Source: an uncultured bacterium
GTDB lineage: Bacteria > Fidelibacterota > Marinisomatia > Marinisomatales > CAYXUG01
Length of the DNA stretch: 64,000 nt
Direction of reading: 5' to 3'
Assembly (NCBI GenBank): GCA_964468655.1
Contig: CAYXUG010000002.1
Location: 920-64,919 of the forward strand
Below the pieces are notes generated by a model. The model was not told the origin of the DNA, ran no database searches, and saw only the letters and a list, made by a program, of their open reading frames with translations. Shown in pieces: positions 1-64,000 of this stretch. A program made the position numbers and the translations under genes. Position 1 is the stretch's first letter. Each line of letters opens with the position of its first letter.

Positions 1-389
1 ATAAATTCTTGATCATTAGGAAATTCTTGTGTATAAAAACCATAATGATTTGGCACTGCAAACTCAACCAAGCCCGTATTGATGATTTCCCCTAAGATTA
101 GTAATGGATCAGAATTATCTGGAATTTTGAGATCATATACTCTTACTATATTCACTCGTACAAATTCCAATTCTAAGAAATTTAACAGGTCGTTAATCTT
201 GGATTGCGTCACACTTTCTAAGAATCGAACCGATATTATTGAGTTATTTACTGGGAATTGTCGCCCATCTTGAATTTGATACCATTGTCCATTGAGGTAT
301 TCATATTGGAAGTTGTTCAAAACCATTGTTTGAGCATTTATTGAACTAATAATGCATGCAAGTATTAAAACCATTAACTTCTTATTCAT
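1..389 (-). CDS. secreted protein, N-terminal fragment (gene runs off window start); possibly the pro-region of a subtilisin-type peptidase
   Basis: Not in the ORF track because it has no stop in the window. Hand translation of the minus strand from the ATG (rc of 387-389) gives MNKKLMVLILACIISSINAQ (signal peptide) ... FAVPNHYGFYTQEFPNDQEF. GGAGG (rc of 396-400) lies 6 nt upstream. The PND..F motif is typical just before S8 catalytic domains, so the product call is weak. Confidence 0.5.
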   Translation of the reverse strand, partial: MNKKLMVLILACIISSINAQTMVLNNFQYEYLNGQWYQIQDGRQFPVNNSIISVRFLESVTQSKINDLLNFLELEFVRVNIVRVYDLKIPDNSDPLLILGEIINTGLVEFAVPNHYGFYTQEFPNDQEF

Positions 390-457
390 TTTAGTCCTCC
401 TTTTTTTGGGTTTATTTTGTTATTGAATTGATTCCAATCAAATTATCTATCAGCACC

Positions 458-2767
458 TTATTTTAAGAAAACAAGTTTTTTTGTAATTGAATATTTTTTG
501 TTATTGATTCTCATTAGATAAATACCACTTGTAACTGTTGCACCTGTATCATTTGTACCATTCCACTTTAACTGATGATACCCGCTCAAAAAGGGTTGAT
601 TAGATAAATTCCTTAACAGTTGCCCTTTAATATTGTAAATCCCGATATCTAATTCCATAAGCTCATGAGTAATGAAGGAAATGACTGTTTCATCATTAAA
701 TGGGTTGGGATAGGCGGGGAATAACTCAATTATGTCTGGTTGAATATTAGATTCAATCGTACTGTCTATATTGAGTAAAAGGCTATCTCTTACCCATACG
801 CCACCGCCATGGGTGGCAACATAGATTTTATTCATGGAAGGTACATAATCAACACCAGTTGTACGTGGGTTATAGGGTCCCTGGATTTCATTCCATGAAT
901 TACCCGAATCCAGACTGTGAAATATACCTTCATCCCTGGTAGCGAGTAGGATATGGGAATTGTTTAATGGGTCCATAGAAACGAAATAGCGACCTTCAGA
1001 TGGTATATCTTCCCCTAAAGATTGGAAATCTTCTGCTCCATTGTAGGAAACCTTAATATCACCAATTATTCCTACGTAAATGGTATTTGAAAATATAGGG
1101 TCAATTATTATTGAATTAACTCCACCTACATTAGGAGTATTATACCATTGAATGCCGCCATTAGTCGTCTTATAAAAATAACCACCCCCGATATATATGG
1201 TTTGTGGATTATTTTTATCTGTTTCTATGTCTAATATGAATTGACCCAAAGGTGCAAACGAAAACACCCAATCATTGCCGTAGTTTTCACTTTTATATAA
1301 TGAGGCACCATAAAAATAGGAACCCACAAATAATATGTTTGGGTCCACTGGGTTAATATCTATTGCTGTAATAGTGCCCATAATATTCCCGCGTATATCC
1401 TGCCACGTCTCACCACCATCATAACTTCTCATAAGTTCACTACCACCCCAATACACGGTATCGGTGTTTATGGGATTGATAGCTATGTTCATAACTTCCG
1501 AAGTGTTTATACGAATCCAGTTTTCACCTCCATCCACACTTTTCCATAAACCCTGAAAACCACCGGCAAATATTATATCTGGATTCTGGGGGTTTACTTT
1601 AATATCGTAGATGTAGCTATTGACCATACCGTTTTCTTTTATTTCAACGGAATTACCACCATCATTGGATTTAAAAACACCGGAATAAGTACCGAAGTAA
1701 ACTGTCTCTGTATTCAGCGGGTTGGATGCAATATTTGGACCATACCCAGGCTTTATTCCATTGGCAGGTGAGGAAAGTGCGATTGGAAGTTCCTGCCAAC
1801 TTTCACCATAATCAGGTGATTTATAAACCGTATTATCCTCATCAAGAGCACCTTGTACCGCATAAAGATTCCAGTCAGCGTCTGCATATAAACCCGTAAT
1901 CCAAAGCCAAGGGTCAAATGATGTTGGGTAATGAGTCCACTCATTACCTTGATCATTTGAATATGTCAACACCCAATCTTCCCAGCCAGTGTAAGCGATT
2001 CCCCAGAAATTCTGGTTATCTATTGGGTTAATCTGTAAATCAAATATTGGCATGCCATCAGAAACAGTTTCCCATTGGTAGCCGCCATCTATACTCCGTA
2101 ATAGTCCCCATGGAGGGTCCCCGGCACTCCAAATTCCTACATACATTGTTTCACTATTGTACAGTTCATTAGTAATTGTTGTAATTTGAAATGTGGAACC
2201 GTGGGGGACGCCCTCTACTAGTTCCCAAGTTACCCCACCATTTAAACTACGATATAAACCACCATTTGGTGAATCAAGACCGCAATATATAATAGATGAA
2301 TTTTCTGGATGAAGCCACAAGTTAGAAACAATGGCGCTATCAGGGAGTCCTACATTTGTGGTAACCCAATTTTCACCACCATTATAAGATTGAATAATAC
2401 CAGAACCAATAGTGCCGGCCAAGATATGAGTTGTATTTGAAGCATCAATTCTAATAAGTGTTACCGGGAAATAATCTCCATACCACCAACTTGGTAAAAA
2501 ATGACTAGCAATTTCGGAGTTATTTGTTAAAGGAAACTCATTATTAATCAAGAACCAATTTTCACCATTATCTGTGCTTTTGTACAAACCTTTACCAAAG
2601 GTACCGGCATAAATAGTAGTTGTATCAACCAGGTTATGTACTAAAGCTGTTATGAAACCACCGAAGGGTCCATTATTTGACCAAGATTGAGAATTTATTA
2701 CCCCAATTAGAACTAGGAACAAACACACAGTGATAAAAGTTTTGTGAGGCTTGATGAGATTAATCAT
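458..2767 (-). CDS. secreted BNR/Asp-box repeat beta-propeller protein with T9SS-type C-terminal sorting domain
   Basis: 769-aa ORF with an N-terminal signal peptide. It carries at least 11 SxDxGxxW-type boxes (STDNGENW, SYNGGENW, SLNGGVTW, SIDGGYQW, SNDQGNEW, SPDYGESW, SVDGGENW, SYDGGETW, SENYGNDW, TTNGGIQW, SLDSGNSW). The C-terminus (FPAYPNPFNDETVISF...GIYLMRI...KKLVFLK) resembles T9SS type A CTDs. Confidence 0.8.
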   Translation of the reverse strand: MINLIKPHKTFITVCLFLVLIGVINSQSWSNNGPFGGFITALVHNLVDTTTIYAGTFGKGLYKSTDNGENWFLINNEFPLTNNSEIASHFLPSWWYGDYFPVTLIRIDASNTTHILAGTIGSGIIQSYNGGENWVTTNVGLPDSAIVSNLWLHPENSSIIYCGLDSPNGGLYRSLNGGVTWELVEGVPHGSTFQITTITNELYNSETMYVGIWSAGDPPWGLLRSIDGGYQWETVSDGMPIFDLQINPIDNQNFWGIAYTGWEDWVLTYSNDQGNEWTHYPTSFDPWLWITGLYADADWNLYAVQGALDEDNTVYKSPDYGESWQELPIALSSPANGIKPGYGPNIASNPLNTETVYFGTYSGVFKSNDGGNSVEIKENGMVNSYIYDIKVNPQNPDIIFAGGFQGLWKSVDGGENWIRINTSEVMNIAINPINTDTVYWGGSELMRSYDGGETWQDIRGNIMGTITAIDINPVDPNILFVGSYFYGASLYKSENYGNDWVFSFAPLGQFILDIETDKNNPQTIYIGGGYFYKTTNGGIQWYNTPNVGGVNSIIIDPIFSNTIYVGIIGDIKVSYNGAEDFQSLGEDIPSEGRYFVSMDPLNNSHILLATRDEGIFHSLDSGNSWNEIQGPYNPRTTGVDYVPSMNKIYVATHGGGVWVRDSLLLNIDSTIESNIQPDIIELFPAYPNPFNDETVISFITHELMELDIGIYNIKGQLLRNLSNQPFLSGYHQLKWNGTNDTGATVTSGIYLMRINNKKYSITKKLVFLK

Positions 2768-2908
2768 TTAGCACATATACTTTTTCTATATTTACAATAA
2801 AAGAAATTAACTAGGTTCGAGAAAAACCTTGTTGATAAAAGGTAAAATAATACTATACTTTACTAAGCTTTTTTACTTCTTACTGTCAGATTTCTCTTCA
2901 ACCGCCAC

Positions 2909-3391
2909 CTATTGCCAGATGCCTTCAACCTCCATCCAGGTGTACCGCTCTACGCCTTCTTCCTTGTGGACTGAAATTTCAACCGGTTTTAATGAGTCGG
3001 CAGAGGCGCCTGTCATAAAAATATCAATATCGTAAACCGTGCCTTTGGCTGTTTCAAAATCTGCGCAGACAAAATAGGTATTGTCCCCAAGATTGGCCAG
3101 ACGGTCTTTGTGAATTTTTTGCAGTGTCAAAGATAAAACTTCCTCTTTTTCTTCATCATTCATCTGGAATGCACCTTTAGTTTTTTTTGATTCATCCTTA
3201 ACAAACTGTTTAACTGCATCTGCAAGATTGTCCTTGGTAACAGCTACGGTGGAAAGTTTAACAGGATGTTCCGCCGGATGTTCAGCGGGGTGTTCTTTGG
3301 GGTGCTCAGTGGGGTGTTCCTTAGGATGTTCCTGAGCTGTATTGAATGAGATTAGAGAGAAAAAAGTGAAAATGATTATAAGGTGTTTCAT
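2909..3391 (-). CDS. secreted His/Pro-repeat (EHPx)x6 protein, copy 1 (paralog of 4762-5280)
   Basis: The start is moved to MKHLIIIFTFF (ATG rc of 3389-3391), with AGGAGA upstream. A signal peptide is followed by EHPKEHPTEHPKEHPAEHPAEHP and a ~125-aa globular part. By eye it is ~88% identical to the 4762-5280 product. It ends at a TAG where copy 2 reads on. Confidence 0.65.
   Translation of the reverse strand: MKHLIIIFTFFSLISFNTAQEHPKEHPTEHPKEHPAEHPAEHPVKLSTVAVTKDNLADAVKQFVKDESKKTKGAFQMNDEEKEEVLSLTLQKIHKDRLANLGDNTYFVCADFETAKGTVYDIDIFMTGASADSLKPVEISVHKEEGVERYTWMEVEGIWQ
3260..3331. repeat. six tandem 12-nt units encoding (EHPx)6 in copy 1
   Basis: Codons for residues 21-44 of the 2909-3391 product. 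The 12-nt periodicity is visible in gaacatcc/gagcaccc/gaacaccc units. Confidence 0.7.
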
Positions 3392-3550
3392 GTCTGTTTC
3401 TCCTGATATGTTTGTTGAAAGTACCAAAAGGAATAAAAGGGTTCAAGTTTTACTGTAAACTTTTTTAGGGGAAGTCCAGTAATCAATATATTGATTCTGT
3501 TTCTATTTACAGATTTCATAATACCCTTAAACTCTGTTCTCTTTTGGTAA

Positions 3551-4753
3551 CTACTTGTAGACAAAAACACCTGTCGGTTCAGAATAGTAAAGAAATCCTG
3601 TGCCAATATATAGAGCACTATTTTCTTCCTCATAGAGTATTGCTCCTATGAATGAATTGTTGGGGAACTGTAAATCAGACCAGCTTAAACCCCCGTCCTC
3701 CGTTTCCAATACTGTGCTATTTACCGCTGTATAGAGATGCCCTGACTGGGTCTCATCTTCCTCTAAAAGGGCAAAACCATACTCATACGTTAATAATGGA
3801 TAATTCCAATTATCACCACCATCTATAGTCTTAATGATGAGGGACGATAAGGCAACGTACACCATTTCAGGATCGAAAGGATCTGAGACTATACCGAGAA
3901 TTGGATGAAAAATGTCAGGTATGCCTGCTTCATAGAGATCAAAGTTTTCCCAGGAAAAGCCAAAATCTGTAGATTATTTCAACCCAGACATCCCCCAAGC
4001 ATCAATACCCCCGACCCATATGATATTCTCGCCTAATGGGTGGTACGACAATGAATAAATTTCAAAACCAACTGCTGAGATATATTCCCACGTATCACCA
4101 AAATCCTCTGAATAGCTCAATCCATTATCTCCCGTATAAATCCTTGTTTGCGTTTGCATGAACAAATGAGGTGTGCCATCATCTTCAAGACCAAACCAGG
4201 TCTCACCACTATCCACTGTTTTATATATGGGATTTGCATTATCACCTCTAAATATAACCAGCATCATCTGAGAATCATCATAGTTCACTACCATATCTTT
4301 AACACCTGAACCCTCAGTAGAGCCCATATCCTCTAATGACATTCCAAGGTATTCCCATTCCGGCTCTCCGGTCTCCACATTCAGCCGCCACAAACCATCA
4401 GGTCCTGCGCAGGCATACAGGTAAGGCGGATACAGGCGTAATTCCAGTATGATTTTGTCCTCCAGCCCCAATGAATACCACTGTTTAATCCCTAAAACAA
4501 CTTCAACCATTATATTGACATCCACTATATTGATTTCATCATCTCCATTCATATCACCCGCCCAGTGTTCATATTCGGTAGGATCGGGAGGAATCTCTAA
4601 TATGATATTAACAGTGCGAACGATGTCTAAAACATCTGTTATTCCGTCGTTGTTCAGGTCACCCAGTGTCAGAGCATGGGTGAATGAGATGAAAATAACA
4701 GTTCCCAATATTCCCTGGGTAAATTTTTCAGTATAAAAAATTTTATACCTCAC
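3551..4753 (-). pseudogene. dockerin-repeat + BNR/Asp-box propeller protein, split by a single frameshift (fragments 3974-4753 and 3551-4001)
   Basis: The upstream fragment has a signal/TM, two dockerin-like Ca-binding repeats (GDLNNDGITDVLDIV, GDMNGDDEINIVDV) and Asp-boxes (TVDSGETW, SEDFGDTW). The downstream frame stays open across the upstream stop back to 4001 and continues with ...DPFDPEMVYVALSS, TIDGGDNW, TEDGGLSW. A C5 run at 3992-3996 lies in the 25-nt overlap window. One extra base there joins the two frames. Confidence 0.5.
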
Positions 4754-4761
4754 AAAGTTAT

Positions 4762-5280
4762 TTATTGTTTACCGTCAGATTCTTCCTCAACCGCCACCTT
4801 ATGCCAGATGCCTTCAACCTCCATCCAGGTGTACCGCTCCACGCCTTCTTCCTTGTGGACTGAAATTTCAACCGGTTTCAGTGAATCGGCAGAGGCGCCT
4901 TCCATAAAAATATCAATGTCGTAAACTTTTCCTTTGGGTGTTTCAAAATCGGCACAGACAAAGTAGGTGTTATCCCCAAGATTGGCAAGACGGTCTTTGT
5001 GAATTTTTTGCAAAGCCAATGACAGAACCTCCTCCTTCTCTTCATCATTCACCTGAAATACTCCCTCGGTCTTTTTTGATTCCTCCTTTACAAACCGCGT
5101 AACTGCGTCGGCTAAATTATCTTTCGTAACAGCAACAGTGGAAAGTTTAACAGGATGTTCCGCTGGGTGTTCAGCGGGATGCTCAACAGGATGTTCTTTG
5201 GGGTGCTCGGATGGATGTTCCTGCGCCAGATTTATTGAAATAAATGAGAAGAATGTAAAAATTGTTAAAAGGTGTTTCAT
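4762..5280 (-). CDS. secreted His/Pro-repeat (EHPx)x6 protein, copy 2
   Basis: 172-aa ORF. It begins MKHLLTIFTFFSFISINLAQ, then EHPSEHPKEHPVEHPAEHPAEHP, then a conserved globular part. AGGAGA lies upstream of the ATG. The C-terminal tail HKVAVEEESDGKQ is intact. Confidence 0.7.
   Translation of the reverse strand: MKHLLTIFTFFSFISINLAQEHPSEHPKEHPVEHPAEHPAEHPVKLSTVAVTKDNLADAVTRFVKEESKKTEGVFQVNDEEKEEVLSLALQKIHKDRLANLGDNTYFVCADFETPKGKVYDIDIFMEGASADSLKPVEISVHKEEGVERYTWMEVEGIWHKVAVEEESDGKQ
5149..5220. repeat. six tandem 12-nt units encoding (EHPx)6 in copy 2
   Basis: Codons for residues 21-44 of the 4762-5280 product. Confidence 0.7.
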
Positions 5281-5400
5281 TTTTTATATCTCCTAATATT
5301 TTGTTCAAAAATACTAATTTGAGTTCAATGGTACAAGTTTTTACTATAAAAATTATTCTGTTTGTGAAATTTCTCTTTTAGGGTCGTAATTTCCGGTATT

Positions 5401-6372
5401 ATGAAAATTGGCAATTTGAACATCAGCAATCCGGTCTTTCTTGCTCCTATGGCAGGCGTGACGGATTACCCGTTCCGCATTCTCTGCAGGGAACAGGGCG
5501 CTGGAATGGTCTATACCGAATTTGTTTCTGCTGATGGTATTATACGTGAGAACGCAAAAACGCTTGATCTCATTCGTTTTGAGGAGGAGGAACGTCCTAT
5601 CGGGATTCAGATATTTGGTAATTCTGCAGACGTCATGGCTGAAGCGGCAAAATATGTGGATGAAAAATTCAAACCAGATTTAATTGATATCAATTATGGT
5701 TGCCCGGTGCCTAAAGTGACCAAAAAAGGCGCCGGTTCTGCGGCGTTGAAAGACCTTTGTGTCATGGATGAAATTACACTTGCGGTTGTGGAAGCGGTAC
5801 CACATTTGCCTGTTACAGTAAAGATGCGCGCAGGGTGGAGCAAAGATAATATTGTGGTTCCGGAAGCAGGAAAAAGATTAGAACAAATGGGAGTAAAAGC
5901 CATTGCTCTTCACCCCAGAACGACTGTCCAATCTTACACAGGCAGCGCCGATTGGGGTCTTATTCGAAAACTGAAAGAAGAGGTTTCTATTCCGGTCATT
6001 GGTAACGGGGATGTCCACATGCCGGTAGATGTTATCCGAATGTTTGAAGAAACCGGTTGTGATGCTGTGATGGTGGCGAGAGGCGCATTAGGCAATCCAT
6101 GGTTTTTCAGAAATGCCTTGAGATTGCTTAACGGAAAACAGCCACTAATTACTTCCATTCTCAGAGTACGGATCGAAACCTGCCTGCGTCATTTGGAATT
6201 GCTCATCAAGTACCGGGGCGAAAGAACGGGCATTAATCTAATGCGGAAACATTTCGGCTGGTATTTAAAGGGATTTCCGGGCGCGGCAGATGCCAGAAAG
6301 ACACTTGTGAGTGCAAAGGGTTTGAGTGAAATGAAAGCAGAATTGGACCGGTTGTTAGCGGGAGAACGGTAA
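5401..6372 (+). CDS. dus: tRNA-dihydrouridine synthase
   Basis: 323 aa. The N-terminus LAPMAGVTDYPFRILCREQGAGMVYTEFVSADGI, the NYGCPVPKV motif (catalytic Cys region) and HPRT... are typical of the Dus family (DusB-like). Confidence 0.9.
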   Translation: MKIGNLNISNPVFLAPMAGVTDYPFRILCREQGAGMVYTEFVSADGIIRENAKTLDLIRFEEEERPIGIQIFGNSADVMAEAAKYVDEKFKPDLIDINYGCPVPKVTKKGAGSAALKDLCVMDEITLAVVEAVPHLPVTVKMRAGWSKDNIVVPEAGKRLEQMGVKAIALHPRTTVQSYTGSADWGLIRKLKEEVSIPVIGNGDVHMPVDVIRMFEETGCDAVMVARGALGNPWFFRNALRLLNGKQPLITSILRVRIETCLRHLELLIKYRGERTGINLMRKHFGWYLKGFPGAADARKTLVSAKGLSEMKAELDRLLAGER

Positions 6373-6406
6373 CAACAATTTGAATACGCTACTGCCTGAT
6401 CAGGTT

Positions 6407-9400
6407 TTATTGAATCGCAGAAACACCTACCGAAAATAGAATACCAACAAACGCCAGAAGAATCGGCCAGCTTGTGGAGACAAACTGCTGAGAAGCGGGA
6501 TCCTCAAAAACGTGTACCCTGAATTCGTGCGAGGTAGCAGCGCCACGCTCATCTACCGCAGACAGAACAATATCGTGAACGCCCTTTTGATTAATACGCG
6601 GTTTCCACTGGAGTAAACCCGTTTTACTGTCAAAAGACGCATACTTCGGCAGTTTTATTGCACGGTATTTAACTTTATCTCCATTTAGGTCTTCAGTTAT
6701 AAATCTATATCGGTATTCAAAATTTGAAAGTGCAACTGGCTTCGGTTCTGTAGTAACAGAGGGGGGAATGTTGACAAATATTTTTGATTCCTGGATATCA
6801 TTATTGTATCCATCTGATACTTTTACTGCCATCAGATTACTGTTAATCTGCGTTGATGTAGGGCGCCAGGTTATTTTCCCCAGCCGGTTAATCTGCATTC
6901 CCTTGGGCGCTTTTACCAGTTCGTAGCTTATATCTTTATTTCTGTTTTTATCTTCAACGACAACCTGATATTTGTAAAGTTTATCCACCCGCGCTTTCCT
7001 TGGAGATGTTGAAACGATGGTGGGCGGATGGTTTACATAAATTTCATAACTTTGTTCATCTCTTGTAAATCCGTCTGAAACCAAAAATGTTATTTTATGC
7101 TGGTCATATTGTCTTTGTGAAGGTGCCCAGGTGATGGTACCTGATAATTCATCAACAAACATGCCGTCAGGGAAATCAATGAGTGTATATCTTTTTATTG
7201 GCACTTGCTCTACAACTACCTTTGGTGGTTTGCCCTTGTTTCCTTCAAAAAAGTGCCACAGGACATCTTTAATCCTTACCCATCTACCACCGAATCTTTT
7301 GGTAACTACGATCAATCTGTCATCTTCATAAAAGATATTTTTGATGAACTTTTTTAAATTGGCCCTCGAAACGGACCCTTCATCTGATTTCTCAGAAATG
7401 GTTCTGTCCGGCAGTTCAATTAAAATGGATTTCTTATTTTTGAATTCACCGATATACCGCTGAATATTATCCAGATATACATCATCTTCTATGATAATAG
7501 AATAAACCTTTGTTTCATCAACATCTTCAATTTCTGTAATGTTAGAAAAAGGCATTAATGCGCCGGGATTCATATCCTCTGTTGAAATTTTATAGGTATA
7601 TGTTTTTCCAACGGAAGCTAAAGTCATGGGCTCAGAAACGATATGAATATTTGCATTGACATAAAATTTGAACGATTTTTCAATGACAGTTCGTCCATCG
7701 GTGATTTCAATAACAGCTGTTGAAAAATCAAGATTTTCCTCTAAGGGAACCCAAACGAGGAGTCCAGTAGATGGATCTATTCTCATTCCGGGAGGCATTT
7801 CCAAGGGGGCATACCTTATAATATCAAATTCGTTAGGATCCTTAACAACCAATTGAAATTCAAATGTATCTCTCAGCGCGATATAGGTCATGGGATCGGG
7901 GATTGATTTCAAGACAGGCGGGTGGTTGACAAAAATGGCAACTTCCTGAGTATCTGCCGCAATACCATGGTTCACAGCAATAAAATATTTTTGCGTATCG
8001 ACCTGTGTGCTTTGTGGTATCCATGTGATTTTACCAATGTTATCAACCATCATGCCATAAGGAGGGTTCATAAGGGTGTATTTCAATTCTTTCTGCTTGT
8101 CTTCAGGTATTCTAACTTCAAGCTGATATTCATATTTTTCATCTACTGTTGCTTCAATCTCAGTCTGAGAAGTGATGACTACCTGTCCTCTGGAATACAG
8201 TTTAAATGTTTGAACACCCCTGTCGAAACCGTCTGAAACAACAACCCTTACACCATAGATATTGATGTGGGAATCATTTGTCTGCCATGTGAGGAGACCA
8301 TCCTTATTCACTGTCATTCCTTCAGGTCCTTTTTCTACAGTATATCTTAGAAAAGCATCTTTATTTTTATCGACAGATTCGAATTGATAGCTGAACGGAC
8401 TTCCCGCAACGAATTCAGTTTCACCGGGTGAAGAAATAATCTGCGGCGGGTCATTCACATAAATCCAGAATTTCTGTTCCGAAGTTGCAAGCTCTGGCAC
8501 TACCTGATAAGTAACTGTCGTGTCAACTTCGGCTGCAATGACTTCGATGGTTTCCCCAACCTTCATTTTTGCAAGAAAGCTCAACTCGTAAGCTCCTAAC
8601 TGACTTTCATCCGGCACCCATTCTATTGATCGTGTTTCATAATGAAAATACATACCCCTTGGAGGAGAGCCCAGCCAGCGGAAACTGAAAAATTCTCTGT
8701 CATCTTCTTCGGGAATTGTATAAGCAAAAGTCTGATGTACAGGCAGAATGTAGGTTGGTAAAATTCCCAGCGGCAGTAGCTGGCCTTCTGCGGGATATGC
8801 CGAGGGTGGCTCTTCAATGACCGTTTCTTTTTTACTTTCGGCGATATATGTGTCCATAGGTATTTCTTCCTGGTATTCCGGAACATGACCAAGTTCAAAA
8901 TAAAAAACTTCACTTTCATTGCCTGTCCAACCCCCAGCAATTACTGTGCCAAGGTAAATGCCATCAATAATCTCGGGTATGGCTGTGAAAATCTGGGCAC
9001 CTGTTTCAGTATTTCCAATTGAATAAGGTTGCTGCAGTGGGCTGCCACCTGCTGCGCCACCATAGACCAGTGTAATAATACCCTGCTGACCGCTCACAAA
9101 TAACAGGTCACCAAATCCATCCTGATTAAAATCCGATTGTTTCAAATCAGACAGAGGCCCCGTATTTATTCCCAATTCCCTGACGAACACAGCTTCCTTT
9201 ACTATTCCAATTGAAACGACGTGACCTGATTGGAAGGGAATAAGCAGTTCATCCTGATTATCACCTGCCCAATCCAGTTTAACGGTTGAATTGGAAATGG
9301 GTACTGACATTCCAGGTATTCGCCGCAGATGAGATGGACCTAATATCAACCGACCGTTTTGGTTAATGAAAATCTGAATTCTCAGAACATTTCTTTCGGG

Positions 9401-10105
9401 ACTGAATGCCACAAGGTCTGACATCCCATCACGGTTATAGTCTAATCCGGATGCGAAAAGTTTTCCGCCGCTTGTTGTGAAATCTTCAAGCTCGTGAGAC
9501 CAGATTTCTCTAAATTGTCTCGCACCTTTTTCTCCTGTTAAAGATAAAATGGTAACAGTTCTTTTATTAAAACCTTGAGATGATACAAGAAGATCTTCAC
9601 GACCATCACCTTCCAAATCAATGATATCAATGGAATTGATTATCTCGGGATTTTCCAGATCAGATAAAGATAGTATTAGATCCGGTTGCTGAGAAAAGGC
9701 GCCTTGAATCCAGTCAAAGAGATAAATAAACCCAGTCTCTAATCCCGCTTCTGTTTCACGGTTTATGACCAAACTTATTTCTGAATCACCATCGCCATCC
9801 ATATCCATTAATCTCGCACTTTTTATTGTTCCAATAACATTCCCCGGTGTTTCATAAGACCACACGGGCTGTGGGAATCCTAACTCATTTATTTCATAAA
9901 GACCAGTCAGTGTAATATTGGTATTATTCCGCCTTCCTTCTTCAATGGTCAGAAATTCCACTAGATTATCCTGGTCAACATCAAATACTCCCCACATTCC
10001 AGTGATTTTTAAATCACCCGAAAACAGAATGGATGGGATTAAAAATACCAGGAAAAATGATTTATAACAGACTGCAGTGATGGTTTTTTTAAATGAACCT
10101 ATCAA
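6407..10105 (-). CDS. giant surface protein: N-terminal FG-GAP/VCBS-type propeller, ~7-8 cadherin-like (He_PIG/dystroglycan-type) Ig domains, C-terminal TM anchor
   Basis: 1232 aa with a signal peptide. Ca-binding D.D.DG loops are present (DMDGDGDSE, DLEGDGREDLL, DYNRDGMSDLV, DFNQDGFGDLL). Domain boundaries repeat as YVNDPPQI, FVNHPPVL, YVNHPPTI, FVNIPPSV, with ...GLLTWQT / GKITWIP / GTITWAP motifs. The C-terminus is hydrophobic (WPILLAFVGILFSVGVSAIQ). Confidence 0.75.
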   Translation of the reverse strand: MIGSFKKTITAVCYKSFFLVFLIPSILFSGDLKITGMWGVFDVDQDNLVEFLTIEEGRRNNTNITLTGLYEINELGFPQPVWSYETPGNVIGTIKSARLMDMDGDGDSEISLVINRETEAGLETGFIYLFDWIQGAFSQQPDLILSLSDLENPEIINSIDIIDLEGDGREDLLVSSQGFNKRTVTILSLTGEKGARQFREIWSHELEDFTTSGGKLFASGLDYNRDGMSDLVAFSPERNVLRIQIFINQNGRLILGPSHLRRIPGMSVPISNSTVKLDWAGDNQDELLIPFQSGHVVSIGIVKEAVFVRELGINTGPLSDLKQSDFNQDGFGDLLFVSGQQGIITLVYGGAAGGSPLQQPYSIGNTETGAQIFTAIPEIIDGIYLGTVIAGGWTGNESEVFYFELGHVPEYQEEIPMDTYIAESKKETVIEEPPSAYPAEGQLLPLGILPTYILPVHQTFAYTIPEEDDREFFSFRWLGSPPRGMYFHYETRSIEWVPDESQLGAYELSFLAKMKVGETIEVIAAEVDTTVTYQVVPELATSEQKFWIYVNDPPQIISSPGETEFVAGSPFSYQFESVDKNKDAFLRYTVEKGPEGMTVNKDGLLTWQTNDSHINIYGVRVVVSDGFDRGVQTFKLYSRGQVVITSQTEIEATVDEKYEYQLEVRIPEDKQKELKYTLMNPPYGMMVDNIGKITWIPQSTQVDTQKYFIAVNHGIAADTQEVAIFVNHPPVLKSIPDPMTYIALRDTFEFQLVVKDPNEFDIIRYAPLEMPPGMRIDPSTGLLVWVPLEENLDFSTAVIEITDGRTVIEKSFKFYVNANIHIVSEPMTLASVGKTYTYKISTEDMNPGALMPFSNITEIEDVDETKVYSIIIEDDVYLDNIQRYIGEFKNKKSILIELPDRTISEKSDEGSVSRANLKKFIKNIFYEDDRLIVVTKRFGGRWVRIKDVLWHFFEGNKGKPPKVVVEQVPIKRYTLIDFPDGMFVDELSGTITWAPSQRQYDQHKITFLVSDGFTRDEQSYEIYVNHPPTIVSTSPRKARVDKLYKYQVVVEDKNRNKDISYELVKAPKGMQINRLGKITWRPTSTQINSNLMAVKVSDGYNNDIQESKIFVNIPPSVTTEPKPVALSNFEYRYRFITEDLNGDKVKYRAIKLPKYASFDSKTGLLQWKPRINQKGVHDIVLSAVDERGAATSHEFRVHVFEDPASQQFVSTSWPILLAFVGILFSVGVSAIQ

Positions 10106-13100
10106 GGTGATATTTCCGAGGTTGGTGATTTGTTGTTTTCCCGCACATAAAGATATAAATCAATTTCTTCGCTTTCTAATTTTGAAACAATTTCAACTCC
10201 TTCTCCTCTTTTTTCTTTTATTTGTGCTTTGTCCTTTAATTCATATTCAACCAAATAAGACAGTCTGTGGTATCCACCCTGCTTTTCCATGGGTGACCAG
10301 GTAATTGAACGGGCAGATGGGTTGAATGAAGCGCCAATGGGCATTGATAATGGCTGAAAAGAATGAAGTGTTTTTCCATCATCCATTTCTAATGGAAGAT
10401 TGAATGTTTTTCCGGCATAAAGTGTATCTAAAATGAAAGCATCTTTTGGCAGATCACCAAACAAAAACCCCTTGTTACCCTTAACTTGATTAATGTCGAT
10501 AGATTTTAATTCCAGTTTCAGCATCTTTTTTGGATCAGCTTCATATGTTGAATAATCTGCTTCTGCAAAATCAGTACCGGTTTTTTCAATCGCTTTTAGT
10601 TCTCCTTTTCGTGCATTTAAGGCAGAAATACTGCTTGAGTAAGTAGATGGAATGTTGTTGTCCACTTCAGCCAAATTGCCCTCCTCTTCATGAATGGGTA
10701 CAAGATTAATGTCTGAAGCATTTAAGGAACTGAGTATTGGTAAATTTTGTGACTGAGTATATTCAGCATTGTTAGTTTGAGTCTTATTTTTTCCCAAGAA
10801 CTGATCTGTTTCTTTTGTTTTTGTAGATATGGGTAATTCAACTTTGTCTATTGGTGGCACTTCCATTTTAACCTGGTTTGCCATTACCACAACGGTGTTT
10901 TTAATTTTCTGGGATTGAGATTGATTCAAATCCGCTTCTGCAATTGATGGATATTCTTGGACTCGGCTTGCTGTGCCTGAATCTGGAAACGTATCTTCAA
11001 TAGGCGGTTTAGGAGAGGCACTGGCTGTTACCGGCTGTGTATTCCCCGCATTCATTTCCTTTAATTTACTGCTTTCTGAAGATTTATTGAAGTCAACAGT
11101 TTTATTTTTTTCAGAAGCAGTATCAGTCTGGAATTCCTTTTGTATACTGGAACCAGTATCAACACCTTCAGTTATTTTCTGCATATCGGATGGTTTAGCA
11201 AATTTTTCCGGCAGTAGGGTCAATTTAATGGTTTTTTTTGAAGGATCGCGTGCCAATGTTTGAGCTGCTTTCTGATTGGGTGAAGAGGTGATAGAGTCCT
11301 CTTCTTCGAGCAACTGAACAGGTTTTTCCGCAATACCAGTTTCACTTTGTTGTGTAGGTAATTCAGTGAATTGTTGGACAGGTAGCTTTTCATCACTACC
11401 GCCTATATTTTTTTTTGTTTGGTCAATTTTATTTTTATCAATTTTCTTGGCATTTTTTATATTTGTCTGTTCTGAACTTTTCAGCTCTTGTCCTTTAGAT
11501 TTTGACTGATTTGATGCTTCAATCAATGGTTTTGATTCAATGTTTTCAGTTTTTTGCAGAGATATCACATCAGCAGAATGATCACCGGATATCTCATTAA
11601 TATCTTTCTCTATCATACTTGATGGTTCCATCTCCCCCGTTAATGTAGATTGTATTGAGCCAGTTTTGATTGGTTTTAAGGTCTCAATTTTTATGATTTC
11701 TTTTTTCGGTATAATCGAAGCTGAGGTTTCATTTTGTGTCTTTGAAGAGACATCTGTTTTTTGAGAATCTAACATAATGTTAGGCACATCTTTTGGGGAA
11801 ATTTTTGTCCCTTCTCCTTTCAATGTTGGGTTAATTAGAACAGGAGTTGGAGATGCTTCAATCTTTTTGATTATATTTTCTGTTGGTTCTGAAATTAAGT
11901 CTTCGGCGTGTGTTTCCGCATTACCCGTGGCTGAACTTTGTTTTCCCCCATCTTTTGTAACCTGACCACCTGATGATTCGCTGCCTTTTGTTTTGCTGAT
12001 ATTGAGAATTTCAACAATCTTATCGGTCTTTAGATTATTTTTAACTGTATCTGTTTGTATTAAGTGTTCTTTATCTTGCGGTTCTATTTTTGGGGACGGA
12101 ACTGAAGGCGCTTGAATAACAGTTTCTTGTTTTGAAATGTCGGAAGGAAATTGCTCGTTAAAAGTTTTCATTTCATTGGTATCTAAATCCGGACCTTTTA
12201 CGATATCATGTTTTAGACCGCCGGATGTTTGTGAAGTAATTCCCAACTCGGCTCTGGCTAATAAAATTTCATTTACATCATCCTTTCCAAGAGATTTATC
12301 AGAAACATTAAGCCAGTGTTCTTCCTGTTGACTCAATTTAGCTGGTCGAATGTCTTTTGAACCAATTTCAAACGCAGATGTATTACCGTTTTGAAATGGC
12401 AGAACCAATTCTTTTTTCCCATCGTTGTTTAAATCAATAAAGGATGCCCCGCTTGAGATCAGGCGGGGAATTTGTGTCAAAGTCTGACTTCTATCTGACG
12501 TAAATAATGCATCATTTGAAATTGAATGTTGTTGACTGGAAGAGAAATTGCCCCGATCGTTCTCAAAAATATGAATAGTCGTTTTTTCAAACTCAACATT
12601 AACTGCAATAAGATCACTGTCTCCATCTCCATCATGATCTTCGCTGAACAGGTGAATCTTACCAAATCCGGTGGATAAATCCGGGGAAACTATTTCATCA
12701 TCAATTGTAATGCTTGAAAGATCCATCGGATCTTTTATCTCAATAAGAAGAATTTTCCTCGAAAAACTTCCTAATGCCACAGCAATTTCATTAAAACCAT
12801 CATTATCAAAATCCAATGAAGTGAAATTAAAAGGATTCGAAGGATACTCTGATGCACTTGCTCTCCACAAAAGTGAAGGGGAGTCTGCAAATCTGAGGTT
12901 TGACCATTCAAAAAGGTAAAGCCACGGAGATTGTATTCCGGTTCCAGCAGGCGATATTGTGAAGGATAAAACAGCAATCTCCGGATTCCCATCATTATTT
13001 ACGTCCATAATTTTTGCATCTTTGATTCCCGGATTGAAACGATAACTCCACTGTTCTTTGTGATTCCCAAAATCATCAATTTCAATAAATGCCACCTTAT

Positions 13101-13341
13101 CAGGAATTGGTTTGGTGTCGTTTGTTTTTTCAATACTGAGGAATTCGCTTAATCCATCACCATCAAAATCATAAGTTTCACTGAGAGAAATAATTTGTCT
13201 GTTTTGAGCATTTAATAAGGTAATGGGTACGAAAAGAAATAAAATTATCCCGGTAGGTAAGTAATCCCCGAAGGTCATCAACAAAGGATAAAAAATATTT
13301 TTCATATTAATTAGAAAATTCTTCACTCTTTTAAGTTCCAT
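10102..13341 (-). CDS. giant membrane-anchored protein: FG-GAP/VCBS-type propeller, ~600-aa S/T/K/Q/E-rich disordered region, single C-terminal cadherin-like domain
   Basis: 1079 aa. An N-terminal TM is followed by D.DGDG loops (DFDGDGLSEF, DVNNDGNPE, DFDNDGFNE, DHDGDGDSDL, DLNNDGKKEL) and a long low-complexity stretch. The C-terminus contains ...ASFNPSARSITWSP. Its stop overlaps the downstream start (ATGA, 10102-10105). The true start may be the MKNIFYPLL Met at 13305. Confidence 0.7.
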   Translation of the reverse strand: MELKRVKNFLINMKNIFYPLLMTFGDYLPTGIILFLFVPITLLNAQNRQIISLSETYDFDGDGLSEFLSIEKTNDTKPIPDKVAFIEIDDFGNHKEQWSYRFNPGIKDAKIMDVNNDGNPEIAVLSFTISPAGTGIQSPWLYLFEWSNLRFADSPSLLWRASASEYPSNPFNFTSLDFDNDGFNEIAVALGSFSRKILLIEIKDPMDLSSITIDDEIVSPDLSTGFGKIHLFSEDHDGDGDSDLIAVNVEFEKTTIHIFENDRGNFSSSQQHSISNDALFTSDRSQTLTQIPRLISSGASFIDLNNDGKKELVLPFQNGNTSAFEIGSKDIRPAKLSQQEEHWLNVSDKSLGKDDVNEILLARAELGITSQTSGGLKHDIVKGPDLDTNEMKTFNEQFPSDISKQETVIQAPSVPSPKIEPQDKEHLIQTDTVKNNLKTDKIVEILNISKTKGSESSGGQVTKDGGKQSSATGNAETHAEDLISEPTENIIKKIEASPTPVLINPTLKGEGTKISPKDVPNIMLDSQKTDVSSKTQNETSASIIPKKEIIKIETLKPIKTGSIQSTLTGEMEPSSMIEKDINEISGDHSADVISLQKTENIESKPLIEASNQSKSKGQELKSSEQTNIKNAKKIDKNKIDQTKKNIGGSDEKLPVQQFTELPTQQSETGIAEKPVQLLEEEDSITSSPNQKAAQTLARDPSKKTIKLTLLPEKFAKPSDMQKITEGVDTGSSIQKEFQTDTASEKNKTVDFNKSSESSKLKEMNAGNTQPVTASASPKPPIEDTFPDSGTASRVQEYPSIAEADLNQSQSQKIKNTVVVMANQVKMEVPPIDKVELPISTKTKETDQFLGKNKTQTNNAEYTQSQNLPILSSLNASDINLVPIHEEEGNLAEVDNNIPSTYSSSISALNARKGELKAIEKTGTDFAEADYSTYEADPKKMLKLELKSIDINQVKGNKGFLFGDLPKDAFILDTLYAGKTFNLPLEMDDGKTLHSFQPLSMPIGASFNPSARSITWSPMEKQGGYHRLSYLVEYELKDKAQIKEKRGEGVEIVSKLESEEIDLYLYVRENNKSPTSEISP

Positions 13342-13506
13342 TAGAAAGAAGTCTGTCTATATGAATATATTTTGTGGTTGTTGTAAAATCAAGGAAAAAT
13401 GATTGTTTTGCAGTATCTTTTACTTTAATCTGAATTATCCCTTGAAACTTAAGGGAAGCAGGAATAAAATTGACGAGCCATTTACATTCCAGTTAAAGAA
13501 TTACGT

Positions 13507-14454
13507 ATGAAGTATTTAAAAAATTATTTATTAACATTCGTATTAATAACCATGGCATCTGCTCAGGATGATTATTATCCTGCTCAAAATACCTATGGTG
13601 GAGGCGTGGGTTTTAGTCAGATGTTTTTGTTAATTGATATCGGGAAATTGTCCGGTTTTGAGATGCTGGGTAAAACGGCAGATGAAACCAATCCCGAAAA
13701 ATTCGCAGGTCTTGGATTGCCCACAAGCGAATTTTCTTTACCCTTTGTTATCAGTGGAGGTGAGGGATTTTCCCAGATTACAGGTAAATGGCGTCTTGGC
13801 GGATATGCCGGCGTCGGTTCATCCCAAATTAGCGGGAAAGCTGGTATTTATCTTTTTGCAGATTCAGATGGGGATGCTGTATATGACAGCGACGAAGGAG
13901 TTTTGATTGAATATACCGGAAGTGAAGCGCCTGATATCCGGGCGAAATTTTCCATGTGGATTGGTGGCGCCATGGTAGAATATGTTTTTCCAATTTTCAG
14001 GGGTCTGGAGATTTCTCCGGGAACTCTCATTGGTTTTGGAAGAGCAAATCTGAATATTTCACATGGACTCGGAAGCACAGGATGGTCCGATCAATTTGAA
14101 TATCAGCTTGATTCACTGGATAGTAATTTATTTCCAGTGGGTGAATTAGCTGGAGATACAGATATTGTTGATATAGATGATATTACATATTTTCAGGGTA
14201 ATGGTACTTTCAATGTAACGCCGACAATCGGCTCTATGACATCACTTTCAGGGACATTTATTTCTCTTCAACCCTATATTGCGCTAAAACTTCAGGTATT
14301 GGATCGCGTGGGCATTCGATTAACCGCAGGATTTAATCTTGGTGAAATTAAACAGGGGAAATGGGTCCTCAATAACTTGAATTCACTCACCGATTCACCC
14401 TCCACAAGTTTTAACGGTGTTGCAATCAGAGCTATGCTCTATTTTGGTTTATAA
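13507..14454 (+). CDS. secreted hypothetical protein, possibly an outer-membrane beta-barrel
   Basis: 315 aa. It has a signal peptide (LITMASAQDD), a Gly/aromatic-rich alternating pattern, and a C-terminus ...RAMLYFGL that is reminiscent of OMP termini. No recognisable family. Confidence 0.5.
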   Translation: MKYLKNYLLTFVLITMASAQDDYYPAQNTYGGGVGFSQMFLLIDIGKLSGFEMLGKTADETNPEKFAGLGLPTSEFSLPFVISGGEGFSQITGKWRLGGYAGVGSSQISGKAGIYLFADSDGDAVYDSDEGVLIEYTGSEAPDIRAKFSMWIGGAMVEYVFPIFRGLEISPGTLIGFGRANLNISHGLGSTGWSDQFEYQLDSLDSNLFPVGELAGDTDIVDIDDITYFQGNGTFNVTPTIGSMTSLSGTFISLQPYIALKLQVLDRVGIRLTAGFNLGEIKQGKWVLNNLNSLTDSPSTSFNGVAIRAMLYFGL

Positions 14455-14521
14455 CATTTTTCACTTCCACGGAAAACGAAAAAATTGAATCTTTTATCTG
14501 GTTTTAGAATAAGATATAATC

Positions 14522-16105
14522 ATGCATAAAATATTTCGTCGTCCCGTTAAAATTGGTATCATTATTACAGTTGTCACTTTATGCTTCGCTGTTGCTTTAG
14601 CTAATGTATACCCGCAAGCAACCAATATTTATGAAAAAATTAAAGTGATGAATGAAATGATATCGCTGATTAACAAAAATTATGTGGAGCCGGTGGAATG
14701 GGATGAAGTGATGGATGGCGCATTTAGGGGTCTCCTTGAGAAACTGGATCCACATTCCAGTTACATTCCAAAAAAGAAATTTCAGGAAGTGAATGAACCC
14801 TTTAAAGGAAAGTTCGACGGAATTGGTATCGAGTTTGATATATTGGGAGGATACATTACAGTTATCGCTCCCGTGCCGGGGTCTCCTTCCGAAAAAGTGG
14901 GCATCCGTTCCGGCGATCAGTTTATTGAAATTGAAGGAGAAAGTGCTTACAAAATAACAAAAGAGGAAGTATTCAAAAAACTGAGAGGTCCCAGAGGAAC
15001 TTCAGTTAATGTTACCGTGAGAAGACGTGGAGTAAAGGATTCTTTTGAAGTGAATATTGTCCGCGGTGTTATACCAATCTTCAGTGTTACTTCCTCGTTT
15101 ATGATAAATGAGACAACCGGCTATATTCGATTAAGCCGTTTTTCTGCTACCACATCAGATGAAATTGATAATGCCCTTAATAAACTCAAATCTCAGGGGA
15201 TGTCCCAACTCCTATTTGATTTGCGGACGAACAGCGGTGGATACCTTGAACAAGCAGTAGCAGTTGCCGATCAGTTTATAACCACCCAAGACACCCTTGT
15301 TTACACGAAGGGGAGGATTAGAAGTTCTCACCAGGTGTTTCAAGCGCACTCGAATGTTGGCTACGGCAATTTTCCTCTGATTATTTTACTGGATAGATGG
15401 TCTGCCAGTGCAAGCGAAATTGTTTCAGGCGCTGTTCAGGACTTGGACAGGGGACTGATCGTGGGAGAGACCAGCTTTGGCAAGGGGTTGGTGCAAAGGC
15501 AGTGGTCATTGAGCGACGGCTCTGCTGTAAGAGTTACCATTGCTAGATATTATACACCAAGCGGCCGGCTTATCCAACGCCCTTATGAAAATGGGAAAAG
15601 AGAGTATTATAGGGGTATAGGGAAAAAAGACAGAGAAGAAATCCTCGATTCGCTGAAATCAGAAAGGCCCGTTTATTGGTCTAAAAGCGGGAGAGCAGTT
15701 TATGGCGGCGGTGGAATAACACCCGATATCCATATTTCGTATGCAGAATATTCTGATCCTACTTTTAAGGTACTGAGAGATCCAAAACGCCTTGCATTCA
15801 ACTGGGCATCAGATTATGCGGTATCATTAAGAGATACAAAGATATCGAGGAATGAATTTATATTTTCCTATGAAATACCATCTGATGCATACTTCCAATT
15901 TCTGGAATACGTGAAAAATCAAGGGTTAGAAATTGACAATGAGGAAATTAATCAAGACAATGAATATATTAAGAATATTCTAAAAGCAGAAATAGCAGGA
16001 CTCATTTGGGACAAAGAAGCCAAATATCAAGTTAAAGTAGCTGGAGATAATGTTATACGGGAAGCCATTATTTACCTCCCCGAAGCTGAGAAATTTCTTA
16101 ACTGA
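14522..16105 (+). CDS. ctp: carboxy-terminal processing peptidase (S41 family)
   Basis: 527 aa. An N-terminal anchor is followed by a PDZ region (GIEFDILGGYITVIAPVPGSPSEKVGIRSGDQFIEIEG) and the S41 catalytic motifs RWSASASEIVSGAVQD and GETSFGKGLVQ. Confidence 0.9.
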   Translation: MHKIFRRPVKIGIIITVVTLCFAVALANVYPQATNIYEKIKVMNEMISLINKNYVEPVEWDEVMDGAFRGLLEKLDPHSSYIPKKKFQEVNEPFKGKFDGIGIEFDILGGYITVIAPVPGSPSEKVGIRSGDQFIEIEGESAYKITKEEVFKKLRGPRGTSVNVTVRRRGVKDSFEVNIVRGVIPIFSVTSSFMINETTGYIRLSRFSATTSDEIDNALNKLKSQGMSQLLFDLRTNSGGYLEQAVAVADQFITTQDTLVYTKGRIRSSHQVFQAHSNVGYGNFPLIILLDRWSASASEIVSGAVQDLDRGLIVGETSFGKGLVQRQWSLSDGSAVRVTIARYYTPSGRLIQRPYENGKREYYRGIGKKDREEILDSLKSERPVYWSKSGRAVYGGGGITPDIHISYAEYSDPTFKVLRDPKRLAFNWASDYAVSLRDTKISRNEFIFSYEIPSDAYFQFLEYVKNQGLEIDNEEINQDNEYIKNILKAEIAGLIWDKEAKYQVKVAGDNVIREAIIYLPEAEKFLN

Positions 16106-16144
16106 TATGGATAAATTAGATGTACAAAATTTCAGAAAGGTGCA

Positions 16145-16173
16145 TTGACATTTCTTTGAAGAATGTTTATTTT
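16145..16173 (+). promoter_or_regulatory. candidate sigma70-type promoter for the exbB operon
   Basis: TTGACA (16145-16150), a 17-nt spacer, then TATTTT (16168-16173), about 33 nt upstream of the exbB ATG. Sequence match only. Confidence 0.35.
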
Positions 16174-16205
16174 TGCTGTCTTAAATTTTTAGGAGGATAT
16201 AAAAA

Positions 16206-16841
16206 ATGGTTCAATATTTTCTAGATGGTGGCGCTTTTATGTGGCCGATACTTGCATTGCTTCTTTTCGGGCTTGGGTTTGGATTAGAGCGGCTGTATAC
16301 CTTATATAAAGCGTCTGTTGATACAAAAGCATTTCTAACAAAAGTTCGTACCGCACTCCACGATGAGGGGTATGATTCCGCAATGGACATATGCAGTAAA
16401 ACCAGAGGTCCCGTAGCAGAAATATTTCATGCAGGCCTTGCCCGGATTCATCGTGGGATTGAGGCGGTCGAAAAGGCAATCGAAAGTGCCGGTACAATTG
16501 AAATGTCTTTTCTTGAAAAGAATATGGTATGGTTGAGTACAGTAATTACCATTGCACCCATGCTTGGTTTCACAGGAACAGTTGCAGGTATGATTCGAGC
16601 ATTTGATGATATTAAAGCAGCAAATGATATCTCTCCCGCTGTCGTTGCCGGCGGGATTTCTGTTGCTCTTTTGACAACCTTGTTTGGATTGGTGGTTGCT
16701 ATAATAATCCAGATAATACAAAACTATCTGATTTCAAGGGTTGACAAACTCATCATTGATATGGAAGAATATTCAGTTCTTCTGTTGGATGAATTGGTAG
16801 AGCTGGAACAAAAGGGCTCTCTGAAATCTAAAAAGAAGTAA
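16206..16841 (+). CDS. exbB: MotA/TolQ/ExbB-family proton channel (ExbB-type)
   Basis: 211 aa with AGGAGG upstream. It has a 3-TM ExbB/TolQ layout (GGAFMWPILALLLFGLGFGLER; ...IAPMLGFTGTVAGMI...; ALLTTLFGLVVAI). Two exbD genes and tonB follow. Confidence 0.9.
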   Translation: MVQYFLDGGAFMWPILALLLFGLGFGLERLYTLYKASVDTKAFLTKVRTALHDEGYDSAMDICSKTRGPVAEIFHAGLARIHRGIEAVEKAIESAGTIEMSFLEKNMVWLSTVITIAPMLGFTGTVAGMIRAFDDIKAANDISPAVVAGGISVALLTTLFGLVVAIIIQIIQNYLISRVDKLIIDMEEYSVLLLDELVELEQKGSLKSKKK

Positions 16842-16858
16842 CTAACCATAAACAAACT

Positions 16859-17251
16859 ATGAAGCGGAGAATCAGACCGGGAGAAATACCAACTTCTTCA
16901 ATGGCAGATATTGCTTTTCTGCTGTTAATCTTTTTTCTAGTCACAACAACCATTGACATGGACAAAGGGTTGAGCCTGGTTTTGCCACCCCCCGGAGAAA
17001 CCAAAGAAATCCCCAAAAAGAATATTTCAAACTTGCTAATCAACGCGCATGGAAAAGTGATGATAGATAAAGAACCGGTGAAATTAAGGGATATTAAAGG
17101 TGTAATTCAGAAAAAACTGGTAGCGAATGATAAATTAATTATTTCCGTAAAGACTCATGCTAAGACCAAATATCAATCGTATATATTTGTTCTTGATCAG
17201 CTGAAACAATCCAACGCAACAAGAATTTCCATTGCCGAGCCGGACAACTAA
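16859..17251 (+). CDS. exbD: ExbD/TolR-family protein 1
   Basis: 130 aa. The N-terminus has the typical ExbD motif IPTSSMADIAFLLLIFFLVTT followed by a periplasmic domain. Confidence 0.9.
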   Translation: MKRRIRPGEIPTSSMADIAFLLLIFFLVTTTIDMDKGLSLVLPPPGETKEIPKKNISNLLINAHGKVMIDKEPVKLRDIKGVIQKKLVANDKLIISVKTHAKTKYQSYIFVLDQLKQSNATRISIAEPDN

Positions 17252-17661
17252 TGAAATTTAATGCGAAAACAAAAGTAAGCAGTGAAATCCCAACGGCGTC
17301 AATGCCGGACATTATTTTTATGCTTCTTATCTTTTTTATGGTAACCACAGTTTTAAGGGAATACGAAGGATTGAATGTTTTTCTTCCGGAAGCGAAGAAA
17401 ATAGAGAGACTCGAGACCAAGAGACATGTATCCTATATCTTTGTGTCTAAAGACGGACTTATTTCTATAGATGATAAAATTGTTCCCATTGATAATGTCC
17501 GTCATGTCATGTATAAAAAGCGAAAGGCAGATCCGCAGCTAACAGTATCATTGAAATCTGACCAACTGGCGAATATGGAATTAATCAATGATATGCATAC
17601 TGAATTAAGACATGCAGATGCACTGAAAGTAAATTATTCCTCAAAAACTAAAGTGGATTAA
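17251..17661 (+). CDS. exbD: ExbD/TolR-family protein 2
   Basis: 136 aa with the motif IPTASMPDIIFMLLIFFMVTT. Its start overlaps the upstream stop (TAATG). Confidence 0.9.
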   Translation: MKFNAKTKVSSEIPTASMPDIIFMLLIFFMVTTVLREYEGLNVFLPEAKKIERLETKRHVSYIFVSKDGLISIDDKIVPIDNVRHVMYKKRKADPQLTVSLKSDQLANMELINDMHTELRHADALKVNYSSKTKVD

Positions 17662-17663
17662 TT

Positions 17664-18308
17664 GTGATTATCAGAAAAGATCCATCCATTTCGCTGAAGC
17701 TTAGATATCCTATTTTCGTCCGGGTTTCTATCCTTGTCAGCATACTTCTCATGATTGTATTATTGAGAGCATTCCCCCGATTTGGAGTAAAAAAGTTTAT
17801 TGAAAAAGCAGTTCATATTGATATAGAGCAAATTGAAATCCCCCAGACTCAGCAGTTTGAACTTCCACCACCCCCTGCCAGACCCTCAATTCCCATTGAG
17901 TCAGAGGATGAAGACCTTGCCGATGATGTAACCATAGAAGAAACAGAATTGGATATTTTTAAGGAGTGGGATGCGCCCCCGCCACCTGACCAAGGACCAC
18001 AATCCAAGTTTATACCTTATGATGACCCGCCCGTGCCGATAGGTGGATATACTGCCATTCAAAGAAATATTGTCTATCCCGAAATTGCCCAGGAAGCGGG
18101 TATTGAAGGGACTGTAGTTATTCAAGCATTTGTGAATAAGAAAGGAAATGTGACTGATACCGTTGTGCTTAAAGGCATTCCAAACACAGGTCTTGATGAA
18201 GCTGCAATGGCTGCAATAAAAAAGACAAAATTCAATCCCGCGAAACAAAGAGATAGAGCTGTTGGGGTCTGGATATCAATCCCAGTGAACTTTAGACTGA
18301 AGGGGTAG
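17664..18308 (+). CDS. tonB: TonB-family energy transducer
   Basis: 214 aa with a GTG start. An N-terminal TM and a Pro-rich linker (ELPPPPARPSIP...APPPPDQGP) precede a TonB C-terminal domain (YPEIAQEAGIEGTVVIQAFVNKKGNV...PAKQRDRAVGVWISIPVNFRL). Confidence 0.9.
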   Translation: MIIRKDPSISLKLRYPIFVRVSILVSILLMIVLLRAFPRFGVKKFIEKAVHIDIEQIEIPQTQQFELPPPPARPSIPIESEDEDLADDVTIEETELDIFKEWDAPPPPDQGPQSKFIPYDDPPVPIGGYTAIQRNIVYPEIAQEAGIEGTVVIQAFVNKKGNVTDTVVLKGIPNTGLDEAAMAAIKKTKFNPAKQRDRAVGVWISIPVNFRLKG

Positions 18309-18333
18309 ATTTTCCCAATCCTATTGTTAACCT

Positions 18334-18367
18334 AACCTGACTTGTTTCATGGGTCAGGTTTTTTATT
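18334..18367 (+). terminator. rho-independent terminator after tonB
   Basis: A perfect 8-bp stem, AACCTGAC (18334-18341) / GTCAGGTT (18353-18360), encloses an 11-nt loop and is followed by TTTTATT. Confidence 0.7.
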
Positions 18368-18470
18368 ACACAAATGTCAATTTTAAAACAATCAATGAGT
18401 GAGAATAACAGGTTAATATTTTATCTTTCCGTAAATAGATTGATGTCTATAATTTCACTGCTGACTTACA

Positions 18471-19298
18471 ATGACAAAATCATCTTTCGCACAAACATTT
18501 CGCACAGATAAGTGGTGGGTTGAGCCTCTTTGGACCGGGCTGGGATTTTTTGCCTTTGTCCTTTACACAACTTGGGCAATGCTTCAGGGACAGTATTACT
18601 GGTGGAGTGCAGGACAGGAAGGTTTTGGCGGTTATCTTTCGCCGTTTTATTCCCCACTTCTATTTATAAAGGAAGGAGTTACGGGAGTAGCACCAATGGA
18701 CCACGCATGGTTTGGTTCCTGGCCAAGCTGGATACCAAAATTGATTCCTGCCACCCCTGCCATTTTAATTCTTGCAGGGCCTCTTTCATTTAGAATGACT
18801 TGTTATTACTATCGAAAGTTTTATTATAGAGCATATTTTCTAACTCCCCCGGCTTGTGCTGTTGGCGGTGTTCACCAGAAAAAATATAAAGGTGAAACTG
18901 CTCTTCTTGTGTTTCAGAATCTGCACAGATACACGCTTTACATTGCATTGGTGTTTGTAGCAGTTTTAACATATGATGGGATAATGGCATTTTTCAGGGG
19001 GGGTAAATTCGGTGTTGGTGTTGGTTCTATAGTTCTCATGACCAACCCCATTTTACTTGCAGGTTATACATTTGGCTGCCATGCTTTACGCCACCTTGTT
19101 GGGGGTGACAAAGACTGTTTTTCCTGCCCCAACGGGAAACCAACAACCCGATACAAACTGTGGAAAGGTGTCTCATGGTTAAACAGCAGGCACATGCTTT
19201 GGGCCTGGCTGAGCATGATATGGGTTGTATTTGCCGATATTTATGTAAGAATGGTTTCTACTGGTAAGTGGGTTGATTACAGCACTTGGGGTTTTTGA
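18471..19298 (+). CDS. succinate dehydrogenase/fumarate reductase membrane anchor (single large ~275-aa subunit type)
   Basis: 275-aa multi-TM protein placed immediately before sdhA and sdhB; its stop overlaps the sdhA start (TGATG). In size and C-A-B order it recalls the single-anchor Sdh1-type operon of mycobacteria (Rv0249c-like). That comparison is from memory and is not verified. Confidence 0.55.
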   Translation: MTKSSFAQTFRTDKWWVEPLWTGLGFFAFVLYTTWAMLQGQYYWWSAGQEGFGGYLSPFYSPLLFIKEGVTGVAPMDHAWFGSWPSWIPKLIPATPAILILAGPLSFRMTCYYYRKFYYRAYFLTPPACAVGGVHQKKYKGETALLVFQNLHRYTLYIALVFVAVLTYDGIMAFFRGGKFGVGVGSIVLMTNPILLAGYTFGCHALRHLVGGDKDCFSCPNGKPTTRYKLWKGVSWLNSRHMLWAWLSMIWVVFADIYVRMVSTGKWVDYSTWGF

Positions 19299-21139
19299 TG
19301 ATTGATGTAAAAGACATACAAACGGTTGAACATGATGTTATTGTACTTGGTGCAGGAGGCGCGGGTTTGCGCGCTGCTATTGAATGTTCTATGAATGGCC
19401 TCAGCACCGGATTGGTCTGCAAGTCTTTGCTGGGTAAAGCCCACACCGTCATGGCAGAGGGTGGTGTAGCTGCCGCCTTGGGTAATGTGGATAACCGAGA
19501 TCACTGGAAAGTCCATTTCCGCGATACAATGCGTGGAGGAAAATTCCTCAATGTCTGGCGGATGGCAGAGCTGCATGCCAAGCAGGCGCCCGAAAGAGTA
19601 AGGGAACTGGAAGAGTGGGGCGCAGTGTTTGACAGGACAAAAACAGGCCTTATTAATCAGCGGAATTTTGGCGGTCACAGGTACCCCCGTCTAGCGCATG
19701 TGGGAGACAGAACTGGGTTGGAAATCATTCGAACGCTACAGGATCATGGTATTCACCAGGGGATTGATGTTTACATGGAATGTACAGGTCTTGATTTTCT
19801 GAAAGATGGCGATAGAATTTCTGGCATGGTTGCCATGTGGCGGGAGACCGGCAGGTTCATCATTTTCAAAGCAAAGGCAGTAATTGTTGCAACGGGCGGC
19901 GGCGGAAAAGCATGGAAGATTACCTCTAACTCGTGGGAATACACAGGCGATGGATATGGAATGGCATACGAAGCAGGTGCAGAACTAATGGATATGGAAT
20001 TCACTCAGTTTCATCCAACGGGAATGGTGTGGCCACCTTCTGTGCGGGGAATTTTGGTCACCGAAGGAGTTCGTGGAGAAGGTGGTATTTTGGTAAATAG
20101 TGAGGGTAAAAGGTTCATGTTTGATTATATACCAGAGAGATTTTCAGCAGAAACAGCTGATTCAGAAGAAGAAGTAAACCGCTGGCTTTCAGGTGACAGG
20201 GATGCACGCCGTCCGCCCGAACTCCTCACACGCGATGTTGTGGCAAGAGCCATCCGTGATGAAGTACGTGCCGGTAGAGGATCAAAACACGGGGGTGCCT
20301 ATCTGGATATTGCTTCCAGGCGCGATTCTGAAGATATTAAAAAGAAACTACCCTCAATGTACCACCAGTTCAACGTTTTAGCAGAACTTGACATTACTAA
20401 GGATCGAATGGAAGTTGGTCCTACACTTCATTATTTCATGGGCGGTATTAGAGTAAATGCAGATACACAGATGTCAGGCATACCGGGACTTTTTGCCGCC
20501 GGCGAATGTTCGGCAGGAATGCATGGAGCAAACCGGTTAGGTGGAAATTCTCTTTCTGACCTTCTGGTATTTGGGAAATTGGCCGGAGAGGGTGCTGTTA
20601 ATTATGTGAAATCAATAACAGGTGAATTGGTGATGGATAAAACACGAGCAGAAAAAATCATCAGAAATGCGACTGATATTCTGAACCGTGAAACAGGAGA
20701 GAATCCATATCTGCTCCATGAACACCTTCAGGAAATTATGCAGGAAAATGTAGGTATTGTTCGAACAGAAGAAGATCTGACAAAGGGTATTAATAAACTT
20801 AATGAATTAAAATCTGCATGTAAAAACATTAAAGCATCAGGATCAAGCCAGTTTAATCCCGGCTGGCATGAGGCGCTTGCTCTCCGAAATCTTATGATAA
20901 CATCGGAAGCAGTTGCAATAGCAGCTCTCATGCGGGAAGAAAGCCGCGGGGCTCATACAAGACTGGATTTTTCCGGTGAAAAAGATGATTGGCTGAATTA
21001 TAATGTGGTGATCAAAAAAAGTGAAGATGAACAAATGAAAGCACAAAGAATTGAAAGACATTCGCCAGACAAGGAACTTGAAAGAGTTGCTAATTTGACT
21101 ATTGAAGGATTGGAAAAAGAAGTAACTGAAAAAGCGTAA
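19298..21139 (+). CDS. sdhA: succinate dehydrogenase/fumarate reductase flavoprotein subunit
   Basis: Start is set at ATG 19298 (MIDVKDIQTVEHDVIVLGAGGAGLRAA, an FAD dinucleotide fold). Other family motifs are HYFMGGIRVN and ECSAGMHGANRLGGNSLSDLLVFG. Confidence 0.9.
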   Translation: MIDVKDIQTVEHDVIVLGAGGAGLRAAIECSMNGLSTGLVCKSLLGKAHTVMAEGGVAAALGNVDNRDHWKVHFRDTMRGGKFLNVWRMAELHAKQAPERVRELEEWGAVFDRTKTGLINQRNFGGHRYPRLAHVGDRTGLEIIRTLQDHGIHQGIDVYMECTGLDFLKDGDRISGMVAMWRETGRFIIFKAKAVIVATGGGGKAWKITSNSWEYTGDGYGMAYEAGAELMDMEFTQFHPTGMVWPPSVRGILVTEGVRGEGGILVNSEGKRFMFDYIPERFSAETADSEEEVNRWLSGDRDARRPPELLTRDVVARAIRDEVRAGRGSKHGGAYLDIASRRDSEDIKKKLPSMYHQFNVLAELDITKDRMEVGPTLHYFMGGIRVNADTQMSGIPGLFAAGECSAGMHGANRLGGNSLSDLLVFGKLAGEGAVNYVKSITGELVMDKTRAEKIIRNATDILNRETGENPYLLHEHLQEIMQENVGIVRTEEDLTKGINKLNELKSACKNIKASGSSQFNPGWHEALALRNLMITSEAVAIAALMREESRGAHTRLDFSGEKDDWLNYNVVIKKSEDEQMKAQRIERHSPDKELERVANLTIEGLEKEVTEKA

Positions 21140-21145
21140 AAATAA

Positions 21146-21895
21146 ATGGCTTTAAGAAAATTTAAGATATTCCGCGGATACAAATCATCAGGTGAAATGG
21201 TGGATTATCAGGTTGAAGTGGATGAAGGAATGGTGGTTCTTGACGCCATTCACAGAATTCAGGCAAAAAAAGCGAACGACCTTGCTGTCCGGTGGAATTG
21301 CAAAGCAGGGAAATGCGGTTCGTGCAGTATGGAAATTAACGGTAAACCGAAACTTTCCTGCATGAACCGATTGAATGAATACGATGAGGAAGAGACAATT
21401 TTCATTCGGCCAATTAAAACGTTTCCTGTACTAAAAGACCTTGTTTCAGATGTATCGTGGAATTATGAACAGAATAAGAAAATTCCACCATTCAAACCAG
21501 ACCCATCCCTGAAGGATGAAAAAGGCAACTATCACATGATGGAGGAAGATGTGGTCAGGATTCAGGAATTCAGGAAATGCATCGAATGTTATCTGTGTCA
21601 AGATGTGTGCCATGTACTAAGAGATCATGAAAAGAAGGATAAATTTTCCGGTCCTCGTTTTATGATACGCCTCGCAGGACTGGAAATGCACCCCCTTGAT
21701 AATGAAGACAGAATCCCTATGATTAAAGATATGTTTGGCTCCGGAATGTGCAACATTACAAAATGCTGTACGGAAGTTTGCCCCGAACATATTCAAATCA
21801 CTGACAATGGGATTATACCGTTGAAAGAACGGGTAGTGGATAGATATTATGATCCTGTGAAGTGGTTATATAAAAAGATTAAAGGTAAAAAGTAA
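21146..21895 (+). CDS. sdhB: succinate dehydrogenase/fumarate reductase iron-sulfur subunit
   Basis: 249 aa. It has the 2Fe-2S motif CKAGKCGSCSMEINGKPKLSC and the cluster motifs CIECYLCQDVC and CNITKCCTEVCP. Confidence 0.9.
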   Translation: MALRKFKIFRGYKSSGEMVDYQVEVDEGMVVLDAIHRIQAKKANDLAVRWNCKAGKCGSCSMEINGKPKLSCMNRLNEYDEEETIFIRPIKTFPVLKDLVSDVSWNYEQNKKIPPFKPDPSLKDEKGNYHMMEEDVVRIQEFRKCIECYLCQDVCHVLRDHEKKDKFSGPRFMIRLAGLEMHPLDNEDRIPMIKDMFGSGMCNITKCCTEVCPEHIQITDNGIIPLKERVVDRYYDPVKWLYKKIKGKK

Positions 21896-21896
21896 T

Positions 21897-22355
21897 CTAC
21901 CTCTCCAACTTGTTTAACTTTACTGATGCCACCAGACTTACGCAATACAAAACCAGAAGACCATATATCAGCGGTATAAAAGGTGAGATGGGAATTTTTG
22001 TATGGCCCAAATAGAGCATCCCTGAAATAAAGGGACCCAGCACAGCTAAAAGTCCATTTCGTGCTTTAGGCGTTCCCATAAAAGTGACAAGAATGTAAGC
22101 AGTAATCAAGAGCCCGATACCAGTAACCCAAAATCCAAAGAACCGATAAATAATAAGAAGATAGTCAGGAAGATTTTTGTTTATGTCTGCAGAAAAAAGT
22201 TCATTAAATGTTAATCCAAGGGTATTTTCATTGGCGGCTTTATCCAATAGCCAAGGTTCCTGCACAACCATCCACCGGACACCCAACACAACGGCTGAGA
22301 TGCCAATAATGACTAAGGGCATCCATGAAAGATTGTGTAATAGTTTTGAATTCAT
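21897..22355 (-). CDS. hypothetical integral membrane protein (4 predicted TM)
   Basis: The ORF spans 21897-22400. The likely start is MNSKLLHNLSWMPLVIIGISAVVLG at 22355. Hydrophobic segments are visible, but no family is recognised. Confidence 0.5.
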   Translation of the reverse strand: MNSKLLHNLSWMPLVIIGISAVVLGVRWMVVQEPWLLDKAANENTLGLTFNELFSADINKNLPDYLLIIYRFFGFWVTGIGLLITAYILVTFMGTPKARNGLLAVLGPFISGMLYLGHTKIPISPFIPLIYGLLVLYCVSLVASVKLNKLER

Positions 22356-22469
22356 AAACTTATTAATTTTAATATAAGATTGAGCAACAACATTGTCCAA
22401 TGTTACAAATATTTATTCTTTGAAGGTTAGAAGATTTAAAAACTATTATTTCATCCCATCTATAAAGAA

Positions 22470-23981
22470 ATGAATAAACACATTATAGCAGCAGGAGACA
22501 AGACAACAGTAGAAACTGCCCACGAACTTCTCTGGGTTGGGGGCAACGCATTTGATGCGGCTGTAGGTGCCATGTTTACGGCAATGGTTTCAGAACCGGC
22601 TCTTACAAGTGCCGGCGGGGGAGGTCACTTTATGGCAGACCCGGAAAGTGGAACCCCCATCCTTTTCGATTTCTTTGTGGATATGCCATCAGGAGAGTTG
22701 GAAAGGGTGAATATTGATTTTTTCAGTATAGATATTGATTTTGGTGATTCGACTCAGGAGTTTCACATTGGTAAAGGCGCGGTTGCTGTACCGGGGACAG
22801 TAGCAGGACTTTTGCACGTCCAAAAATCACTCGGATGTCTTTCATTAATGGAAGTACTGAAACCAGCCATCCGAGAAGCCAAGGAAGGAGTTGTACTGTC
22901 TGATGTTCAGGCATACATGCTGACAATTCTCGAACCCATCATGATGCATGAAGAGAATTCAAGAAAAATTTATGCGCCGGAAGGAAAGCTATTGGGAGAA
23001 GGCGAAACGATTATTATGCCTGAATTTTCAGATTTTCTGGATGCTCTCGCACACGAAGGTCAAGACCTTATGTATAAAGGTGAAGTTGCAAAACTCTTAG
23101 TGGAGTGGAGCCGGGAAGGCGGTTTACTAACTATGGAAGACCTTAAAAATTATAGTGTAGTGGAACGGGAACCACTGGAAACTAAGTTTTACGACTACTC
23201 GGTTTATCTTAACCCTCCCCCTGCTTTAAGTGGAATTCTAATCGATGCAACTTTATCACTGTTAAGCAGATGCAAAAAGGGTATAACACTGGCAGAAATA
23301 GTTCAAGCTCTGGATATAACAAACATCCTGAGAATGGAAACACTTGCTGGTAGTTTGGATAAAGGGGTGAAATATCTTTCGAAACAAGCATTTTTCAAGA
23401 AGTATGTGGAAACATTTGCAAAACGAAGTCCAAAGTCTCATTCCAGAGGCGCTACAACACATATCAGTATCCTTGATAAGAATGGTAACGCTGCATCAGT
23501 AACAACCACAAATGGAGAGGGGTGCGGAAGTGTATTATCTCATGTGGGCTTTATGCCAAACAATATGTTAGGTGAAGAGGATTTAAATCCTGAAGGATTT
23601 CACATGAATCCACCGCGGACAAGACTTGCTTCCATGATGTCGCCTACCATTGTTGTTAAGGAAAAACGCCCTGTTTTACTCACAGGAAGCGCCGGAAGCA
23701 ATAGAATCCGTTCAGTGATTGTTCAGCTTATTATCCACGTTTTATGCGAAGAGATGGATATAGAGTTGGCCACAAAACACCCGAGGGTTCATATTGAAGG
23801 TGATGTTCTCCATGCAGAACCGGGATTAGGTGAAGATGTACTTTCATCCTTTGAGCAAGAATATCAAATCAACCGCTGGGAGAGGCAGAACGTCTTTTTT
23901 GGCGGCGCTAATTCGGTGACACATGAAAAGGGGGCGGGCGATGAAAGACGCGGCGGGTATAGTGTTATTATTGAAGATTGA
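22470..23981 (+). CDS. ggt: gamma-glutamyltransferase-family protein (no obvious signal peptide)
   Basis: 503 aa. The GGT fold is signalled by the autoprocessing/nucleophile region SRGATTHISILDKNGNAASVTTTNGEGCGS and by MSPTIV...LTGSAGSNRI. Confidence 0.8.
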   Translation: MNKHIIAAGDKTTVETAHELLWVGGNAFDAAVGAMFTAMVSEPALTSAGGGGHFMADPESGTPILFDFFVDMPSGELERVNIDFFSIDIDFGDSTQEFHIGKGAVAVPGTVAGLLHVQKSLGCLSLMEVLKPAIREAKEGVVLSDVQAYMLTILEPIMMHEENSRKIYAPEGKLLGEGETIIMPEFSDFLDALAHEGQDLMYKGEVAKLLVEWSREGGLLTMEDLKNYSVVEREPLETKFYDYSVYLNPPPALSGILIDATLSLLSRCKKGITLAEIVQALDITNILRMETLAGSLDKGVKYLSKQAFFKKYVETFAKRSPKSHSRGATTHISILDKNGNAASVTTTNGEGCGSVLSHVGFMPNNMLGEEDLNPEGFHMNPPRTRLASMMSPTIVVKEKRPVLLTGSAGSNRIRSVIVQLIIHVLCEEMDIELATKHPRVHIEGDVLHAEPGLGEDVLSSFEQEYQINRWERQNVFFGGANSVTHEKGAGDERRGGYSVIIED

Positions 23982-24002
23982 TTGGGTATGATTGGTAAAA
24001 AG

Positions 24003-24728
24003 TTATTCGATATTTTCAGCAGACTTCACAAGCCATTCAAATAATTTCATCTGAATTGGATCATCCTGCATAATCTCGGGATGCCATTGCACAGCAATAA
24101 AATTTGCTTCCCCATTAACTGATTCAATTCCCTCAATTAAACCGTCTGAAGTGATCGCTGTAGCAACAATGCCATCACCCAATATTTTTATTCCCTGATG
24201 ATGAGTACTAGAAACCCTGACTGTATCTTCACCGAAAATTTTATGCAGCAAACTGTTTTCTGTAACATTTACAGGATGGTAAGCGATGGGACCCTTATAG
24301 TAGCCGTGATCAATGGATTTTGGAAGGTGAGTTTCAAGGTCTTCATACAATGTACCACCATACAACACATTAATATGCTGCAGACTTGCGCAAATTCCTA
24401 ATACAGGGATTTTTTTGTTTATACAAATATTGAAGATTTCCTCATCGAATGTGGTGCGTTTGTTATGCATGGGGCCTTCACCCCTCATGTCGTATTCTTT
24501 CCCACCGTAAATGTTAATGGGTAAATCTGGTCCTCCGCTCATGAGTAGACCCTGAATATGATTTGTTATTTCTGATATTTTTTCTTCTGATTCAGGATAT
24601 GTTAAAAGCATAGGAATACCACCTGCTTTCCAAACAGCATTACTGTATGCCTCTTTCAACATGTGCCAGTATGCATTTTCCTTCGGAAAATATCCGGGAG
24701 TTAATCCGATGAGTGGTTTACTTGCCAT
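24003..24728 (-). CDS. class I glutamine amidotransferase-like, peptidase C26 (gamma-glutamyl hydrolase / PuuD-like)
   Basis: 241 aa. It has a nucleophile elbow (PVLGICASLQHINV) and QWHPE near the C-terminus. Confidence 0.75.
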   Translation of the reverse strand: MASKPLIGLTPGYFPKENAYWHMLKEAYSNAVWKAGGIPMLLTYPESEEKISEITNHIQGLLMSGGPDLPINIYGGKEYDMRGEGPMHNKRTTFDEEIFNICINKKIPVLGICASLQHINVLYGGTLYEDLETHLPKSIDHGYYKGPIAYHPVNVTENSLLHKIFGEDTVRVSSTHHQGIKILGDGIVATAITSDGLIEGIESVNGEANFIAVQWHPEIMQDDPIQMKLFEWLVKSAENIE

Positions 24729-24811
24729 GTAATTGTTCCTAATTATCGTTGTTTATCATTAAAGTTTGGCTGCAAATTTCCGGCAACTTTTTCACTTCAT
24801 CAAGCCTAGGA

Positions 24812-26140
24812 TTAAGAAAACAATTCTTCTTTTTGTTTCATCCACCTCGACAGTAAAAATTCTTTTAATGTTTTACCCGAGTCATTGTAGGATTTTTGGA
24901 TTTGAAGAGAAAAAGGGCCCTTAGAGATAAAGGCATCTGCAAAAGTTTCCAGGTATTTTTTCTCTGATTTTATGTTCAATTGTCTGCGTCTGTTTTCTAA
25001 CCCTTCCAGGGACATTTCTAATAATTTTTCGCACCAGTAGCAAAACGTTTTTGAATCAAATATTTTTTTATCGAGATCAAGCTCCAATGATTTTTCCATA
25101 GCATCCATCCTATCGTGAAATGACCAACCGGAAACCAGTTCCAGCAGTTTTTCAAAAATGATATTATCTCTCAGTAATCCATTTAGGAATGCAGCTGGCG
25201 CAAGTTCATATCCAAATGGAGGGTGGTCACAGGTGCGTATTTCAACTACATTCTTAAACCTGACATGAGTGAAAATCTGCCGAAGAATTGACATAATATG
25301 TTCATTATTTAATTGGTCATTATCCAACAATTCTGTGAATAATTCAGAAGTTAAACCATCATAAAATAAGGGATGCCCTAATTTATCCAAGGCAAAGATG
25401 ACAGGTGTTTTGGCAATATATTCCGCATAACGTTCTGCCATATTCTCCGGCCCTTTCATCTGATGATCAAATAGACTTCCACATCGTGTATTATCTGTAT
25501 TGTTCCAGATAATAGTCCGTAGATTTTTTAATTTTGTTGGTACCCCGGTTTCAAAAGGTGCATTGGCAAAAATGACTGAAAGGAATGGCTGAATACAATC
25601 TGCTGCAAATGCGATCTTTTCAGCTTCTTCCAGTGAAGTGTAATCTAGATTGATTTGAACACTTGAACTGTTTTTCATCATCCAGTGACCTAACGATCCA
25701 GTTTGATTAAAACGATCATGCATGAGCTGGTATTTTTTTAAATCAATGAGTCCAATTTCATCTGGTTGATAAATAGGCTCGACAGTCAAATCAAGGGGAA
25801 ACAGTTCATTTTCTCCACAGATTTGGACAAGGTTCCTGAAATATGCTTTCCATTCCCGGTTAATCTCATGGAGATCCCGGAAGGGTTGTGATGCATATTC
25901 CATTTGACCCCCCGGTTCAATTGATATGTTGGGAGCAATGCCTGTAACCTTATTTAAATCAATCAGTGCTGATTTGATTTCTTCACTGGAGAATTTTTCA
26001 CAACGATTTACAGGAATCCGTTCCATCGATTTGTCATAAATAATATTCTCGACCTCAATGCCTGTTGTGAGGGTTTCCACTGTTTGGAAATTTGATGTAA
26101 ATACATCAATAATTTTATCTGTGATAATTTTGTTTATCAT
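24812..26140 (-). CDS. gshA: glutamate--cysteine ligase (plant/proteobacterial GCS type)
   Basis: The ORF spans 24812-26308, but its N-terminal 56 codons are Cys/Trp-rich and implausible. The start is moved to MINKIITDK (ATG rc of 26138-26140). The motif ISIEPGGQMEYASQPF matches the EPGGQxExS signature of plant-type gamma-GCS. Confidence 0.7.
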   Translation of the reverse strand: MINKIITDKIIDVFTSNFQTVETLTTGIEVENIIYDKSMERIPVNRCEKFSSEEIKSALIDLNKVTGIAPNISIEPGGQMEYASQPFRDLHEINREWKAYFRNLVQICGENELFPLDLTVEPIYQPDEIGLIDLKKYQLMHDRFNQTGSLGHWMMKNSSSVQINLDYTSLEEAEKIAFAADCIQPFLSVIFANAPFETGVPTKLKNLRTIIWNNTDNTRCGSLFDHQMKGPENMAERYAEYIAKTPVIFALDKLGHPLFYDGLTSELFTELLDNDQLNNEHIMSILRQIFTHVRFKNVVEIRTCDHPPFGYELAPAAFLNGLLRDNIIFEKLLELVSGWSFHDRMDAMEKSLELDLDKKIFDSKTFCYWCEKLLEMSLEGLENRRRQLNIKSEKKYLETFADAFISKGPFSLQIQKSYNDSGKTLKEFLLSRWMKQKEELFS

Positions 26141-26342
26141 TTTTCTGAAAGTGGCACTAAGATTAGTGAAAATTTTAACTGGAAAGCAACATAAAGTTAA
26201 TGATAATTGGTAGGTGGAGGAATATAGGAATGGAGAATGGAAACCACAAAGCCAACGTCTATCACCTAACATCCAATACCAACTACCAGTTTCATAAAAC
26301 AGTTTCAATTGTTAAATTATATAATCACAAAAAGGAGGAAAA

Positions 26343-27020
26343 ATGAACGGCAAAACAATTACTTTTAAAACCAATGGACATACATGTGAAGGATATTTTA
26401 GCATTCCTGATACAGGAGGCGGGCCTGGTATTATTGTTCTTCAGGAGTGGTGGGGTTTGGTAGGCCATATCAAAGATTTGGCGGATAGGTTTGCTATAGC
26501 CGGATTTGCTGCTTTGGCGCCAGATATTTATCACGGAGATTCAACAACTCATCCAGATGATGCAGGCAGGTTGATGATGGCGCTGAATATTGATCAAACC
26601 CAGAAAGACTTAAATGGCGCCGTTAATTTTTTGCTGGACCATGTTGCTGTATCAAGTGACGCAATCGGAACTGTGGGATTCTGCATGGGTGGGCAGCTTT
26701 CCCTTTTCGCTGCCTGCGCCAATCCATCTATTGGTGCATGTGTTGATTTTTATGGGATTCATCCTAACGTTCAGTTGGATATGAAAAATTTACGCGCACC
26801 GGTGCTTGGCATCTTTGCGGAGAATGACGAATTTGTTACAATGGAAACTGCGAAAGGATTGGAATCAAAACTGAAAGAACATGGGAAGGAAACGGACTTC
26901 ACTTATTATCCTGAGGTGGGTCACGCCTTTTTCAATGATTCAAGGGAAGATGTTTATAATGAAGAAGCCGCTTCAGATGCGTGGCAGAAAGTGATAACTT
27001 TTTTTGATTCTAATCTATAG
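26343..27020 (+). CDS. dienelactone hydrolase-family protein
   Basis: 225 aa with AGGAGG upstream. DLH-like motifs are GIIVLQEWWGL, GTVGFCMGG (nucleophile Cys) and GHAFFND. Confidence 0.85.
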   Translation: MNGKTITFKTNGHTCEGYFSIPDTGGGPGIIVLQEWWGLVGHIKDLADRFAIAGFAALAPDIYHGDSTTHPDDAGRLMMALNIDQTQKDLNGAVNFLLDHVAVSSDAIGTVGFCMGGQLSLFAACANPSIGACVDFYGIHPNVQLDMKNLRAPVLGIFAENDEFVTMETAKGLESKLKEHGKETDFTYYPEVGHAFFNDSREDVYNEEAASDAWQKVITFFDSNL

Positions 27021-27037
27021 GGGAAAGAAAATATAAG

Positions 27038-27214
27038 CTATAATTCGTCAGAATGCCGAGTCTTTTGACGTTTCCTGATTTCTTTTAAATCAGCGCCTTC
27101 CCCCCGTCCTTCTTTTTCATACCAGTACCACCATTCCAATTCTTTCTCAGATCGCTTATTCAACTGTTTCCACCAGCCGAGGTCTGTTACTGTTTTATGT
27201 TCTTTCTTTTTCAT
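27038..27214 (-). CDS. possible small Trp-rich protein (58 aa), below the ORF-track cut-off
   Basis: Hand translation gives MKKKEHKTVTDLGWWKQLNKRSEKELEWWYWYEKEGRGEGADLKEIRKRQKTRHSDEL*. It lies 24 nt downstream of nuoB on the same strand. No SD is visible. Confidence 0.25.
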   Translation of the reverse strand: MKKKEHKTVTDLGWWKQLNKRSEKELEWWYWYEKEGRGEGADLKEIRKRQKTRHSDEL

Positions 27215-27238
27215 ATAATATAGGAGGTGATGAGAAAA

Positions 27239-27778
27239 TCAGGCAGATGTAACTATAGATTTTAGTTTTTTCTTATGGGAAAAAAGATTTTTAATATTTT
27301 TTGAAATGGTATCCTGTACAGGCCGTTCCTGAAGAATTTTCTCCTGCAGTCTTAACAGCCCTTCGATGAGTGCCTCGGGTCTTGGGGGACATCCGGGGAC
27401 ATATACATCTACCGGTACAACCAAATCTACACCTTTTAAAACATGGTAGCCATACTGCCAATAGGGACCACCGCTGGTGGCGCAACTCCCCATGGAAACT
27501 ACGTATTTAGGATCTGCCATCTGCTCATACAATCTTTTTACTCGTAGTGCCATTTTCATAGTTACAGTTCCTGCGACGATCATTACATCTGCCTGTCTTG
27601 GTGATGACCTGGGTACCATGCCGATCCTATCCAAATCGTGACGGGAAGCGGCGGTCGCCATCATTTCGATGGCGCAACATGCAAGACCGAATTGGAAGTA
27701 CCAAGGCGATGTAGCACGCCCCCAATTCAATAATTTATTCAAAGGAGCTACAATTACATTTCCAACGCCGTCTTTCAT
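27239..27778 (-). CDS. nuoB: NADH-quinone oxidoreductase subunit B-like (NuoB/hydrogenase small-subunit-like) protein, not in a nuo operon
   Basis: 179 aa. All four N2-cluster Cys positions are present ([30 protein letters not shown]), along with [13 protein letters not shown]. No nuoA, C, D or H-N gene is adjacent. Confidence 0.8.
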
Positions 27779-28047
27779 TTTTCATCTTCTTCTACAACTA
27801 TTTGTTCTGTACTCATATAAACGGGTTTATCACCCATAAAATCGTGGTGCTTAAGAATTGCATAATTTTCAAAATTTCTTGTTGGGCACGATTTGCATGA
27901 TGAAGTCCCCTTTGTTCTGTGACGGACAATGTCTAAGATTTTTTCATCCGACTCTTTACCGCCCGGCTGCAAATCTTCATCAGTTTCAACGTACCATCGC
28001 ATGGTAACGAGATATTGATTTCTTTTCTTTTTACTATTTTCTGCCAT
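27775..28047 (-). CDS. hypothetical 90-aa acidic protein with a CxxC motif, translationally coupled to nuoB
   Basis: Its stop overlaps the nuoB start (ATGA, 27775-27778). It contains CKSCP and has no TM segment, so it is not NuoA. Confidence 0.5.
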
Positions 28048-28185
28048 TGAGTGTTACATTTTCAAAATTATCAATTATTCAGAAATAAAATTTACAAAGT
28101 CCTATCTTATTGGCAAACCCCTTTAAAACAATTAAAATTTTTGTTATAAATGAGCTTGTTCATTAATCAAGATTGTTGATAGATT

Positions 28186-29847
28186 ATGAAAACTCCTGAG
28201 AAATTTCATATGTCATCTGAACAGCAACCACAATTTTCCAAAGGAATAGATTTGTTACACAACCCTGCCCTGAATAAGGGGACTGCCTTTTCAGAAAAGG
28301 AAAGGGAACTTCTGGGGCTGAAAGGGCTCCTTCCTCCAAGGATTTCCACCATTGAAGATCAGGAAATCCGAATTCTTGAAAATTATAGAAAGCAGTCCAA
28401 TGATCTTGAGAAATATGTTTATCTAATGTCTCTTCAAGACAGGAATGAAGTTTTATTTTATTACCTTCTTATGAATCATATTGAGGAAATGATGCCCATT
28501 GTGTACACGCCAACAGTTGGGAAGGCATGCCAGGAATACGGTCACATTTTCCGAAGACCCAGGGGGATTTTTATTTCGATTGAGAATAGGGATGAAGTTG
28601 CAGACATTCTTAGGAACTGGCCTGATAAGGATATTAGAATAATTGTCGTTACCGATGGAGAAAGAATATTAGGACTTGGAGATTTGGGAGCTAACGGAAT
28701 GGGAATCCCAGTGGGAAAACTGAATCTCTATACAGCTTGCGCCGGAATTCCGCCCTCTATGTGTCTGCCGGTGACCCTTGATGTGGGCACGGATAATGGG
28801 AAATTGTTAAAGGACCCGCTCTACATTGGTTCGCATCACAGGCGCATTCGTGGCAATGAATATGATGAATTATTAGATGAATTTATGGAAGCGGTAAGTG
28901 AAGTTTTCCCGAAAGCAGTTATTCAGTTTGAAGATTTTGGAAATGCAAACGCGTATCGCCTCCTTCAGAAATATAAAGACAAATACTGTACATTTAATGA
29001 CGATATACAGGGTACGGCTGCTGTATCTTTAGCAGGGTTGCTTTCTTCCCTCAGAATAACCGGAGGAAAGCTTTCAGATCAGAAAGTGTTATTTCTGGGT
29101 GCCGGTACAGCAGGTATCGGGATTGGCGATCTGATTGTGCGTGCTCTTGTGAAGGATGGTTTTGCTGAGGATCAAGCGAGGAAACGATGCTGGTTTTTTG
29201 ATTCTAAAGGACTTTTGAATTCAGACCGAAAGGATATTCAGGTCCATCAACGGATATTTGCTCACCATCATCTGCCGATAGGCAGTTTCAAAGATGCTGT
29301 AAAATCAATTCGACCAACAGCCATCATTGGTGTCTCCGGACAACCTGGACTTTTTACTAAAGATGTAATTCAAACAATGGCTGAAATCAACGAACGCCCA
29401 ATCATTTTTGCTCTTTCAAATCCAACTTCACGATCAGAGTGTACGGCAGAACAGACCTACAAATGGTCTGATGGAAGAGCCATTTTTGCAAGCGGCAGTC
29501 CTTTTGAAGAAGTACAGTTTGAAGAAAACACATTTCATCCCGGGCAGGGGAACAATGCCTATATTTTCCCGGGAGTTGGATTGGGACTGATTGTATCAGG
29601 CGCCGAAAGAGTTGCCGATAACGTTTTCTACGTTGCAGCAAAAAAAATGGCTGAACTGGTGTCAGATGAAGATTTAGAAAGAGGGGCTATTTTTCCGTCT
29701 ATAACTGATATACGCGGTGTATCATTTGAAATTGGAACTTCAGTTATGGAATCAGTTAATGGGTTATCTGAAAATTTACCCTCAGAAATCTCAGAGAAAA
29801 TTTCCTCATTTATGTATGAACCGCAATATATGGAGTTGCTTATTTGA
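28186..29847 (+). CDS. maeA: NAD(P)-dependent malic enzyme (large, oxaloacetate-decarboxylating type)
   Basis: 553 aa. Family motifs are NPALNKGTAFSEKER, VYTPTVGKAC, VVTDGERILGLGDLG, FNDDIQGTAAV and GAGTAGIGI. Confidence 0.9.
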   Translation: MKTPEKFHMSSEQQPQFSKGIDLLHNPALNKGTAFSEKERELLGLKGLLPPRISTIEDQEIRILENYRKQSNDLEKYVYLMSLQDRNEVLFYYLLMNHIEEMMPIVYTPTVGKACQEYGHIFRRPRGIFISIENRDEVADILRNWPDKDIRIIVVTDGERILGLGDLGANGMGIPVGKLNLYTACAGIPPSMCLPVTLDVGTDNGKLLKDPLYIGSHHRRIRGNEYDELLDEFMEAVSEVFPKAVIQFEDFGNANAYRLLQKYKDKYCTFNDDIQGTAAVSLAGLLSSLRITGGKLSDQKVLFLGAGTAGIGIGDLIVRALVKDGFAEDQARKRCWFFDSKGLLNSDRKDIQVHQRIFAHHHLPIGSFKDAVKSIRPTAIIGVSGQPGLFTKDVIQTMAEINERPIIFALSNPTSRSECTAEQTYKWSDGRAIFASGSPFEEVQFEENTFHPGQGNNAYIFPGVGLGLIVSGAERVADNVFYVAAKKMAELVSDEDLERGAIFPSITDIRGVSFEIGTSVMESVNGLSENLPSEISEKISSFMYEPQYMELLI

Positions 29848-30953
29848 GAATTTATTTTATTATAATTTTATTATTATTCATGTCCTGCGAGCCCCTTGTC
29901 AACACATTTGAAAATGTTGAGAATGCAGAGCTCTATCGTGCAAATGTGATTACAGTTCCGGCAGTAGTTCCGGATACACTGAAAGTAATGACATGGAATA
30001 TTCGTTTTGGCGCAGGTAGGATTCCATGGTTTGGTGATGGGTGTGGTGACAGGGTGATTTTAACTGAATCAGAGGTAATGTCAGGATTGAATTCAATTGC
30101 GACATTTATCAACTCTGAAAACCTTGATATAATCTTATTGCAGGAAGTGGATGTTTTCAGCAAACGGACAGCATACGTTGATCAGGTGCAATGGCTTTTG
30201 GATAACACCGGTTTCAACTATGGTGCATTTGCCTCAATGTGGGAAGCGCAGGTAATTCCCAGTGACGGTTTGGGAAGAGTAAATACAGGGAATGCCATTT
30301 TATCCAAATGGAATATAACAGATGCAGAAAGAATCCAACTGCCACTGAGAGGTGATCAGGAAGGATTGGTTCAATATTTTTTTCTTCGGAGAAATATTCT
30401 GAAAGCGAAAATAAATGTTTCTGCAGAAAATGATTTTTATGCAGTCAACATTCATGCCACAGCTTTTGCAACCGATGATACAAAACAGAAACACATTGAC
30501 AAATTTAAAGTAACCTTGGCTGAACTGAATGACATGGAGACATTTTTTGTTGCAGGCGGCGATTTGAATTCCATTCCACCGAATGCATCTTTTTTTGATT
30601 TTTGTGAGATTGATAAATGCGCAGGCGAAATAGTTCACACAGAGGCAGATGGCGGTCCACACCTTAACGGAAGTTATTTTAATAATTTTAATGGTGAACA
30701 GACTCTTCTCCAACCACTGTATGAAGTTTATTTTCCTGCTGTTGATATCAGTTATGAGCACGGCTCGGAAGACAGCAGTTACACCCACACCACGTGGAAT
30801 ACTGCTGAAGAAACCGAAAGAGATTGGGACAGAAAACTTGATTATCTTTTTTCAAATAAAAGCTGGGTGGTAGAATCCGGAGAATCTCATCAGGATGCTT
30901 TTTATCTTTCAGATCATGCGCCAGTTTCAGCAAAAATAGAAACACTGGAATGA
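29844..30953 (+). CDS. endonuclease/exonuclease/phosphatase (EEP) family lipoprotein
   Basis: 369 aa. A TTG start overlaps the upstream stop. A lipobox-like LLLFMSC is present. EEP motifs are MTWNIRFG, ILLQEVD and the terminal SDHAPV. Confidence 0.75.
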   Translation: MRIYFIIILLLFMSCEPLVNTFENVENAELYRANVITVPAVVPDTLKVMTWNIRFGAGRIPWFGDGCGDRVILTESEVMSGLNSIATFINSENLDIILLQEVDVFSKRTAYVDQVQWLLDNTGFNYGAFASMWEAQVIPSDGLGRVNTGNAILSKWNITDAERIQLPLRGDQEGLVQYFFLRRNILKAKINVSAENDFYAVNIHATAFATDDTKQKHIDKFKVTLAELNDMETFFVAGGDLNSIPPNASFFDFCEIDKCAGEIVHTEADGGPHLNGSYFNNFNGEQTLLQPLYEVYFPAVDISYEHGSEDSSYTHTTWNTAEETERDWDRKLDYLFSNKSWVVESGESHQDAFYLSDHAPVSAKIETLE

Positions 30954-31759
30954 TCATTCGAAAAAAAACAGTATTCCTACTTGGATTAATAACCACAACC
31001 ATTATTGCTGAAAATCAGAACTGGTCTACCGGCACTGCTTATACGATGCAAAAAGGTCGATGGGAAGTAGGTATTTTCCAACCACTTCGTTATGGATTTA
31101 AAAACAACATTGAATTATCAACCCATCCTGTCTGGAACTTTCTTATACCAAATTTTTCCATGAAAAAAATCTGGTCATCTCATAATGAATTGGCTTTTTC
31201 ATCCCGCCATAATATTGTATATCCAACCCCCATGTTTAAATGGCTTCAAAGTCCATTGGGGAAAGAACTGGGCGAACCGGATAAATTTGCCCTGATATCA
31301 CCCGAGTTTGAAATCCCCCCTATTATATCATTTCATAATGAACTTTTAATGAGCCGACCTATTAGTAGAGGCGGAGTCACATTTAAAGCCGGAATGACAT
31401 TTGCATTTATCTCCGGCGAGTTGGATGAGCGCGTAACTATTGATCTGCCTGTTGTATTCCACAGAATGATAGTGATGCAGAATGGATATGGCTTTAATGT
31501 TGGTGTTGATTATTTGTATCAATTAACGGCCAAATTTTTACTATGGACTGATGTTGATTTTATTTTAATCCCGGGAGTTGATGAAGACATTGCTATTGAA
31601 AATAAAGGAATTTTGATCTATGAAAGGAACCATAATTTCAGAACACTGATAGGATACAAACTGATTTATGGGAAATACCCTGCCGGATATCCTCTCGATT
31701 TCAAATCATTTTTACATATTCTCCCTATATTGGATTTACAGTGGGGTTGGGGATTCTGA
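30950..31759 (+). CDS. secreted hypothetical protein (possibly an outer-membrane protein)
   Basis: 269 aa. It has an ATGA overlap with the upstream gene, a signal peptide, and a beta-rich aromatic pattern ending in ...QWGWGF. Confidence 0.45.
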   Translation: MIIRKKTVFLLGLITTTIIAENQNWSTGTAYTMQKGRWEVGIFQPLRYGFKNNIELSTHPVWNFLIPNFSMKKIWSSHNELAFSSRHNIVYPTPMFKWLQSPLGKELGEPDKFALISPEFEIPPIISFHNELLMSRPISRGGVTFKAGMTFAFISGELDERVTIDLPVVFHRMIVMQNGYGFNVGVDYLYQLTAKFLLWTDVDFILIPGVDEDIAIENKGILIYERNHNFRTLIGYKLIYGKYPAGYPLDFKSFLHILPILDLQWGWGF

Positions 31760-31774
31760 TATTTTTGGTTCAGT

Positions 31775-32191
31775 ATGCCGCTTGTGAAAAACAAACCAAT
31801 TCTGATGTATGATGGTGACTGCTCGTTCTGTAAAATGTGGGTGAAAAAGTATCAATCCTTCGTTGGAGATAATGTTAAATTTGAACCCTATCAAAATGTG
31901 GCTTTAGATTTTCCTGAATTTCGCAAGAGAGAGTTTGAATCAGAAGTGAAATTAATTTTCCCTAATGGCACAAGATTAGGAGGGGCTGAAGCTGTGTTTG
32001 CCCTTTTCTCTTTACGCGGAGGAAATTATTATATCTGGAATTTGCTTTATAATAAATTTCCGCTGGTTGCGACCGCCTCTGAATTTGTTTACAAGCTGGT
32101 TGCTCGTAACAGAAAGATCGCTTCAAGAATCACAGAAATATTTTTACATGAAAAATATTTAGAAAAAAATAATGTTAAAACTTTCAGGTAA
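31775..32191 (+). CDS. thiol-disulfide oxidoreductase DCC family (DUF393)
   Basis: 138 aa. The N-terminal YDGDCSFCKMWV is the family's CxxC signature. Confidence 0.75.
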   Translation: MPLVKNKPILMYDGDCSFCKMWVKKYQSFVGDNVKFEPYQNVALDFPEFRKREFESEVKLIFPNGTRLGGAEAVFALFSLRGGNYYIWNLLYNKFPLVATASEFVYKLVARNRKIASRITEIFLHEKYLEKNNVKTFR

Positions 32192-32231
32192 AGTTATATT
32201 TTTACGTGACTATATATAATGTATAAGACAA

Positions 32232-33125
32232 ATGGCGAAAAAACAGTTTAAACTTGTAGTTAATCCATACGGCGGAACCAAAAAAGGATTGGGGATTCTG
32301 GGACAGATTAAACCTGTCTTTGAAAGTGCTGATATGGAATTGGAGATTTATGAAACGGAGTACGCAGGTCACGCAAGAGAAATCATAAATACCACTTACC
32401 TTTCTGATTGCGACGGTTTTATTTCAATTGGAGGAGATGGGACAGCTCACGAAGTTGTGAACGGACTTCTTACCCGGGAAGATGGAATGAAAGTGCCTAT
32501 CGGAGTGATTCCGGGAGGCACTGGGAATTCATTCATGCATGATCTGGATTGCCTTGATCCTGTTGAAGCTGCAAAAAAAATTGTGGGGGGAAACACACAG
32601 GAAATTGATGTCATGGACTTGAGAATGAATGGAGACCAGCTTTATTCGTTCCACATGGTGGGCTGGGGTATGGTGAATGATATCACCATTACTTCTGAAA
32701 AAATCAGATGGATGGGTGAAAGTCGATACACAGTTTCAACCCTATACCATGTTGTCAAATTGAGAGCCAGATCGGCAAACCTAATTATTGATGACGATGA
32801 AAATGTAGGTGAATTTGTTTTTGTCATTGCCTGTAATACAAAGTATATCGGCGGCAATATGCTTATGGCGCCAAAGGCAGATATAAATGATGGCATTATT
32901 GATCTTTTGGTTGTACGGGAACCGAAAAGATTTCAGGTACTTAAAATTTTCCCAAAAGTGTTTAACGGTACTCATATTGATTCGCCAATCGTGGAATATT
33001 ATCGGGTTAAAAAGTTTTCCATCATTCCGGATGAAAATGAATGTCTGAATATTGATGGCGAATTAGCTGGCATGACTCCCCTATCTGCCGAATTGATTAA
33101 AAGCGCCTTTTCTATTTTTATTTAA
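32232..33125 (+). CDS. diacylglycerol kinase-family lipid kinase (YegS/BmrU-like)
   Basis: 297 aa with the motifs VNPYGGTKKG and GGDGTAHEVVNGL...IPGGTGNSF. Confidence 0.8.
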   Translation: MAKKQFKLVVNPYGGTKKGLGILGQIKPVFESADMELEIYETEYAGHAREIINTTYLSDCDGFISIGGDGTAHEVVNGLLTREDGMKVPIGVIPGGTGNSFMHDLDCLDPVEAAKKIVGGNTQEIDVMDLRMNGDQLYSFHMVGWGMVNDITITSEKIRWMGESRYTVSTLYHVVKLRARSANLIIDDDENVGEFVFVIACNTKYIGGNMLMAPKADINDGIIDLLVVREPKRFQVLKIFPKVFNGTHIDSPIVEYYRVKKFSIIPDENECLNIDGELAGMTPLSAELIKSAFSIFI

Positions 33126-33134
33126 CTTCCTATT

Positions 33135-34013
33135 GTGAAATCCCGAATTGCGATCTTTCTGGGGATTGCTCTATTAGCAATAAGCATGTCTCCCATCTTA
33201 GCGCGAATGCTGCCTGCTGTTCCCGCAGTCTCCATTGCTTTTTGGAGAATGGCAAGCGCTACGATGATTCTGTGGGGGACCAGTTCAGTGAAACCATTCG
33301 GAACATTAAGCAGAGATGATCGAAGACTCGCGGTCATTGCAGGTGTTTTTCTTGGATTTCATTTTGCCTTTTTCTTTGGAGCGCTCAAACTTACAACCAT
33401 TGCCAATGCCACTGTGCTGGGAACTATGGCGCCGGTTTTTTCAGCGCTGATTGAAAGATTTTTTTACAATAGAAAATTCAATAGGCAGATGATATTAGGA
33501 CTTTTAGTTGCCATACTGGGAGCTGTCGTTATTCATGGGGGAAAGTTTAGCTTGGATGATTCGCACACTGTTGGAAGCATTCTTGCCTTGATCTGTTCAT
33601 TCTGGATTGCTATGTCTCTGTTATTGGCTGAAAGGGTCAGGCAGAATGCCGGAACATTTCTTTATTGCAGAACACTATATGGTTCTTCAAGTGTAGTTTT
33701 GATTATTATTGTGGTGTTAATGAAAAGACAACTATTTGGATTTTCTTCTGAAGATTACTTATGGCTTGGGATGTTAGGGTTGTTCCCCACGGTGGTGGGG
33801 CACACGGGGTTTAATTATGCTGTCAAATATATTTCTCCCACAATTGTTGCGGCAATCCCGCTTGGGGAACCGGTTGTGGCATCAATATTAGGGTGGATTA
33901 TATTTGGTGAAAGTGTGGGTTTTCAGGTTATTGCAGGGGGAGTCATTACACTTACCGGCCTGTTTATACTGATTACTTCAAAACGTTTTACTTTTGTAAT
34001 GCCTGGGGATTAG
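33135..34013 (+). CDS. EamA/DMT-family transporter
   Basis: 292 aa with a GTG start. It has about 10 TM segments arranged as two EamA-like halves. Confidence 0.75.
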   Translation: MKSRIAIFLGIALLAISMSPILARMLPAVPAVSIAFWRMASATMILWGTSSVKPFGTLSRDDRRLAVIAGVFLGFHFAFFFGALKLTTIANATVLGTMAPVFSALIERFFYNRKFNRQMILGLLVAILGAVVIHGGKFSLDDSHTVGSILALICSFWIAMSLLLAERVRQNAGTFLYCRTLYGSSSVVLIIIVVLMKRQLFGFSSEDYLWLGMLGLFPTVVGHTGFNYAVKYISPTIVAAIPLGEPVVASILGWIIFGESVGFQVIAGGVITLTGLFILITSKRFTFVMPGD

Positions 34014-35370
34014 TGAGAAGTCCATGTGGAACGGAAGAAGTATTTAGCGGGAGATCAAGAAGTTCTGCAATAACAGCAGCAACCTGAGTAATATGCATTT
34101 TTTCCAGAACGACGCCTTCTTCAATTCTTCTTCCAATAGCAAAAAAGGTTGTTTTTAGTTCCGGGTTGGAAGGATCTCCCCCATGTGACCCGCCGTTGAT
34201 TTGTTCTAAAAATTGACTCTCCCACACACGAGTGAAATAGTAACCGGGATTTGAAATGAGTACAAATTCTGCTGGAATGTAATTTTGACATACTTCGGGG
34301 AGTTCATCCGAATTAAAGAATTCCCAATAGTGAGATTCTTCAAGTAATTTTTTTAGTTTGCCTTTTGTTTTATCATCATTCGGATTTTTTAACCTGATGA
34401 AAGCAGATCCGCCTGCAGAGTGACAGAATGCATTCCAGTCTTTAACCGTACCATCTTCCTGAACATTGATAAATCCATTTTCCACTAATAATGCATTCAA
34501 ATTGATTCTTGTGTTATGATCCACAAAGCCGTGATCACCCGTAACAATGACAGTGGTGTAATCCCATTGATTCAATTCTGTAATAAGGTTTAAAACCGAA
34601 CCAATCAGTGAATCGGCAAACATATATGCTTCAAATGCTTCCTGAGAATTTTTCCCATAATCGTGCTGGTGAAAATCAGTTTGGATTATATGATAACCGG
34701 TCAAATGGGGTAGTTTTTTTCTAAAGAGTGTTTTAAACATTTTGTGTAGATTCAGATCTCTTGTGAAGCCTTCAGTAGCGTCATCGCCGACATCTAATTT
34801 ACCGCTGAGAGCAAAATATTCAATTAACCACCAAGGTTTGTCATGTTTACGGACGACCTGCAGCGTTGAAATGTCATCTGATTCTGATTTAATCTCAGGT
34901 ACCAGATAATTAAATGGCCCTCCAACGGACACTGACCAGGACACTCCTGCAGTTACCAAATCTTTTTCTTTTGCGAGATTAAATACTGTAGGTGTCCTGA
35001 TGCTGTCTGAGTACCAGTACCACTTTTTAAATTTTGCGGTAGAATCAAAAAGAGTATTATGAATTATCCCGTGGTCTTTTGGTAAAACACCGGTGATCAT
35101 TGAAGTGTGGCTGGGATATGTCAAAGAGGGAAACACGGTTGTTACTTCTTGAATATGAGTACCACCATGTTTCAAGCGCTTGAAGTTATGCAACCGAGAC
35201 TCAGAAAAATTTTGATAGTTTGGACTACTGAAAATTTCAGCCCGTAATCCGTCAACGGATATTAAAATAATTTTTGAATCAGTTTCGCCACCTCTAGGAA
35301 GACATCCGGAAAAGATGGATATTCCAACTAAAAGGATATATTTAACTACAGATTTGGAGTCTTTTGCCAG
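33988..35370 (-). CDS. nucleotide pyrophosphatase/phosphodiesterase (alkaline-phosphatase superfamily) lipoprotein; start codon unresolved
   Basis: The listed ORF starts at TTG 35193, but the frame stays open upstream to a TAA at 35374-35376. That upstream stretch encodes a lipoprotein signal (KYILLVGISIFSGC) and the conserved metal-site block ILISVDGLRAE. The nucleophile block FPSLTYPSHTSMITG follows. The only conventional-like start in the extension is CTG (rc of 35368-35370). The 3' end overlaps the convergent EamA gene by 26 nt. Confidence 0.7.
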   Translation of the reverse strand: MAKDSKSVVKYILLVGISIFSGCLPRGGETDSKIILISVDGLRAEIFSSPNYQNFSESRLHNFKRLKHGGTHIQEVTTVFPSLTYPSHTSMITGVLPKDHGIIHNTLFDSTAKFKKWYWYSDSIRTPTVFNLAKEKDLVTAGVSWSVSVGGPFNYLVPEIKSESDDISTLQVVRKHDKPWWLIEYFALSGKLDVGDDATEGFTRDLNLHKMFKTLFRKKLPHLTGYHIIQTDFHQHDYGKNSQEAFEAYMFADSLIGSVLNLITELNQWDYTTVIVTGDHGFVDHNTRINLNALLVENGFINVQEDGTVKDWNAFCHSAGGSAFIRLKNPNDDKTKGKLKKLLEESHYWEFFNSDELPEVCQNYIPAEFVLISNPGYYFTRVWESQFLEQINGGSHGGDPSNPELKTTFFAIGRRIEEGVVLEKMHITQVAAVIAELLDLPLNTSSVPHGLLTNPQALQK

Positions 35371-35423
35371 GGTTTAATTGGATAAAGATTATTAGAAAGG
35401 TTTGAAATCAGATGAAAATCAAA

Positions 35424-36938
35424 CTATTTAAGCAGTACCAATTTCTGAGTTTTCCGGAAAGAAAAATTCTGTCTGAATGGAGATAAACTTTCACCACTCA
35501 TGTGAACAAAGTAGGTACCACTGGCCAATTCGTTTGCATCCCAATTGATGCGATAAGTGCCCGGTTCTATGAATTTATTGAACAATGTTTCAACCCTTCT
35601 TCCTAGAACGTCATACGCATTAATAGTAACATGACTGAAAGATGAAATTTCGAAAACAATTTCCGTAGCTGCATTAAATGGATTTGGGAATGAATTTAAT
35701 GATTCTTTTTGCGGTAGTAATATTTCGGGATTACTTATTTCCACAGCGGTTGAATCATCAATTAACTCATCAATCCAGTAAAAGGCACCGAATAAAATTA
35801 GAATGGCTGCCTCAGAGTGGCCACCGCAAGGGCATTCTACCAATTCAACATTATTAGTATCAGCTCCATTTGCAATAAATGTGTTATAGGCAAGCACAGA
35901 GTTTTCAAAAGGAATCAGTTCATCATCGGGGCTGTGAAATAGTTTAAGAGGAGACTGGGGTATCCAATCATAAAGATCATTTGCTCTCAATGCAACTCTT
36001 AGAGGATGGTCATTATTTACGGTGAAATCTTCAACAACCTCATCTTTAAGAATATGGATAGGAATGGAAGGCATTTCGGCATCTATTTCACCGCCGGTAT
36101 GTTCCCCATCAAATAGTGATGGCAAAACATCTGCGTATTCATCTTTCAAATAATCCGAGGGTGAATCGTATAAATTGTACATGTCATTATAGGCAAATAG
36201 CATATAAGGCAGATAGTAGGGTGATCCATATTCCTGTTCCGAAAGCATGAGTTCAGTCATAATCCCTGACATATCATAAGCACCGGCCCCCGGAGCGGAG
36301 GCAGTAATTTCAAATTCCTCAGGAAACTGTTCCTCAATCATTTTCTGTGCCGCAAGTGTTGCATATCCTCCTTCAGAATATCCCATAAGGAACAACTGAT
36401 CATTTAATTGGAGATTGTTTTCTTCGCTGAATGTTTTTGATGCCCGAATCAAATCAATGACAGAATTAGCAGTTGGTTCAGCCAATTGGTAAGGGTGCAG
36501 TATTTCAGATACACCCAGCCCCAGATAATCAGGCAAGAGCGTAATGTACCCGGATGAAGCTCCCCATAATCCTAATAGTCCATATATACCTTCGAAGCCG
36601 TACACGGACGGAACGTCGTCTCTCAGAACAACTGTACCATGTTGAAAACTAAGAAATGGGAGTGCATAATTAGCGCCGTGGGGAATTACTACAGCGCCTG
36701 AGGCGACTGCTGTATTATTTTGTGGATCCAGTGTTTCATAAGTAACACTATAAATTGAAGCAGGATATTCTGGATCAAATGGGAATAAATTGAATGGAAA
36801 TTGGTCAAAAACTGAATCAATTTCCTCTATGGTAAAATAATCCAGTAATGTGTAAGAGATAAGATCACCCGGCTCGGCTGACAATTGAACATTGCAGGTG
36901 AGGATAAATAGAGCGATTATTACGATTTTTTTAAACAT
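35424..36938 (-). CDS. secreted alpha/beta-hydrolase (lipase/esterase-like) with T9SS-type C-terminal sorting domain
   Basis: 504 aa with a signal peptide and a nucleophile elbow (GYSEGG). The C-terminus is SFPNPFNAATEIVFEIS...GTYFVHM...KLVLLK. Confidence 0.7.
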   Translation of the reverse strand: MFKKIVIIALFILTCNVQLSAEPGDLISYTLLDYFTIEEIDSVFDQFPFNLFPFDPEYPASIYSVTYETLDPQNNTAVASGAVVIPHGANYALPFLSFQHGTVVLRDDVPSVYGFEGIYGLLGLWGASSGYITLLPDYLGLGVSEILHPYQLAEPTANSVIDLIRASKTFSEENNLQLNDQLFLMGYSEGGYATLAAQKMIEEQFPEEFEITASAPGAGAYDMSGIMTELMLSEQEYGSPYYLPYMLFAYNDMYNLYDSPSDYLKDEYADVLPSLFDGEHTGGEIDAEMPSIPIHILKDEVVEDFTVNNDHPLRVALRANDLYDWIPQSPLKLFHSPDDELIPFENSVLAYNTFIANGADTNNVELVECPCGGHSEAAILILFGAFYWIDELIDDSTAVEISNPEILLPQKESLNSFPNPFNAATEIVFEISSFSHVTINAYDVLGRRVETLFNKFIEPGTYRINWDANELASGTYFVHMSGESLSPFRQNFSFRKTQKLVLLK

Positions 36939-36970
36939 TTTATGCTCCCTTGATTTATATGTTTATGTTT

Positions 36971-37897
36971 TTAACCTTCAAAGAAAAATAATTCTTTATC
37001 ATTTTCGAACTCAATAAATAGTTCTTTTAATGATTTTATGCTGAAATAACGATCTTGAATATCACTATAATCAAAACGAGTAAGTACTACTTTTTCCATA
37101 TCAAAGGGTATAATTTTAGAAAAGGATGACCCCCCTTTGCTACATGCAACAACATTCATAATTTCATCATAAGATGAAAGAATACCTGAGCCGTAAATAA
37201 CATGATTCATTTCATCATCATTTTTTTTATCACTTTGAAAGTCTGATTTTTCCATAATACCAAATTCATATGTCCACCATGCAAAATTTTGAAGACGCTT
37301 TAAGTTATGGGCGACCAAGTCATCTCCCAATCCCCGCTCATTTCGTATCAATTCCAATCCAACTTCACCCATCTTTTGCCACAAGTCAGCATATTCTTTG
37401 TTTATCAGAAGAGGGGAATGCCCCATAACATCATGAAATATATCGGGTTCAGGAGTGTATCCCTCTTCATTTTTAATATTTTTACCTGCATATTTTTCTT
37501 CAAATCGTTTTGATTGTCGAATAATATCGGTTACCGGGAATTGCCTTTGAGCAGTTAATGTGAAAAAGAGTTCTTCATTCAAGAACCCGGCGACAGGTGT
37601 CAGCACCCAGCCAGATGAAGGGTATATTTTTTCTGATAATTCCCCGAAATTTGGGAACTGGTTACTTGGAATTTTGAGCGCATCAAGTCCCTCAATGTAT
37701 TCCCTAGCAGCATAACGATTGAGTGCGTCTATTACATATGAATAAAGTTGTCCCCACAATCTATGTTCTCTACTAGTGATTGAATCGTAATTTTGTTCAA
37801 TGAGATATTCACTGTCTTTGGAGAATATTTTAATTCCCCCAATTGCATTTGGTATTACATTATCGAACAAGTCGTCGTATTTTTCTGTCATCACCAT
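36971..37897 (-). CDS. phhA: aromatic amino acid hydroxylase (phenylalanine-4-hydroxylase-like)
   Basis: 308 aa. The iron-binding motif is PDIFHDVMGHSPLL (H-x4-H), and a downstream AWWTYEFGIM supplies the Glu ligand region. Confidence 0.8.
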   Translation of the reverse strand: MVMTEKYDDLFDNVIPNAIGGIKIFSKDSEYLIEQNYDSITSREHRLWGQLYSYVIDALNRYAAREYIEGLDALKIPSNQFPNFGELSEKIYPSSGWVLTPVAGFLNEELFFTLTAQRQFPVTDIIRQSKRFEEKYAGKNIKNEEGYTPEPDIFHDVMGHSPLLINKEYADLWQKMGEVGLELIRNERGLGDDLVAHNLKRLQNFAWWTYEFGIMEKSDFQSDKKNDDEMNHVIYGSGILSSYDEIMNVVACSKGGSSFSKIIPFDMEKVVLTRFDYSDIQDRYFSIKSLKELFIEFENDKELFFFEG

Positions 37898-37976
37898 AAA
37901 CCTAAATTTACATAATTATAATGATTTTATCTTGAACTTATCAATAAAATTAATCAGAAAACTGTGTCATTTTTGC

Positions 37977-38005
37977 TTGACATTTTCAAGTGGTCATTAT
38001 ACAAT
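37977..38005 (+). promoter_or_regulatory. candidate sigma70-type promoter of the seven-gene motor operon
   Basis: TTGACA (37977-37982), a 17-nt spacer, then TACAAT (38000-38005), about 50 nt upstream of GTG 38056. The track's 37990 start would lie inside this promoter. Confidence 0.45.
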
Positions 38006-38055
38006 CATTTGCGCTGAATCGCTTCAGAACGTCCATAGATAATCCGAGGTCTTAC

Positions 38056-39210
38056 GTGAAAAGAAGAAAATGTTATTCAATTTTACTCACCTTTTTATTC
38101 CTGATAAATAATTACGCCTACCCAAAAGACAAAACATATACCCTCAGTGGGTTCATTATTGATGAATCCGGAGATAAGGTTCCAAGTGCACAGGTTCTTC
38201 TATTTTCGGAAGATGGTGAGGAAATAGGTGAAACGAATACGGGGAAACGATTTGGGGGAAAGGGTAAATTCAAATTTAAAAAATTGTCTCAGGGGAAATA
38301 TACTATCAAGGCATCGCAAGATGGATACGGAACAGGTATTGGCGATTATGTAATAATTGATGATGATTTGGATATTGAACTAACACTGCTTCCGGGTCTA
38401 GGGGAAGTAGCTGCGGGAGGCGAATTTGAAGAAGGAATTTCTGAAAGCGGTGAAACACCCGAGGATGTTGTGAGGATGGTTGAGGATGAATATGTTCTTA
38501 GCGAAATGAGTTTTGAAATGAAGAAAGTGAATGCAGAAGTAAGTCATCTGGGGAGCGAAATCCGTGAATTAAAAGCAAAGAGTGAGATGTGGACTAATCC
38601 ACTTTCGGTATACAGCAAGGAAATCATACTTGGTAATGGAAGCACAGTTTTTGGGAAGGTAGTATATCAGGATGAAGATATTTTAAAAGTAGAAACACTC
38701 ATTGGATATCTTGTAATCAATCGGGATCAAGTTGTACGGATTATTGAGAATGTAGTAGGGCAGGAAGAACCTGAATATATTCCGGAACAGATTAGAGAGA
38801 CGTATAGTCCGCCTCCCGTACCAAAATTGACAAAACCCCAATACACATCTGCTCATTCAACGGAAAGGATGCCGGGTCAAAAACGAGCCGCAAATGTGGT
38901 CCTTGTTGGAAATATATCAGAGACCAAAGACCGGTCCAACAACATTTCTCTCTCAGGTCAACTGAAAAACATCGGTGGCAATAGAGCCGATTTTGTTAAA
39001 ATGAATTTTGTTTTCAGAAAGAATTGGAGCGGTGAAACAAAAACACTAACCAGTTTTGTGAGAGGTGCATACCATACTTTTGAATCAGGAATTACAACCG
39101 ACTCTTCATTACTTCCCGGTGCGTCAGGGAGTTTCGAACTTGTTATCCCTGCTGACTTCGGTCCGTTTATTGGATATTCCTATGTGATAGATTGGGAGGA
39201 ATACGAGTGA
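38056..39210 (+). CDS. secreted protein: carboxypeptidase-regulatory-like (CarboxypepD_reg) domain, acidic linker, coiled coil, C-terminal beta domain
   Basis: Start is set at GTG 38056, with GAGG 8 nt upstream. The product begins VKRRKCYSILLTFLFLINNYAYP (signal). Later elements are SGFIIDESGDKVPSAQVLLF...GKYTIKASQDGYG, the coiled coil MKKVNAEVSHLGSEIRELKAKSEM, a Pro-rich stretch, and a C-terminal domain ...GASGSFELVIPADF. Confidence 0.6.
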   Translation: MKRRKCYSILLTFLFLINNYAYPKDKTYTLSGFIIDESGDKVPSAQVLLFSEDGEEIGETNTGKRFGGKGKFKFKKLSQGKYTIKASQDGYGTGIGDYVIIDDDLDIELTLLPGLGEVAAGGEFEEGISESGETPEDVVRMVEDEYVLSEMSFEMKKVNAEVSHLGSEIRELKAKSEMWTNPLSVYSKEIILGNGSTVFGKVVYQDEDILKVETLIGYLVINRDQVVRIIENVVGQEEPEYIPEQIRETYSPPPVPKLTKPQYTSAHSTERMPGQKRAANVVLVGNISETKDRSNNISLSGQLKNIGGNRADFVKMNFVFRKNWSGETKTLTSFVRGAYHTFESGITTDSSLLPGASGSFELVIPADFGPFIGYSYVIDWEEYE

Positions 39211-40247
39211 GAACAATCAACTTTTTGGGTCAGCTTGTAATTCTTTTAATTATATTTGCCAATTTCTGTTTTACTCAATCACCCTCTTCATCAAAAGAAG
39301 AAGGCTTTTTTTTGGATTTGGGAATTGTCATTGAACCTACCACAGGAAATGAAAAAGTAAACCGGGTGATTAAAAAACCCCCGGAGGAAGTAAAATTTTT
39401 CATTGAAAAGGAATCAAGCGGCATGCTGTTTATGGCAACTACTCAAGAAATAAAGGAAACACTGGAAAATATCAGCACAAAAATAGGTGCCATTGAACAT
39501 GCACTAAATTCCCTCGAGGTGGAAGTCCACAGAGATGTAGAAAGTTTACAAGAAAAGAATTTTAAACTTCAGGAAATGGTTTCAGAACTCAAAATTTCGA
39601 AAGATTACTGGTCAGCAGATGTTATTGACCTTATCACAGTAAGAGTAACAGAGAACATGCATAAGCCCCCCTATGAAGAAGGTGAGGTAAAAGTGGTAGT
39701 TTCACATTTGGAGGTAGATAGTTTGTTACCGGAAGAAGACAAAGCGCCGAAAGACTATCAATCTGAGAAAGTTAATTTGGTAATTATCAATGAAGAAATT
39801 GTTGAGAGTCCGCCAGGCAACATTACAGCAAATGAAATAATAGAGTTTGGGCAACCTAAGTCCCAGCCCAAAGTGTTTGACAGATTCTTATACATGAAAG
39901 CAGTATTTGCCTACCAAAGAAACGATTTTAATACTGCTCTTGAACAATTTGATAGTCTTGAACCTCAGGCGGCAGATCCTATAACTGCCGGTAATATTCT
40001 TTACTGGATGGCTGATTGTTATTATCGATTGGAGGAGTTTGACAGCGCCCTGCAAAAATTACAAGCCATTAGAACTAATTTACTATCAGATAAAATTGAT
40101 GATTCTGTCGTTCTAGAAGGTTTGATCTATAGAAGTATGGGGAATGAAGAAAAAGCGATAGCATCTTTTTCTCAAATTGTTGAAAAATATCCCGGGAGTG
40201 AATATTTCCAATTAGCGGAATTAGAGTTAAAAAAGGATTTAAAATGA
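39207..40247 (+). CDS. membrane-anchored/secreted coiled-coil + TPR protein (CpoB/YbgF-like architecture)
   Basis: GTG 39207 overlaps the upstream stop (GTGA), with GGGAGGA 6 nt upstream. An N-terminal hydrophobic segment and a coiled coil (IGAIEHALNSLEVEVHRDVESLQEKNFKLQEMVSELK) are followed by C-terminal TPRs ending ...EKYPGSEYFQLAELELKK, as in YbgF. Confidence 0.6.
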   Translation: MRTINFLGQLVILLIIFANFCFTQSPSSSKEEGFFLDLGIVIEPTTGNEKVNRVIKKPPEEVKFFIEKESSGMLFMATTQEIKETLENISTKIGAIEHALNSLEVEVHRDVESLQEKNFKLQEMVSELKISKDYWSADVIDLITVRVTENMHKPPYEEGEVKVVVSHLEVDSLLPEEDKAPKDYQSEKVNLVIINEEIVESPPGNITANEIIEFGQPKSQPKVFDRFLYMKAVFAYQRNDFNTALEQFDSLEPQAADPITAGNILYWMADCYYRLEEFDSALQKLQAIRTNLLSDKIDDSVVLEGLIYRSMGNEEKAIASFSQIVEKYPGSEYFQLAELELKKDLK

Positions 40248-41632
40248 TTACCAGAAATTGGAGTTCTATTATAAAAAGAATAATTATTTGCCAGTTTTTA
40301 TTAATGAATATTTCTTTTGCTGTAACAAGAGTAGCTTATACCCGCCCCGGGTATATGATGAAAATTCCTGCTACCAGCGCAACAAGATCCCCCTATCTAT
40401 TCAGTACCGGTTTTGGCATAGAAATTCACAGTTTCTCTCCTTTTAATCCAGCAAAGGGCGTTTATTTTTCAATGGACGTTTCTGAAAATGTGACTTTTGC
40501 ATTTTCCTCAGGGCAGGGGGCTGATACCACTGCTCTGGAAAATATTGCGGAATCAACTTATATTCCTCCGGTGGAATTTGGTTTTCACCTTCAGCGGCGA
40601 ATGTATGTGTATGGAGATATATCATTCTCACTTGGTATTCATGATATTGTATTTGAGAATGCCCCGGATGGGTTAAGTCTTGACCCGAAACAGCTTTCTA
40701 TCTTTGGGACTGTCGGGAGCCAGAAACAGTTAGGTGATTACCAACTCAGCACTTATATGGGATTTGGCACTGGTGGGTTTGCCAAGCAGGTTGCAGAAAC
40801 AACTCAAATAGAAACTGAGATTGATTCAACGGAAACAGGAACGTCAGCCGGTGTTTTTGCCGGATTTTTGTTAAAAATGCCCTATATGGAGAAATGGGGC
40901 GGTCTAGATATCGTGGGTGAATTCGATGGTTCCGGCATCAACGTGGGAATCCGCATCCCCCTTACCTCGGATTATCGCTTGAGTCTTGGGTTCACCCACA
41001 TAGAAAATTTACCCGATTTTTCACAAGAACCTTATGGTCCCGTACATCCAGGCTTAACGCTTGGTTTGGACATGTCAGTGATGCGTGGATTGAGGGGAAT
41101 GGTTCCCAAGCTTCTGGGTGGAATTGGGGATGGCCCCTCTCCACCTGTCCCCAGCGTAGGTTTGGTTGATTCAACTTTACTGGTAGCAGATATAGGAATG
41201 ACGCATCTCAGAGATTCTCTAAGGGTAGCCAGATATGACATGCGAAACCTGTCTACTCATGTTTCAGGCCTTAAACAAAAAACATCAATGCTTGAGGATT
41301 CAGTTAAAGTATTACGGCTGGAAAAAAATGTTACAAACAAAAATATCAATCGTGCTATGAGGCATCTTTCACGTTCTCTCAGGTATTTTTATGCTGGAGA
41401 CTACAGAGAGGCACTTCAGGAAGTAGAAACGGCTATGGAATTAAATCCAAATCTTGCTCTGGCTTATGCAAGAAGGGGTTCCATTTATTACAAGTTAGGG
41501 GATGTGCAAAGAGCAACCATCAACTGGAACCTAGCGCTTCAGTTGGATCCGGAATATGATGATGTTAGGAACATTTTGAAAGCGCTACATGAAAACAGAT
41601 TAATGACAACAAGTTTTAAAGGAGGTAAATAA
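40244..41632 (+). CDS. secreted beta-rich protein with C-terminal coiled coil and TPR repeats
   Basis: It has an ATGA overlap with the upstream gene and a signal-like N-terminus. A ~280-aa Gly/aromatic beta-type region (possibly OM-associated) is followed by a coiled coil and then TPRs (EALQEVETAMELNPNLALAYARRGSIYYKLGDVQRATINWNLALQLDPEY). Confidence 0.55.
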   Translation: MITRNWSSIIKRIIICQFLLMNISFAVTRVAYTRPGYMMKIPATSATRSPYLFSTGFGIEIHSFSPFNPAKGVYFSMDVSENVTFAFSSGQGADTTALENIAESTYIPPVEFGFHLQRRMYVYGDISFSLGIHDIVFENAPDGLSLDPKQLSIFGTVGSQKQLGDYQLSTYMGFGTGGFAKQVAETTQIETEIDSTETGTSAGVFAGFLLKMPYMEKWGGLDIVGEFDGSGINVGIRIPLTSDYRLSLGFTHIENLPDFSQEPYGPVHPGLTLGLDMSVMRGLRGMVPKLLGGIGDGPSPPVPSVGLVDSTLLVADIGMTHLRDSLRVARYDMRNLSTHVSGLKQKTSMLEDSVKVLRLEKNVTNKNINRAMRHLSRSLRYFYAGDYREALQEVETAMELNPNLALAYARRGSIYYKLGDVQRATINWNLALQLDPEYDDVRNILKALHENRLMTTSFKGGK

Positions 41633-41637
41633 ATCTC

Positions 41638-42408
41638 ATGGATATTGCGACTATTGTAGGAATATTGTTTGGTATAGTGTCTATTTCTGGCGGTATTTTC
41701 ATAATGACCTCGGACTTTGCGGTGTTTGCTTCAGGATCAAGTTTTGCAATTGTGTTTGGGGGTATGGTTGCATCGGTATCAGTTGCATTCCCATTGGCTG
41801 AGGTGTTAAAACTGGGGTCTGCAATGGGAGCAGTTTTTAAAGGCGGATCCACCAAGCTTGGTGAACTTGTGGATGATGCTGTAAAAATGGCAGAAGCGGG
41901 CAGAAAAGGAATGTCTGATTTGGAAAAGGAAAAAGACAGTGTGAAAAATTTCTTTTTTAAAGATGGTATTCAAATGGTTATAGATGGTTATTCTGAGGAG
42001 GAAATAATTGAGATTCTTGAAACACGAATTAACTATAGAGAGATCAGAGAAAGATCTCAGGCAGGACTTTTTCAAACCATGGGAACCATGGCGCCTGCCT
42101 GGGGAATGATTGGGACACTTATTGGATTGGTGGTTATGTTGGCAGGATTTGGAGGAGGAGGAGGGACTGACGCATTGGGTGCAGGAATGTCTGCTGCACT
42201 GATAACCACTTTTTATGGTGCGGTATTTGCTAATTTATTTTTTCTGCCCATGGCTGCAAAATTGAATTCTAGACTTTCTCATACAAGTACACTGCAAGCA
42301 ATGCTTGTGGAAGCAGCACGTCTTATTCACCAAAGGAAACACCCTTTAATTATGAGAGAAAAACTGAATTCGTTTATACCTCCAAAAGAATGGAAGAAAG
42401 AAGGATAA
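41638..42408 (+). CDS. motA: flagellar-type stator protein MotA/PomA (4-TM MotA class, not ExbB/TolQ class)
   Basis: 256 aa. Two N-terminal TMs are followed by a ~90-aa cytoplasmic loop and then ...MAPAWGMIGTLIGLVVML...AALITTFYGAVFANLFFLPMAAKL, the MotA TM3/TM4 signature with Pro residues. Confidence 0.85.
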   Translation: MDIATIVGILFGIVSISGGIFIMTSDFAVFASGSSFAIVFGGMVASVSVAFPLAEVLKLGSAMGAVFKGGSTKLGELVDDAVKMAEAGRKGMSDLEKEKDSVKNFFFKDGIQMVIDGYSEEEIIEILETRINYREIRERSQAGLFQTMGTMAPAWGMIGTLIGLVVMLAGFGGGGGTDALGAGMSAALITTFYGAVFANLFFLPMAAKLNSRLSHTSTLQAMLVEAARLIHQRKHPLIMREKLNSFIPPKEWKKEG

Positions 42409-42412
42409 TATA

Positions 42413-43174
42413 TTGGCTAAAAAATCTGAACCCCCCCCAAAAGAAGAAGGGTTGCCGGGTTGGTTTGCCACCTTTGCGGACATGATGACACTTCTCATGG
42501 CTTTTTTCGTTTTGCTGTTATCAATATCTACGATTGATCCTGTGAAGCTTCAACAGATGGCAGATTCTATGGGAAAGTCCGTTGGAAAGGATAAAAAAAT
42601 CGATAATGCTGCAATGACCCTAGGGGCCATCAAGAATAAACTGGATGAAATGGTTGAAGAAATGAATCCAGATCCGAAAACAGGTGAGAAACCTGTTGAA
42701 GTAAAATCGACCACAAAAGGTGTAACACTTGAAGTATCCTCAGATATCAGTTTTGGGTCAGGTTCTGCCAATTTAAAAATGGGAATTGTACCAACACTTG
42801 ACAAACTTGTTCCTCTTATTAATAAGTCATACAATATGGTAGCGATCGAAGGGCATACAGATAATGAACCATTACCAGAAAATGAAAACTACCCCAGCAA
42901 CTGGGAGTTATCTGGGGCAAGAGCGGCGGCTGTTGTTAGAAAGTTTATAGATTTAGGTGTCGATCCGAAACGGCTGGAAGCAGTTGGGTATGCACAATAT
43001 ATCCCGAGAAACGTCCCTACTGATGTGCTGATTGATGATGAAGTAATTAAGCAGTATAATGCCACAAAGGAATTAAAGGATAGAAACCGACGGGTCGCGA
43101 TTACCTTTAAAGCAACAAGTATTGATCAACAAGAAATGAGAAGAGCCGAACAAACCGCTTTGGCGGAAGAATAA
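42413..43174 (+). CDS. motB: flagellar-type stator protein MotB (OmpA-like peptidoglycan-binding C-domain)
   Basis: 253 aa with a TTG start. GWFATFADMMTLLMAFFVLLL carries the conserved channel Asp. The C-terminal OmpA-like block is IEGHTDNEPL...NWELSGARAAAVVRKF...NRRVAITF. Confidence 0.85.
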   Translation: MAKKSEPPPKEEGLPGWFATFADMMTLLMAFFVLLLSISTIDPVKLQQMADSMGKSVGKDKKIDNAAMTLGAIKNKLDEMVEEMNPDPKTGEKPVEVKSTTKGVTLEVSSDISFGSGSANLKMGIVPTLDKLVPLINKSYNMVAIEGHTDNEPLPENENYPSNWELSGARAAAVVRKFIDLGVDPKRLEAVGYAQYIPRNVPTDVLIDDEVIKQYNATKELKDRNRRVAITFKATSIDQQEMRRAEQTALAEE

Positions 43175-43204
43175 AACGATTTTCACTTAGAAAAAGGAGT
43201 TTTT

Positions 43205-44791
43205 ATGAAAAATAAATTATTGTTATGGTCACTTTTATTAAGCGCCGGTTTTATCTGGAATGTTTGCATCGCACAGGAGTCAACATTCCTTGCTCAAAAA
43301 TTAATGTTTGAAAATGACCTGAAGAATCGAATTGAAAAAGCGCTGCAAAAGGTTATTGATGACCATCGGTACGTTTTGGATGTATCAGTCACACTGAAAT
43401 TTTCACCTACCGTGAAAGAAGAAATTACCTACAAACCCTCCAAAAAACGCGAAACTCAGTTTGGAGCCTCTGAAATGAAGACAGATGACCAAACAACAGA
43501 GATGCCCGGAAAAAGAACACGGTTTACAGGAATACCAATTCCGGGATTTGATTTTCACATTGAGGAAGGTGAGGTGCCATCGGAAGTTTCTGAAACAGTA
43601 AAAGAAATCGCACCGGAGATTTTTGTGGGTGAACGGGAAGTTGTGTCAGAGACATATACGGATATCACAGCATCTATGCCGCAGATTGAAAAGATGGATA
43701 TTTTTTGTTTACTTCCTGAGGATGCATCTACTGAGCTCATTGAAAATGTGCGTCAAATAATTGGGGTATCGGCACATATTGACAGGCGGAGAGGTGATGC
43801 AATCCGAATTCAAAAGGCATCTTTTAAAGAAAGGCGAGGTAAATCTGCTGAAGAAGTCATTTTAAAAAGTATTGCTGAAAAAATTGATCAGTTGGAAAAG
43901 AATCAAATAGTAGAAGAAATTGAAGTGCAGGAAGAAATTAATTGGCAGGAAGAAATCCAAAATTGGCAGGAAGAAGAAGCAAATAGAAGAGAAGAAGAAC
44001 ATATAGCATTTTTGGCAGCATTGAATCAATTTGAAAAAGAGCGTGATGAAGAAGAATTACAAAGAGTAAAAGATGAGATGACTGCAAGTTTTAAAGCAGA
44101 ATTAGATAAAAAAGACCAGAAACTGGAGCAATATAAAAAAACAATTGAATCCGGCGGTTTATCGGAGGAGGAACTTAAAGAAACAAGCGGAACGGTGAAT
44201 ATTTTAGAAGAAGAAAGAGCAAAGTTAGATTCAATGTTGGATGCAAAAAGAAAAGTACTAGACAGTGTATTTAGTGATATGAACCAACAATCCCGGCAAT
44301 CCAGTAGTAATTTACCCATATATTTAATGAGTGCAGTTTCATTATTGGCAGTCATTGCACTTGCAGGTGTTATTCTTTTTAATGGAAGAAAGCCTAAATA
44401 CGTTATGCCCCCTCCTTGGGCAATGCCTCGTCCCCGGCCAAAAAAAAAGAAAAAAAAAGTAAAAATTGATGATAACAACAATGGAGAGACAAAGACCGCA
44501 TCTCCCACAACACAGACGCAACCCGCACCAACACAAACTCCTCCACCAACTCAACCCCTACCTCCCGGCGAAGATCCAAGCGTACTGCAGTCTGAAATCA
44601 AATCAGTCCGTAAATCCATCATGTCTATGAGTACAGGCCAGCCCGATACAGCCACATCTATTGTGAAGGAATGGCTGCAGGAGGAAGCACCCCCACCTCC
44701 GGAAGAACCACAGCAAGCAGCAATCACCCCATCTGTTGAAGAAGAGGAAGAAGGCGGAAAGAAGAAGAAAAAAAAGAAAAAGAAAAAGTAG
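43205..44791 (+). CDS. FliF-like ring protein: signal/TM1, RBM3-type (YscJ_FliF_C-like) domain, long E/K coiled coil, TM2, Pro-rich cytoplasmic tail with FliG-docking-type helix, poly-Lys ends
   Basis: 528 aa with AAGGAG upstream. By eye, LMFENDLKNRIEKALQKVI..VLDVSVTLKFSP..EEITYKP aligns with Salmonella FliF LKFANDVESRIQRRIEAIL..VHAQVTAQLDFAN..TEEHYSP. Likewise ..EVVSETYTDI....IEKMDIFCLL....RRRGDAIRIQKASF aligns with ..ETSNYEVDRTI...IERLSVAVVV...DKRGDTLNVVNSPF. TM2 is IYLMSAVSLLAVIALAGVILF. The tail ..QPDTATSIVKEWLQEE resembles the FliF C-terminus ..NDPRVVALVIRQWMSNDHE. Confidence 0.65.
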   Translation: MKNKLLLWSLLLSAGFIWNVCIAQESTFLAQKLMFENDLKNRIEKALQKVIDDHRYVLDVSVTLKFSPTVKEEITYKPSKKRETQFGASEMKTDDQTTEMPGKRTRFTGIPIPGFDFHIEEGEVPSEVSETVKEIAPEIFVGEREVVSETYTDITASMPQIEKMDIFCLLPEDASTELIENVRQIIGVSAHIDRRRGDAIRIQKASFKERRGKSAEEVILKSIAEKIDQLEKNQIVEEIEVQEEINWQEEIQNWQEEEANRREEEHIAFLAALNQFEKERDEEELQRVKDEMTASFKAELDKKDQKLEQYKKTIESGGLSEEELKETSGTVNILEEERAKLDSMLDAKRKVLDSVFSDMNQQSRQSSSNLPIYLMSAVSLLAVIALAGVILFNGRKPKYVMPPPWAMPRPRPKKKKKKVKIDDNNNGETKTASPTTQTQPAPTQTPPPTQPLPPGEDPSVLQSEIKSVRKSIMSMSTGQPDTATSIVKEWLQEEAPPPPEEPQQAAITPSVEEEEEGGKKKKKKKKKK

Positions 44792-44799
44792 AGGATAAA

Positions 44800-45735
44800 A
44801 TGATTACAGATTATACCCGTTTATCAGGATTGGACAAAACAGCTATCCTTTATAAAGAATTGGGAGAAAGTCTTGCCTTAACACTTATAAAAGGATTAAG
44901 TGAAACTGATGTAAGAAAGATCAGGGCTAGGATTCGAGAAATGGAACCGGAGCCCATATCATTCTTAGTGAAGAAGACAGTACTTGAACAGTTCTACCTT
45001 GCTTTTATAACCAAGAAGTTCTCAGAGGATGGTAGTGAAGATACCAAAAAACCGTTTGAATTTCTCCATAATTTAGAAGAGGAACGGCTTATTGCTCTGC
45101 TTGAAGTTGAGGAGCCAAGAATAATTGCAGTTGCCCTCGCGCAGGAAACCAGTGAGCGGAGAATGGCAGTATTAAACAGGTTGACTCCTGAAGCAAAAGG
45201 ACGAGCACTTCTTGAAATAGGTAATTTAAGTTCTATTCCTCTGGAAGCTGTAGTCAGCATTGCTACAGACCTTGAAGAAAAATCCCATTTTCTTCCTAGA
45301 GCTGTTGAATTTTCCCGCGGCGGCGGAAAGGATATTGCTGATATCCTCGGTCAAATGAGCTCAGACGATGAAGAAAAATACCTTGAAGCAATTAACAGGG
45401 AATCACCAGACCTTGCTAAAGAGATAAAAAAATACCACCTCACCTTTGATGATGTTTTTTCTTTCCCGGATAATATAATAAGAGACCTGATGAATTCTGT
45501 TGATTTGGATATAGTAGCAATGGCATTGAAAGGTATTCCCCAGGAAACCGCAGATCGCGTGATAGGTAATCTTCCTCAAAAAAAACAGGCAATGTACGAG
45601 CCGGTAGAGGGGGCAACGCCAAAACGTAAAATTGATGATGCAAGAGGGAAAATAGTAAGCGCCGCAAGGGAGATGGAAAAAGAAGGAAGATTCAGCTTGG
45701 AAGATATACTTGGCGGTGGGGAAATGGTTGATTAA
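44800..45735 (+). CDS. FliG-like rotor/switch protein (full-length N, M and C domains)
   Basis: 311 aa. By eye it is collinear with T. maritima FliG. Matching blocks are GLDKTAILYKELGESLALTLIKGLSETDV (N domain), PFEFLHNLEEERLIALLEVEEPRIIAVALAQ (ARM-M), GGGKDIADILGQM (GG linker), and LTFDDVFSFPDNIIRDLMNSVDLDIVAMALKG...NLPQKKQ (C domain, MFxFEDL-type motif). Confidence 0.8.
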   Translation: MITDYTRLSGLDKTAILYKELGESLALTLIKGLSETDVRKIRARIREMEPEPISFLVKKTVLEQFYLAFITKKFSEDGSEDTKKPFEFLHNLEEERLIALLEVEEPRIIAVALAQETSERRMAVLNRLTPEAKGRALLEIGNLSSIPLEAVVSIATDLEEKSHFLPRAVEFSRGGGKDIADILGQMSSDDEEKYLEAINRESPDLAKEIKKYHLTFDDVFSFPDNIIRDLMNSVDLDIVAMALKGIPQETADRVIGNLPQKKQAMYEPVEGATPKRKIDDARGKIVSAAREMEKEGRFSLEDILGGGEMVD

Positions 45736-45759
45736 TCAGTACGACTCAATTTTAACCTT

Positions 45760-45785
45760 AAAGCCCCCCCTTTGGAGGGCTTTTT
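45760..45785 (+). terminator. rho-independent terminator closing the motor operon (possibly bidirectional)
   Basis: A 10-bp stem with one mismatch, AAAGCCCCCC (45760-45769) / GGAGGGCTTT (45774-45783), has a CTTT loop and is followed by TT. It sits between the fliG-like stop and the convergent M28 peptidase stop. Confidence 0.65.
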
Positions 45786-45837
45786 AATAACTTAGTGCAC
45801 TTAAGATAAATTTTGGGTGAGAATTTTAAACTAATAA

Positions 45838-47463
45838 TCAAAACCTGATTTTATCAGGTATTTGTGGATAGGGTTCCGGAGATTTTCTTATTCTTATGGG
45901 ATTTTGAGCAATTCCCCATCCGGTCAATAAAGCCAATCGAGTCACTTTTTGTAATTTTTCAAAGTCAATTTTATTGCGAGTATCTGTTGGTTTGTGATAA
46001 TCCTTATGAATTCCTGCAAAATAGAAGACGATTGGAATATCGTGTTTGGCAAAATTGTAATGGTCACTACGATAGTAGAATCGGCTTGGATCATCAATTG
46101 AATTGTATCTGTAATCTAAAAACAGATCATCAATTTTTGATCCTGCATATTCATTAATTTCATGTAAGTCTTGGCTGATCATGTCAGACCCGATGACATA
46201 TACAGTATCAGGATGATTTCTTCCAATCATATCAATGTTGATATTTGCAACAGTTTGCTTTAAGGGGAGAAGCGGGTGATCAGAATAAAATTTTGAGCCG
46301 AGCAATCCTTTCTCTTCACCCGAAACCGCTAAAAATAAAAATCCTCTGCGTGGTTGAATAGGGTTGGTGGAAATTGCTTCTGCAATTTCCATTATGGCAG
46401 ATGTTCCAGATGCATTATCATCTGCGCCAAACCAGATTTTTCCATCTTCACTCTTACCCAAATGATCATAATGTGCTGACAATACAATAGTTTCATGCCC
46501 CACAAGTGGATTACTTCCCGGTAGGTACCCTGCAACATTTTGGGTCACCACTGTTTCCTTATTTATTTCAATGTTTAATGAAACGGTTACCTCGGGGATA
46601 CCGAATGAAAAGGGTGATTGCGACTGGGTGATTTCTGTTTCTAATTCATCTAAATTTTTACTAGAAGATCTTAATATTTTATCTGCAGCGAATTTACTGA
46701 TTGCAATCAATGGCACCGATTGATCTGCTGAAGAAAGGATGAGTGTTCCTCTCCTTAATTTATTTGAAAGATAGCTCGATGATTCCTGAAAAGTTTTCCC
46801 CGGAATATTGAGATTGGAAGTCAACAGAACTGCCACCGCCCCCTTTTCCTTGGCAATTTTAACCCTTTCCTTAATCCCCAATATTTTTGGTCTTGTGGAT
46901 TTTTTCGCACTTTTCTCATCTGATTTTTTATGATATGTACCGGACATAATCATTGCAATTTTTCCATCAACATTTATCCCGGCAAAATCGTCGTACCCTT
47001 CCCCACTATCTGTTATTCCATATCCCGTAAAAACAACCGGCGCCTCAATTTCAATATTACCGTAGAGACCATGTAATGACAATTCAAAATCTTCTTTGTA
47101 TTGAATATTTTCTTTTACCCGCCCGTTGTCAAAGTTGAGTATTAATTGGGGGTTATCGCCCACATTGATTCTAATAAGATCGTAATATTGAAAATAAGAA
47201 CCCTTAGGTCCAAGTGGTGTAAGTCCAAACCGCCTGAATTGAGCCGCGATGTATTCGGAAGAAACATTTAATCCGGATTCACCTGTCCCCCTTCCCTCAA
47301 GCGCTTCTGATGCTAAAAAATAAAGGTGACCCCTTAAGTCATCCTGTAAAATGGAATTAAGTCCCGGTTGGATTTCGTTCATATCAAATACAGGAGAAAA
47401 GTAAGTTTCATCCTGACCGATTAAAAATATAATGGAGGAGATTGTGAAAAGTAATGCTTTCAA
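45838..47463 (-). CDS. M28-family Zn aminopeptidase with PA domain
   Basis: 541 aa with a signal peptide. Metal-ligand motifs are SAHYDHLG, ADDNASGTSA, SGEEKGLLGS and NIDMIG, plus SDHYNF. Confidence 0.85.
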   Translation of the reverse strand: MKALLFTISSIIFLIGQDETYFSPVFDMNEIQPGLNSILQDDLRGHLYFLASEALEGRGTGESGLNVSSEYIAAQFRRFGLTPLGPKGSYFQYYDLIRINVGDNPQLILNFDNGRVKENIQYKEDFELSLHGLYGNIEIEAPVVFTGYGITDSGEGYDDFAGINVDGKIAMIMSGTYHKKSDEKSAKKSTRPKILGIKERVKIAKEKGAVAVLLTSNLNIPGKTFQESSSYLSNKLRRGTLILSSADQSVPLIAISKFAADKILRSSSKNLDELETEITQSQSPFSFGIPEVTVSLNIEINKETVVTQNVAGYLPGSNPLVGHETIVLSAHYDHLGKSEDGKIWFGADDNASGTSAIMEIAEAISTNPIQPRRGFLFLAVSGEEKGLLGSKFYSDHPLLPLKQTVANINIDMIGRNHPDTVYVIGSDMISQDLHEINEYAGSKIDDLFLDYRYNSIDDPSRFYYRSDHYNFAKHDIPIVFYFAGIHKDYHKPTDTRNKIDFEKLQKVTRLALLTGWGIAQNPIRIRKSPEPYPQIPDKIRF

Positions 47464-47557
47464 GGTTGTGCAAAATTACACTTCTGTAAATTAAGAAAAA
47501 AGGTAGATGTCAGGCACAATCCTGCACTAATTTAACGCATCAAGATTTAAGAAGATT

Positions 47558-48301
47558 ATGCTTGGACTAAAAAATAAAGTTGTGATTGTAACCGGCTCGG
47601 GTCAGGGAATTGGCGAAGCAGCAGCAATGAGATTTGCCGCAGAAAGCTGTAAAATTGTGGTGGCAGATTTCAACACAGAATCAGGCAACGCAGTAGCGGA
47701 TAAAATTAATACTACAGGAGGGAACGCTGAATTTATAAAGGTAGATATCAGCGATAGAGATTCTGTAAAAAAGATGGTGACAGAAGCGGTTGATAAGTTT
47801 AACCGAATTGATGTCCTTGTAAATAATGCCGGGATACTTGAAGATGCAACTTTAAAAAAAATGTCGGATGAACAATTTGACAGAGTTGTTAATGTAAATA
47901 TGAGAGGTACCTTTATCTGCACTCAGGAAGTTTCACACATTATGCGTGAACAGCAATCAGGAGTAATACTCAATGCCTCCTCTGTGGTGGCTCTGTACGG
48001 GAATTATGGGCAGACAAATTATGTTGCATCAAAAGCAGGTGTTATTGGAATGACCAAAGTGTGGGCACGGGAATTAGGTAAAGAAGGAATTCGAGTAAAT
48101 GCGGTAGCTCCGGGATTTATCAAAACGCCCATAATTAAAGACATACCTGAAAAAATAATAGACGCACTCATAGAAAAAGTACCCCTTAAAAGAATCGGTA
48201 CACCCGAAGATGTGGCGAATGTTTACCTATTTCTGGCAAGCGACCTTGCCTCCTATGTGACTGGCACAGTGGTGGGAGTTGATGGCGGTGTAGTGGTTTA
48301 G
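47558..48301 (+). CDS. fabG: 3-oxoacyl-[ACP] reductase-like short-chain dehydrogenase
   Basis: 247 aa with the SDR motifs TGSGQGIG, NNAG and Y..SK (YVASKAG). Confidence 0.8.
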   Translation: MLGLKNKVVIVTGSGQGIGEAAAMRFAAESCKIVVADFNTESGNAVADKINTTGGNAEFIKVDISDRDSVKKMVTEAVDKFNRIDVLVNNAGILEDATLKKMSDEQFDRVVNVNMRGTFICTQEVSHIMREQQSGVILNASSVVALYGNYGQTNYVASKAGVIGMTKVWARELGKEGIRVNAVAPGFIKTPIIKDIPEKIIDALIEKVPLKRIGTPEDVANVYLFLASDLASYVTGTVVGVDGGVVV

Positions 48302-51003
48302 GAGTTAGCAAGTGCTGCCTGCGCCGCAGCCAATCTAGCAATGGGTACTCGAAACGGCGAGCAACTCACATAGTTTAGTCCAGCCCGATGACAAAATTCA
48401 ATTGAAGCCGGGTCTCCCCCATGTTCGCCACAAATCCCAATCTTCAAATCTTTTTTTACTGATCTTCCCTTCTCCACTCCGATTGTTACTAACTCACCAA
48501 CTCCCGATTGGTCAAGGGATTGGAATGGATCATGCAGCAGGATTTTTTCTTCCAGATAAGTTGGAAGAAAGCTACCTATATCATCTCGGGAAAACCCATA
48601 GGTGGTTTGTGTCAGGTCGTTGGTACCGAAAGAGAAGAACTCAGCTTTTTGGGCAATTTCATCGGCAGTGATGCAGGCACGGGGAATTTCTATCATAGTC
48701 CCCACGAGGTAGGGGAAATTAATTTCTGTTTCCTTTTTGATTTGATTGGCTATTTTTCTGACAATGGCATCCTGATGTTCAAATTCCGCCGCAGTCCCAA
48801 CCAGTGGTATCATTACTTCCGGCAATGCTTTTACTCCTTCTTTCGTCAATTGAGCTGTTGCCTCAAAGATTGCTATCGCCTGCATTTCCGTTATTTCAGG
48901 GTAAGTGATGCCCAGCCGGCAGCCACGATGGCCAAGCATAGGATTCATTTCCTGGAGGGATTCAATCCGTTTTTGAAGCTGATCTTCACTTAAATTCAGT
49001 TCCTTGGCGAGTTGGGAAATCTGTTTTTTTTCTTGTGGGAGGAATTCGTGGAGTGGAGGATCCAAAAGTCTGATAGTGACGGGATATCCGTCCATTGCTT
49101 TCAGGATTTCATAAAAGTCCTGTCGCTGAAATGGCAGCAAATCCATCACTGCTTCCCGTCGATTATCTTCATTTTCTGCAAGAATCATTTTACGCATGTG
49201 AATAATTCGTTCTGGATCAAAAAACATGTGTTCAGTTCGGCAGAGACCGATTCCTTCCGCCCCAAAGGTACGTGCCTGTACGGCATCTTCGGGTCTTTCA
49301 GCATTGGCACGGATTCCAAGTATTTTAACTTCATCAGTAAATTTCATCAACTTTTGAAACGACTCATTATTTTGAGGATCCGCAGATTTCAAAGGAAGCT
49401 GACCTTCGTAAACAATTCCTTTTGTTCCGTTGAGGGTGATCCAGTCTCCTTCATTAAGGACAGTATTATTTACAGAGAGAGTTTTATTGATTCGATCAAT
49501 GTTAAGGACACCGCAACCCACAATACAGCACTTTCCCCATCCTCGAGCTACTAAAGCAGCGTGGGAAGTCATTCCCCCGCGGGCTGTGAGGATGGCTTTA
49601 GCAGCGTGCATTCCGTGAACATCCTCAGGCGAGGTTTCACTCCGCACCAGAACCACCTCTCTTCCTTCTTTAGTCCAGTGTTCTGCATCATCGGCTGTAA
49701 ATACAATCTGCCCCGCAGCGCCTCCAGGTCCTGCCGGTAATCCGTTAGCCAATACCTCAGTCTGAACTTCTGTTTTGGAATCTACCGTTGGGTGAAGAAG
49801 TTCATCAAGTTGGGATGGCATGACGCGAAGGAGTGTTTCTTCCTTAGTAATGAGTCCTTCTTCATACATGTCCACTGCTATCTTGACTGCGGCAGGCCCG
49901 TTACGTTTTCCTGCTCTAGTTTGAAGCATCCAGAGTCGGCCATCTTCAATAGTAAATTCGAGGTCTTGCATATTCCGGTAATGGGTTTCAAGGTGTTGCT
50001 GATATTTATCCAACTGACTGTACAACTCCGGCATGGCTTCTTCCAATGAAAGTTTTCTCTTTTCATTTTGAGTTTTGCCTGCTATGTTGATTGGATTGGG
50101 CGTTCTTGTACCGGCGACCACATCTTCACCTTGTGCGTTTAAGAGCCATTCACCGTAAAAAATATTTTCACCGGTTGCAGGATTCCGGGTGAAAGCGACA
50201 CCAGTAGCTGAGGTATCACCGGTGTTACCGAAGACCATTGCCTGTACATTTACTGCGGTTCCCATTTCATCTGGAAGTCCCTCAATTTTTCGGTAAGAAA
50301 CTGCCCGTTTGCCATTCCATGATTTGAATACTGCACCGATAGCTCCCCACAACTGCTCCTGCGGGTCATCAGGAAAATCCTTTCCGAATTGTTTTTTAAT
50401 AACTTCCTTAAAATGTTCAGACAGTTCTTCCCAGTCTTCAGCCCCCAATTCTGTGTCTTCCTTTAATTCTTTCCCCCTTTTCTTTTCTTCAATCAATTCT
50501 TCTAATGTTTCTCTGATGCCAATTCTGTTTTCCGGTTCAATTTCCGCTGCTTTTTCCATGACCACATCCGAATACATCATAATCAGACGTCTATAGGAAT
50601 CAAAAACAAAACGCGGGTTTTCAGTTAGTTTAATAATACTTGGGATGGTTTTTGATGTCAGTCCGAGGTTCAAAACAGTTTCCATCATTCCCGGCATTGA
50701 TACGGCAGCGCCTGAGCGGACTGAAACAAGAAAGGGATTTTCGGAATCTCCAAATTTACGTCTCATTATTGATTCAACTTTTTTCAGAGCTTCGGAAACC
50801 TGTTTTTCCAGTGTGTCCGGGTAGGTATGTTTATTTTCATAGAAATGGCTACAAACATCAGCTGTAATGGTAAAGCCGGGAGGAACAGGAATTCCAAGGT
50901 TGGTCATTTCTGCGAGGTTGGCGCCTTTGCCACCCAGAAGTTTTTTCATATCTGCGGAACCCCCTGCTTTGCCCTCACCAAAGGTGTAAACGAATTTTTT
51001 CAC
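48298..51003 (-). CDS. ppdK: pyruvate, phosphate dikinase
   Basis: 901 aa. It has MKKFVYTFGEG...GGKGANLAEM, the phosphohistidine region GGMTSHAALVARG, and the C-terminal PEP-utilising domain FFSFGTNDLTQ...CGEHGGDP. Confidence 0.95.
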   Translation of the reverse strand: MKKFVYTFGEGKAGGSADMKKLLGGKGANLAEMTNLGIPVPPGFTITADVCSHFYENKHTYPDTLEKQVSEALKKVESIMRRKFGDSENPFLVSVRSGAAVSMPGMMETVLNLGLTSKTIPSIIKLTENPRFVFDSYRRLIMMYSDVVMEKAAEIEPENRIGIRETLEELIEEKKRGKELKEDTELGAEDWEELSEHFKEVIKKQFGKDFPDDPQEQLWGAIGAVFKSWNGKRAVSYRKIEGLPDEMGTAVNVQAMVFGNTGDTSATGVAFTRNPATGENIFYGEWLLNAQGEDVVAGTRTPNPINIAGKTQNEKRKLSLEEAMPELYSQLDKYQQHLETHYRNMQDLEFTIEDGRLWMLQTRAGKRNGPAAVKIAVDMYEEGLITKEETLLRVMPSQLDELLHPTVDSKTEVQTEVLANGLPAGPGGAAGQIVFTADDAEHWTKEGREVVLVRSETSPEDVHGMHAAKAILTARGGMTSHAALVARGWGKCCIVGCGVLNIDRINKTLSVNNTVLNEGDWITLNGTKGIVYEGQLPLKSADPQNNESFQKLMKFTDEVKILGIRANAERPEDAVQARTFGAEGIGLCRTEHMFFDPERIIHMRKMILAENEDNRREAVMDLLPFQRQDFYEILKAMDGYPVTIRLLDPPLHEFLPQEKKQISQLAKELNLSEDQLQKRIESLQEMNPMLGHRGCRLGITYPEITEMQAIAIFEATAQLTKEGVKALPEVMIPLVGTAAEFEHQDAIVRKIANQIKKETEINFPYLVGTMIEIPRACITADEIAQKAEFFSFGTNDLTQTTYGFSRDDIGSFLPTYLEEKILLHDPFQSLDQSGVGELVTIGVEKGRSVKKDLKIGICGEHGGDPASIEFCHRAGLNYVSCSPFRVPIARLAAAQAALANS

Positions 51004-51181
51004 GTGTGTAGATATCTCCTGTTTTTAAAATAACTTGGATTCAAGTAAGAAAAAGTAGTTTAGAATTAAGTTCAGGGAATGTGAATTTAGATAATGAGTC
51101 AGGCGAATCAAACCGTATTTCCATTGATTTTGTATGATTTTCTCATTACCATATTGACCTTAAATTAACCTGAATAAGAAC

Positions 51182-53134
<1,953 letters not shown>

Positions 53135-53170
53135 TTACCGGAGCTGCATGTTTCAGATAAATTTTAATTT

Positions 53171-53743
53171 CTAATATTTATCTCCTATCAGCTTCCACCC
53201 AGTTGGCAACAGCGATGTAGCGAATATTGCTTTGATAATATCGCCGGGTATGAATGGGAACAACCCCATTTTCAGAACATTTTCAGACCCAACAAAAAAT
53301 GCCAGCCAAGGTACACCGACCAAAAAGATCACACCACTACCCATGAGCATAGCAAACACAGTCGAGAAAAACTTTCTATCCCAACCATGTTCTGCCAGAA
53401 ATCCTGTTAAATAAGCTCCACCGGCAAAGCCAATGAGGTATCCTCCTGTAGGTCCAAGCAGATGCTGAATCCCAAAACCAAACCCCGCGAATACAGGTAA
53501 GCCGGCAGCACCTTCTGCGAGATAAACCAATATGGTTAGTGTTCCTCTGTATGAACCCAATAAAGCACCGGTAAGCAGTACACCTAATGTTTGTCCTGTA
53601 ACAGGCACCGGTGTGAAGGAAAGAGAAATTTTTATTTGGGCAAGCAATGCAATAAAGAGTGTTCCTGACAAAACCAATCCAAAGTCGTAAACCAAAGCCC
53701 ACCCGCGATAAGAGGGTCTAAGTATTTCAGCGTAAGTTCTCAT
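53171..53743 (-). CDS. bioY: biotin transporter BioY
   Basis: 190 aa with 5-6 TM segments. The pattern TPVPVTGQTLGVLLTGALLG...GPTGGYLIGF is characteristic of BioY. Confidence 0.85.
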   Translation of the reverse strand: MRTYAEILRPSYRGWALVYDFGLVLSGTLFIALLAQIKISLSFTPVPVTGQTLGVLLTGALLGSYRGTLTILVYLAEGAAGLPVFAGFGFGIQHLLGPTGGYLIGFAGGAYLTGFLAEHGWDRKFFSTVFAMLMGSGVIFLVGVPWLAFFVGSENVLKMGLFPFIPGDIIKAIFATSLLPTGWKLIGDKY

Positions 53744-53793
53744 TATTTTATTTCACACAAAGGGTACATAATTTAAAAGAAAAAACCCAAGTT

Positions 53794-55362
53794 TTAATGT
53801 TTAAAGCACCTTTGCCCGGTAAATGTCATGGTGGTTCCGTGCTCATCACAGGCGGCGATAACTTCTTCATCACGGATTGATCCGCCCGGCTGGATAACTG
53901 CTGAAATGCCTGTTCCGGCAAGTTTATCGATACAGTCCCGAAACGGGAAAAATGCATCTGAACATAAAACAGTACCCTTCAAATTGTCTCCTGATTTGTT
54001 AATGGCAATATCTACCGCATCCACGCGGCTTACCTGTCCGGCACCAACCCCGACAGTTGTTTTGTTCTTAATAATCAAAATTCCGTTTGATTTCACATAC
54101 TTCAACACTTTCCAGCCAAAAAGCATATCCGTAATTTGATCATCAGTTGGGCGGACTTTTGTAACTACCTTTAACTGCCCATGAGTGACTGCACTTAAAT
54201 CAGAGTCTTGAACGAGAATTCCCCCATCCACGTATCGATATTCCAATTTTGGTTCGCGCTTTTCAACTTTGCCAATTTCAAGTACACGAAGATTTTTCTT
54301 TTTTGAGAAAATTGAAAGCGCATCTTTATTAAATGATGGCGCAAGAACGATTTCAGCAAACACTTTTGAAATAGCTTCGGCAATTTCAGCAGTACATTTT
54401 CTGTTTAATGCAATAATACCGCCGAACGCAGATAGACTGTCTGCATTAAAAGCTCGCATATACACATCAAGAAGATCATTTCCTACCGCCACTCCGCAGG
54501 GATTGGCATGTTTCACAACCACGCAAGCAGTTTCATCAAATTCCTTAAGGCAAGCCAGCGCGCCATCAGCATCCATGATATTGTTATAGGACAATTTTTT
54601 ACCCTGATGGATTTTTGCGTTTAAAATATTATTACTTTGATCGTTTGGAATCTGATATGCAGAAGCAGATTGATGGGGATTTTCACCATACCGTAAATCG
54701 GAATGTTTTTCAAAAGTGATGCTGAAATCTTCAGACAGTTTTTCATTTTTGAGATAATTATGAATAATGGTATCATATTTTGCTGTATGACCAAATGCTT
54801 TAGCCGATAATTTTTTTCGTATTTCAAACGAGACAGTATTTGATTCTTTTAACTCATCCATGACAGTGCCATAATCTGCAGGATCAATAACCACTCCAAC
54901 CCATCCCACGTTTTTAGCAGCGCTCCGAATCATGGTTGGTCCGCCGATGTCTACATTTTCCAAAGCCATTGCAAGATCGCAATCCTCCCGAGAAATAGTA
55001 TCCGAAAATGGATAGAGATTACAAACAACTAGATCAATCCATTTAATATTGTTTGCTTCAGCGTCATCTGAGTGCTTGTCCCTCAGACCAAGAATTCCAC
55101 CTTCTACCAATGGGTTAATAGTCTTCACACGACCGTCCATAATTTCAGGGAATTGGGTGTAGTCACTTACGTCTAGTACAGGAATGTTTGAATCACGGAG
55201 TGCCCTTGCTGTACCCCCGGTTGAAAGGATTTCTACATTCATTTCTGTAAGAGCTTTAGCAAATTCCACCACGCCGGTTTTATCGAATACGGAAATAAGC
55301 GCCCGGGTAATTTTGATTGGATTTTGATTAACCATAAAGTGTTTAAGTTTTAATGTGTTCAT
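53794..55362 (-). CDS. purH: bifunctional AICAR transformylase / IMP cyclohydrolase
   Basis: 522 aa with RALISVFDKTG and the C-terminus ...FTGQRCFKH. The start may instead be the second Met (55335). The first 9 codons (MNTLKLKHF) are built from the junction repeat motif. Confidence 0.95.
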   Translation of the reverse strand: MNTLKLKHFMVNQNPIKITRALISVFDKTGVVEFAKALTEMNVEILSTGGTARALRDSNIPVLDVSDYTQFPEIMDGRVKTINPLVEGGILGLRDKHSDDAEANNIKWIDLVVCNLYPFSDTISREDCDLAMALENVDIGGPTMIRSAAKNVGWVGVVIDPADYGTVMDELKESNTVSFEIRKKLSAKAFGHTAKYDTIIHNYLKNEKLSEDFSITFEKHSDLRYGENPHQSASAYQIPNDQSNNILNAKIHQGKKLSYNNIMDADGALACLKEFDETACVVVKHANPCGVAVGNDLLDVYMRAFNADSLSAFGGIIALNRKCTAEIAEAISKVFAEIVLAPSFNKDALSIFSKKKNLRVLEIGKVEKREPKLEYRYVDGGILVQDSDLSAVTHGQLKVVTKVRPTDDQITDMLFGWKVLKYVKSNGILIIKNKTTVGVGAGQVSRVDAVDIAINKSGDNLKGTVLCSDAFFPFRDCIDKLAGTGISAVIQPGGSIRDEEVIAACDEHGTTMTFTGQRCFKH

Positions 55363-55406
55363 GTGTTAAAGAAGGATGTGCTACGAACACTTTAGCACCC
55401 AAACAC
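55339..55406. repeat. GTGTT[ACT]/[AGT]AACAC motif cluster at the purN|purH junction (5 copies, includes a 10-bp hairpin)
   Basis: The copies are GTGTTT 55339-44, GTGTTC 55355-60, GTGTTA 55363-68, GAACAC 55385-90 and AAACAC 55401-06. The arms taatgtgttc (55351-60) and gaacacttta (55385-94) pair at 9 of 10 positions around a 24-nt loop, joining the purN stop to the purH start codon region. Confidence 0.75.
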
Positions 55407-55991
55407 TTTCGCACGATGAATCAATTTGATTGATTCAACAAAAGCTTCACCTTCTAATTTTTGGACCTTTGCCTTCAATGTTTCCACTGTATCATCTTTT
55501 TCAACATCACACTTTTTTTGAACTAAAATGGGTCCTCTATCTACTTCTTCTGTTACAAAGTGGATGGTGCATCCGGTTTCAGTATCTCCGTTTTTCAGCA
55601 CCTCCTCGTGGACGTTCATGTCCATCCCGCCGGCGTATTTGGGAAGTAATGATGGATGAACATTCAGGATGCTATCTTTCCATTCCAGACAGAATTCATT
55701 AGACAAAATTCTCATAAAACCGATGAGTAAAACAAGGTTAACTTTATGATATTTTAGAACAGTTGTCATTTCTTTATCAAACTCTTCCCGGCTCTTTTTT
55801 TTATGGGATATAAAAACTGAGGGTATACGATGGTTATCCGCTCGCTCAAGGATGTACGCGTTTTTCCGGTTGGAAATGACTACAGCCACTTCCGCTTCAA
55901 GTTCACCGGAAGATATGACATCCAGAATGGCTTGCAAGTCGGTGCCTTTGGTGGAGCCTAAAATTCCCAATCGTAGTTTTTTAATGTTCAT
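55392..55991 (-). CDS. purN: phosphoribosylglycinamide formyltransferase
   Basis: 199 aa with GILGSTKGTDLQAIL and NVHPSLLP...G, typical of PurN. Confidence 0.9.
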   Translation of the reverse strand: MNIKKLRLGILGSTKGTDLQAILDVISSGELEAEVAVVISNRKNAYILERADNHRIPSVFISHKKKSREEFDKEMTTVLKYHKVNLVLLIGFMRILSNEFCLEWKDSILNVHPSLLPKYAGGMDMNVHEEVLKNGDTETGCTIHFVTEEVDRGPILVQKKCDVEKDDTVETLKAKVQKLEGEAFVESIKLIHRAKVFGC

Positions 55992-56000
55992 ATTTTAAAA

Positions 56001-56079
56001 GTGTTTATGTGCTCGGGTTTTCAAGTGTTAAAGTTAAAAAATCATAAATGACCGTGAACACTTTAACACCTTAACACTT
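56001..56079. repeat. motif cluster at the purD|purN junction (5 copies; 3-unit 8-nt periodic array; 10-bp hairpin)
   Basis: The copies are GTGTTT 56001-06, GTGTTA 56025-30, and GAACACTT TAACACCT TAACACTT at 56056/56064/56072. The arms gtgttaaagt (56025-34) and actttaacac (56060-69) form a perfect 10-bp stem with a 25-nt loop. Confidence 0.75.
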
Positions 56080-57381
56080 TAATTCTTTAATATGGTCAAT
56101 TCGTTCTTGAATTAAACCATCCGTTCCAATATCTTTTCGATGAAAAAGCGGTCCTTTAATCGCAGACACTTCTCTTTCAGCAATTCGCTCCGCTTCAGAA
56201 ATAGAATCCGCCATCCCAATAACAGCAACAGTTCGGCTGCCGGCTTCAACAAGTTGACCGTTTTTGATATCAACGGACGCATAAAATAATCCATCATGAT
56301 TTTTGATATTTGAAACATCAATGAGTTCGCCTTTGACCGGTTCGTCCGGATACCCTTCCGGAACCGCGTATTTGCAGACTGTTGCCAGATGCCCAAATGA
56401 TATATACTTCTCATGCAAATTTCCATCCACGATGCCCATACAAACTTCCACAAAATCTGACTCCAGAAGGGGAAGCACATTCATGGCTTCCGGATCACCA
56501 AACCGGGCATTGTATTCAATCAGCTTCACACCGTCAGCCGTGGCGATGAACCCTCCGTAGAGGATACCCTTGTATCCTTCGCCGAACTCCTCCTTAAGTG
56601 CGCCCGCCGTCGCTTCATTTATTTGCCGGGCGTGGGTAATGTCATTATCTGTAAGGAACGGAAGGTTGTGATCGGCGTCTGAGTAGCTGCCCATCCCGCC
56701 GGTGTTGGGTCCCGTATCTCCCTCATAGGCACGTTTATGATCCTGTACAGCCGGCATGTGTTTGAGATGATCGCCATCGCAGAAACTCATGAGGGAAAAC
56801 TCCTGTCCTATAAGTTTTTCTTCAATGATGAAATTACCACCGTTATTTACCAAATCTTGACAGTAAGCTAAAGCATCCTCATGAGAATTTAAATGATCGC
56901 CGGCTACTTTTACACCTTTTCCGCCAGCCAGTCCATCATATTTTACCACATAGTTATCGCCTAATTCGTTTAGAAAATCAGCAACCCCTTCGAAGGAGGA
57001 AAACGTTTTGTATTTTGGACTACCGGGAATATTGTATTCAGTAAGTAAATCCCGGGTGAAGGATTTAGACGTTTCAATTTGAGCGAGTTCTTTTTTTGGT
57101 CCCACGACTCCGACACCGGAATTCCATAGAGCATCAGCAACTCCATTAGCCAGAGGATTTTCCGGCCCGATAATAGCAAGATCAGCACCAACTTCTGTGG
57201 CATAGCTAGTGACAATGTTGGGATTATTGATATTATCTACAACGATCTGTTTAGTGAGCTCAGCTATGCCAGGATTCATGTTGGAGGCCAGGCAATAGAT
57301 TTCTTTTTCCTGAGGTGAACGGACCAGAGCGCGGACAATGGCATGTTCCCTTGCGCCTGAACCTAAAACAAGGATGTTCAA
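56071..57381 (-). CDS. purD: phosphoribosylamine--glycine ligase
   Basis: 436 aa. It begins MNILVLGSGAREHAI, has an ATP-grasp core, and its start overlaps the purF stop by 4 nt. Confidence 0.95.
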   Translation of the reverse strand: MNILVLGSGAREHAIVRALVRSPQEKEIYCLASNMNPGIAELTKQIVVDNINNPNIVTSYATEVGADLAIIGPENPLANGVADALWNSGVGVVGPKKELAQIETSKSFTRDLLTEYNIPGSPKYKTFSSFEGVADFLNELGDNYVVKYDGLAGGKGVKVAGDHLNSHEDALAYCQDLVNNGGNFIIEEKLIGQEFSLMSFCDGDHLKHMPAVQDHKRAYEGDTGPNTGGMGSYSDADHNLPFLTDNDITHARQINEATAGALKEEFGEGYKGILYGGFIATADGVKLIEYNARFGDPEAMNVLPLLESDFVEVCMGIVDGNLHEKYISFGHLATVCKYAVPEGYPDEPVKGELIDVSNIKNHDGLFYASVDIKNGQLVEAGSRTVAVIGMADSISEAERIAEREVSAIKGPLFHRKDIGTDGLIQERIDHIKELKC

Positions 57382-58853
57382 GTTTCGGTACGTTCCAAAT
57401 TTCGCTGATCTTCCATTTTCAGCATTTTTTGTTCGTCCACATCACCCGTTACATACCATCGGTCTAAACAAGCCATGCAGGGTCTGTCTATATTATGTTC
57501 CCCCTTTCGCGTCACAGCTTCAACCAGATCATCAATTTCCTGATACAATAAAATATCTACACCGATATACTTCTGAATTTCATCCACTGATTTATTATGG
57601 GCAATTAGTTCCTGGCGGGTAGGCATATCAACGCCATAAAAACAGGGAGATATTACAGGGGGACACGATGAAACAAAATAAATTTTATTGGCGCCAAACT
57701 CACGAACCATTCTTACAATTTCCCGACTTGTATTTCCTCTTACAATACTGTCATCTACAATGAGAACATCTTTCCCGCTAATTTCAATTTCCTGCGGTAC
57801 AAGCTTCTGTTTAACGGATCGCTTTCTTTCATTTTGGCCCGGCATGATAAATGTCCTGCCAATAAATGGGTTTTTATATAACCCCTCAGAGTAACGGACA
57901 CCAATTGTATGCGCAAATGAAAGTGCAGCGGTGTTGGCGGTTAATGGTGCGGGAATAACAATATCAGGATAAATATCCGGATATTTATTCTTCCATTTTT
58001 CAGCAAGATTTTGCCCCATTCTTAACCGCGACCGGTAAACGCTAACATCATTCATCATCGTATCCGGTCTAGAAAAATAGACGTATTCAAAAATACAGGG
58101 AGTAAAGATATCCTTTTTAACAATTTTATTTTTCATCGACCCATGCTCATCAATATAGATAACTTCTCCCGGCTGAACATTCCCGGCCAATTCAAAGCCC
58201 AAAGAATAAAACATGGTCGTTTCTGATGAGAAAATGTAATCTTTAGTCCCATCAGGATTAGTTCTCACTCCTTTGGAAAACGGGCGTATTCCGTGAGGGT
58301 CGCGGAATACAACAAGACCTTTATTTATAATCATTCCTATAACCGAATAAGCCCCGCTGACTCTATCAAATACAGATTCTACTGCAGTACATATATGGTC
58401 GAATAAATCATTCTTATTATTATTTTCCACAGAATGACTTAATGCGTTTGCGAAAATGTGTAGTATCACTTCAATGTCTGCAGTTGTATTCATGAACCGG
58501 CGATCTTTTTCAGCGAGATCTTTTACCAGTTTTGTGTAGTTGACTAGATTACCATTATGCGCCATAGAAATTCCATATGGGACGCCAGTCCAGACCGGCT
58601 GTGCATCTTCCTTGCTGAATCCGCCTACTGTAGGATATCGTGTGTGTCCGATTCCAATATTCCCCAATAATCGTGACATGTTGTTTTCATCAAAAATGTC
58701 ACGTATCAGTCCGACTCCTTTTTTTACATGAAACCGTTTATTATAGGTCATAATTCCCGCCGCATCCTGCCCGCGATGCTGCAAGTGAATCAAACTTTCG
58801 TATATTTCACCGGCTACCGGTTTATGAGAGTATATTCCAACTACACCGCACAT
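57378..58853 (-). CDS. purF: amidophosphoribosyltransferase
   Basis: 491 aa. MCGVVGIY carries the N-terminal nucleophile Cys, and the PRTase motif VLIVDDSIVRGNT is present. Confidence 0.95.
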   Translation of the reverse strand: MCGVVGIYSHKPVAGEIYESLIHLQHRGQDAAGIMTYNKRFHVKKGVGLIRDIFDENNMSRLLGNIGIGHTRYPTVGGFSKEDAQPVWTGVPYGISMAHNGNLVNYTKLVKDLAEKDRRFMNTTADIEVILHIFANALSHSVENNNKNDLFDHICTAVESVFDRVSGAYSVIGMIINKGLVVFRDPHGIRPFSKGVRTNPDGTKDYIFSSETTMFYSLGFELAGNVQPGEVIYIDEHGSMKNKIVKKDIFTPCIFEYVYFSRPDTMMNDVSVYRSRLRMGQNLAEKWKNKYPDIYPDIVIPAPLTANTAALSFAHTIGVRYSEGLYKNPFIGRTFIMPGQNERKRSVKQKLVPQEIEISGKDVLIVDDSIVRGNTSREIVRMVREFGANKIYFVSSCPPVISPCFYGVDMPTRQELIAHNKSVDEIQKYIGVDILLYQEIDDLVEAVTRKGEHNIDRPCMACLDRWYVTGDVDEQKMLKMEDQRNLERTET

Positions 58854-58859
58854 TAGATT

Positions 58860-58931
58860 TTACGCAAGTGTTCATGTGCGTAAGTGATAAGGTGTTCACG
58901 AACACTCGAACACTTTAACACTTTAACACTA
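58860..58931. repeat. motif cluster at the purB|purF junction: hairpin displaying GTGTTC, a GTGTTC-AC-GAACAC dyad, and a 4-unit 8-nt periodic array
   Basis: The stem TTACGCA (58860-66) / TGCGTAA (58877-83) encloses the loop AGTGTTCATG. The dyad lies at 58892-58905. The array GAACACTC GAACACTT TAACACTT TAACACTA starts at 58900, 58908, 58916 and 58924. Confidence 0.8.
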
Positions 58932-58944
58932 TGTTTTTTTCTTC

Positions 58945-60300
58945 TCATAATAATTCCACCAATTTTCCCGAAAGCCCAGTATAGTTTGCCGGTGCCAAGT
59001 TCAACAATGCTTTTTTATCTTCTTCAGAAATCTTGAGTGATGAAATTAATTTTGATATAACTTCAGGTTTAATCGATTGACCACGTGTTAAAGATTTAAG
59101 CAGTTCAAAGGAATCGGTTTCACCATTCTTTCTGAGAATGGTTTGTATGGCTTCTGCAAGTATTTCCCAATGATCGTTTAGTTCCTTGCGCAAGTTGTAT
59201 TGATTTAGCGTAATTCTTTTTAATCCTTTTAAAACATTTGTTATGGCTAAATAGGAATGACCAAGTGCCGTCCCCTGGTTTCTCAATACAGTACTGTCAG
59301 ACAAGTCTCTCTGCACCCTGGATATGGGAAGTTTTACGGCAAGATGGTTGAGAAGTGTGCTAGCTAGTCCCAGGTTTCCTTCGGCATTTTCAAATTGAAT
59401 TGGATTAATTTTATGGGGCATGGTGGATGAGCCAACTTCTCCAGCCACTTTTTTCTGTTCCAGAATACCACGACTAATATACGCCCACATATCTCGACAG
59501 AAATCCGTAAGAATGGAATTAACCCGCACCACTTGATGGAAACTTTCTACCAGGGAATCGTGGGGCTCAATTTGCGTTGTAATTAAGTTGGGGTCGAGTC
59601 CAAGTTTGTTGATAAATCGTTCAGCGAATTTCAACCAACTCACTTTTGGGTATGCAACCATGTGAGAGGACCATGTTCCCGTTGCGCCCCCGAACTTCCC
59701 TAATAATTTATGAGATTTGATTTGATCAATTTGACGGTTGAGGCGATTGGAAAATACAGCCAATTCTTTTCCGAATGTAGTGGGCGTTGCGGGCTGGCCA
59801 TGTGTCAGGGCCAACATGGAAGCACCTTTATATTTCCGCGCCAGTTTTTTCAGCTCTTTATTCACCGATTGTAGCGATGGCAGATAAACCTGTTTCAATC
59901 CGTCTTGCCACATGAGTGAATAAGATAAATTATTCACATCTTCAGAGGTCAGGGCAAAATGTATCCACGGATGAAGCGCTTTTTTTACCTTACCTTGGAT
60001 GTAATACTCAGCGGCTTTCACATCATGGTTGGTGGTGACTTCAATTTTTTTGACCTTTTCAGCACCAGCTGAATTGAAGTTTTGGTAGATCTTCCGCAGG
60101 CGGGTTTGTTCATCTTTGGAAAAGGGCGGAAGCTCTTTGATTACTTTTTCATTCCCTAAAGCTATGAGATATTCAACTTCAACCTTTATACGATATTTCA
60201 TTAACGCTGATTCGCTGAAGTATGGCGACAGGTCGTTTATACTTTTGGCATAGCGACCGTCTAATGGGGAAATGTTTTTTAAAGTGTTTGAAGTGTTCAT
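58945..60300 (-). CDS. purB: adenylosuccinate lyase
   Basis: 451 aa with ISPLDGRY near the N-terminus and the fumarate-lyase signature GSSTMPHKINP. Its start overlaps the upstream 4HB stop (ATGA). Confidence 0.95.
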   Translation of the reverse strand: MNTSNTLKNISPLDGRYAKSINDLSPYFSESALMKYRIKVEVEYLIALGNEKVIKELPPFSKDEQTRLRKIYQNFNSAGAEKVKKIEVTTNHDVKAAEYYIQGKVKKALHPWIHFALTSEDVNNLSYSLMWQDGLKQVYLPSLQSVNKELKKLARKYKGASMLALTHGQPATPTTFGKELAVFSNRLNRQIDQIKSHKLLGKFGGATGTWSSHMVAYPKVSWLKFAERFINKLGLDPNLITTQIEPHDSLVESFHQVVRVNSILTDFCRDMWAYISRGILEQKKVAGEVGSSTMPHKINPIQFENAEGNLGLASTLLNHLAVKLPISRVQRDLSDSTVLRNQGTALGHSYLAITNVLKGLKRITLNQYNLRKELNDHWEILAEAIQTILRKNGETDSFELLKSLTRGQSIKPEVISKLISSLKISEEDKKALLNLAPANYTGLSGKLVELL

Positions 60301-60322
60301 ATGTTTAAGTGTTCAGGTGTTT
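60284..60322. repeat. motif cluster at the 4HB|purB junction (4 copies), includes the left 13-bp inverted-repeat arm
   Basis: The copies are GTGTTT 60284-89, GTGTTC 60293-98 (abutting the purB start codon), GTGTTC 60309-14 and GTGTTT 60317-22. The arm gtgttcaggtgtt lies at 60309-60321. Confidence 0.75.
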
Positions 60323-60788
60323 TTGTATTTGAGTCTTCTCGACTTATATATTCATCAGGAATATCCCAACAATTTTGATTGAATCCATATTCTGCAATAG
60401 GCTCACTAACCTTATTGTTTGAAATGGAATTATTCACATGTTTTAATAAACCCATTGTAATAGCACGTACTTCTTCAGTGTCGTTTTGAACCGCCGTTAC
60501 TTTGTCGTTCTCTAAATAATTTTGATCAAGGATAATATACAATAAACTTTTTACTTCCATTGCTGAACTTTGTGAAATATCTAAAAAGCGTATAAATTCT
60601 TTGCGATGGAACCGAGAAAATCCTTCTGCAATATTCGTCATAGCTGAAACAGCAGCCCGTCGTAGTTGATTTTTTAAACCGAAGTCTTTTGATAGTGGTC
60701 CTGATTTTGTAATGAAATAAATATTGTTCACCAATACACGAGCTTTTTGCCAACAAATTAGATCTTCAAATTGTGTGATTTTACTCAT
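60297..60788 (-). CDS. four-helix-bundle protein (23S rRNA intervening-sequence protein family), inserted in the pur operon
   Basis: 163 aa. FEDLICWQKARVLVNNIY...LKNQLRRAAVSAMTNIAEGFSRFHRKEFIRFLDISQSSAMEVKSLLYI matches the family pattern (W.kA..L...iy......d.......Qi.RaavSi..NIAEG..r.s.kef..fl.iA.gS..E). An extra ~45-aa C-terminal tail is present. Confidence 0.8.
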   Translation of the reverse strand: MSKITQFEDLICWQKARVLVNNIYFITKSGPLSKDFGLKNQLRRAAVSAMTNIAEGFSRFHRKEFIRFLDISQSSAMEVKSLLYIILDQNYLENDKVTAVQNDTEEVRAITMGLLKHVNNSISNNKVSEPIAEYGFNQNCWDIPDEYISREDSNTKTPEHLNI

Positions 60789-60808
60789 ATCTTAAATCCA
60801 TTACCACT

Positions 60809-60824
60809 TGAACACCAGAACACG
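60809..60824. repeat. motif cluster at the purE|4HB junction (2 copies, 8-nt spacing), the right 13-bp inverted-repeat arm
   Basis: GAACACCA GAACACGT starts at 60809 and 60817. The arm aacaccagaacac (60810-60822) pairs with 60309-60321 at 12 of 13 positions. Confidence 0.75.
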
Positions 60825-60825
60825 T

Positions 60826-61212
60826 TTAAACTTTAAGAATTCGTTTTACTGCCAACGCACAATTCCCAGGATCGATCACAGTAAGAACAGGAGTATTGCT
60901 TGGCATTTGGAGTGTTGAATGAATATTAACCATCATGTCTGTTTTATCAGCAAAAGGAGGACAGGCAAGTGTTGGAAATTTTGAATTTGCTGCAACAAAT
61001 CCGGAAAGAGCGTTGGACCGCCCGGCGATGGTGATGTACACAATATATTTTTCATCTTTATTAGTGTTCAAGATTTCCAATACTTTCAGTGGTTGTTTGT
61101 GTGCGGATGCTGCATGCTGTTCCCAAGCGATGCCGTATTCATTCAACTTATCAGTGATTTTTTTTGCGTGGGATTCATCAGAAGTTGAACCCATTATTAT
61201 GATTACTCTCAT
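60826..61212 (-). CDS. purE: AIR carboxylase, PurE family (class II-like signatures), short 128-aa form
   Basis: The product starts MRVIIIMGSTSDESHA. It has SAHKQP where class I has SAHRTP, and IAGRSNALSG where class I has AGGAAHLPG. The AGRSNGL / SAHK pattern is what I recall for class II (PAICS / T. denticola-type) PurE. No purK is present in the operon. Confidence 0.75.
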   Translation of the reverse strand: MRVIIIMGSTSDESHAKKITDKLNEYGIAWEQHAASAHKQPLKVLEILNTNKDEKYIVYITIAGRSNALSGFVAANSKFPTLACPPFADKTDMMVNIHSTLQMPSNTPVLTVIDPGNCALAVKRILKV

Positions 61213-62198
61213 ATGTATTCCTTTAAATTATCTAATAATCTATCGTGAATTGATTTTTTTAGTTCAGGGAACGAAAAGTCATTTCCTGTAATTGTTTCAA
61301 ACAAATAAATGTATCTGTTTGACAGTTCGACGACCAACTCTTCCGGGGCTTCCGGAAGTGTTTGGTCATTGTATGGGTCGCAATTATCAACAAACCAAAG
61401 GCGCAGAAATTCCTTGTCCACATTCTCAGGCTCCTTCCCCAGAGCCATTCTTCCTTCATAAGAATTTCCAATCCAAAATCTGCTACTGTCTGGAGTGTGG
61501 ATTTCATCGATTAGGACAATATTTCCATCGCTATCCCGTCCCATTTCATATTTTGTATCAACAAGGATTAAACCGTGCTCTGCTGCTTTCTTCTGCCCAA
61601 ATGAAAATAACTCTAATGCTTTCCTACTGCAATAATCCCAATCTTCCTGACTCATCCAGCCTTCACTCACAATGTCATCGGGGGTGATGGGACGATCGTG
61701 ATGCTCTTCTTTCGTGGTGGGTGTTAGCATATTGGCATCAAGCTTTTGATTCTTTATCAATCCTTCCGGCAAATTATTCCCGCAATATTCACGATCACCA
61801 TTGTTATAGACAGTCCAAAGTGATGTGCTGGTACTTCCTGTTATATAACCCCGTACAACAAATTCAATGGGGAATACATCGCACTTTTTAGCTATGGTTA
61901 CATTGGGGTCAGGCACTGTAATGACATGATTAGGAATGATGTGGTCTGTCCGGTCAAACCACCAGGCACTGGTCAAATTCAATACCTGTCCTTTAAAAGG
62001 AATTGAAGCTAAAATCCTATCGAAGGCACTTTGCCTATCCGTTGTAATAAAAATAAATTTATCATCTAATTCATAGGAGTCACGTACTTTACCATGTCGT
62101 TTTTCTCCGAAATTAAAATTTGTTTCACTTAATGTATTTTGAGCGGATTTTTGAATTTTGGTTTTATAATTACTATTTTTCATAGTGCAAACAATCAT
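61209..62198 (-). CDS. purC: SAICAR synthetase (long form)
   Basis: 329 aa. The motif GKVRDSYELDDKFIFITTDRQSAFDR, with LIDEIHTPDSSRFW, is typical of long PurC. The start may instead be MKNSNYK at 62183. Its stop overlaps the purE start (ATGA). Confidence 0.9.
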   Translation of the reverse strand: MIVCTMKNSNYKTKIQKSAQNTLSETNFNFGEKRHGKVRDSYELDDKFIFITTDRQSAFDRILASIPFKGQVLNLTSAWWFDRTDHIIPNHVITVPDPNVTIAKKCDVFPIEFVVRGYITGSTSTSLWTVYNNGDREYCGNNLPEGLIKNQKLDANMLTPTTKEEHHDRPITPDDIVSEGWMSQEDWDYCSRKALELFSFGQKKAAEHGLILVDTKYEMGRDSDGNIVLIDEIHTPDSSRFWIGNSYEGRMALGKEPENVDKEFLRLWFVDNCDPYNDQTLPEAPEELVVELSNRYIYLFETITGNDFSFPELKKSIHDRLLDNLKEYI

Positions 62199-63429
62199 GT
62201 GAATATGGATTGTATAAAATATGTGTATTTAAAACTTCTTCAATAACAGAAACTACGTCGCCTTTTTCTACAGTAATATCCCATAATATACCACTCTCGA
62301 TAGATTTTATATTTTTTGCATGAAACCAGTGCTTGAGAATATCTTTTTTCCGTTTACCTGATGCATTGTCTTTATCACGTACAAGAAAAGCCAAAGTATT
62401 ACTATTATGTTTGTAGTTTACAACCATTTCCTTGTTTGAATTAAATAACTCCCCTGACCTTTCAATTTTTTCCAGAGAACTATTTGAGTAACTAGAGTTA
62501 GATATAATTTCCCAATGAGTATAGCGTTTCACTCTAACTGAGAGATCCATCTGACGCAGGGCATTCTCTACCGAAACTGCTTCATTGTCGGTGATAATGA
62601 GCTCTATTAATAGTTCGTTTGAATTTTCATCAGAATTGAATTTTTCAATTTGAACCGTGTCTTGATAATCCAGCTTAGGTATTGAAATCTTTTTTAATTT
62701 CGAGATATACTCTCTCATTGATGAAAAAACTGGATCGCCTGAAGTTGATCTTTCAGGATGGGGCATCATGGCCATAACATTTCCACCCGAATTACTGACT
62801 GCTGCTAAGTTTTCAATTGAGCCGTTCGGATTCACAGGAAAATCCAGATTTAATTCTCCTTTAGTTGTACAATATCGAAATGTATCGAGGTGATTATCTT
62901 TTAAAATTTTCATAATGGATGGAGAAGTTACAAACCTGCCTTCCGCATGAGCAACTGGGATTCGCATTATTTCGTTCTGTTTCAACTGTGACGTAAATGC
63001 AGACTTATCTGATTCGGTTGATGGTATGATATTGACCCACCCATTATAGAATCCGGTGCCGATTAATGCTCCTTTTTTCTTTTTTTCATTTGCTGCAAGA
63101 GCCATTCCTAGATTATTGTTTTTAAAACCCGGGACGAGTCCTGTTTCAATAAGAATTTGGGCCCCATTACAGATACCCAGAACCGGTTTCCCTTTTTCTG
63201 ATTCCTGTCGAAGGACTTTTATCACGGGATCAAGGGATGCGATGATTCCTGCGCGGGACCTGTCTTCGTAAGAAAATCCTCCAACTATAAAATAGCCATC
63301 ACAGTTAATAAGATTTTCCGATGGCATATTCCAGAGAAATTCAAACGACCCCATTCCAGCTCGTTTTACAGCCAGCACTGATTCACGCTCACAGTTAGAA
63401 CCGGGGAACTGTATAATTGCTATTTTCAT
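62173..63429 (-). CDS. purQ: FGAM synthase glutaminase subunit PurQ fused to a C-terminal ~180-aa region resembling two PurS-like modules
   Basis: 418 aa. The N-terminal ~235 aa is PurQ (MKIAIIQFPGSNCERE, LGICNGAQIL, MMPHPER). The C-terminal part has PurS-like patterns (LIIELIITDNEAVSVENALRQMDL.VRVKRYTHWEI and FLVRDKDNASGKRKKDILKHW....ILWDITVEKGD...VIEEVLNTHILYNPYSHDCL). Confidence 0.75.
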   Translation of the reverse strand: MKIAIIQFPGSNCERESVLAVKRAGMGSFEFLWNMPSENLINCDGYFIVGGFSYEDRSRAGIIASLDPVIKVLRQESEKGKPVLGICNGAQILIETGLVPGFKNNNLGMALAANEKKKKGALIGTGFYNGWVNIIPSTESDKSAFTSQLKQNEIMRIPVAHAEGRFVTSPSIMKILKDNHLDTFRYCTTKGELNLDFPVNPNGSIENLAAVSNSGGNVMAMMPHPERSTSGDPVFSSMREYISKLKKISIPKLDYQDTVQIEKFNSDENSNELLIELIITDNEAVSVENALRQMDLSVRVKRYTHWEIISNSSYSNSSLEKIERSGELFNSNKEMVVNYKHNSNTLAFLVRDKDNASGKRKKDILKHWFHAKNIKSIESGILWDITVEKGDVVSVIEEVLNTHILYNPYSHDCLHYEK

Positions 63430-64000
63430 TCTCTAAAGAGCACCTCTTGATTGCCTCCAATAACCTTACCAATTAAAAAACATTTCAGATCCGGATAATT
63501 GGATATATACCCCTTTATAAGATCAAAAGCATTTTCAGTCGTAATAATGCATAATCCCACCCCCATATTAAATGTTCTGTACATTGCGGTTTCGTCAACA
63601 GAACCTGACTTTTGAAGAAGCTGGAAAATATCCGGAATAGTCCAAGCCCCCTTTTCGATTTCCACAGCGCAATTGGCGGGAAGGATTCTTGGAATATTAT
63701 CTATTAATCCACCGCCGGTAATATGCGCCATTCCATGTATTTCAATTTGAGCGTTAATCAATTCAAGAACAGGCAGTGTATAATTAATATGCGGCTCAAG
63801 AAGAACATCTCCCACTGTTCGATTTATTCCCGGTAAAATTGAATTGATCTGATATTTGCATTCTACAAATAATATTTTTCTAACCAATGAATATCCGTTT
63901 GTGTGAAGACCGCTGGAAGAGATACCCACCACAATATCCCCGGATACAATATTTTTACCGGAAATAATTTTTTCTTTTTCAACAAGCCCCGTTACAATAC
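63426..64000 (-). CDS. purM: AIR synthetase (PurM), C-terminal part; the 5' end lies beyond the window
   Basis: The frame stays open to 64000. Hand translation gives ..IVTGLVEKEKIISGKNIVSGDIVVGISSSGLHTNGYSLVRK, then ...MAHITGGGLIDNIPR. Its stop overlaps the purQ start (ATGA-type overlap, 63426-63429). Confidence 0.9.
   Translation of the reverse strand, partial: IVTGLVEKEKIISGKNIVSGDIVVGISSSGLHTNGYSLVRKILFVECKYQINSILPGINRTVGDVLLEPHINYTLPVLELINAQIEIHGMAHITGGGLIDNIPRILPANCAVEIEKGAWTIPDIFQLLQKSGSVDETAMYRTFNMGVGLCIITTENAFDLIKGYISNYPDLKCFLIGKVIGGNQEVLFRE

Follow-up and report, generated by a model that had tools for sequence, protein, structure and literature searches.

Charged residues in the torque helix of FliG, the rotor protein of the flagellum, contact the cytoplasmic loop of the stator subunit MotA (R90/E98 in E. 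coli), and the RBM1/RBM2 part of FliF, which corresponds to the SctJ-homology region, houses the export gate; FliG plus a flagellar-type stator is treated as diagnostic of flagella. Other ion-driven inner-membrane motors of 5:2 stoichiometry, namely GldLM/PorLM, TolQRA-Pal-CpoB and ExbBD-TonB, need no flagellum to deliver energy through the periplasm to their partners in the outer membrane, and periplasmic TPR/Sel1 scaffolds such as PflA/PflB (Campylobacter, Helicobacter) and MotX (Vibrio) hold stators around the rotor. A natural FliF-FliG fusion with a shortened periplasmic region was described for the non-flagellated Chlamydiaceae, where it was considered in relation to the injectisome and a MotAB/TPR cluster was not described (Bergeron 2016, PMC4768692).

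The stretch of DNA analyzed here (64,000 nucleotides, hereafter the window) holds a cluster of seven genes at 37990-45735 (Table 1) that encodes, in this order, three exported proteins, two of them with TPRs, followed by MotA, MotB, a FliF-like and a FliG-like protein, the ORF junctions being tight or overlapping. The combination of a flagellar-type stator with a cut-down rotor ring and without any other flagellar part looks like a motor core that drives a non-flagellar load. We consider it probable, with some reserve, that the FliG-like protein receives torque as the rotor protein of an envelope motor independent of flagella, and that this motor is encoded in one operon and conserved across marine Marinimicrobia (SAR406/Fidelibacterota). 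Among non-motile bacterial phyla, SAR406 is one of the most abundant in the dark ocean.

Table 1. Coordinates of the cluster genes and of sites within them, as positions in the window
Feature	Position	Strand	Basis or remark
g1, exported protein, 406 aa as called	37990..39210	+	CarboxypepD_reg PF13620 6e-10
g2, exported coiled coil + C-terminal TPR, YbgF/CpoB-like architecture	39192..40247	+	TPR_6 1e-10
g3, exported protein, 462 aa	40244..41632	+	TPR_2 5e-11
MotA/PomA-type stator A subunit, 256 aa	41638..42408	+	MotA_ExbB 1e-27 (Pfam)
MotA cytoplasmic-loop charged motif R89-K90-G-M-S-D-L-E96-K-E98	41902..41931	+	MAFFT with 9lu9, 8ucs, PomA
MotB-type stator B subunit, 253 aa	42413..43174	+	MotB_plug 1.5e-19, OmpA 1.5e-13 (Pfam)
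MotB transmembrane Asp D23 in FADMMTLLMAFF	42479-42481	+	read from sequence
FliF-like membrane protein, 528 aa	43205..44791	+	YscJ_FliF_C, AF2, Foldseek
Heptamer A_AAA_AAG in poly-Lys codon run	44770-44776	+	read from sequence
FliF-like TAG stop	44789-44791	+	read from sequence
FliG-like rotor protein (main finding), 311 aa	44800..45735	+	ATG start; N/M/C domains
Degenerate counterpart of FliM-binding EHPQ motif, EEPRIIAVALAQ, residues 104-115	45109..45144	+	alignment column counts
Gly-Gly(-Gly) linker G174-G176, joins M to C domain	45319..45327	+	alignment
Torque-helix region N257-K277, NLPQKKQAMYEPVEGATPKRK	45568..45630	+	charged: K261, K262, E267, E270, K275, R276

The FliG-like protein is a real yet divergent relative of FliG. 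Pfam models FliG_N (5e-9), FliG_M (8e-8) and FliG_C (3e-22) match it in that order, and it is collinear with the solved FliGs of T. maritima (1lkv, 1.6e-21) and Salmonella (8umd, residues 7-264). With its AF2 model (pLDDT 83), Foldseek returned FliG structures only at E<=4e-6, the top 13 matches all being FliG; the domain-level rmsd from solved FliG was 1.6-1.9 A for the C domain and 1.7 A for the M domain, and superposition of the C domain with FliG_C in its MotAB-bound form (8ucs) covered 83 columns at 1.6 A. The view of an earlier note on this DNA, that all three FliG domains are present and collinear with T. maritima and E. coli FliG, is thereby borne out, and the strings quoted in it were found at residues 104-115 (the EHPQ counterpart), 174-176 (GGG linker) and 257-277 (torque helix). 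The linker pairs with T. maritima KVGG; in the family alignment, R173, G175 and G176 are invariant and G174 is kept in at least 90%. At the EHPQR site the protein reads E104-E-P-R, with E139 in place of R160. Column counts gave H in 16/21, Q in 21/21 and R160 in 20/21 canonical FliGs, as against Q to R/K in 26/28 and R160 to E in 24/28 members of the stand-alone FliG-like family; a second family, in which FliF-like and FliG-like parts are fused (see below), has both changes too (Q to R, R160 to E). Judged from these columns, the FliM-binding motif is lost in the stand-alone and the fused family alike.

The torque segment is three residues shorter than canonical in a MAFFT alignment with 21 canonical FliGs. 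HMMER mapping against T. maritima FliG, with gaps inserted, pairs K264 with K244, R281 with K261, D288 with E267, D289 with P268 and R297 with R276, K262 and K275 standing next to the R281 and R297 equivalents as further basic residues; the D288/D289 pair has become E267-P268, with E270 close by. In the AF2 model, the torque helix is limited to residues 260-265 and followed by a loop (266-274). The earlier note had aligned this region by hand and called for a profile alignment as a check. The latter contains no canonical R..DD..R pattern (DD being E-P), and the altered charge pattern and the change of R281 to Lys thus stand, but the ungapped hand alignment went wrong after M265: the acidic pair falls on E-P rather than P-V, and the R297 equivalent is Arg, not Lys. 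Since L258, P259, K261, K262, Q263, A264 and M265 are invariant and E267, P268, E270, G271, K275 and R276 are kept in at least 90% of 57 family members, the altered pattern is not a chance one; LPQKKQAM[YF]EPxEG..KR is in fact the best-conserved stretch of the protein. Basal relatives (loci L088 and L089) have a helix of canonical length, ..ILEDEMQ..PRR, with the pattern R..ED..RR. The short torque helix is a derived and fixed feature of the main marine clade and does not define the system.

The MotA protein is the product of the most conserved gene of the cluster (64-88% identity) and aligns end to end over residues 1-249 with 9lu9 (5e-40), 8ucs/6ysf (6e-38) and the PomA structure 8bri (1e-30); by this alignment it has the expanded cytoplasmic torque-generating domain of a four-TM A subunit, and the prolines of TM3 and TM4 (APAWGMIGT and FFLP) are kept. 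The NCBIfam models MotP, MotA and PomA match at 1e-52 to 1e-46, all under cutoff (best MotP, 177 bits versus 394), and ExbB/TolQ models reach E~0.005 at most. The charged loop motif provides the equivalents of E. coli R90/E98 and PomA R88/K89/E96. Within the family R89, K90 and E96 are invariant, one residue is deleted, and the position of PomA E97, the second acidic residue, is K. This family-specific loop (RK, one-residue deletion, LEK) is identical in L088 and L089, that is, beside FliG-like proteins with a canonical-length torque helix as well as beside those with a shortened one, and therefore the compensatory change that had been expected in MotA was not found. Of the interface retuning suggested earlier, the remodelling of the FliG side is real (shorter helix, DD to E-P), but the electrostatic logic is kept, with basic equivalents of K264/R281/R297, one or two acidic residues, and the MotA counterparts R89/K90 and E96. 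Nor is a branching of MotA outside the flagellar clades supported by pairwise comparison: its identity with solved flagellar MotAs (33-36%) is about as high as theirs with one another (35-38%) and its pairwise scores lie within their spread, so it cannot be placed outside flagellar stators, and these scores do not bring the Oceanospirillales MotAs specifically closer to it. MotB combines the transmembrane Asp, a plug helix and an OmpA-like peptidoglycan-binding domain, and is matched by the NCBIfam models MotB and MotD at 1e-45, under cutoff. Identity as a Zorya anti-phage defence system was considered and rejected, as PADLOC reported generic ZorB similarity of MotB only, with no match for MotA (no ZorA) or the other five proteins.

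YscJ_FliF_C (PF08345) scores just under cutoff on the FliF-like protein (1.4e-4) and is passed by most family members. In the AF2 model, a TM or signal helix precedes an RBM3/S-ring-like domain (57-205), which carries a low-confidence insert (77-145) at the position of the FliF beta-collar; long periplasmic helices (215-315 and 321-376), TM2 (~377-399), a Pro/Lys-rich linker and two conserved C-terminal helices (458-494, ..IVKEWLQEE) follow, ahead of a poly-Lys tail. All 18 significant Foldseek matches of this model were FliF RBM3/S-ring domains (E 7e-6 to 5e-5, TM up to 0.64). RBM1 and RBM2 are absent, as judged from the lack of a PF01514 match and of such domains in the AF2 model, and tblastn with canonical FliF RBM1/2 over 1.47 Mb of related loci returned nothing. 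E464, S474, P480, W490, E494 and A495 of the tail are invariant in the family; no sequence match was detected between the tail and solved FliF C-termini. The FliG-like start lies 8 nt past the FliF-like stop in the -1 frame, and upstream of it that frame stays open for 60 nt (frame statistics for the two genes were compiled over 77 loci). A -1 frameshift or readthrough fusing the two proteins would give the putative junction peptide ..KKKEKEKVEDKMITDY...

In Oceanospirillales, FliF-like and FliG-like parts form one polypeptide, encoded next to TPR, MotA and MotB genes (Saccharospirillaceae MAG MCJ8313092.1, Bermanella, Thalassolituus and Marinicellulosiphila megalodicopiae AP023087.1). By hhalign (98.8%, E 7e-17), the N half of the fusion and the FliF-like family of Marinimicrobia are homologues, and the natural fusion as such supports contact between the FliF tail and FliG_N. 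In an NJ tree, which was unrooted and built from saturated distances, canonical (bootstrap 100), stand-alone (96) and fused FliGs form three separate clades, the third with a bootstrap of 92; the FliG-like protein thus falls outside the 21 canonical FliGs sampled as closest to the query, a point that the earlier note had proposed to test. From these data one may tentatively go further and regard the module as a free-standing ion-driven rotary machine made of flagellar rotor and stator parts that turns a non-flagellar load, its stand-alone and fused families being perhaps a sister lineage of the flagellar FliF/FliG/MotAB core and not a late offshoot; we lean, if anything, against putting it this strongly.

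The seven-gene order is kept in every Marinimicrobia locus with enough flank (about 60), while the flanks vary, and a relative occurs in 212 species-level genomes. Outside the cluster, the 64-kb window has no flagellar gene; tblastn over the 1.47 Mb of related loci found no FliM and no second FliG, and none of about 80 loci has fliE/H/I/M/N adjoining the FliG-like gene, the absence of flagellar genes thus covering the window and the +/-10 kb flanks of related loci. Also encoded in the window are type IX-type sorting domains and an ExbB/TonB set distinct from the cluster. Fixed gene order, a FliG clade of its own, strong purifying selection (dN/dS 0.02-0.13 from one alignment) and the lack of nearby flagellar genes together support the proposal of the earlier note that rotor and stator are a dedicated pair and not a spare flagellar part. 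Were the protein an ordinary FliG of a flagellated bacterium, with the other flagellar genes elsewhere and the torque helix reflecting lineage-specific tuning, this would account for the label that JGI and some NCBI records give it, 'flagellar motor switch protein FliG', and for the presence of all three FliG domains with a flagellar-type stator. We regard this as very unlikely: the protein falls short of the TIGR00207 equivalog cutoff (104 bits versus 226.7; PRK05686, 36 versus 550), the EHPQR motif is lost, the partner FliF-like protein is without RBM1/RBM2, fliE/H/I/M/N are missing next to it in all of the about 80 loci, its clade in the NJ tree is separate, the Oceanospirillales module sits amid housekeeping genes with no flagellar neighbours, and the one member of the phylum in culture is non-motile (PMC11652737). 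The reduced gene set and the degenerate EHPQR motif and DD pair might suggest that the cluster no longer has a function and is decaying after the loss of a flagellum, but this is effectively refuted by the selection and synteny data and hardly credible: dN/dS is low, at least 60 species-level genomes have intact ORFs in fixed order, even the altered torque motif is invariant, and dedicated accessory genes are co-conserved.

These accessory genes encode the exported proteins g1 to g3. The first, encoded at the head of the cluster in about 60 loci, has a signal-like segment at its N-terminus, a CarboxypepD_reg (Ig-like) domain and a very conserved C-terminal portion of ~200 aa, with dense invariant columns at 172-405 and no solved homologue past the Ig-like domain. 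A scan for sigma-70 promoters and terminators found promoters at or below shuffle expectation, with one 11/12 site at 37977-38005; because of this promoter-like site, the true g1 start may lie downstream of the GTG. The least conserved gene is g2 (24-53% identity), for which tblastn gave no match in 7 loci that have the other cluster genes. Its protein reaches 8e-12 and 46 bits, versus a cutoff of 90, with tol_pal_ybgF TIGR02795. The g3 protein consists of a conserved Gly/aromatic-rich N-terminal part of ~300 aa, possibly an outer-membrane barrel, a coiled coil and, at the C-terminus, a pair of TPRs that is nearly invariant (invariant runs at 402-453), and its solved-structure matches are confined to the TPR part; profile searches with the accessory proteins against solved structures recovered TPR and Ig-like parts only. 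The g3 TPR part and the Oceanospirillales TPR protein are 35-38% identical, and hhalign detected no homology of g1 or the g3 N-terminal domain to the first gene of the Oceanospirillales clusters. Since the accessory proteins of the two lineages have no detectable homology, TPR aside, the output of the module may differ between them.

The operon offers a stator with ion-binding Asp, plug and peptidoglycan anchor, an RBM3-only FliF-like protein, and a FliG-like protein with the C fold that MotA grips. Homology, the monomer model and the natural fusion are the basis for what we propose about ring formation, rotation and binding of the FliF tail to FliG_N. The N domain of the FliG-like protein would bind the FliF-like protein at its two conserved C-terminal helices, and such units would assemble into an inner-membrane ring via RBM3. 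Ion flow through MotA5B2 would turn MotA against the short charged torque segment, with K261/K262 and K275/R276 facing MotA E96, and E267/E270 facing MotA R89/K90; in this model the ring would rotate in a single direction. Motion would enter the periplasm through the RBM3 ring and, in this clade, also through a helical insert of ~150 residues, and might then reach the TPR proteins and putative outer-membrane partners. Our best guess is that the module moves or energises an outer-membrane or cell-surface component; on the bolder reading given above, candidate loads would be such a component or, in this FCB-group phylum with type IX-type cargo, secretion or the movement of a surface adhesin. A non-rotating device is also conceivable, in which MotAB acts as a TolQR/ExbBD-like energiser and a single or small-oligomer FliF-like/FliG-like complex as a transducer of the TolA/TonB/GldM kind, pulled or twisted to reshape periplasmic TPR or outer-membrane partners. 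The YbgF/CpoB coiled-coil and TPR architecture of g2, the Pal-like OmpA domain of MotB, the long periplasmic helical segment of the clade's FliF-like protein, which recalls TolA or GldM, and the differing accessory genes would all suit it. This arrangement strikes us as unlikely, though well ahead of the two readings dismissed above, as the periplasmic domain matches only the ring-forming FliF RBM3, the helical insert is missing from the fusions and from the short basal FliF-like proteins (382-438 aa), and the FliG-like protein has kept three ARM domains and the Gly-Gly linker for ring stacking.

In full-text searches of the literature we found no published description of a FliG–FliF–MotAB–TPR module; a study of MotAB evolution, which together with PMC4768692 is among the nearest, does not mention it. 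A rotary envelope motor without export gate, rod, hook, filament and switch would put the best-studied bacterial rotary motor to a new use and would serve as a natural minimal rotor-stator system for torque studies. In one family with the same MotA loop, the basal R..ED..RR and the fixed short KK..EP..KR pattern of the main clade amount to a natural torque-helix experiment. The module is also of interest for the question whether the flagellar rotor-stator core can occur where the type III secretion core is missing; if the sister-lineage reading is true, a module of rotor and stator does not need the type III export apparatus to exist and may have evolved without it. As homologues occur in cultured Oceanospirillales, including the complete genome AP023087.1, the question is experimentally testable. 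Some surveys read motility from fliG/fliM/fliN matches (PMC10359470), and a non-flagellar FliG in SAR406 that already bears 'FliG' labels is a practical annotation trap.

Among the known systems, PflA/PflB and MotX are like the module in that exported TPR-type proteins are encoded with, or act on, MotB-type stators, and by this analogy the module TPRs may serve as a scaffold; no sequence relationship past generic TPR was detected. GldLM, TolQRA and ExbBD-TonB resemble it in having helical periplasmic transducers, and CpoB combines a coiled coil with TPRs as g2 does, but A subunits of the GldL/TolQ/ExbB type have condensed cytoplasmic domains and work with no FliG or FliF, whereas the stator here is flagellar-type, with plug, OmpA domain and torque-generating loop. 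A Tol-Pal identity was rejected, as only g2 resembles CpoB/YbgF, below cutoff, and MotA is not TolQ-like. The Oceanospirillales fusion clusters are homologous in both halves and have the EHPQR changes in common with Marinimicrobia, but differ in gene order (unknown-TPR-fusion-MotA-MotB), in lacking the long periplasmic helical insert, as do the short basal FliF-like proteins, in their first accessory protein, in a single-Gly linker, and in a canonical-length torque helix with variable charges. Compared with the flagellar motor core (FliF MS-ring, FliG upper C-ring, MotA5B2/PomA5B2), all four families are present here with the same domain folds (FliG N/M/C, the R/E loop of MotA, plug, Asp and OmpA domain of MotB, RBM3 and cytoplasmic C-terminal tail of FliF), and fliF-fliG adjacency is mirrored by the adjoining FliF-like and FliG-like genes. 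In contrast to that core, the module has no FliM/FliN switch nearby, no EHPQR motif and no RBM1/RBM2, nor are export apparatus, rod, hook, filament or a chemotaxis link encoded nearby; its torque helix is three residues shorter with DD changed to E-P, its order is TPRs-motA-motB-fliF-like-fliG-like, and every one of its proteins scores under the NCBIfam equivalog cutoffs. The Chlamydiaceae fusion is a precedent for FliF and FliG at work outside a flagellum (PMC4768692), from which the module differs in having full FliG N/M/C, RBM3 only, and a co-encoded stator.

The FliG-like gene, on the forward strand, begins with ATG and encodes a protein of 311 aa in which Pfam finds FliG_N (5e-9), FliG_M (8e-8) and FliG_C (3e-22) in that order, and which HMMER aligns in collinear fashion to FliGs of known structure (T. 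maritima 1lkv, 1.6e-21; Salmonella 8umd over residues 7-264). For an AlphaFold2 (AF2) model computed from an alignment of 57 family members (mean pLDDT 83), FliG structures were the sole Foldseek matches at E<=4e-6. Single-domain FliG entries matched as well, with a Foldseek probability of 1.00 and close superposition (C domain: 1.8-1.9 A on 1qc7 and, across 83 columns, 1.6 A on the FliG_C that is bound to MotAB in 8ucs; M domain: 1.7 A on 4fq0). The existence and three-domain make-up of the protein, as proposed in the earlier note, are thus borne out, and the strings cited there are present (EEPRIIAVALAQ, residues 104-115; GGG linker, 174-176; NLPQKKQAMYEPVEGATPKRK, 257-277).

The hand alignment of the torque helix had quoted real strings, but its ungapped pairing is wrong beyond M265, as is evident from the gaps in HMMER and MAFFT alignments. 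Against T. maritima FliG, HMMER paired NLPQKKQAMY-EPVEGATPKR with NMSKRAAALLKDELEYMGPVR and opened two further gaps after PKR; in a MAFFT alignment with 21 canonical (flagellar) FliGs, the protein is 3 residues shorter between the conserved Asn and the V/I-E-E-A-Q anchor. By the HMMER mapping, E. coli K264, R281, D288, D289 and R297 correspond to K244, K261 (K262 adjoining), E267, P268 and R276 (K275 adjoining). Conservative equivalents are kept for four of the five classic torque charges; one acidic residue, the second, is gone, and the helix has lost roughly a turn; in the AF2 model the torque helix comprises residues 260-265 only, followed by a loop (266-274) and the last long helix. Among the 57 family sequences, L258, P259, K261, K262, Q263, A264 and M265 are invariant and E267, P268, E270, G271, K275 and R276 at least 90% conserved; since overall identity is only 60-71%, the altered motif is not the outcome of drift. 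Early-branching relatives (P0123, P0126, P0132), whose FliG-like genes lie in the same kind of cluster, retain the acidic pair within a canonical-style LPxRxQxILEDEMQ..PRR segment, so that the shortened helix is a derived state fixed in the main marine clade. The gene is under strong purifying selection (dN/dS 0.02-0.13, unsaturated pairs), and a decaying relic is poorly compatible with these data.

The closest relatives bearing a source name all belong to the phylum Marinimicrobia (SAR406/Fidelibacterota), of which the source organism is a member. A scan of one genome per species retrieved FliG-like relatives in 212 genomes; the best 80 taxon-labelled ones were all Marinimicrobia or unclassified FCB-group MAGs, the remainder being labelled "uncultured bacteria" only. 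The gene is the last of seven closely spaced same-strand genes, and in all of the roughly 60 loci whose upstream flank is long enough, tblastn with the seven proteins recovered an identical gene order and orientation, the poorly conserved g2 giving no match in 7 of them. The flanking genes vary from locus to locus.

Genes of the cluster (window positions) and segments of the FliF-like AF2 model (protein residues)
Feature	Position	Description
g1	37990-39210	exported CarboxypepD_reg protein
g2	39192-40247	exported; coiled-coil + TPR, YbgF-like
g3	40244-41632	exported; conserved N-terminal domain, almost invariant C-terminal TPR
MotA	41638-42408	stator A subunit
MotB	42413-43174	stator B subunit
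FliF-like	43205-44791	528-aa membrane protein
FliG-like	44800-45735	311-aa subject gene
FliF-like model 1		N-terminal membrane helix
FliF-like model 2	57-205	RBM-type beta/alpha domain
FliF-like model 3	77-145	low-confidence insert within the RBM-type domain, where FliF has its beta-collar
FliF-like model 4	215-315 and 321-376	two long periplasmic helices
FliF-like model 5		second membrane helix (TM2), then Pro/Lys-rich linker
FliF-like model 6	458-494	two conserved C-terminal helices, W490 invariant
FliF-like model 7		poly-Lys tail

By Pfam annotation, no flagellar gene occurs among the other large ORFs of the 64-kb window, which encode metabolism, an ExbB/TonB set, proteins with type IX-type sorting domains and giant surface proteins. 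When a FliM domain, canonical FliF RBM1/RBM2 (ring-building domains) and four canonical FliGs were searched by tblastn against 1.47 Mb of cluster-flanking Marinimicrobia DNA, only the FliG-like gene was matched. Only one member of the phylum has been cultured, and it is non-motile (PMC11652737). Type IX C-terminal sorting domains (Por_Secre_tail) on a Sortilin/Vps10-like protein of 769 aa and a secretory-lipase-like one of 504 aa (458-2767 and 35424-36938, both on the minus strand) indicate that the genome uses T9SS-type cargo. Two adjoining giant surface-type proteins (1232 aa with FG-GAP, Big_9 and He_PIG; 1079 aa with FG-GAP) lie within 3974-13341 (-), near a small dockerin-domain protein (3974-4753), and a '23S rRNA intervening sequence protein' family gene (PF05635, 6e-34; 60297-60788, -) sits within a run of purine-biosynthesis genes (53794-63932).

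Solved flagellar stators match MotA from end to end (9lu9, 5e-40; 8ucs/6ysf, 6e-38; PomA, 1e-30). PomA R88/K89 and E96 correspond to R89/K90 and E96, all invariant in the family's multiple alignment; the loop has a one-residue deletion between R/K and E96, and the second acidic position is Lys. The TM3 (APAWGMIGT) and TM4 (FFLP) motifs are retained, and MotB possesses plug (1.5e-19) and OmpA (1.5e-13) domains by Pfam as well as the membrane Asp. The earlier note had envisaged a compensatory change in MotA; none was found that correlates with the FliG-like deletion, because two basal loci (L088, L089) have the same loop (RK, one-residue deletion, LEK/LER) and yet a canonical-style torque helix. 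Nor is a branching of MotA outside the flagellar stators supported: its identity to solved flagellar MotAs (33-36%) is in the range seen among these (35-38%), and it is a flagellar-type stator. Its C-terminus, HPLI(V/M)REKLNSFIPPKEWK (42350-42408), is almost invariant across the Marinimicrobia family and occurs neither in the solved flagellar MotAs nor in the Oceanospirillales MotAs of the same alignment. As the window holds a separate ExbB (MotA_ExbB, 7e-30) to TonB_C (1e-21) gene set (16206-18308, +), the cluster's MotAB is not the cell's Ton energiser.

The FliF-like protein gave a borderline YscJ_FliF_C match (Pfam, 1.4e-4), a threshold passed by most family members, some of which NCBI labels 'FliF C-terminal domain-containing'. 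All 18 significant Foldseek matches of its AF2 model (pLDDT 70) are FliF RBM3/S-ring structures. RBM1/RBM2, which in FliF encircle the export gate, are absent by Pfam, in the model and in tblastn searches with canonical RBM1/RBM2 over the related loci, which fits a rotor ring without a secretion apparatus inside. The long periplasmic helices are probably an insert particular to this lineage and variable in length, since FliF-like length varies (382, 438 and 504 aa in the basal members versus 479-617 aa in the marine clade; loci compared include the basal L087, L088 and L089 as well as L073, L084 and L055) and since in fused Oceanospirillales homologues the RBM3-like domain runs almost straight into TM2; it could set a periplasmic distance. 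The poly-Lys tail (44759-44788), which consists of 5-11 Lys behind an acidic/Gly stretch, is shared by nearly all members of the family and might interact with the membrane or with an acidic partner; a second KKKKKK run follows TM2 (about 44427-44450).

When 1.84 billion representatives were searched exhaustively with the FliG-like protein, the best matches after the Marinimicrobia family were not canonical FliGs; they were fusions of 580-690 aa, in which about 300 N-terminal residues (signal or membrane segment, RBM3-like domain, membrane helix) precede a full FliG-like region. Profile-profile comparison identifies the N-terminal part as a homologue of the Marinimicrobia FliF-like family (98.8% probability, E 7e-17), and one fusion (P0159) matches YscJ_FliF_C at 7e-8. 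As Rosetta-stone evidence, this natural fusion argues that FliF-like and FliG-like proteins work in contact. The fusions occur in a Saccharospirillaceae MAG, Bermanella, Thalassolituus and the cultured Marinicellulosiphila megalodicopiae (complete genome AP023087.1), always in five-gene clusters (unknown protein, TPR protein, fusion, MotA, MotB) amid housekeeping genes. These genera are ordinarily flagellated; if so here, the module would be additional to the flagellum. The first gene of the fused-type clusters (L003-L006, L090, L091) encodes 352-383 aa with no family match and no detectable relationship to Marinimicrobia g1 or g3; the ..GGATYEIMLGYRL ending of its C-terminal half is suggestive of an outer-membrane beta-barrel. 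Other FliG fusions in the metagenome search (P0184, P0165, P0443) comprise a 996-aa FliM-DUF4116-FliG protein, a 787-aa full-length FliF (RBM1-3)-FliG fusion and an 833-aa protein with YscJ_FliF_C, histidine-kinase domains and FliG_M/C.

In a neighbour-joining tree (52 sequences, 308 columns; unrooted, with saturated distances), canonical, stand-alone (Marinimicrobia) and fused FliGs split with bootstraps of 100, 96 and 92; in the EHPQR motif, to which FliM binds, the latter two families both carry Q->R/K and R160->E. An ordinary flagellar FliG is poorly compatible with these findings. Equivalog membership fails on four counts: the EHPQR motif, the gene context, the placement in the tree and the curated score (TIGR00207, 104 against a cutoff of 226.7). 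The protein resembles FliG in action only in the torque-receiving sense.

At the junction (44759-44800), the last ten sense codons of the FliF-like ORF all specify Lys and precede TAG, with a dnaX-type A_AAA_AAG heptamer at 44770-44776 inside the poly-Lys run; 8 nt beyond the stop, FliG-like begins in the -1 frame. This frame stays open over 60 nt upstream, so that a -1 slip would yield a FliF-FliG fusion like the hard-wired Oceanospirillales ones. Among 77 related loci, 60 are same-frame (one stop between the ORFs, spacing mostly 9-12 nt), 12 are -1 and 5 +1; spacing and frame could be simple inheritance of a Shine-Dalgarno spacer.

Given the parts list, folds, conserved charges, conserved operon, lost switch and export features and strong purifying selection established here, we envisage that RBM3 would drive ring assembly of the FliF-like protein, whose C-terminal helices would bind the FliG-like N domain, and that peptidoglycan-anchored MotA5B2 may turn against the short charged FliG-like segment. 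With FliM/FliN missing, rotation would be unidirectional, and movement might be handed to the periplasmic TPR and outer-membrane partners. The main rival to such a rotor is that no closed ring rotates and the same parts act as a force transducer of the Tol/Ton/Gld type.

PADLOC excluded Zorya for the cluster, and no NCBIfam model captures any of the seven proteins. We found no description of the module in the literature searched, in which coverage of subscription journals is thin, so that an earlier description is possible. A partial precedent is the Chlamydia FliF-FliG fusion, with which no stator has been described (PMC4768692). The closest known system to the Marinimicrobia module is the flagellar MS-ring/FliG/stator core.

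Follow-up and report, generated by a model that had tools for sequence, protein, structure and literature searches.

A four-helix-bundle gene between purE and purB points to a hairpin cassette related to rRNA intervening sequences

Genes encoding PF05635 'four helix bundle' (4HB) proteins are among the commonest unexplained small genes of bacterial genomes. To our knowledge, the only contexts recognised for this family so far are the intervening sequences (IVSs) of rRNA and a kinship to the Avd proteins of diversity-generating retroelements (DGRs). For comparison, we used the IVSs with an S23p/PF05635 ORF from the 23S rRNA of Coxiella burnetii, Leptospira, Xanthomonas and Brucella (PMC4990558). 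In Coxiella, the IVS has a terminal stem, carries two to four tandem heptamers immediately before the S23p ORF, and is excised by RNase III (PMC4990558). Avd, in turn, is a basic pentamer with a dedicated RNA element that it binds (10.1101/2023.10.23.563531).

The locus described here was found in a 64,000-nucleotide stretch of DNA from an uncultured bacterium, referred to as the window. It carries an operon of the order purA-purL-purM-purQ-purC-purE-4HB-purB-purF-purD-purN-purH-bioY, the relevant features of which are collected in Table 1. As argued below, the 4HB gene and the arrays that flank it are likely to be one inherited unit, a hairpin cassette of the IVS type residing in an mRNA operon, accompanied by three solo hairpins.

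Table 1. Position of the 4HB cassette, its neighbours and the solo hairpins in the window, in the direction of transcription
Feature	Position	Strand	Basis or remark
purE, 128 aa, upstream neighbour	60826-61212	(-)	Pfam AIRC
5' arm, GTTTAAAC + GTGTT ctg GTGTT caa GTGGT	60803-60831	(-)	sequence, motif matches, fold
Leader aatggatttaagat, last 5' unit to 4HB ATG	60789-60802	(-)	visual alignment
4HB ORF, 163 aa	60297-60788	(-)	PF05635 / TIGR02436; resides in hairpin loop
3' arm, AATAC aaa AACAC ctg AACAC tta AACAT atg AACAC ttca AACAC	60284-60329	(-)	sequence, motif matches
purB, 451 aa, downstream neighbour	58945-60300	(-)	Pfam Lyase_1 + ASL_C
Solo hairpin purB-purF, four GTGTT units, four AACAC-type units	58867-58930	(-)	repeat finder, sequence, fold
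Solo hairpin purD-purN	56001-56078	(-)	sequence; fold -18.6 kcal/mol
Solo hairpin purN-purH	55339-55406	(-)	sequence; fold -23.7 kcal/mol

The 4HB protein matches PF05635 with an E-value of 5.7e-34 (117 bits, Pfam cutoff 33.8) and NCBIfam TIGR02436 with 108 bits (cutoff 24), and its sequence also matches PDB entries 2GSC and 2RLD, each of which contains five chains. In the AF2 model, helices span residues 6-28, 36-58, 62-88 and 94-124, and from residue 11 to 120 the pLDDT is mostly higher than 86; the tail that follows these helices (residues 125-163) is disordered and acidic, with a pI of 4.3 as compared to 9.1 for the core. A Foldseek search with this model returned 2GSC (E 2e-6, rmsd 1.5) and 2RLD, followed by the Avd structures 4DWL and 8UB7. 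The PDB sequence match, the AF2 model and Foldseek together confirm that the fold is S23/Avd-like, as the original prediction had claimed from the DNA sequence. The S23 family has been described as a homopentameric toroid (Lin 2006, as cited by PMC4990558). The dN/dS ratios against orthologues lie between 0.04 and 0.19, and by this codon-based measure the 4HB protein is kept by purifying selection. The C-terminal extension of about 45 residues, previously explained as read-through, proves to be a trait of the subfamily: residues ~115-150 are conserved in members from other contexts (consensus N.V.EP...Y....LP.EFI), and the AACAC units encode only the last ~8-12 residues (..TKTPEHLNI).

Like Avd (4DWL, 8UB7), 4HB is a four-helix bundle with a basic core, and the Foldseek TM score is about 0.85 on the target; at ~12-13% identity, however, the resemblance is structural only. 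Membership in a DGR was rejected, given that no reverse transcriptase motif was found in the window (six-frame translations, crude regex), that the neighbours are pur genes, and that the protein scores 21.6 bits against Pfam bAvd (PF22296), below the cutoff of 40. Around the gene, no long direct repeats stood out. A role in anti-phage defence was likewise rejected, as PADLOC gave no match for 4HB, nor for GxxExxY, a second guest family discussed below.

The arms of the cassette consist of (GTGTTNNN)3 upstream and (AACACNNN)5 downstream of the gene. The 5' arm contains the purE stop codon (60826-60828), and within the 3' arm lie the final ~10 codons of 4HB with its stop, as well as the purB ATG and the codons for the added N-terminal residues MNTSNT; the 4HB TGA and the purB ATG overlap as ATGA. 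At the insertion, the C-terminus of PurE changes from ..FGV to ..LKV before the stop codon, and the native N-terminus of PurB, (V)SELKNISPLD, is replaced by MNTSNTLKNISPLD in the window. The cassette is co-oriented with the operon and has been moulded to its neighbours: the gene before it takes its stop codon or final residues from an arm, and the gene after it its start codon or first residues.

Within these arms, GTGTTCAGGTGTT (60309-60321) and AACACCAGAACAC (60811-60823) are complementary at 12 of 13 positions. The 13-bp inverted repeat that had been noticed around 4HB therefore stands as to its pairing, but its second copy lies one base away from the position first given, and the arms are longer than was claimed. 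Flank shuffling produced a match of equal or better quality 5 times in 1000, and random window pairs with identical spacing did so 10 times in 1000. When the 553-nt cistron is folded, the arms pair as a closing stem of ~18 bp in the MFE as well as in the centroid structure, and the folds thereby bear out the view that the 4HB gene lies within the loop of a long-range hairpin built from the junction motif. At no more than one mismatch, AACACNNNAACAC has 21 matches as opposed to the 3.7 expected, a number reached by none of 100 shuffles, and 19 of the 21 fall in pur junctions; a mismatch-tolerant pattern search was more useful here than a strict tandem-array detector, which caught only the largest array in the window. 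In the leader ahead of the 4HB start codon, a 'GT(G/A)TTAATGGA'-like stretch that starts within the final 5' unit appears to be common to homologues at other loci, judging from the upstream flanks of L001, L096, L097, L091 and L014 (handles of the loci compared), which were aligned by eye only. Rfam had no match at E of 1 or below between 53 and 64 kb, and the window contains no rRNA or tRNA. A purine-specific motif, resembling a PurR box or a riboswitch, was discarded as an explanation of the units: most Marinimicrobia pur operons lack them, operons other than pur carry them, and they have no Rfam match.

Hairpins of 8-nt units like those of the 4HB arms, but lacking an ORF, were found at the three junctions listed in Table 1. 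Their arms measure 21-31 nt, and folding gives energies between -18.6 and -23.7 kcal/mol with z scores between -1.8 and -3.8; the original prediction was correct in placing stem-loops at other junctions of the operon, though not in their length, given as 24-25 nt. At purB-purF, where most relatives have a junction of 2 nt, the repeat finder places the two arms 2 nt apart (gt), the fold reaches -21.5 kcal/mol (z -2.4), and orthologous hairpins occur in L013, L014 and L025. The first GTGTT unit of the purD-purN hairpin forms the purD codons K-C-stop (AAGTGTTAA), such that PurD ends in ..LKC in the window versus a native ..SLR; the 3' arm ends 9 nt upstream of the purN ATG, and orthologues are present in L012, L014, L025 and L026. 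At purN-purH (z -3.8, with none of 200 shuffles equally stable), the units encode the PurN tail ..VFGC and its stop codon (GTGTTtggGTGCTAA), and within the 3' arm there is an ATG (55360-55362) that precedes the likely purH start (55333-55335). Solo hairpins run in the direction GTGTT to AACAC in 22 of 23 cases. No remnants of a 4HB gene were found inside them, and their descent from gene-bearing copies is therefore an assumption.

Superposition of these features onto the rRNA IVSs shows how far the design is shared. In both, a PF05635 ORF lies in a loop that is closed by a stem of terminal inverted repeats. The ORF is directly preceded by short tandem repeats whose copy number varies between strains, namely GACAGAT heptamers in Coxiella and GTGTTNNN octamers in the window. 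The parallel that had been drawn between the 4HB locus and rRNA intervening sequences is therefore apt, and matches the Coxiella IVS in particular (PMC4990558). In addition, versions without an ORF exist in both cases, and both depend on host transcription. There are, however, several principal differences. The host molecule is an rRNA helix for the IVSs and a protein-coding operon (purE-purB) for the cassette in the window; and the arms in the window, unlike those of IVSs, overlap neighbouring stop and start codons and add residues to PurE, PurB, PurD and PurN. While the ORF of the window cassette is under purifying selection, that of the Coxiella IVS is decaying and probably untranslated. 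Finally, IVS stems are proven substrates of RNase III, whereas the excision predicted in the window would separate cistrons rather than fragment rRNA.

Short palindromes present in many copies between co-transcribed genes, where they can affect mRNA processing and stability, are known as REP/BIME in enterobacteria and as Correia/NEMIS in Neisseria, and the gene-less solo copies resemble these elements. Yet the arms in the window are tandem arrays of 7-9 nt with lineage-specific cores, some loops hold a protein gene, and the orientation is strict; furthermore, no RAYT or transposase partner was identified for the window hairpins. Integron cassettes are likewise promoter-less, co-directional ORFs that are read from an upstream promoter, and their imperfect inverted repeats (attC) fold as hairpins. 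The window cassette shares the promoter-less co-directional ORF and the imperfect hairpin-forming repeats, but its ORF is bracketed by two arms instead of being followed by one 3' attC, integrase, attI and cassette array are missing, and the insertion sites of 4HB cassettes, unlike those of integrons, are junctions of housekeeping operons. Terminal inverted repeats such as those that define MITEs and insertion sequences are present in the 4HB cassette.

Comparison with related operons places the insertion in time. Among 80 Marinimicrobia loci, nearly all have a native purE/purB junction in which the two genes overlap by 5-14 nt, with no hairpin (for example GGTGTCTGA in L015, L023 and L031), and expanded pur junctions are confined to one shallow clade. 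Orthologous cassettes in L013, L014, L028 and L096 carry the matching arm type on both sides, and in L029 five AACAC units remain beside a decayed 4HB gene. Evidently, purE and purB overlapped until the cassette entered their junction in an ancestor of this clade. Its patchy distribution could reflect either one old insertion followed by losses or repeated insertions, the purB tree being too poorly resolved within the clade for insertion events to be counted. Other guests of related pur operons (RidA, cupin, TA and RM genes) are located outside the loops; gene capture is therefore not a general property of stem-loops, and only 4HB and GxxExxY guests are loop-resident.

The GTGTT/AACAC arrays also flank 4HB homologues in unrelated operons and in another phylum: Aldedh-4HB-cobW in L091 and L092, an HGD-D operon with two 4HB copies in L094, and macA-4HB-macB in Gracilimonas (L095), where the protein is 50% identical. 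Other 4HB lineages have complementary arrays of their own, and the arm motif tracks the protein clade. The generality of the design was assessed in 78 diverse PF05635 loci. An arm complementarity score of at least 12 was attained by 58 of these, compared to 6 of 78 cross-locus control pairs, and the flank duplex energy was -43 versus -31 kcal/mol (p = 8e-9). A periodicity of 7-9 nt was seen in 53% of the 5' flanks and 53% of the 3' flanks but in 0% of ORF-internal controls, and where both arms were periodic the period was equal in 26 of 27 cases. Upstream neighbours were co-oriented in 55 of 66 loci and downstream neighbours in 50 of 61 (more than 80%), at median gaps of 59 and 28 nt; units of the GTGTTNNN type, three in the window, number two to five in orthologues and homologues. 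About one quarter of the sampled 4HB genes have no detectable arms, as on the 3' side in L094 or in Nostoc PCC 7120 (L178). Cultured carriers of such cassettes are Riemerella (R. anatipestifer) and Nostoc (Nostoc sp. ATCC 53789 with pNsp_a and pNsp_c, and N. punctiforme with pNPUN01). Homologous Nostoc plasmid operons have reciprocally filled and empty junctions, and one cultured strain contains two cassettes with differing arms. Stable-RNA operons are occupied too: an rRNA spacer has a cassette between its tRNA-Ile and tRNA-Ala genes, and another cassette separates tRNA-Lys from tRNA-Arg.

The same design extends to GxxExxY genes (TIGR04256, PD-(D/E)XK-like), which reside in loops between (CACAGAG N2-3)n and (CTCTGTG)n arms and are intercistronic and co-oriented, as in purE-purB of L011 and fabD-fabG of Sphingomonas (S. 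parapaucimobilis). While the hairpin design is alike, the protein fold is unrelated to that of 4HB and the arm motif is different. No GxxExxY gene occurs in the window, and a search of viral contigs found none.

Stem complementarity is imperfect, at about 71-85%. Mismatches in the arms include 122 G.U and 137 A.C pairs, and an RNA-specific wobble signature was accordingly rejected; covariation in the orthologous solo hairpins, each with one compensatory pair and several broken pairs, was uninformative. With no G.U excess, scarce compensation and broken pairs, selection specifically for RNA pairing is therefore not demonstrated. The idea that the 5' arm is rich in G and T so as to place stop codons in all three frames was dropped as weak: such stops are present in only 23 of 78 5' arms, versus 13 of 78 3' arms, and T content is similar in the two (0.28 versus 0.25). 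Pairs of filled and empty sites (L176 versus L179; the window versus L031) have TTAAAC- or TTCTAG-like strings on both sides, which are palindromic and lie within the stem; because the stem bases are themselves palindromic (TTTAAA, TCTAGA), a target-site duplication cannot be called. No recombinase or transposase was seen in the element, in the window or near any copy.

These observations bear on how the arms came to surround the gene. According to the original prediction, a short purE-purB hairpin came first, its loop subsequently captured the 4HB ORF or served as the target for it, and the arms are relics of the host hairpin. Solo GTGTT/AACAC hairpins do exist at three other junctions and in L012, L025 and L026, which lack a 4HB gene, and AACAC units are found at the purB start of L011 and L016 even though the guest there is GxxExxY. 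However, the capture story fails because the empty sites of relatives have no hairpin, the very finding that the prediction had named as refuting it. The recurrence of matching arms at unrelated loci and in another phylum, their specificity for each 4HB clade and the leader common to different loci further indicate that the arms belong to the gene rather than to the site, and no other guest gene is loop-resident; we consider such a capture very unlikely. That the 13-nt repeat is a chance by-product of A/T-rich junction composition is scarcely credible: short imperfect inverted repeats are indeed common (377 pairs in 11 kb), but a match this good recurs in only 0.5-1% of controls, the number of motif matches exceeds that of every shuffle, and both the orthologues and the family at large preserve the pattern.

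A possible, if unlikely, alternative is that the arms act mainly in DNA, as ends for recombination or transposition (ssDNA hairpin or cruciform, compare attC and REP) served by an enzyme in trans, with mRNA pairing being incidental. The unbiased mismatches and weak covariation would fit such a role, as would the finding that a single conserved Nostoc operon is polymorphic for insertions at different junctions, the coexistence of solo and gene-bearing forms, reminiscent of MITEs and their parent elements, and the occurrence of two unrelated protein families in one hairpin type. Conversely, the strict orientation to transcription and the exact stop-to-start fit argue for constraints at the level of the transcript or of translation, neither a mobility enzyme near any copy nor an unambiguous target-site duplication was seen, and rRNA IVS stems of like design are cleaved by RNase III. 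It is doubtful, too, that 4HB is a domesticated regulator which binds the GTGTT/AACAC units (GUGUUNNN, AACACNNN) in the pur transcript to tune purB, purF, purN and purH, the hairpins being regulatory elements of the host. All occupied junctions of the 64-kb window do lie in the pur operon (5 of 10, versus 0 of 29 elsewhere, p = 4e-4), start codons are covered by the hairpins or lie directly beside them, the core 5-mer is conserved and co-varies with the protein clade while the spacers vary, the protein is under purifying selection, and its structural relative Avd binds a dedicated RNA element as a basic pentamer (10.1101/2023.10.23.563531). But the cassette type is also present in functionally unrelated operons and in tRNA and rRNA operons, and therefore has no tie to purine metabolism; moreover, most Marinimicrobia pur operons lack the motif, and L012, L025 and L026 have solo hairpins with no 4HB gene in the locus.

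In the preferred reading of an inherited IVS-type cassette, a promoter-less PF05635 ORF occupies the loop of a long imperfect stem formed by 8-nt tandem units, GTGTTNNN upstream and NNNAACAC downstream. The cassette would be transcribed as part of the pur mRNA, and its arms would pair in the transcript such that the closing stem loops out the 4HB cistron. This stem could then be cut by a double-strand RNase (RNase III), although imperfect stems may be poor substrates of that enzyme, or it could be melted by ribosomes finishing 4HB, which would free the purB start. The solo hairpins would be gene-less relatives, comparable to ORF-less IVSs.

A more speculative extension, to which we give little weight, is that the 4HB protein is a sequence-specific binder of its own arm units. 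It would bind about one 7-9-nt unit with each subunit of a pentameric ring, in a TRAP- or Avd-like fashion. Such an RNP or ssDNA complex might spread the cassettes and their solo copies to further intercistronic positions, and might also govern processing or translation wherever a junction bears the units; 4HB and GxxExxY cassettes, IVSs and operon hairpins would then constitute one widespread and previously undescribed class of transcript-riding mobile cassettes.

A literature search returned no paper describing the hairpin-cassette architecture outside rRNA, an absence that is not proof of novelty. Together, the results point to a scarcely described selfish cassette related to rRNA intervening sequences. 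They indicate that the normal habitat of PF05635 is a hairpin cassette with arms of tandem 7-9-nt units, wedged exactly between co-transcribed genes, be these mRNA cistrons, tRNAs or rRNA helices, and that a second, unrelated family, GxxExxY, has the same design. Genome annotation is affected as well: the arms give housekeeping genes (PurB, PurD, PurN, PurH) spurious extensions at the N- or C-terminus and alternative start codons. What was a curiosity of annotation thus becomes a testable class of elements, present in cultured Nostoc, Riemerella, Bacteroides and Sphingomonas.

The gene for a four-helix-bundle (4HB) protein does lie between repeats in the purine operon of the window, as the original prediction stated. 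The two 13-mers on which that prediction was based are present; shuffled flanks gave a match as good or better 0.5% of the time and randomly drawn window pairs 1% of the time, and both 13-mers are portions of longer arrays with a period of 8 nt. In the predicted fold of the entire 553-nt 4HB cistron, these arrays pair as a closing stem of ~18 bp in the MFE and centroid structures alike, which supports the placement of the gene in a hairpin loop. Allowing one mismatch at most, 21 copies of the motif AACACNNNAACAC were counted where 3.7 were expected, and 19 of these copies are at pur junctions. Downstream of the 4HB gene, every non-overlapping junction carries a complete hairpin of GTGTT/AACAC-type units. 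The folding energies of these three ORF-less, or solo, hairpins range from -18.6 to -23.7 kcal/mol (z -1.8 to -3.8), and an Rfam search of 53-64 kb (E <= 1) returned no family match. Within the window, 5 of 10 junctions are occupied in the pur operon versus 0 of 29 elsewhere (p = 4e-4), a concentration that could reflect either local spread or operon-specific selection. The window derives from a marine lineage of Marinimicrobia (Neomarinimicrobiota/Fidelibacterota), and on an identical JGI/TARA contig purA and purL are seen upstream.

Features of the window and of compared loci (L numbers denote fetched loci)
Feature	Location	Strand	Description
Purine operon	53-64 kb	minus	purM, purQ-like, purC, purE, 163-aa ORF, purB, purF, purD, purN, purH, bioY
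4HB ORF	60297-60788	minus	163 aa; PF05635 match, E 5.7e-34; also TIGR02436
13-mers	60309-60321; 60811-60823		complementary at 12/13 positions
5' array	upstream of 4HB ORF		GTTTAAAC-GTGTT-ctg-GTGTT-caa-GTGGT
3' array	last 4HB codons and purB start		AATAC-aaa-AACAC-ctg-AACAC-tta-AACAT-atg-AACAC-ttca-AACAC
Solo hairpin	purB/purF		4 + 4 units, arms 2 nt apart
Solo hairpin	purD/purN		complete, GTGTT/AACAC-type units
Solo hairpin	purN/purH		complete, GTGTT/AACAC-type units
Alternative upstream start codons created by hairpin arms	55333-55362; 56071-57381
In-arm ATG of purH	55360-55362		MNTLKLKHF...
purE	60826-61212	minus	short, 128 aa
purQ-like gene	62173-63429	minus	418 aa; glutamine amidotransferase domain restricted to residues 1-229
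Polylysine-tailed protein	43205-44791	plus	528 aa
Native purE/purB overlap	L031:5960-6050; L033:300-380; cf. window 60284-60331		GGTGTCTGA-n-CAGTTAAACAC
4HB, other Marinimicrobia lineage	aldehyde dehydrogenase gene/cobW-like		2 GTGTT units 5', 5-6 AACAC-type units 3'
Two 4HB copies	HGD-D operon		four and five GTGTT units
4HB, Gracilimonas sediminicola (another phylum)	macA-like/macB-like		4 GTGTT units 5', 2 AACAC 3'
Nostoc filled and empty sites	L176:2120-2180 and 2440-2990; L179:1400-1900 and 2120-2180; L181, L182
tRNA-flanked 4HB cassettes	L121:48-679; L155:829-1559; L157:574-1304
Guest-rich junctions (examples)	L012:824-2791; L014:3911-6072; L028:10348-11626; L029:9467-11571
GxxExxY loci	L011:5535-5990; L012:4145-4600; L058:2190-2925; L183-L187		L183-L187: plasmid-collection records

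The solved structures 2GSC and 2RLD are related to the window protein, whose AlphaFold model consists of four helices over residues 6-124 followed by a low-confidence tail. With this model, Foldseek places 2GSC and 2RLD at the top, followed by Avd (4DWL), the accessory protein of diversity-generating retroelements (DGRs), and the DGR ribonucleoprotein 8UB7. The protein combines a basic core (pI 9.1) with an acidic tail (pI 4.3) for which disorder is predicted. Relative to orthologues, dN/dS is 0.04-0.19 with dS saturated; the protein is therefore maintained, and the arm units have outlasted a divergence at which neutral sequence would be randomised. Read-through had been proposed as the source of the C-terminal extension, an origin that is not supported, since subfamily members at other loci share its residues (consensus N.V.EP...Y....LP.EFI) and only the last 8-12 are arm-encoded. 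Elsewhere in the operon, the C-terminal half of the purQ-like gene has no assigned domain and is possibly a PurS-like fusion, and both this long gene and the short purE are conserved throughout Marinimicrobia loci. The 528-aa protein, with a C-terminal region rich in proline and glutamate and eleven lysines at its end, is encoded beside MotA/MotB-like and FliG-like genes and is unconnected with the 4HB finding.

In almost all of 80 related pur loci, purE and purB overlap by 5-14 nt (for example, ...GGTGTCTGA...), PurB at tight junctions begins (V)SELKNISPLDGR, and purB/purF and purD/purN are just as tight. Expanded junctions are limited to one shallow clade, in which PurB is 73-79% identical to that of the window. 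Orthologous 4HB genes (71-78% identical) occupy the same site in the loci L013, L014 and L028 and in the metagenome contig L096, with GTGTT units ahead of the gene and 2-6 AACAC units behind it, while what is left in locus L029 is a decayed 4HB fragment with five AACAC units behind it. Capture of the gene by a former purE/purB hairpin is thus not supported: the empty sites are overlaps with no hairpin, and the arms accompany the gene to other loci. The native overlap already has GTGTC and AACAC at a distance of 12 nt, similar to one unit per arm, perhaps through target mimicry or by coincidence. With palindromic stem bases (TTTAAA in the window, TCTAGA in Nostoc), a target duplication is indistinguishable from an inverted repeat.

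GTGTT/AACAC arms also flank homologues of the window 4HB subfamily at unrelated loci and are a property of the gene and not of the insertion site. The survey was extended to 80 metagenome loci with more distant PF05635 genes (40-83% identical), of which 78 had adequate flanks and were scored. Here, too, short tandem repeats lie 5' and their reverse complements 3', with a core that varies with lineage (for example, GGATT/AATCC, CGAGTTA/TAACTCG, AGTCTAA/TTAGACT, TGAGT/ACTCA, GTCCA/TGGAC, GTGCT/AGCAC, GGAGT/ACTCC and GTTCC/GGAAC) and tracks the 4HB protein tree. An ungapped complementarity score of at least 12 was reached at 58/78 loci versus 6/78 cross-locus pairings, and the mean duplex energy was -43 kcal/mol for own flanks versus -31 kcal/mol for the control (Wilcoxon p = 8e-9). 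Periodicity, defined as a 24-nt stretch with a self-match of at least 75% at period 7, 8 or 9, was found in 53% of 5' flanks, 53% of 3' flanks and no ORF-internal controls; period 7 was the commonest, and the period was identical in 26 of the 27 loci with both arms periodic. Of the neighbouring genes, 55/66 upstream and 50/61 downstream share the strand of the 4HB gene, the gaps having medians of 59 and 28 nt; the cassette therefore just occupies the stop-to-start space. In many 4HB lineages (for example, loci L174, L169, L179, L120 and L124) the 5' units are Shine-Dalgarno-like (GGAGT, AGGAGTC, TGAGGAC) and the matching 3' units anti-SD-like (ACTCC, GACTCCT, CCTCA); the Bacteroidota and Marinimicrobia units GTGTT, AGGTT and CACAGAG have no such likeness.

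Annotated 'four helix bundle protein' genes were also found on plasmids by tblastn against plasmid records. The Riemerella anatipestifer cassette has arms AGGTT/AACCT. In pNsp_a of Nostoc sp. ATCC 53789 and pNPUN01/02 of N. punctiforme, the 4HB gene lies between 441-nt and 288-nt genes within heptamer arms AGGAGTC/GACTCCT, while pNsp_c of strain ATCC 53789 carries a different 4HB one junction further, between 288-nt and 1542-nt genes, with arms GGGAAAA/TTTTCCC. These homologous operons each display the other's empty site, which is direct evidence for independent insertion, and the two arm types within one strain indicate that arm type belongs to the cassette rather than the host. Stable-RNA operon junctions are occupied as well as those of mRNA operons: one cassette separates tRNA-Ile(GAT) from tRNA-Ala(TGC), the pair typical of the 16S-23S spacer, and others separate tRNA-Lys(CTT) from tRNA-Arg(ACG).

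The pur junctions of the shallow clade (among loci L011-L031) are hot spots for guest genes, the operon being compact in more distant relatives. The guests include RidA and cupins, DUF1059-like proteins, toxin-antitoxin pairs (RelE/RHH and HicB antitoxin genes), a DUF433/PIN-like pair, a DNA methyltransferase with a restriction-enzyme-like gene, and small glycine-zipper membrane peptides. The RidA, cupin, DUF1059-like, toxin-antitoxin, methyltransferase/restriction and glycine-zipper guests lie outside loops, next to complete solo hairpins that are built from several types of unit and separate the guests from one another. Among pur junction guests other than 4HB, only GxxExxY genes (TIGR04256, PD-(D/E)XK-like) share the loop-resident design, co-oriented between housekeeping genes with (CACAGAG)n upstream and (CTCTGTG)n downstream. 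Examples of their sites are purE/purB, purB/purF, ade/manC in Bernardetia, radA/FAD-protein in Bacteroides finegoldii and fabD/fabG in Sphingomonas, the last with arms GCGAAGG/CTTCGCG.

The predicted analogy to rRNA intervening sequences (IVSs) is likewise supported. The 23S IVS of Coxiella burnetii has a 28-bp terminal stem, cut by RNase III, with the S23p ORF within its loop and 2-4 tandem GACAGAT heptamers, variable in number between strains, immediately 5' of the ORF (PMC4990558). At the sequence level the window locus shares this anatomy, with an mRNA operon as its host. Avd, the structural relative of the modelled 4HB protein, forms a basic pentamer that has a dedicated RNA element to bind (10.1101/2023.10.23.563531). 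Recognition of the arm units by the 4HB protein itself, which would fit because the 5-nt core is conserved, the spacers are free and the core co-varies with protein clade, is considered rather unlikely.

That the arms act in DNA is a live rival explanation. Arm mismatches show no surplus of G.U over A.C (122 vs 137), and orthologous solo hairpins have one compensatory pair apiece; both observations favour a DNA role, and RNA pairing as a selected trait is therefore not proven. A purely DNA role is, however, opposed by the strict polarity of the elements, in which the arm rich in G and poor in C invariably comes first in the direction of transcription, and by the orientation of solo hairpins, GTGTT>AACAC in 22 cases versus 1 opposite across 867 kb of pur loci. 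Neither the element nor the window contains a mobility enzyme. The most fitting description of the locus is an IVS-type 4HB hairpin cassette, accompanied by three solo hairpins, within an mRNA operon. In the works searched, the rRNA IVS is the known case of this architecture, and its occurrence in operons or family-wide is not described.

The elements are fitted between stop and start codons and supply codons to the adjoining genes, as revealed by comparison of the window with relatives having tight junctions. PurD ends in ..LKC (AAGTGTTAA) in the window versus ..SLR in tight relatives, PurN ends in ..VFGC (GTGTTtggGTGCTAA), and MNTSNT precedes the native LKNISPLDGR of PurB, the start of which overlaps the 4HB stop as ATGA. 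In loci L012 and L026, PurN starts with MNT... For purH, the public gene call uses the second ATG (513 aa), while for purD a TTG start gives the listed 436 aa, as against 402 aa in the public record. Hairpin arms of this kind are likely to lead to start-site errors in annotation.
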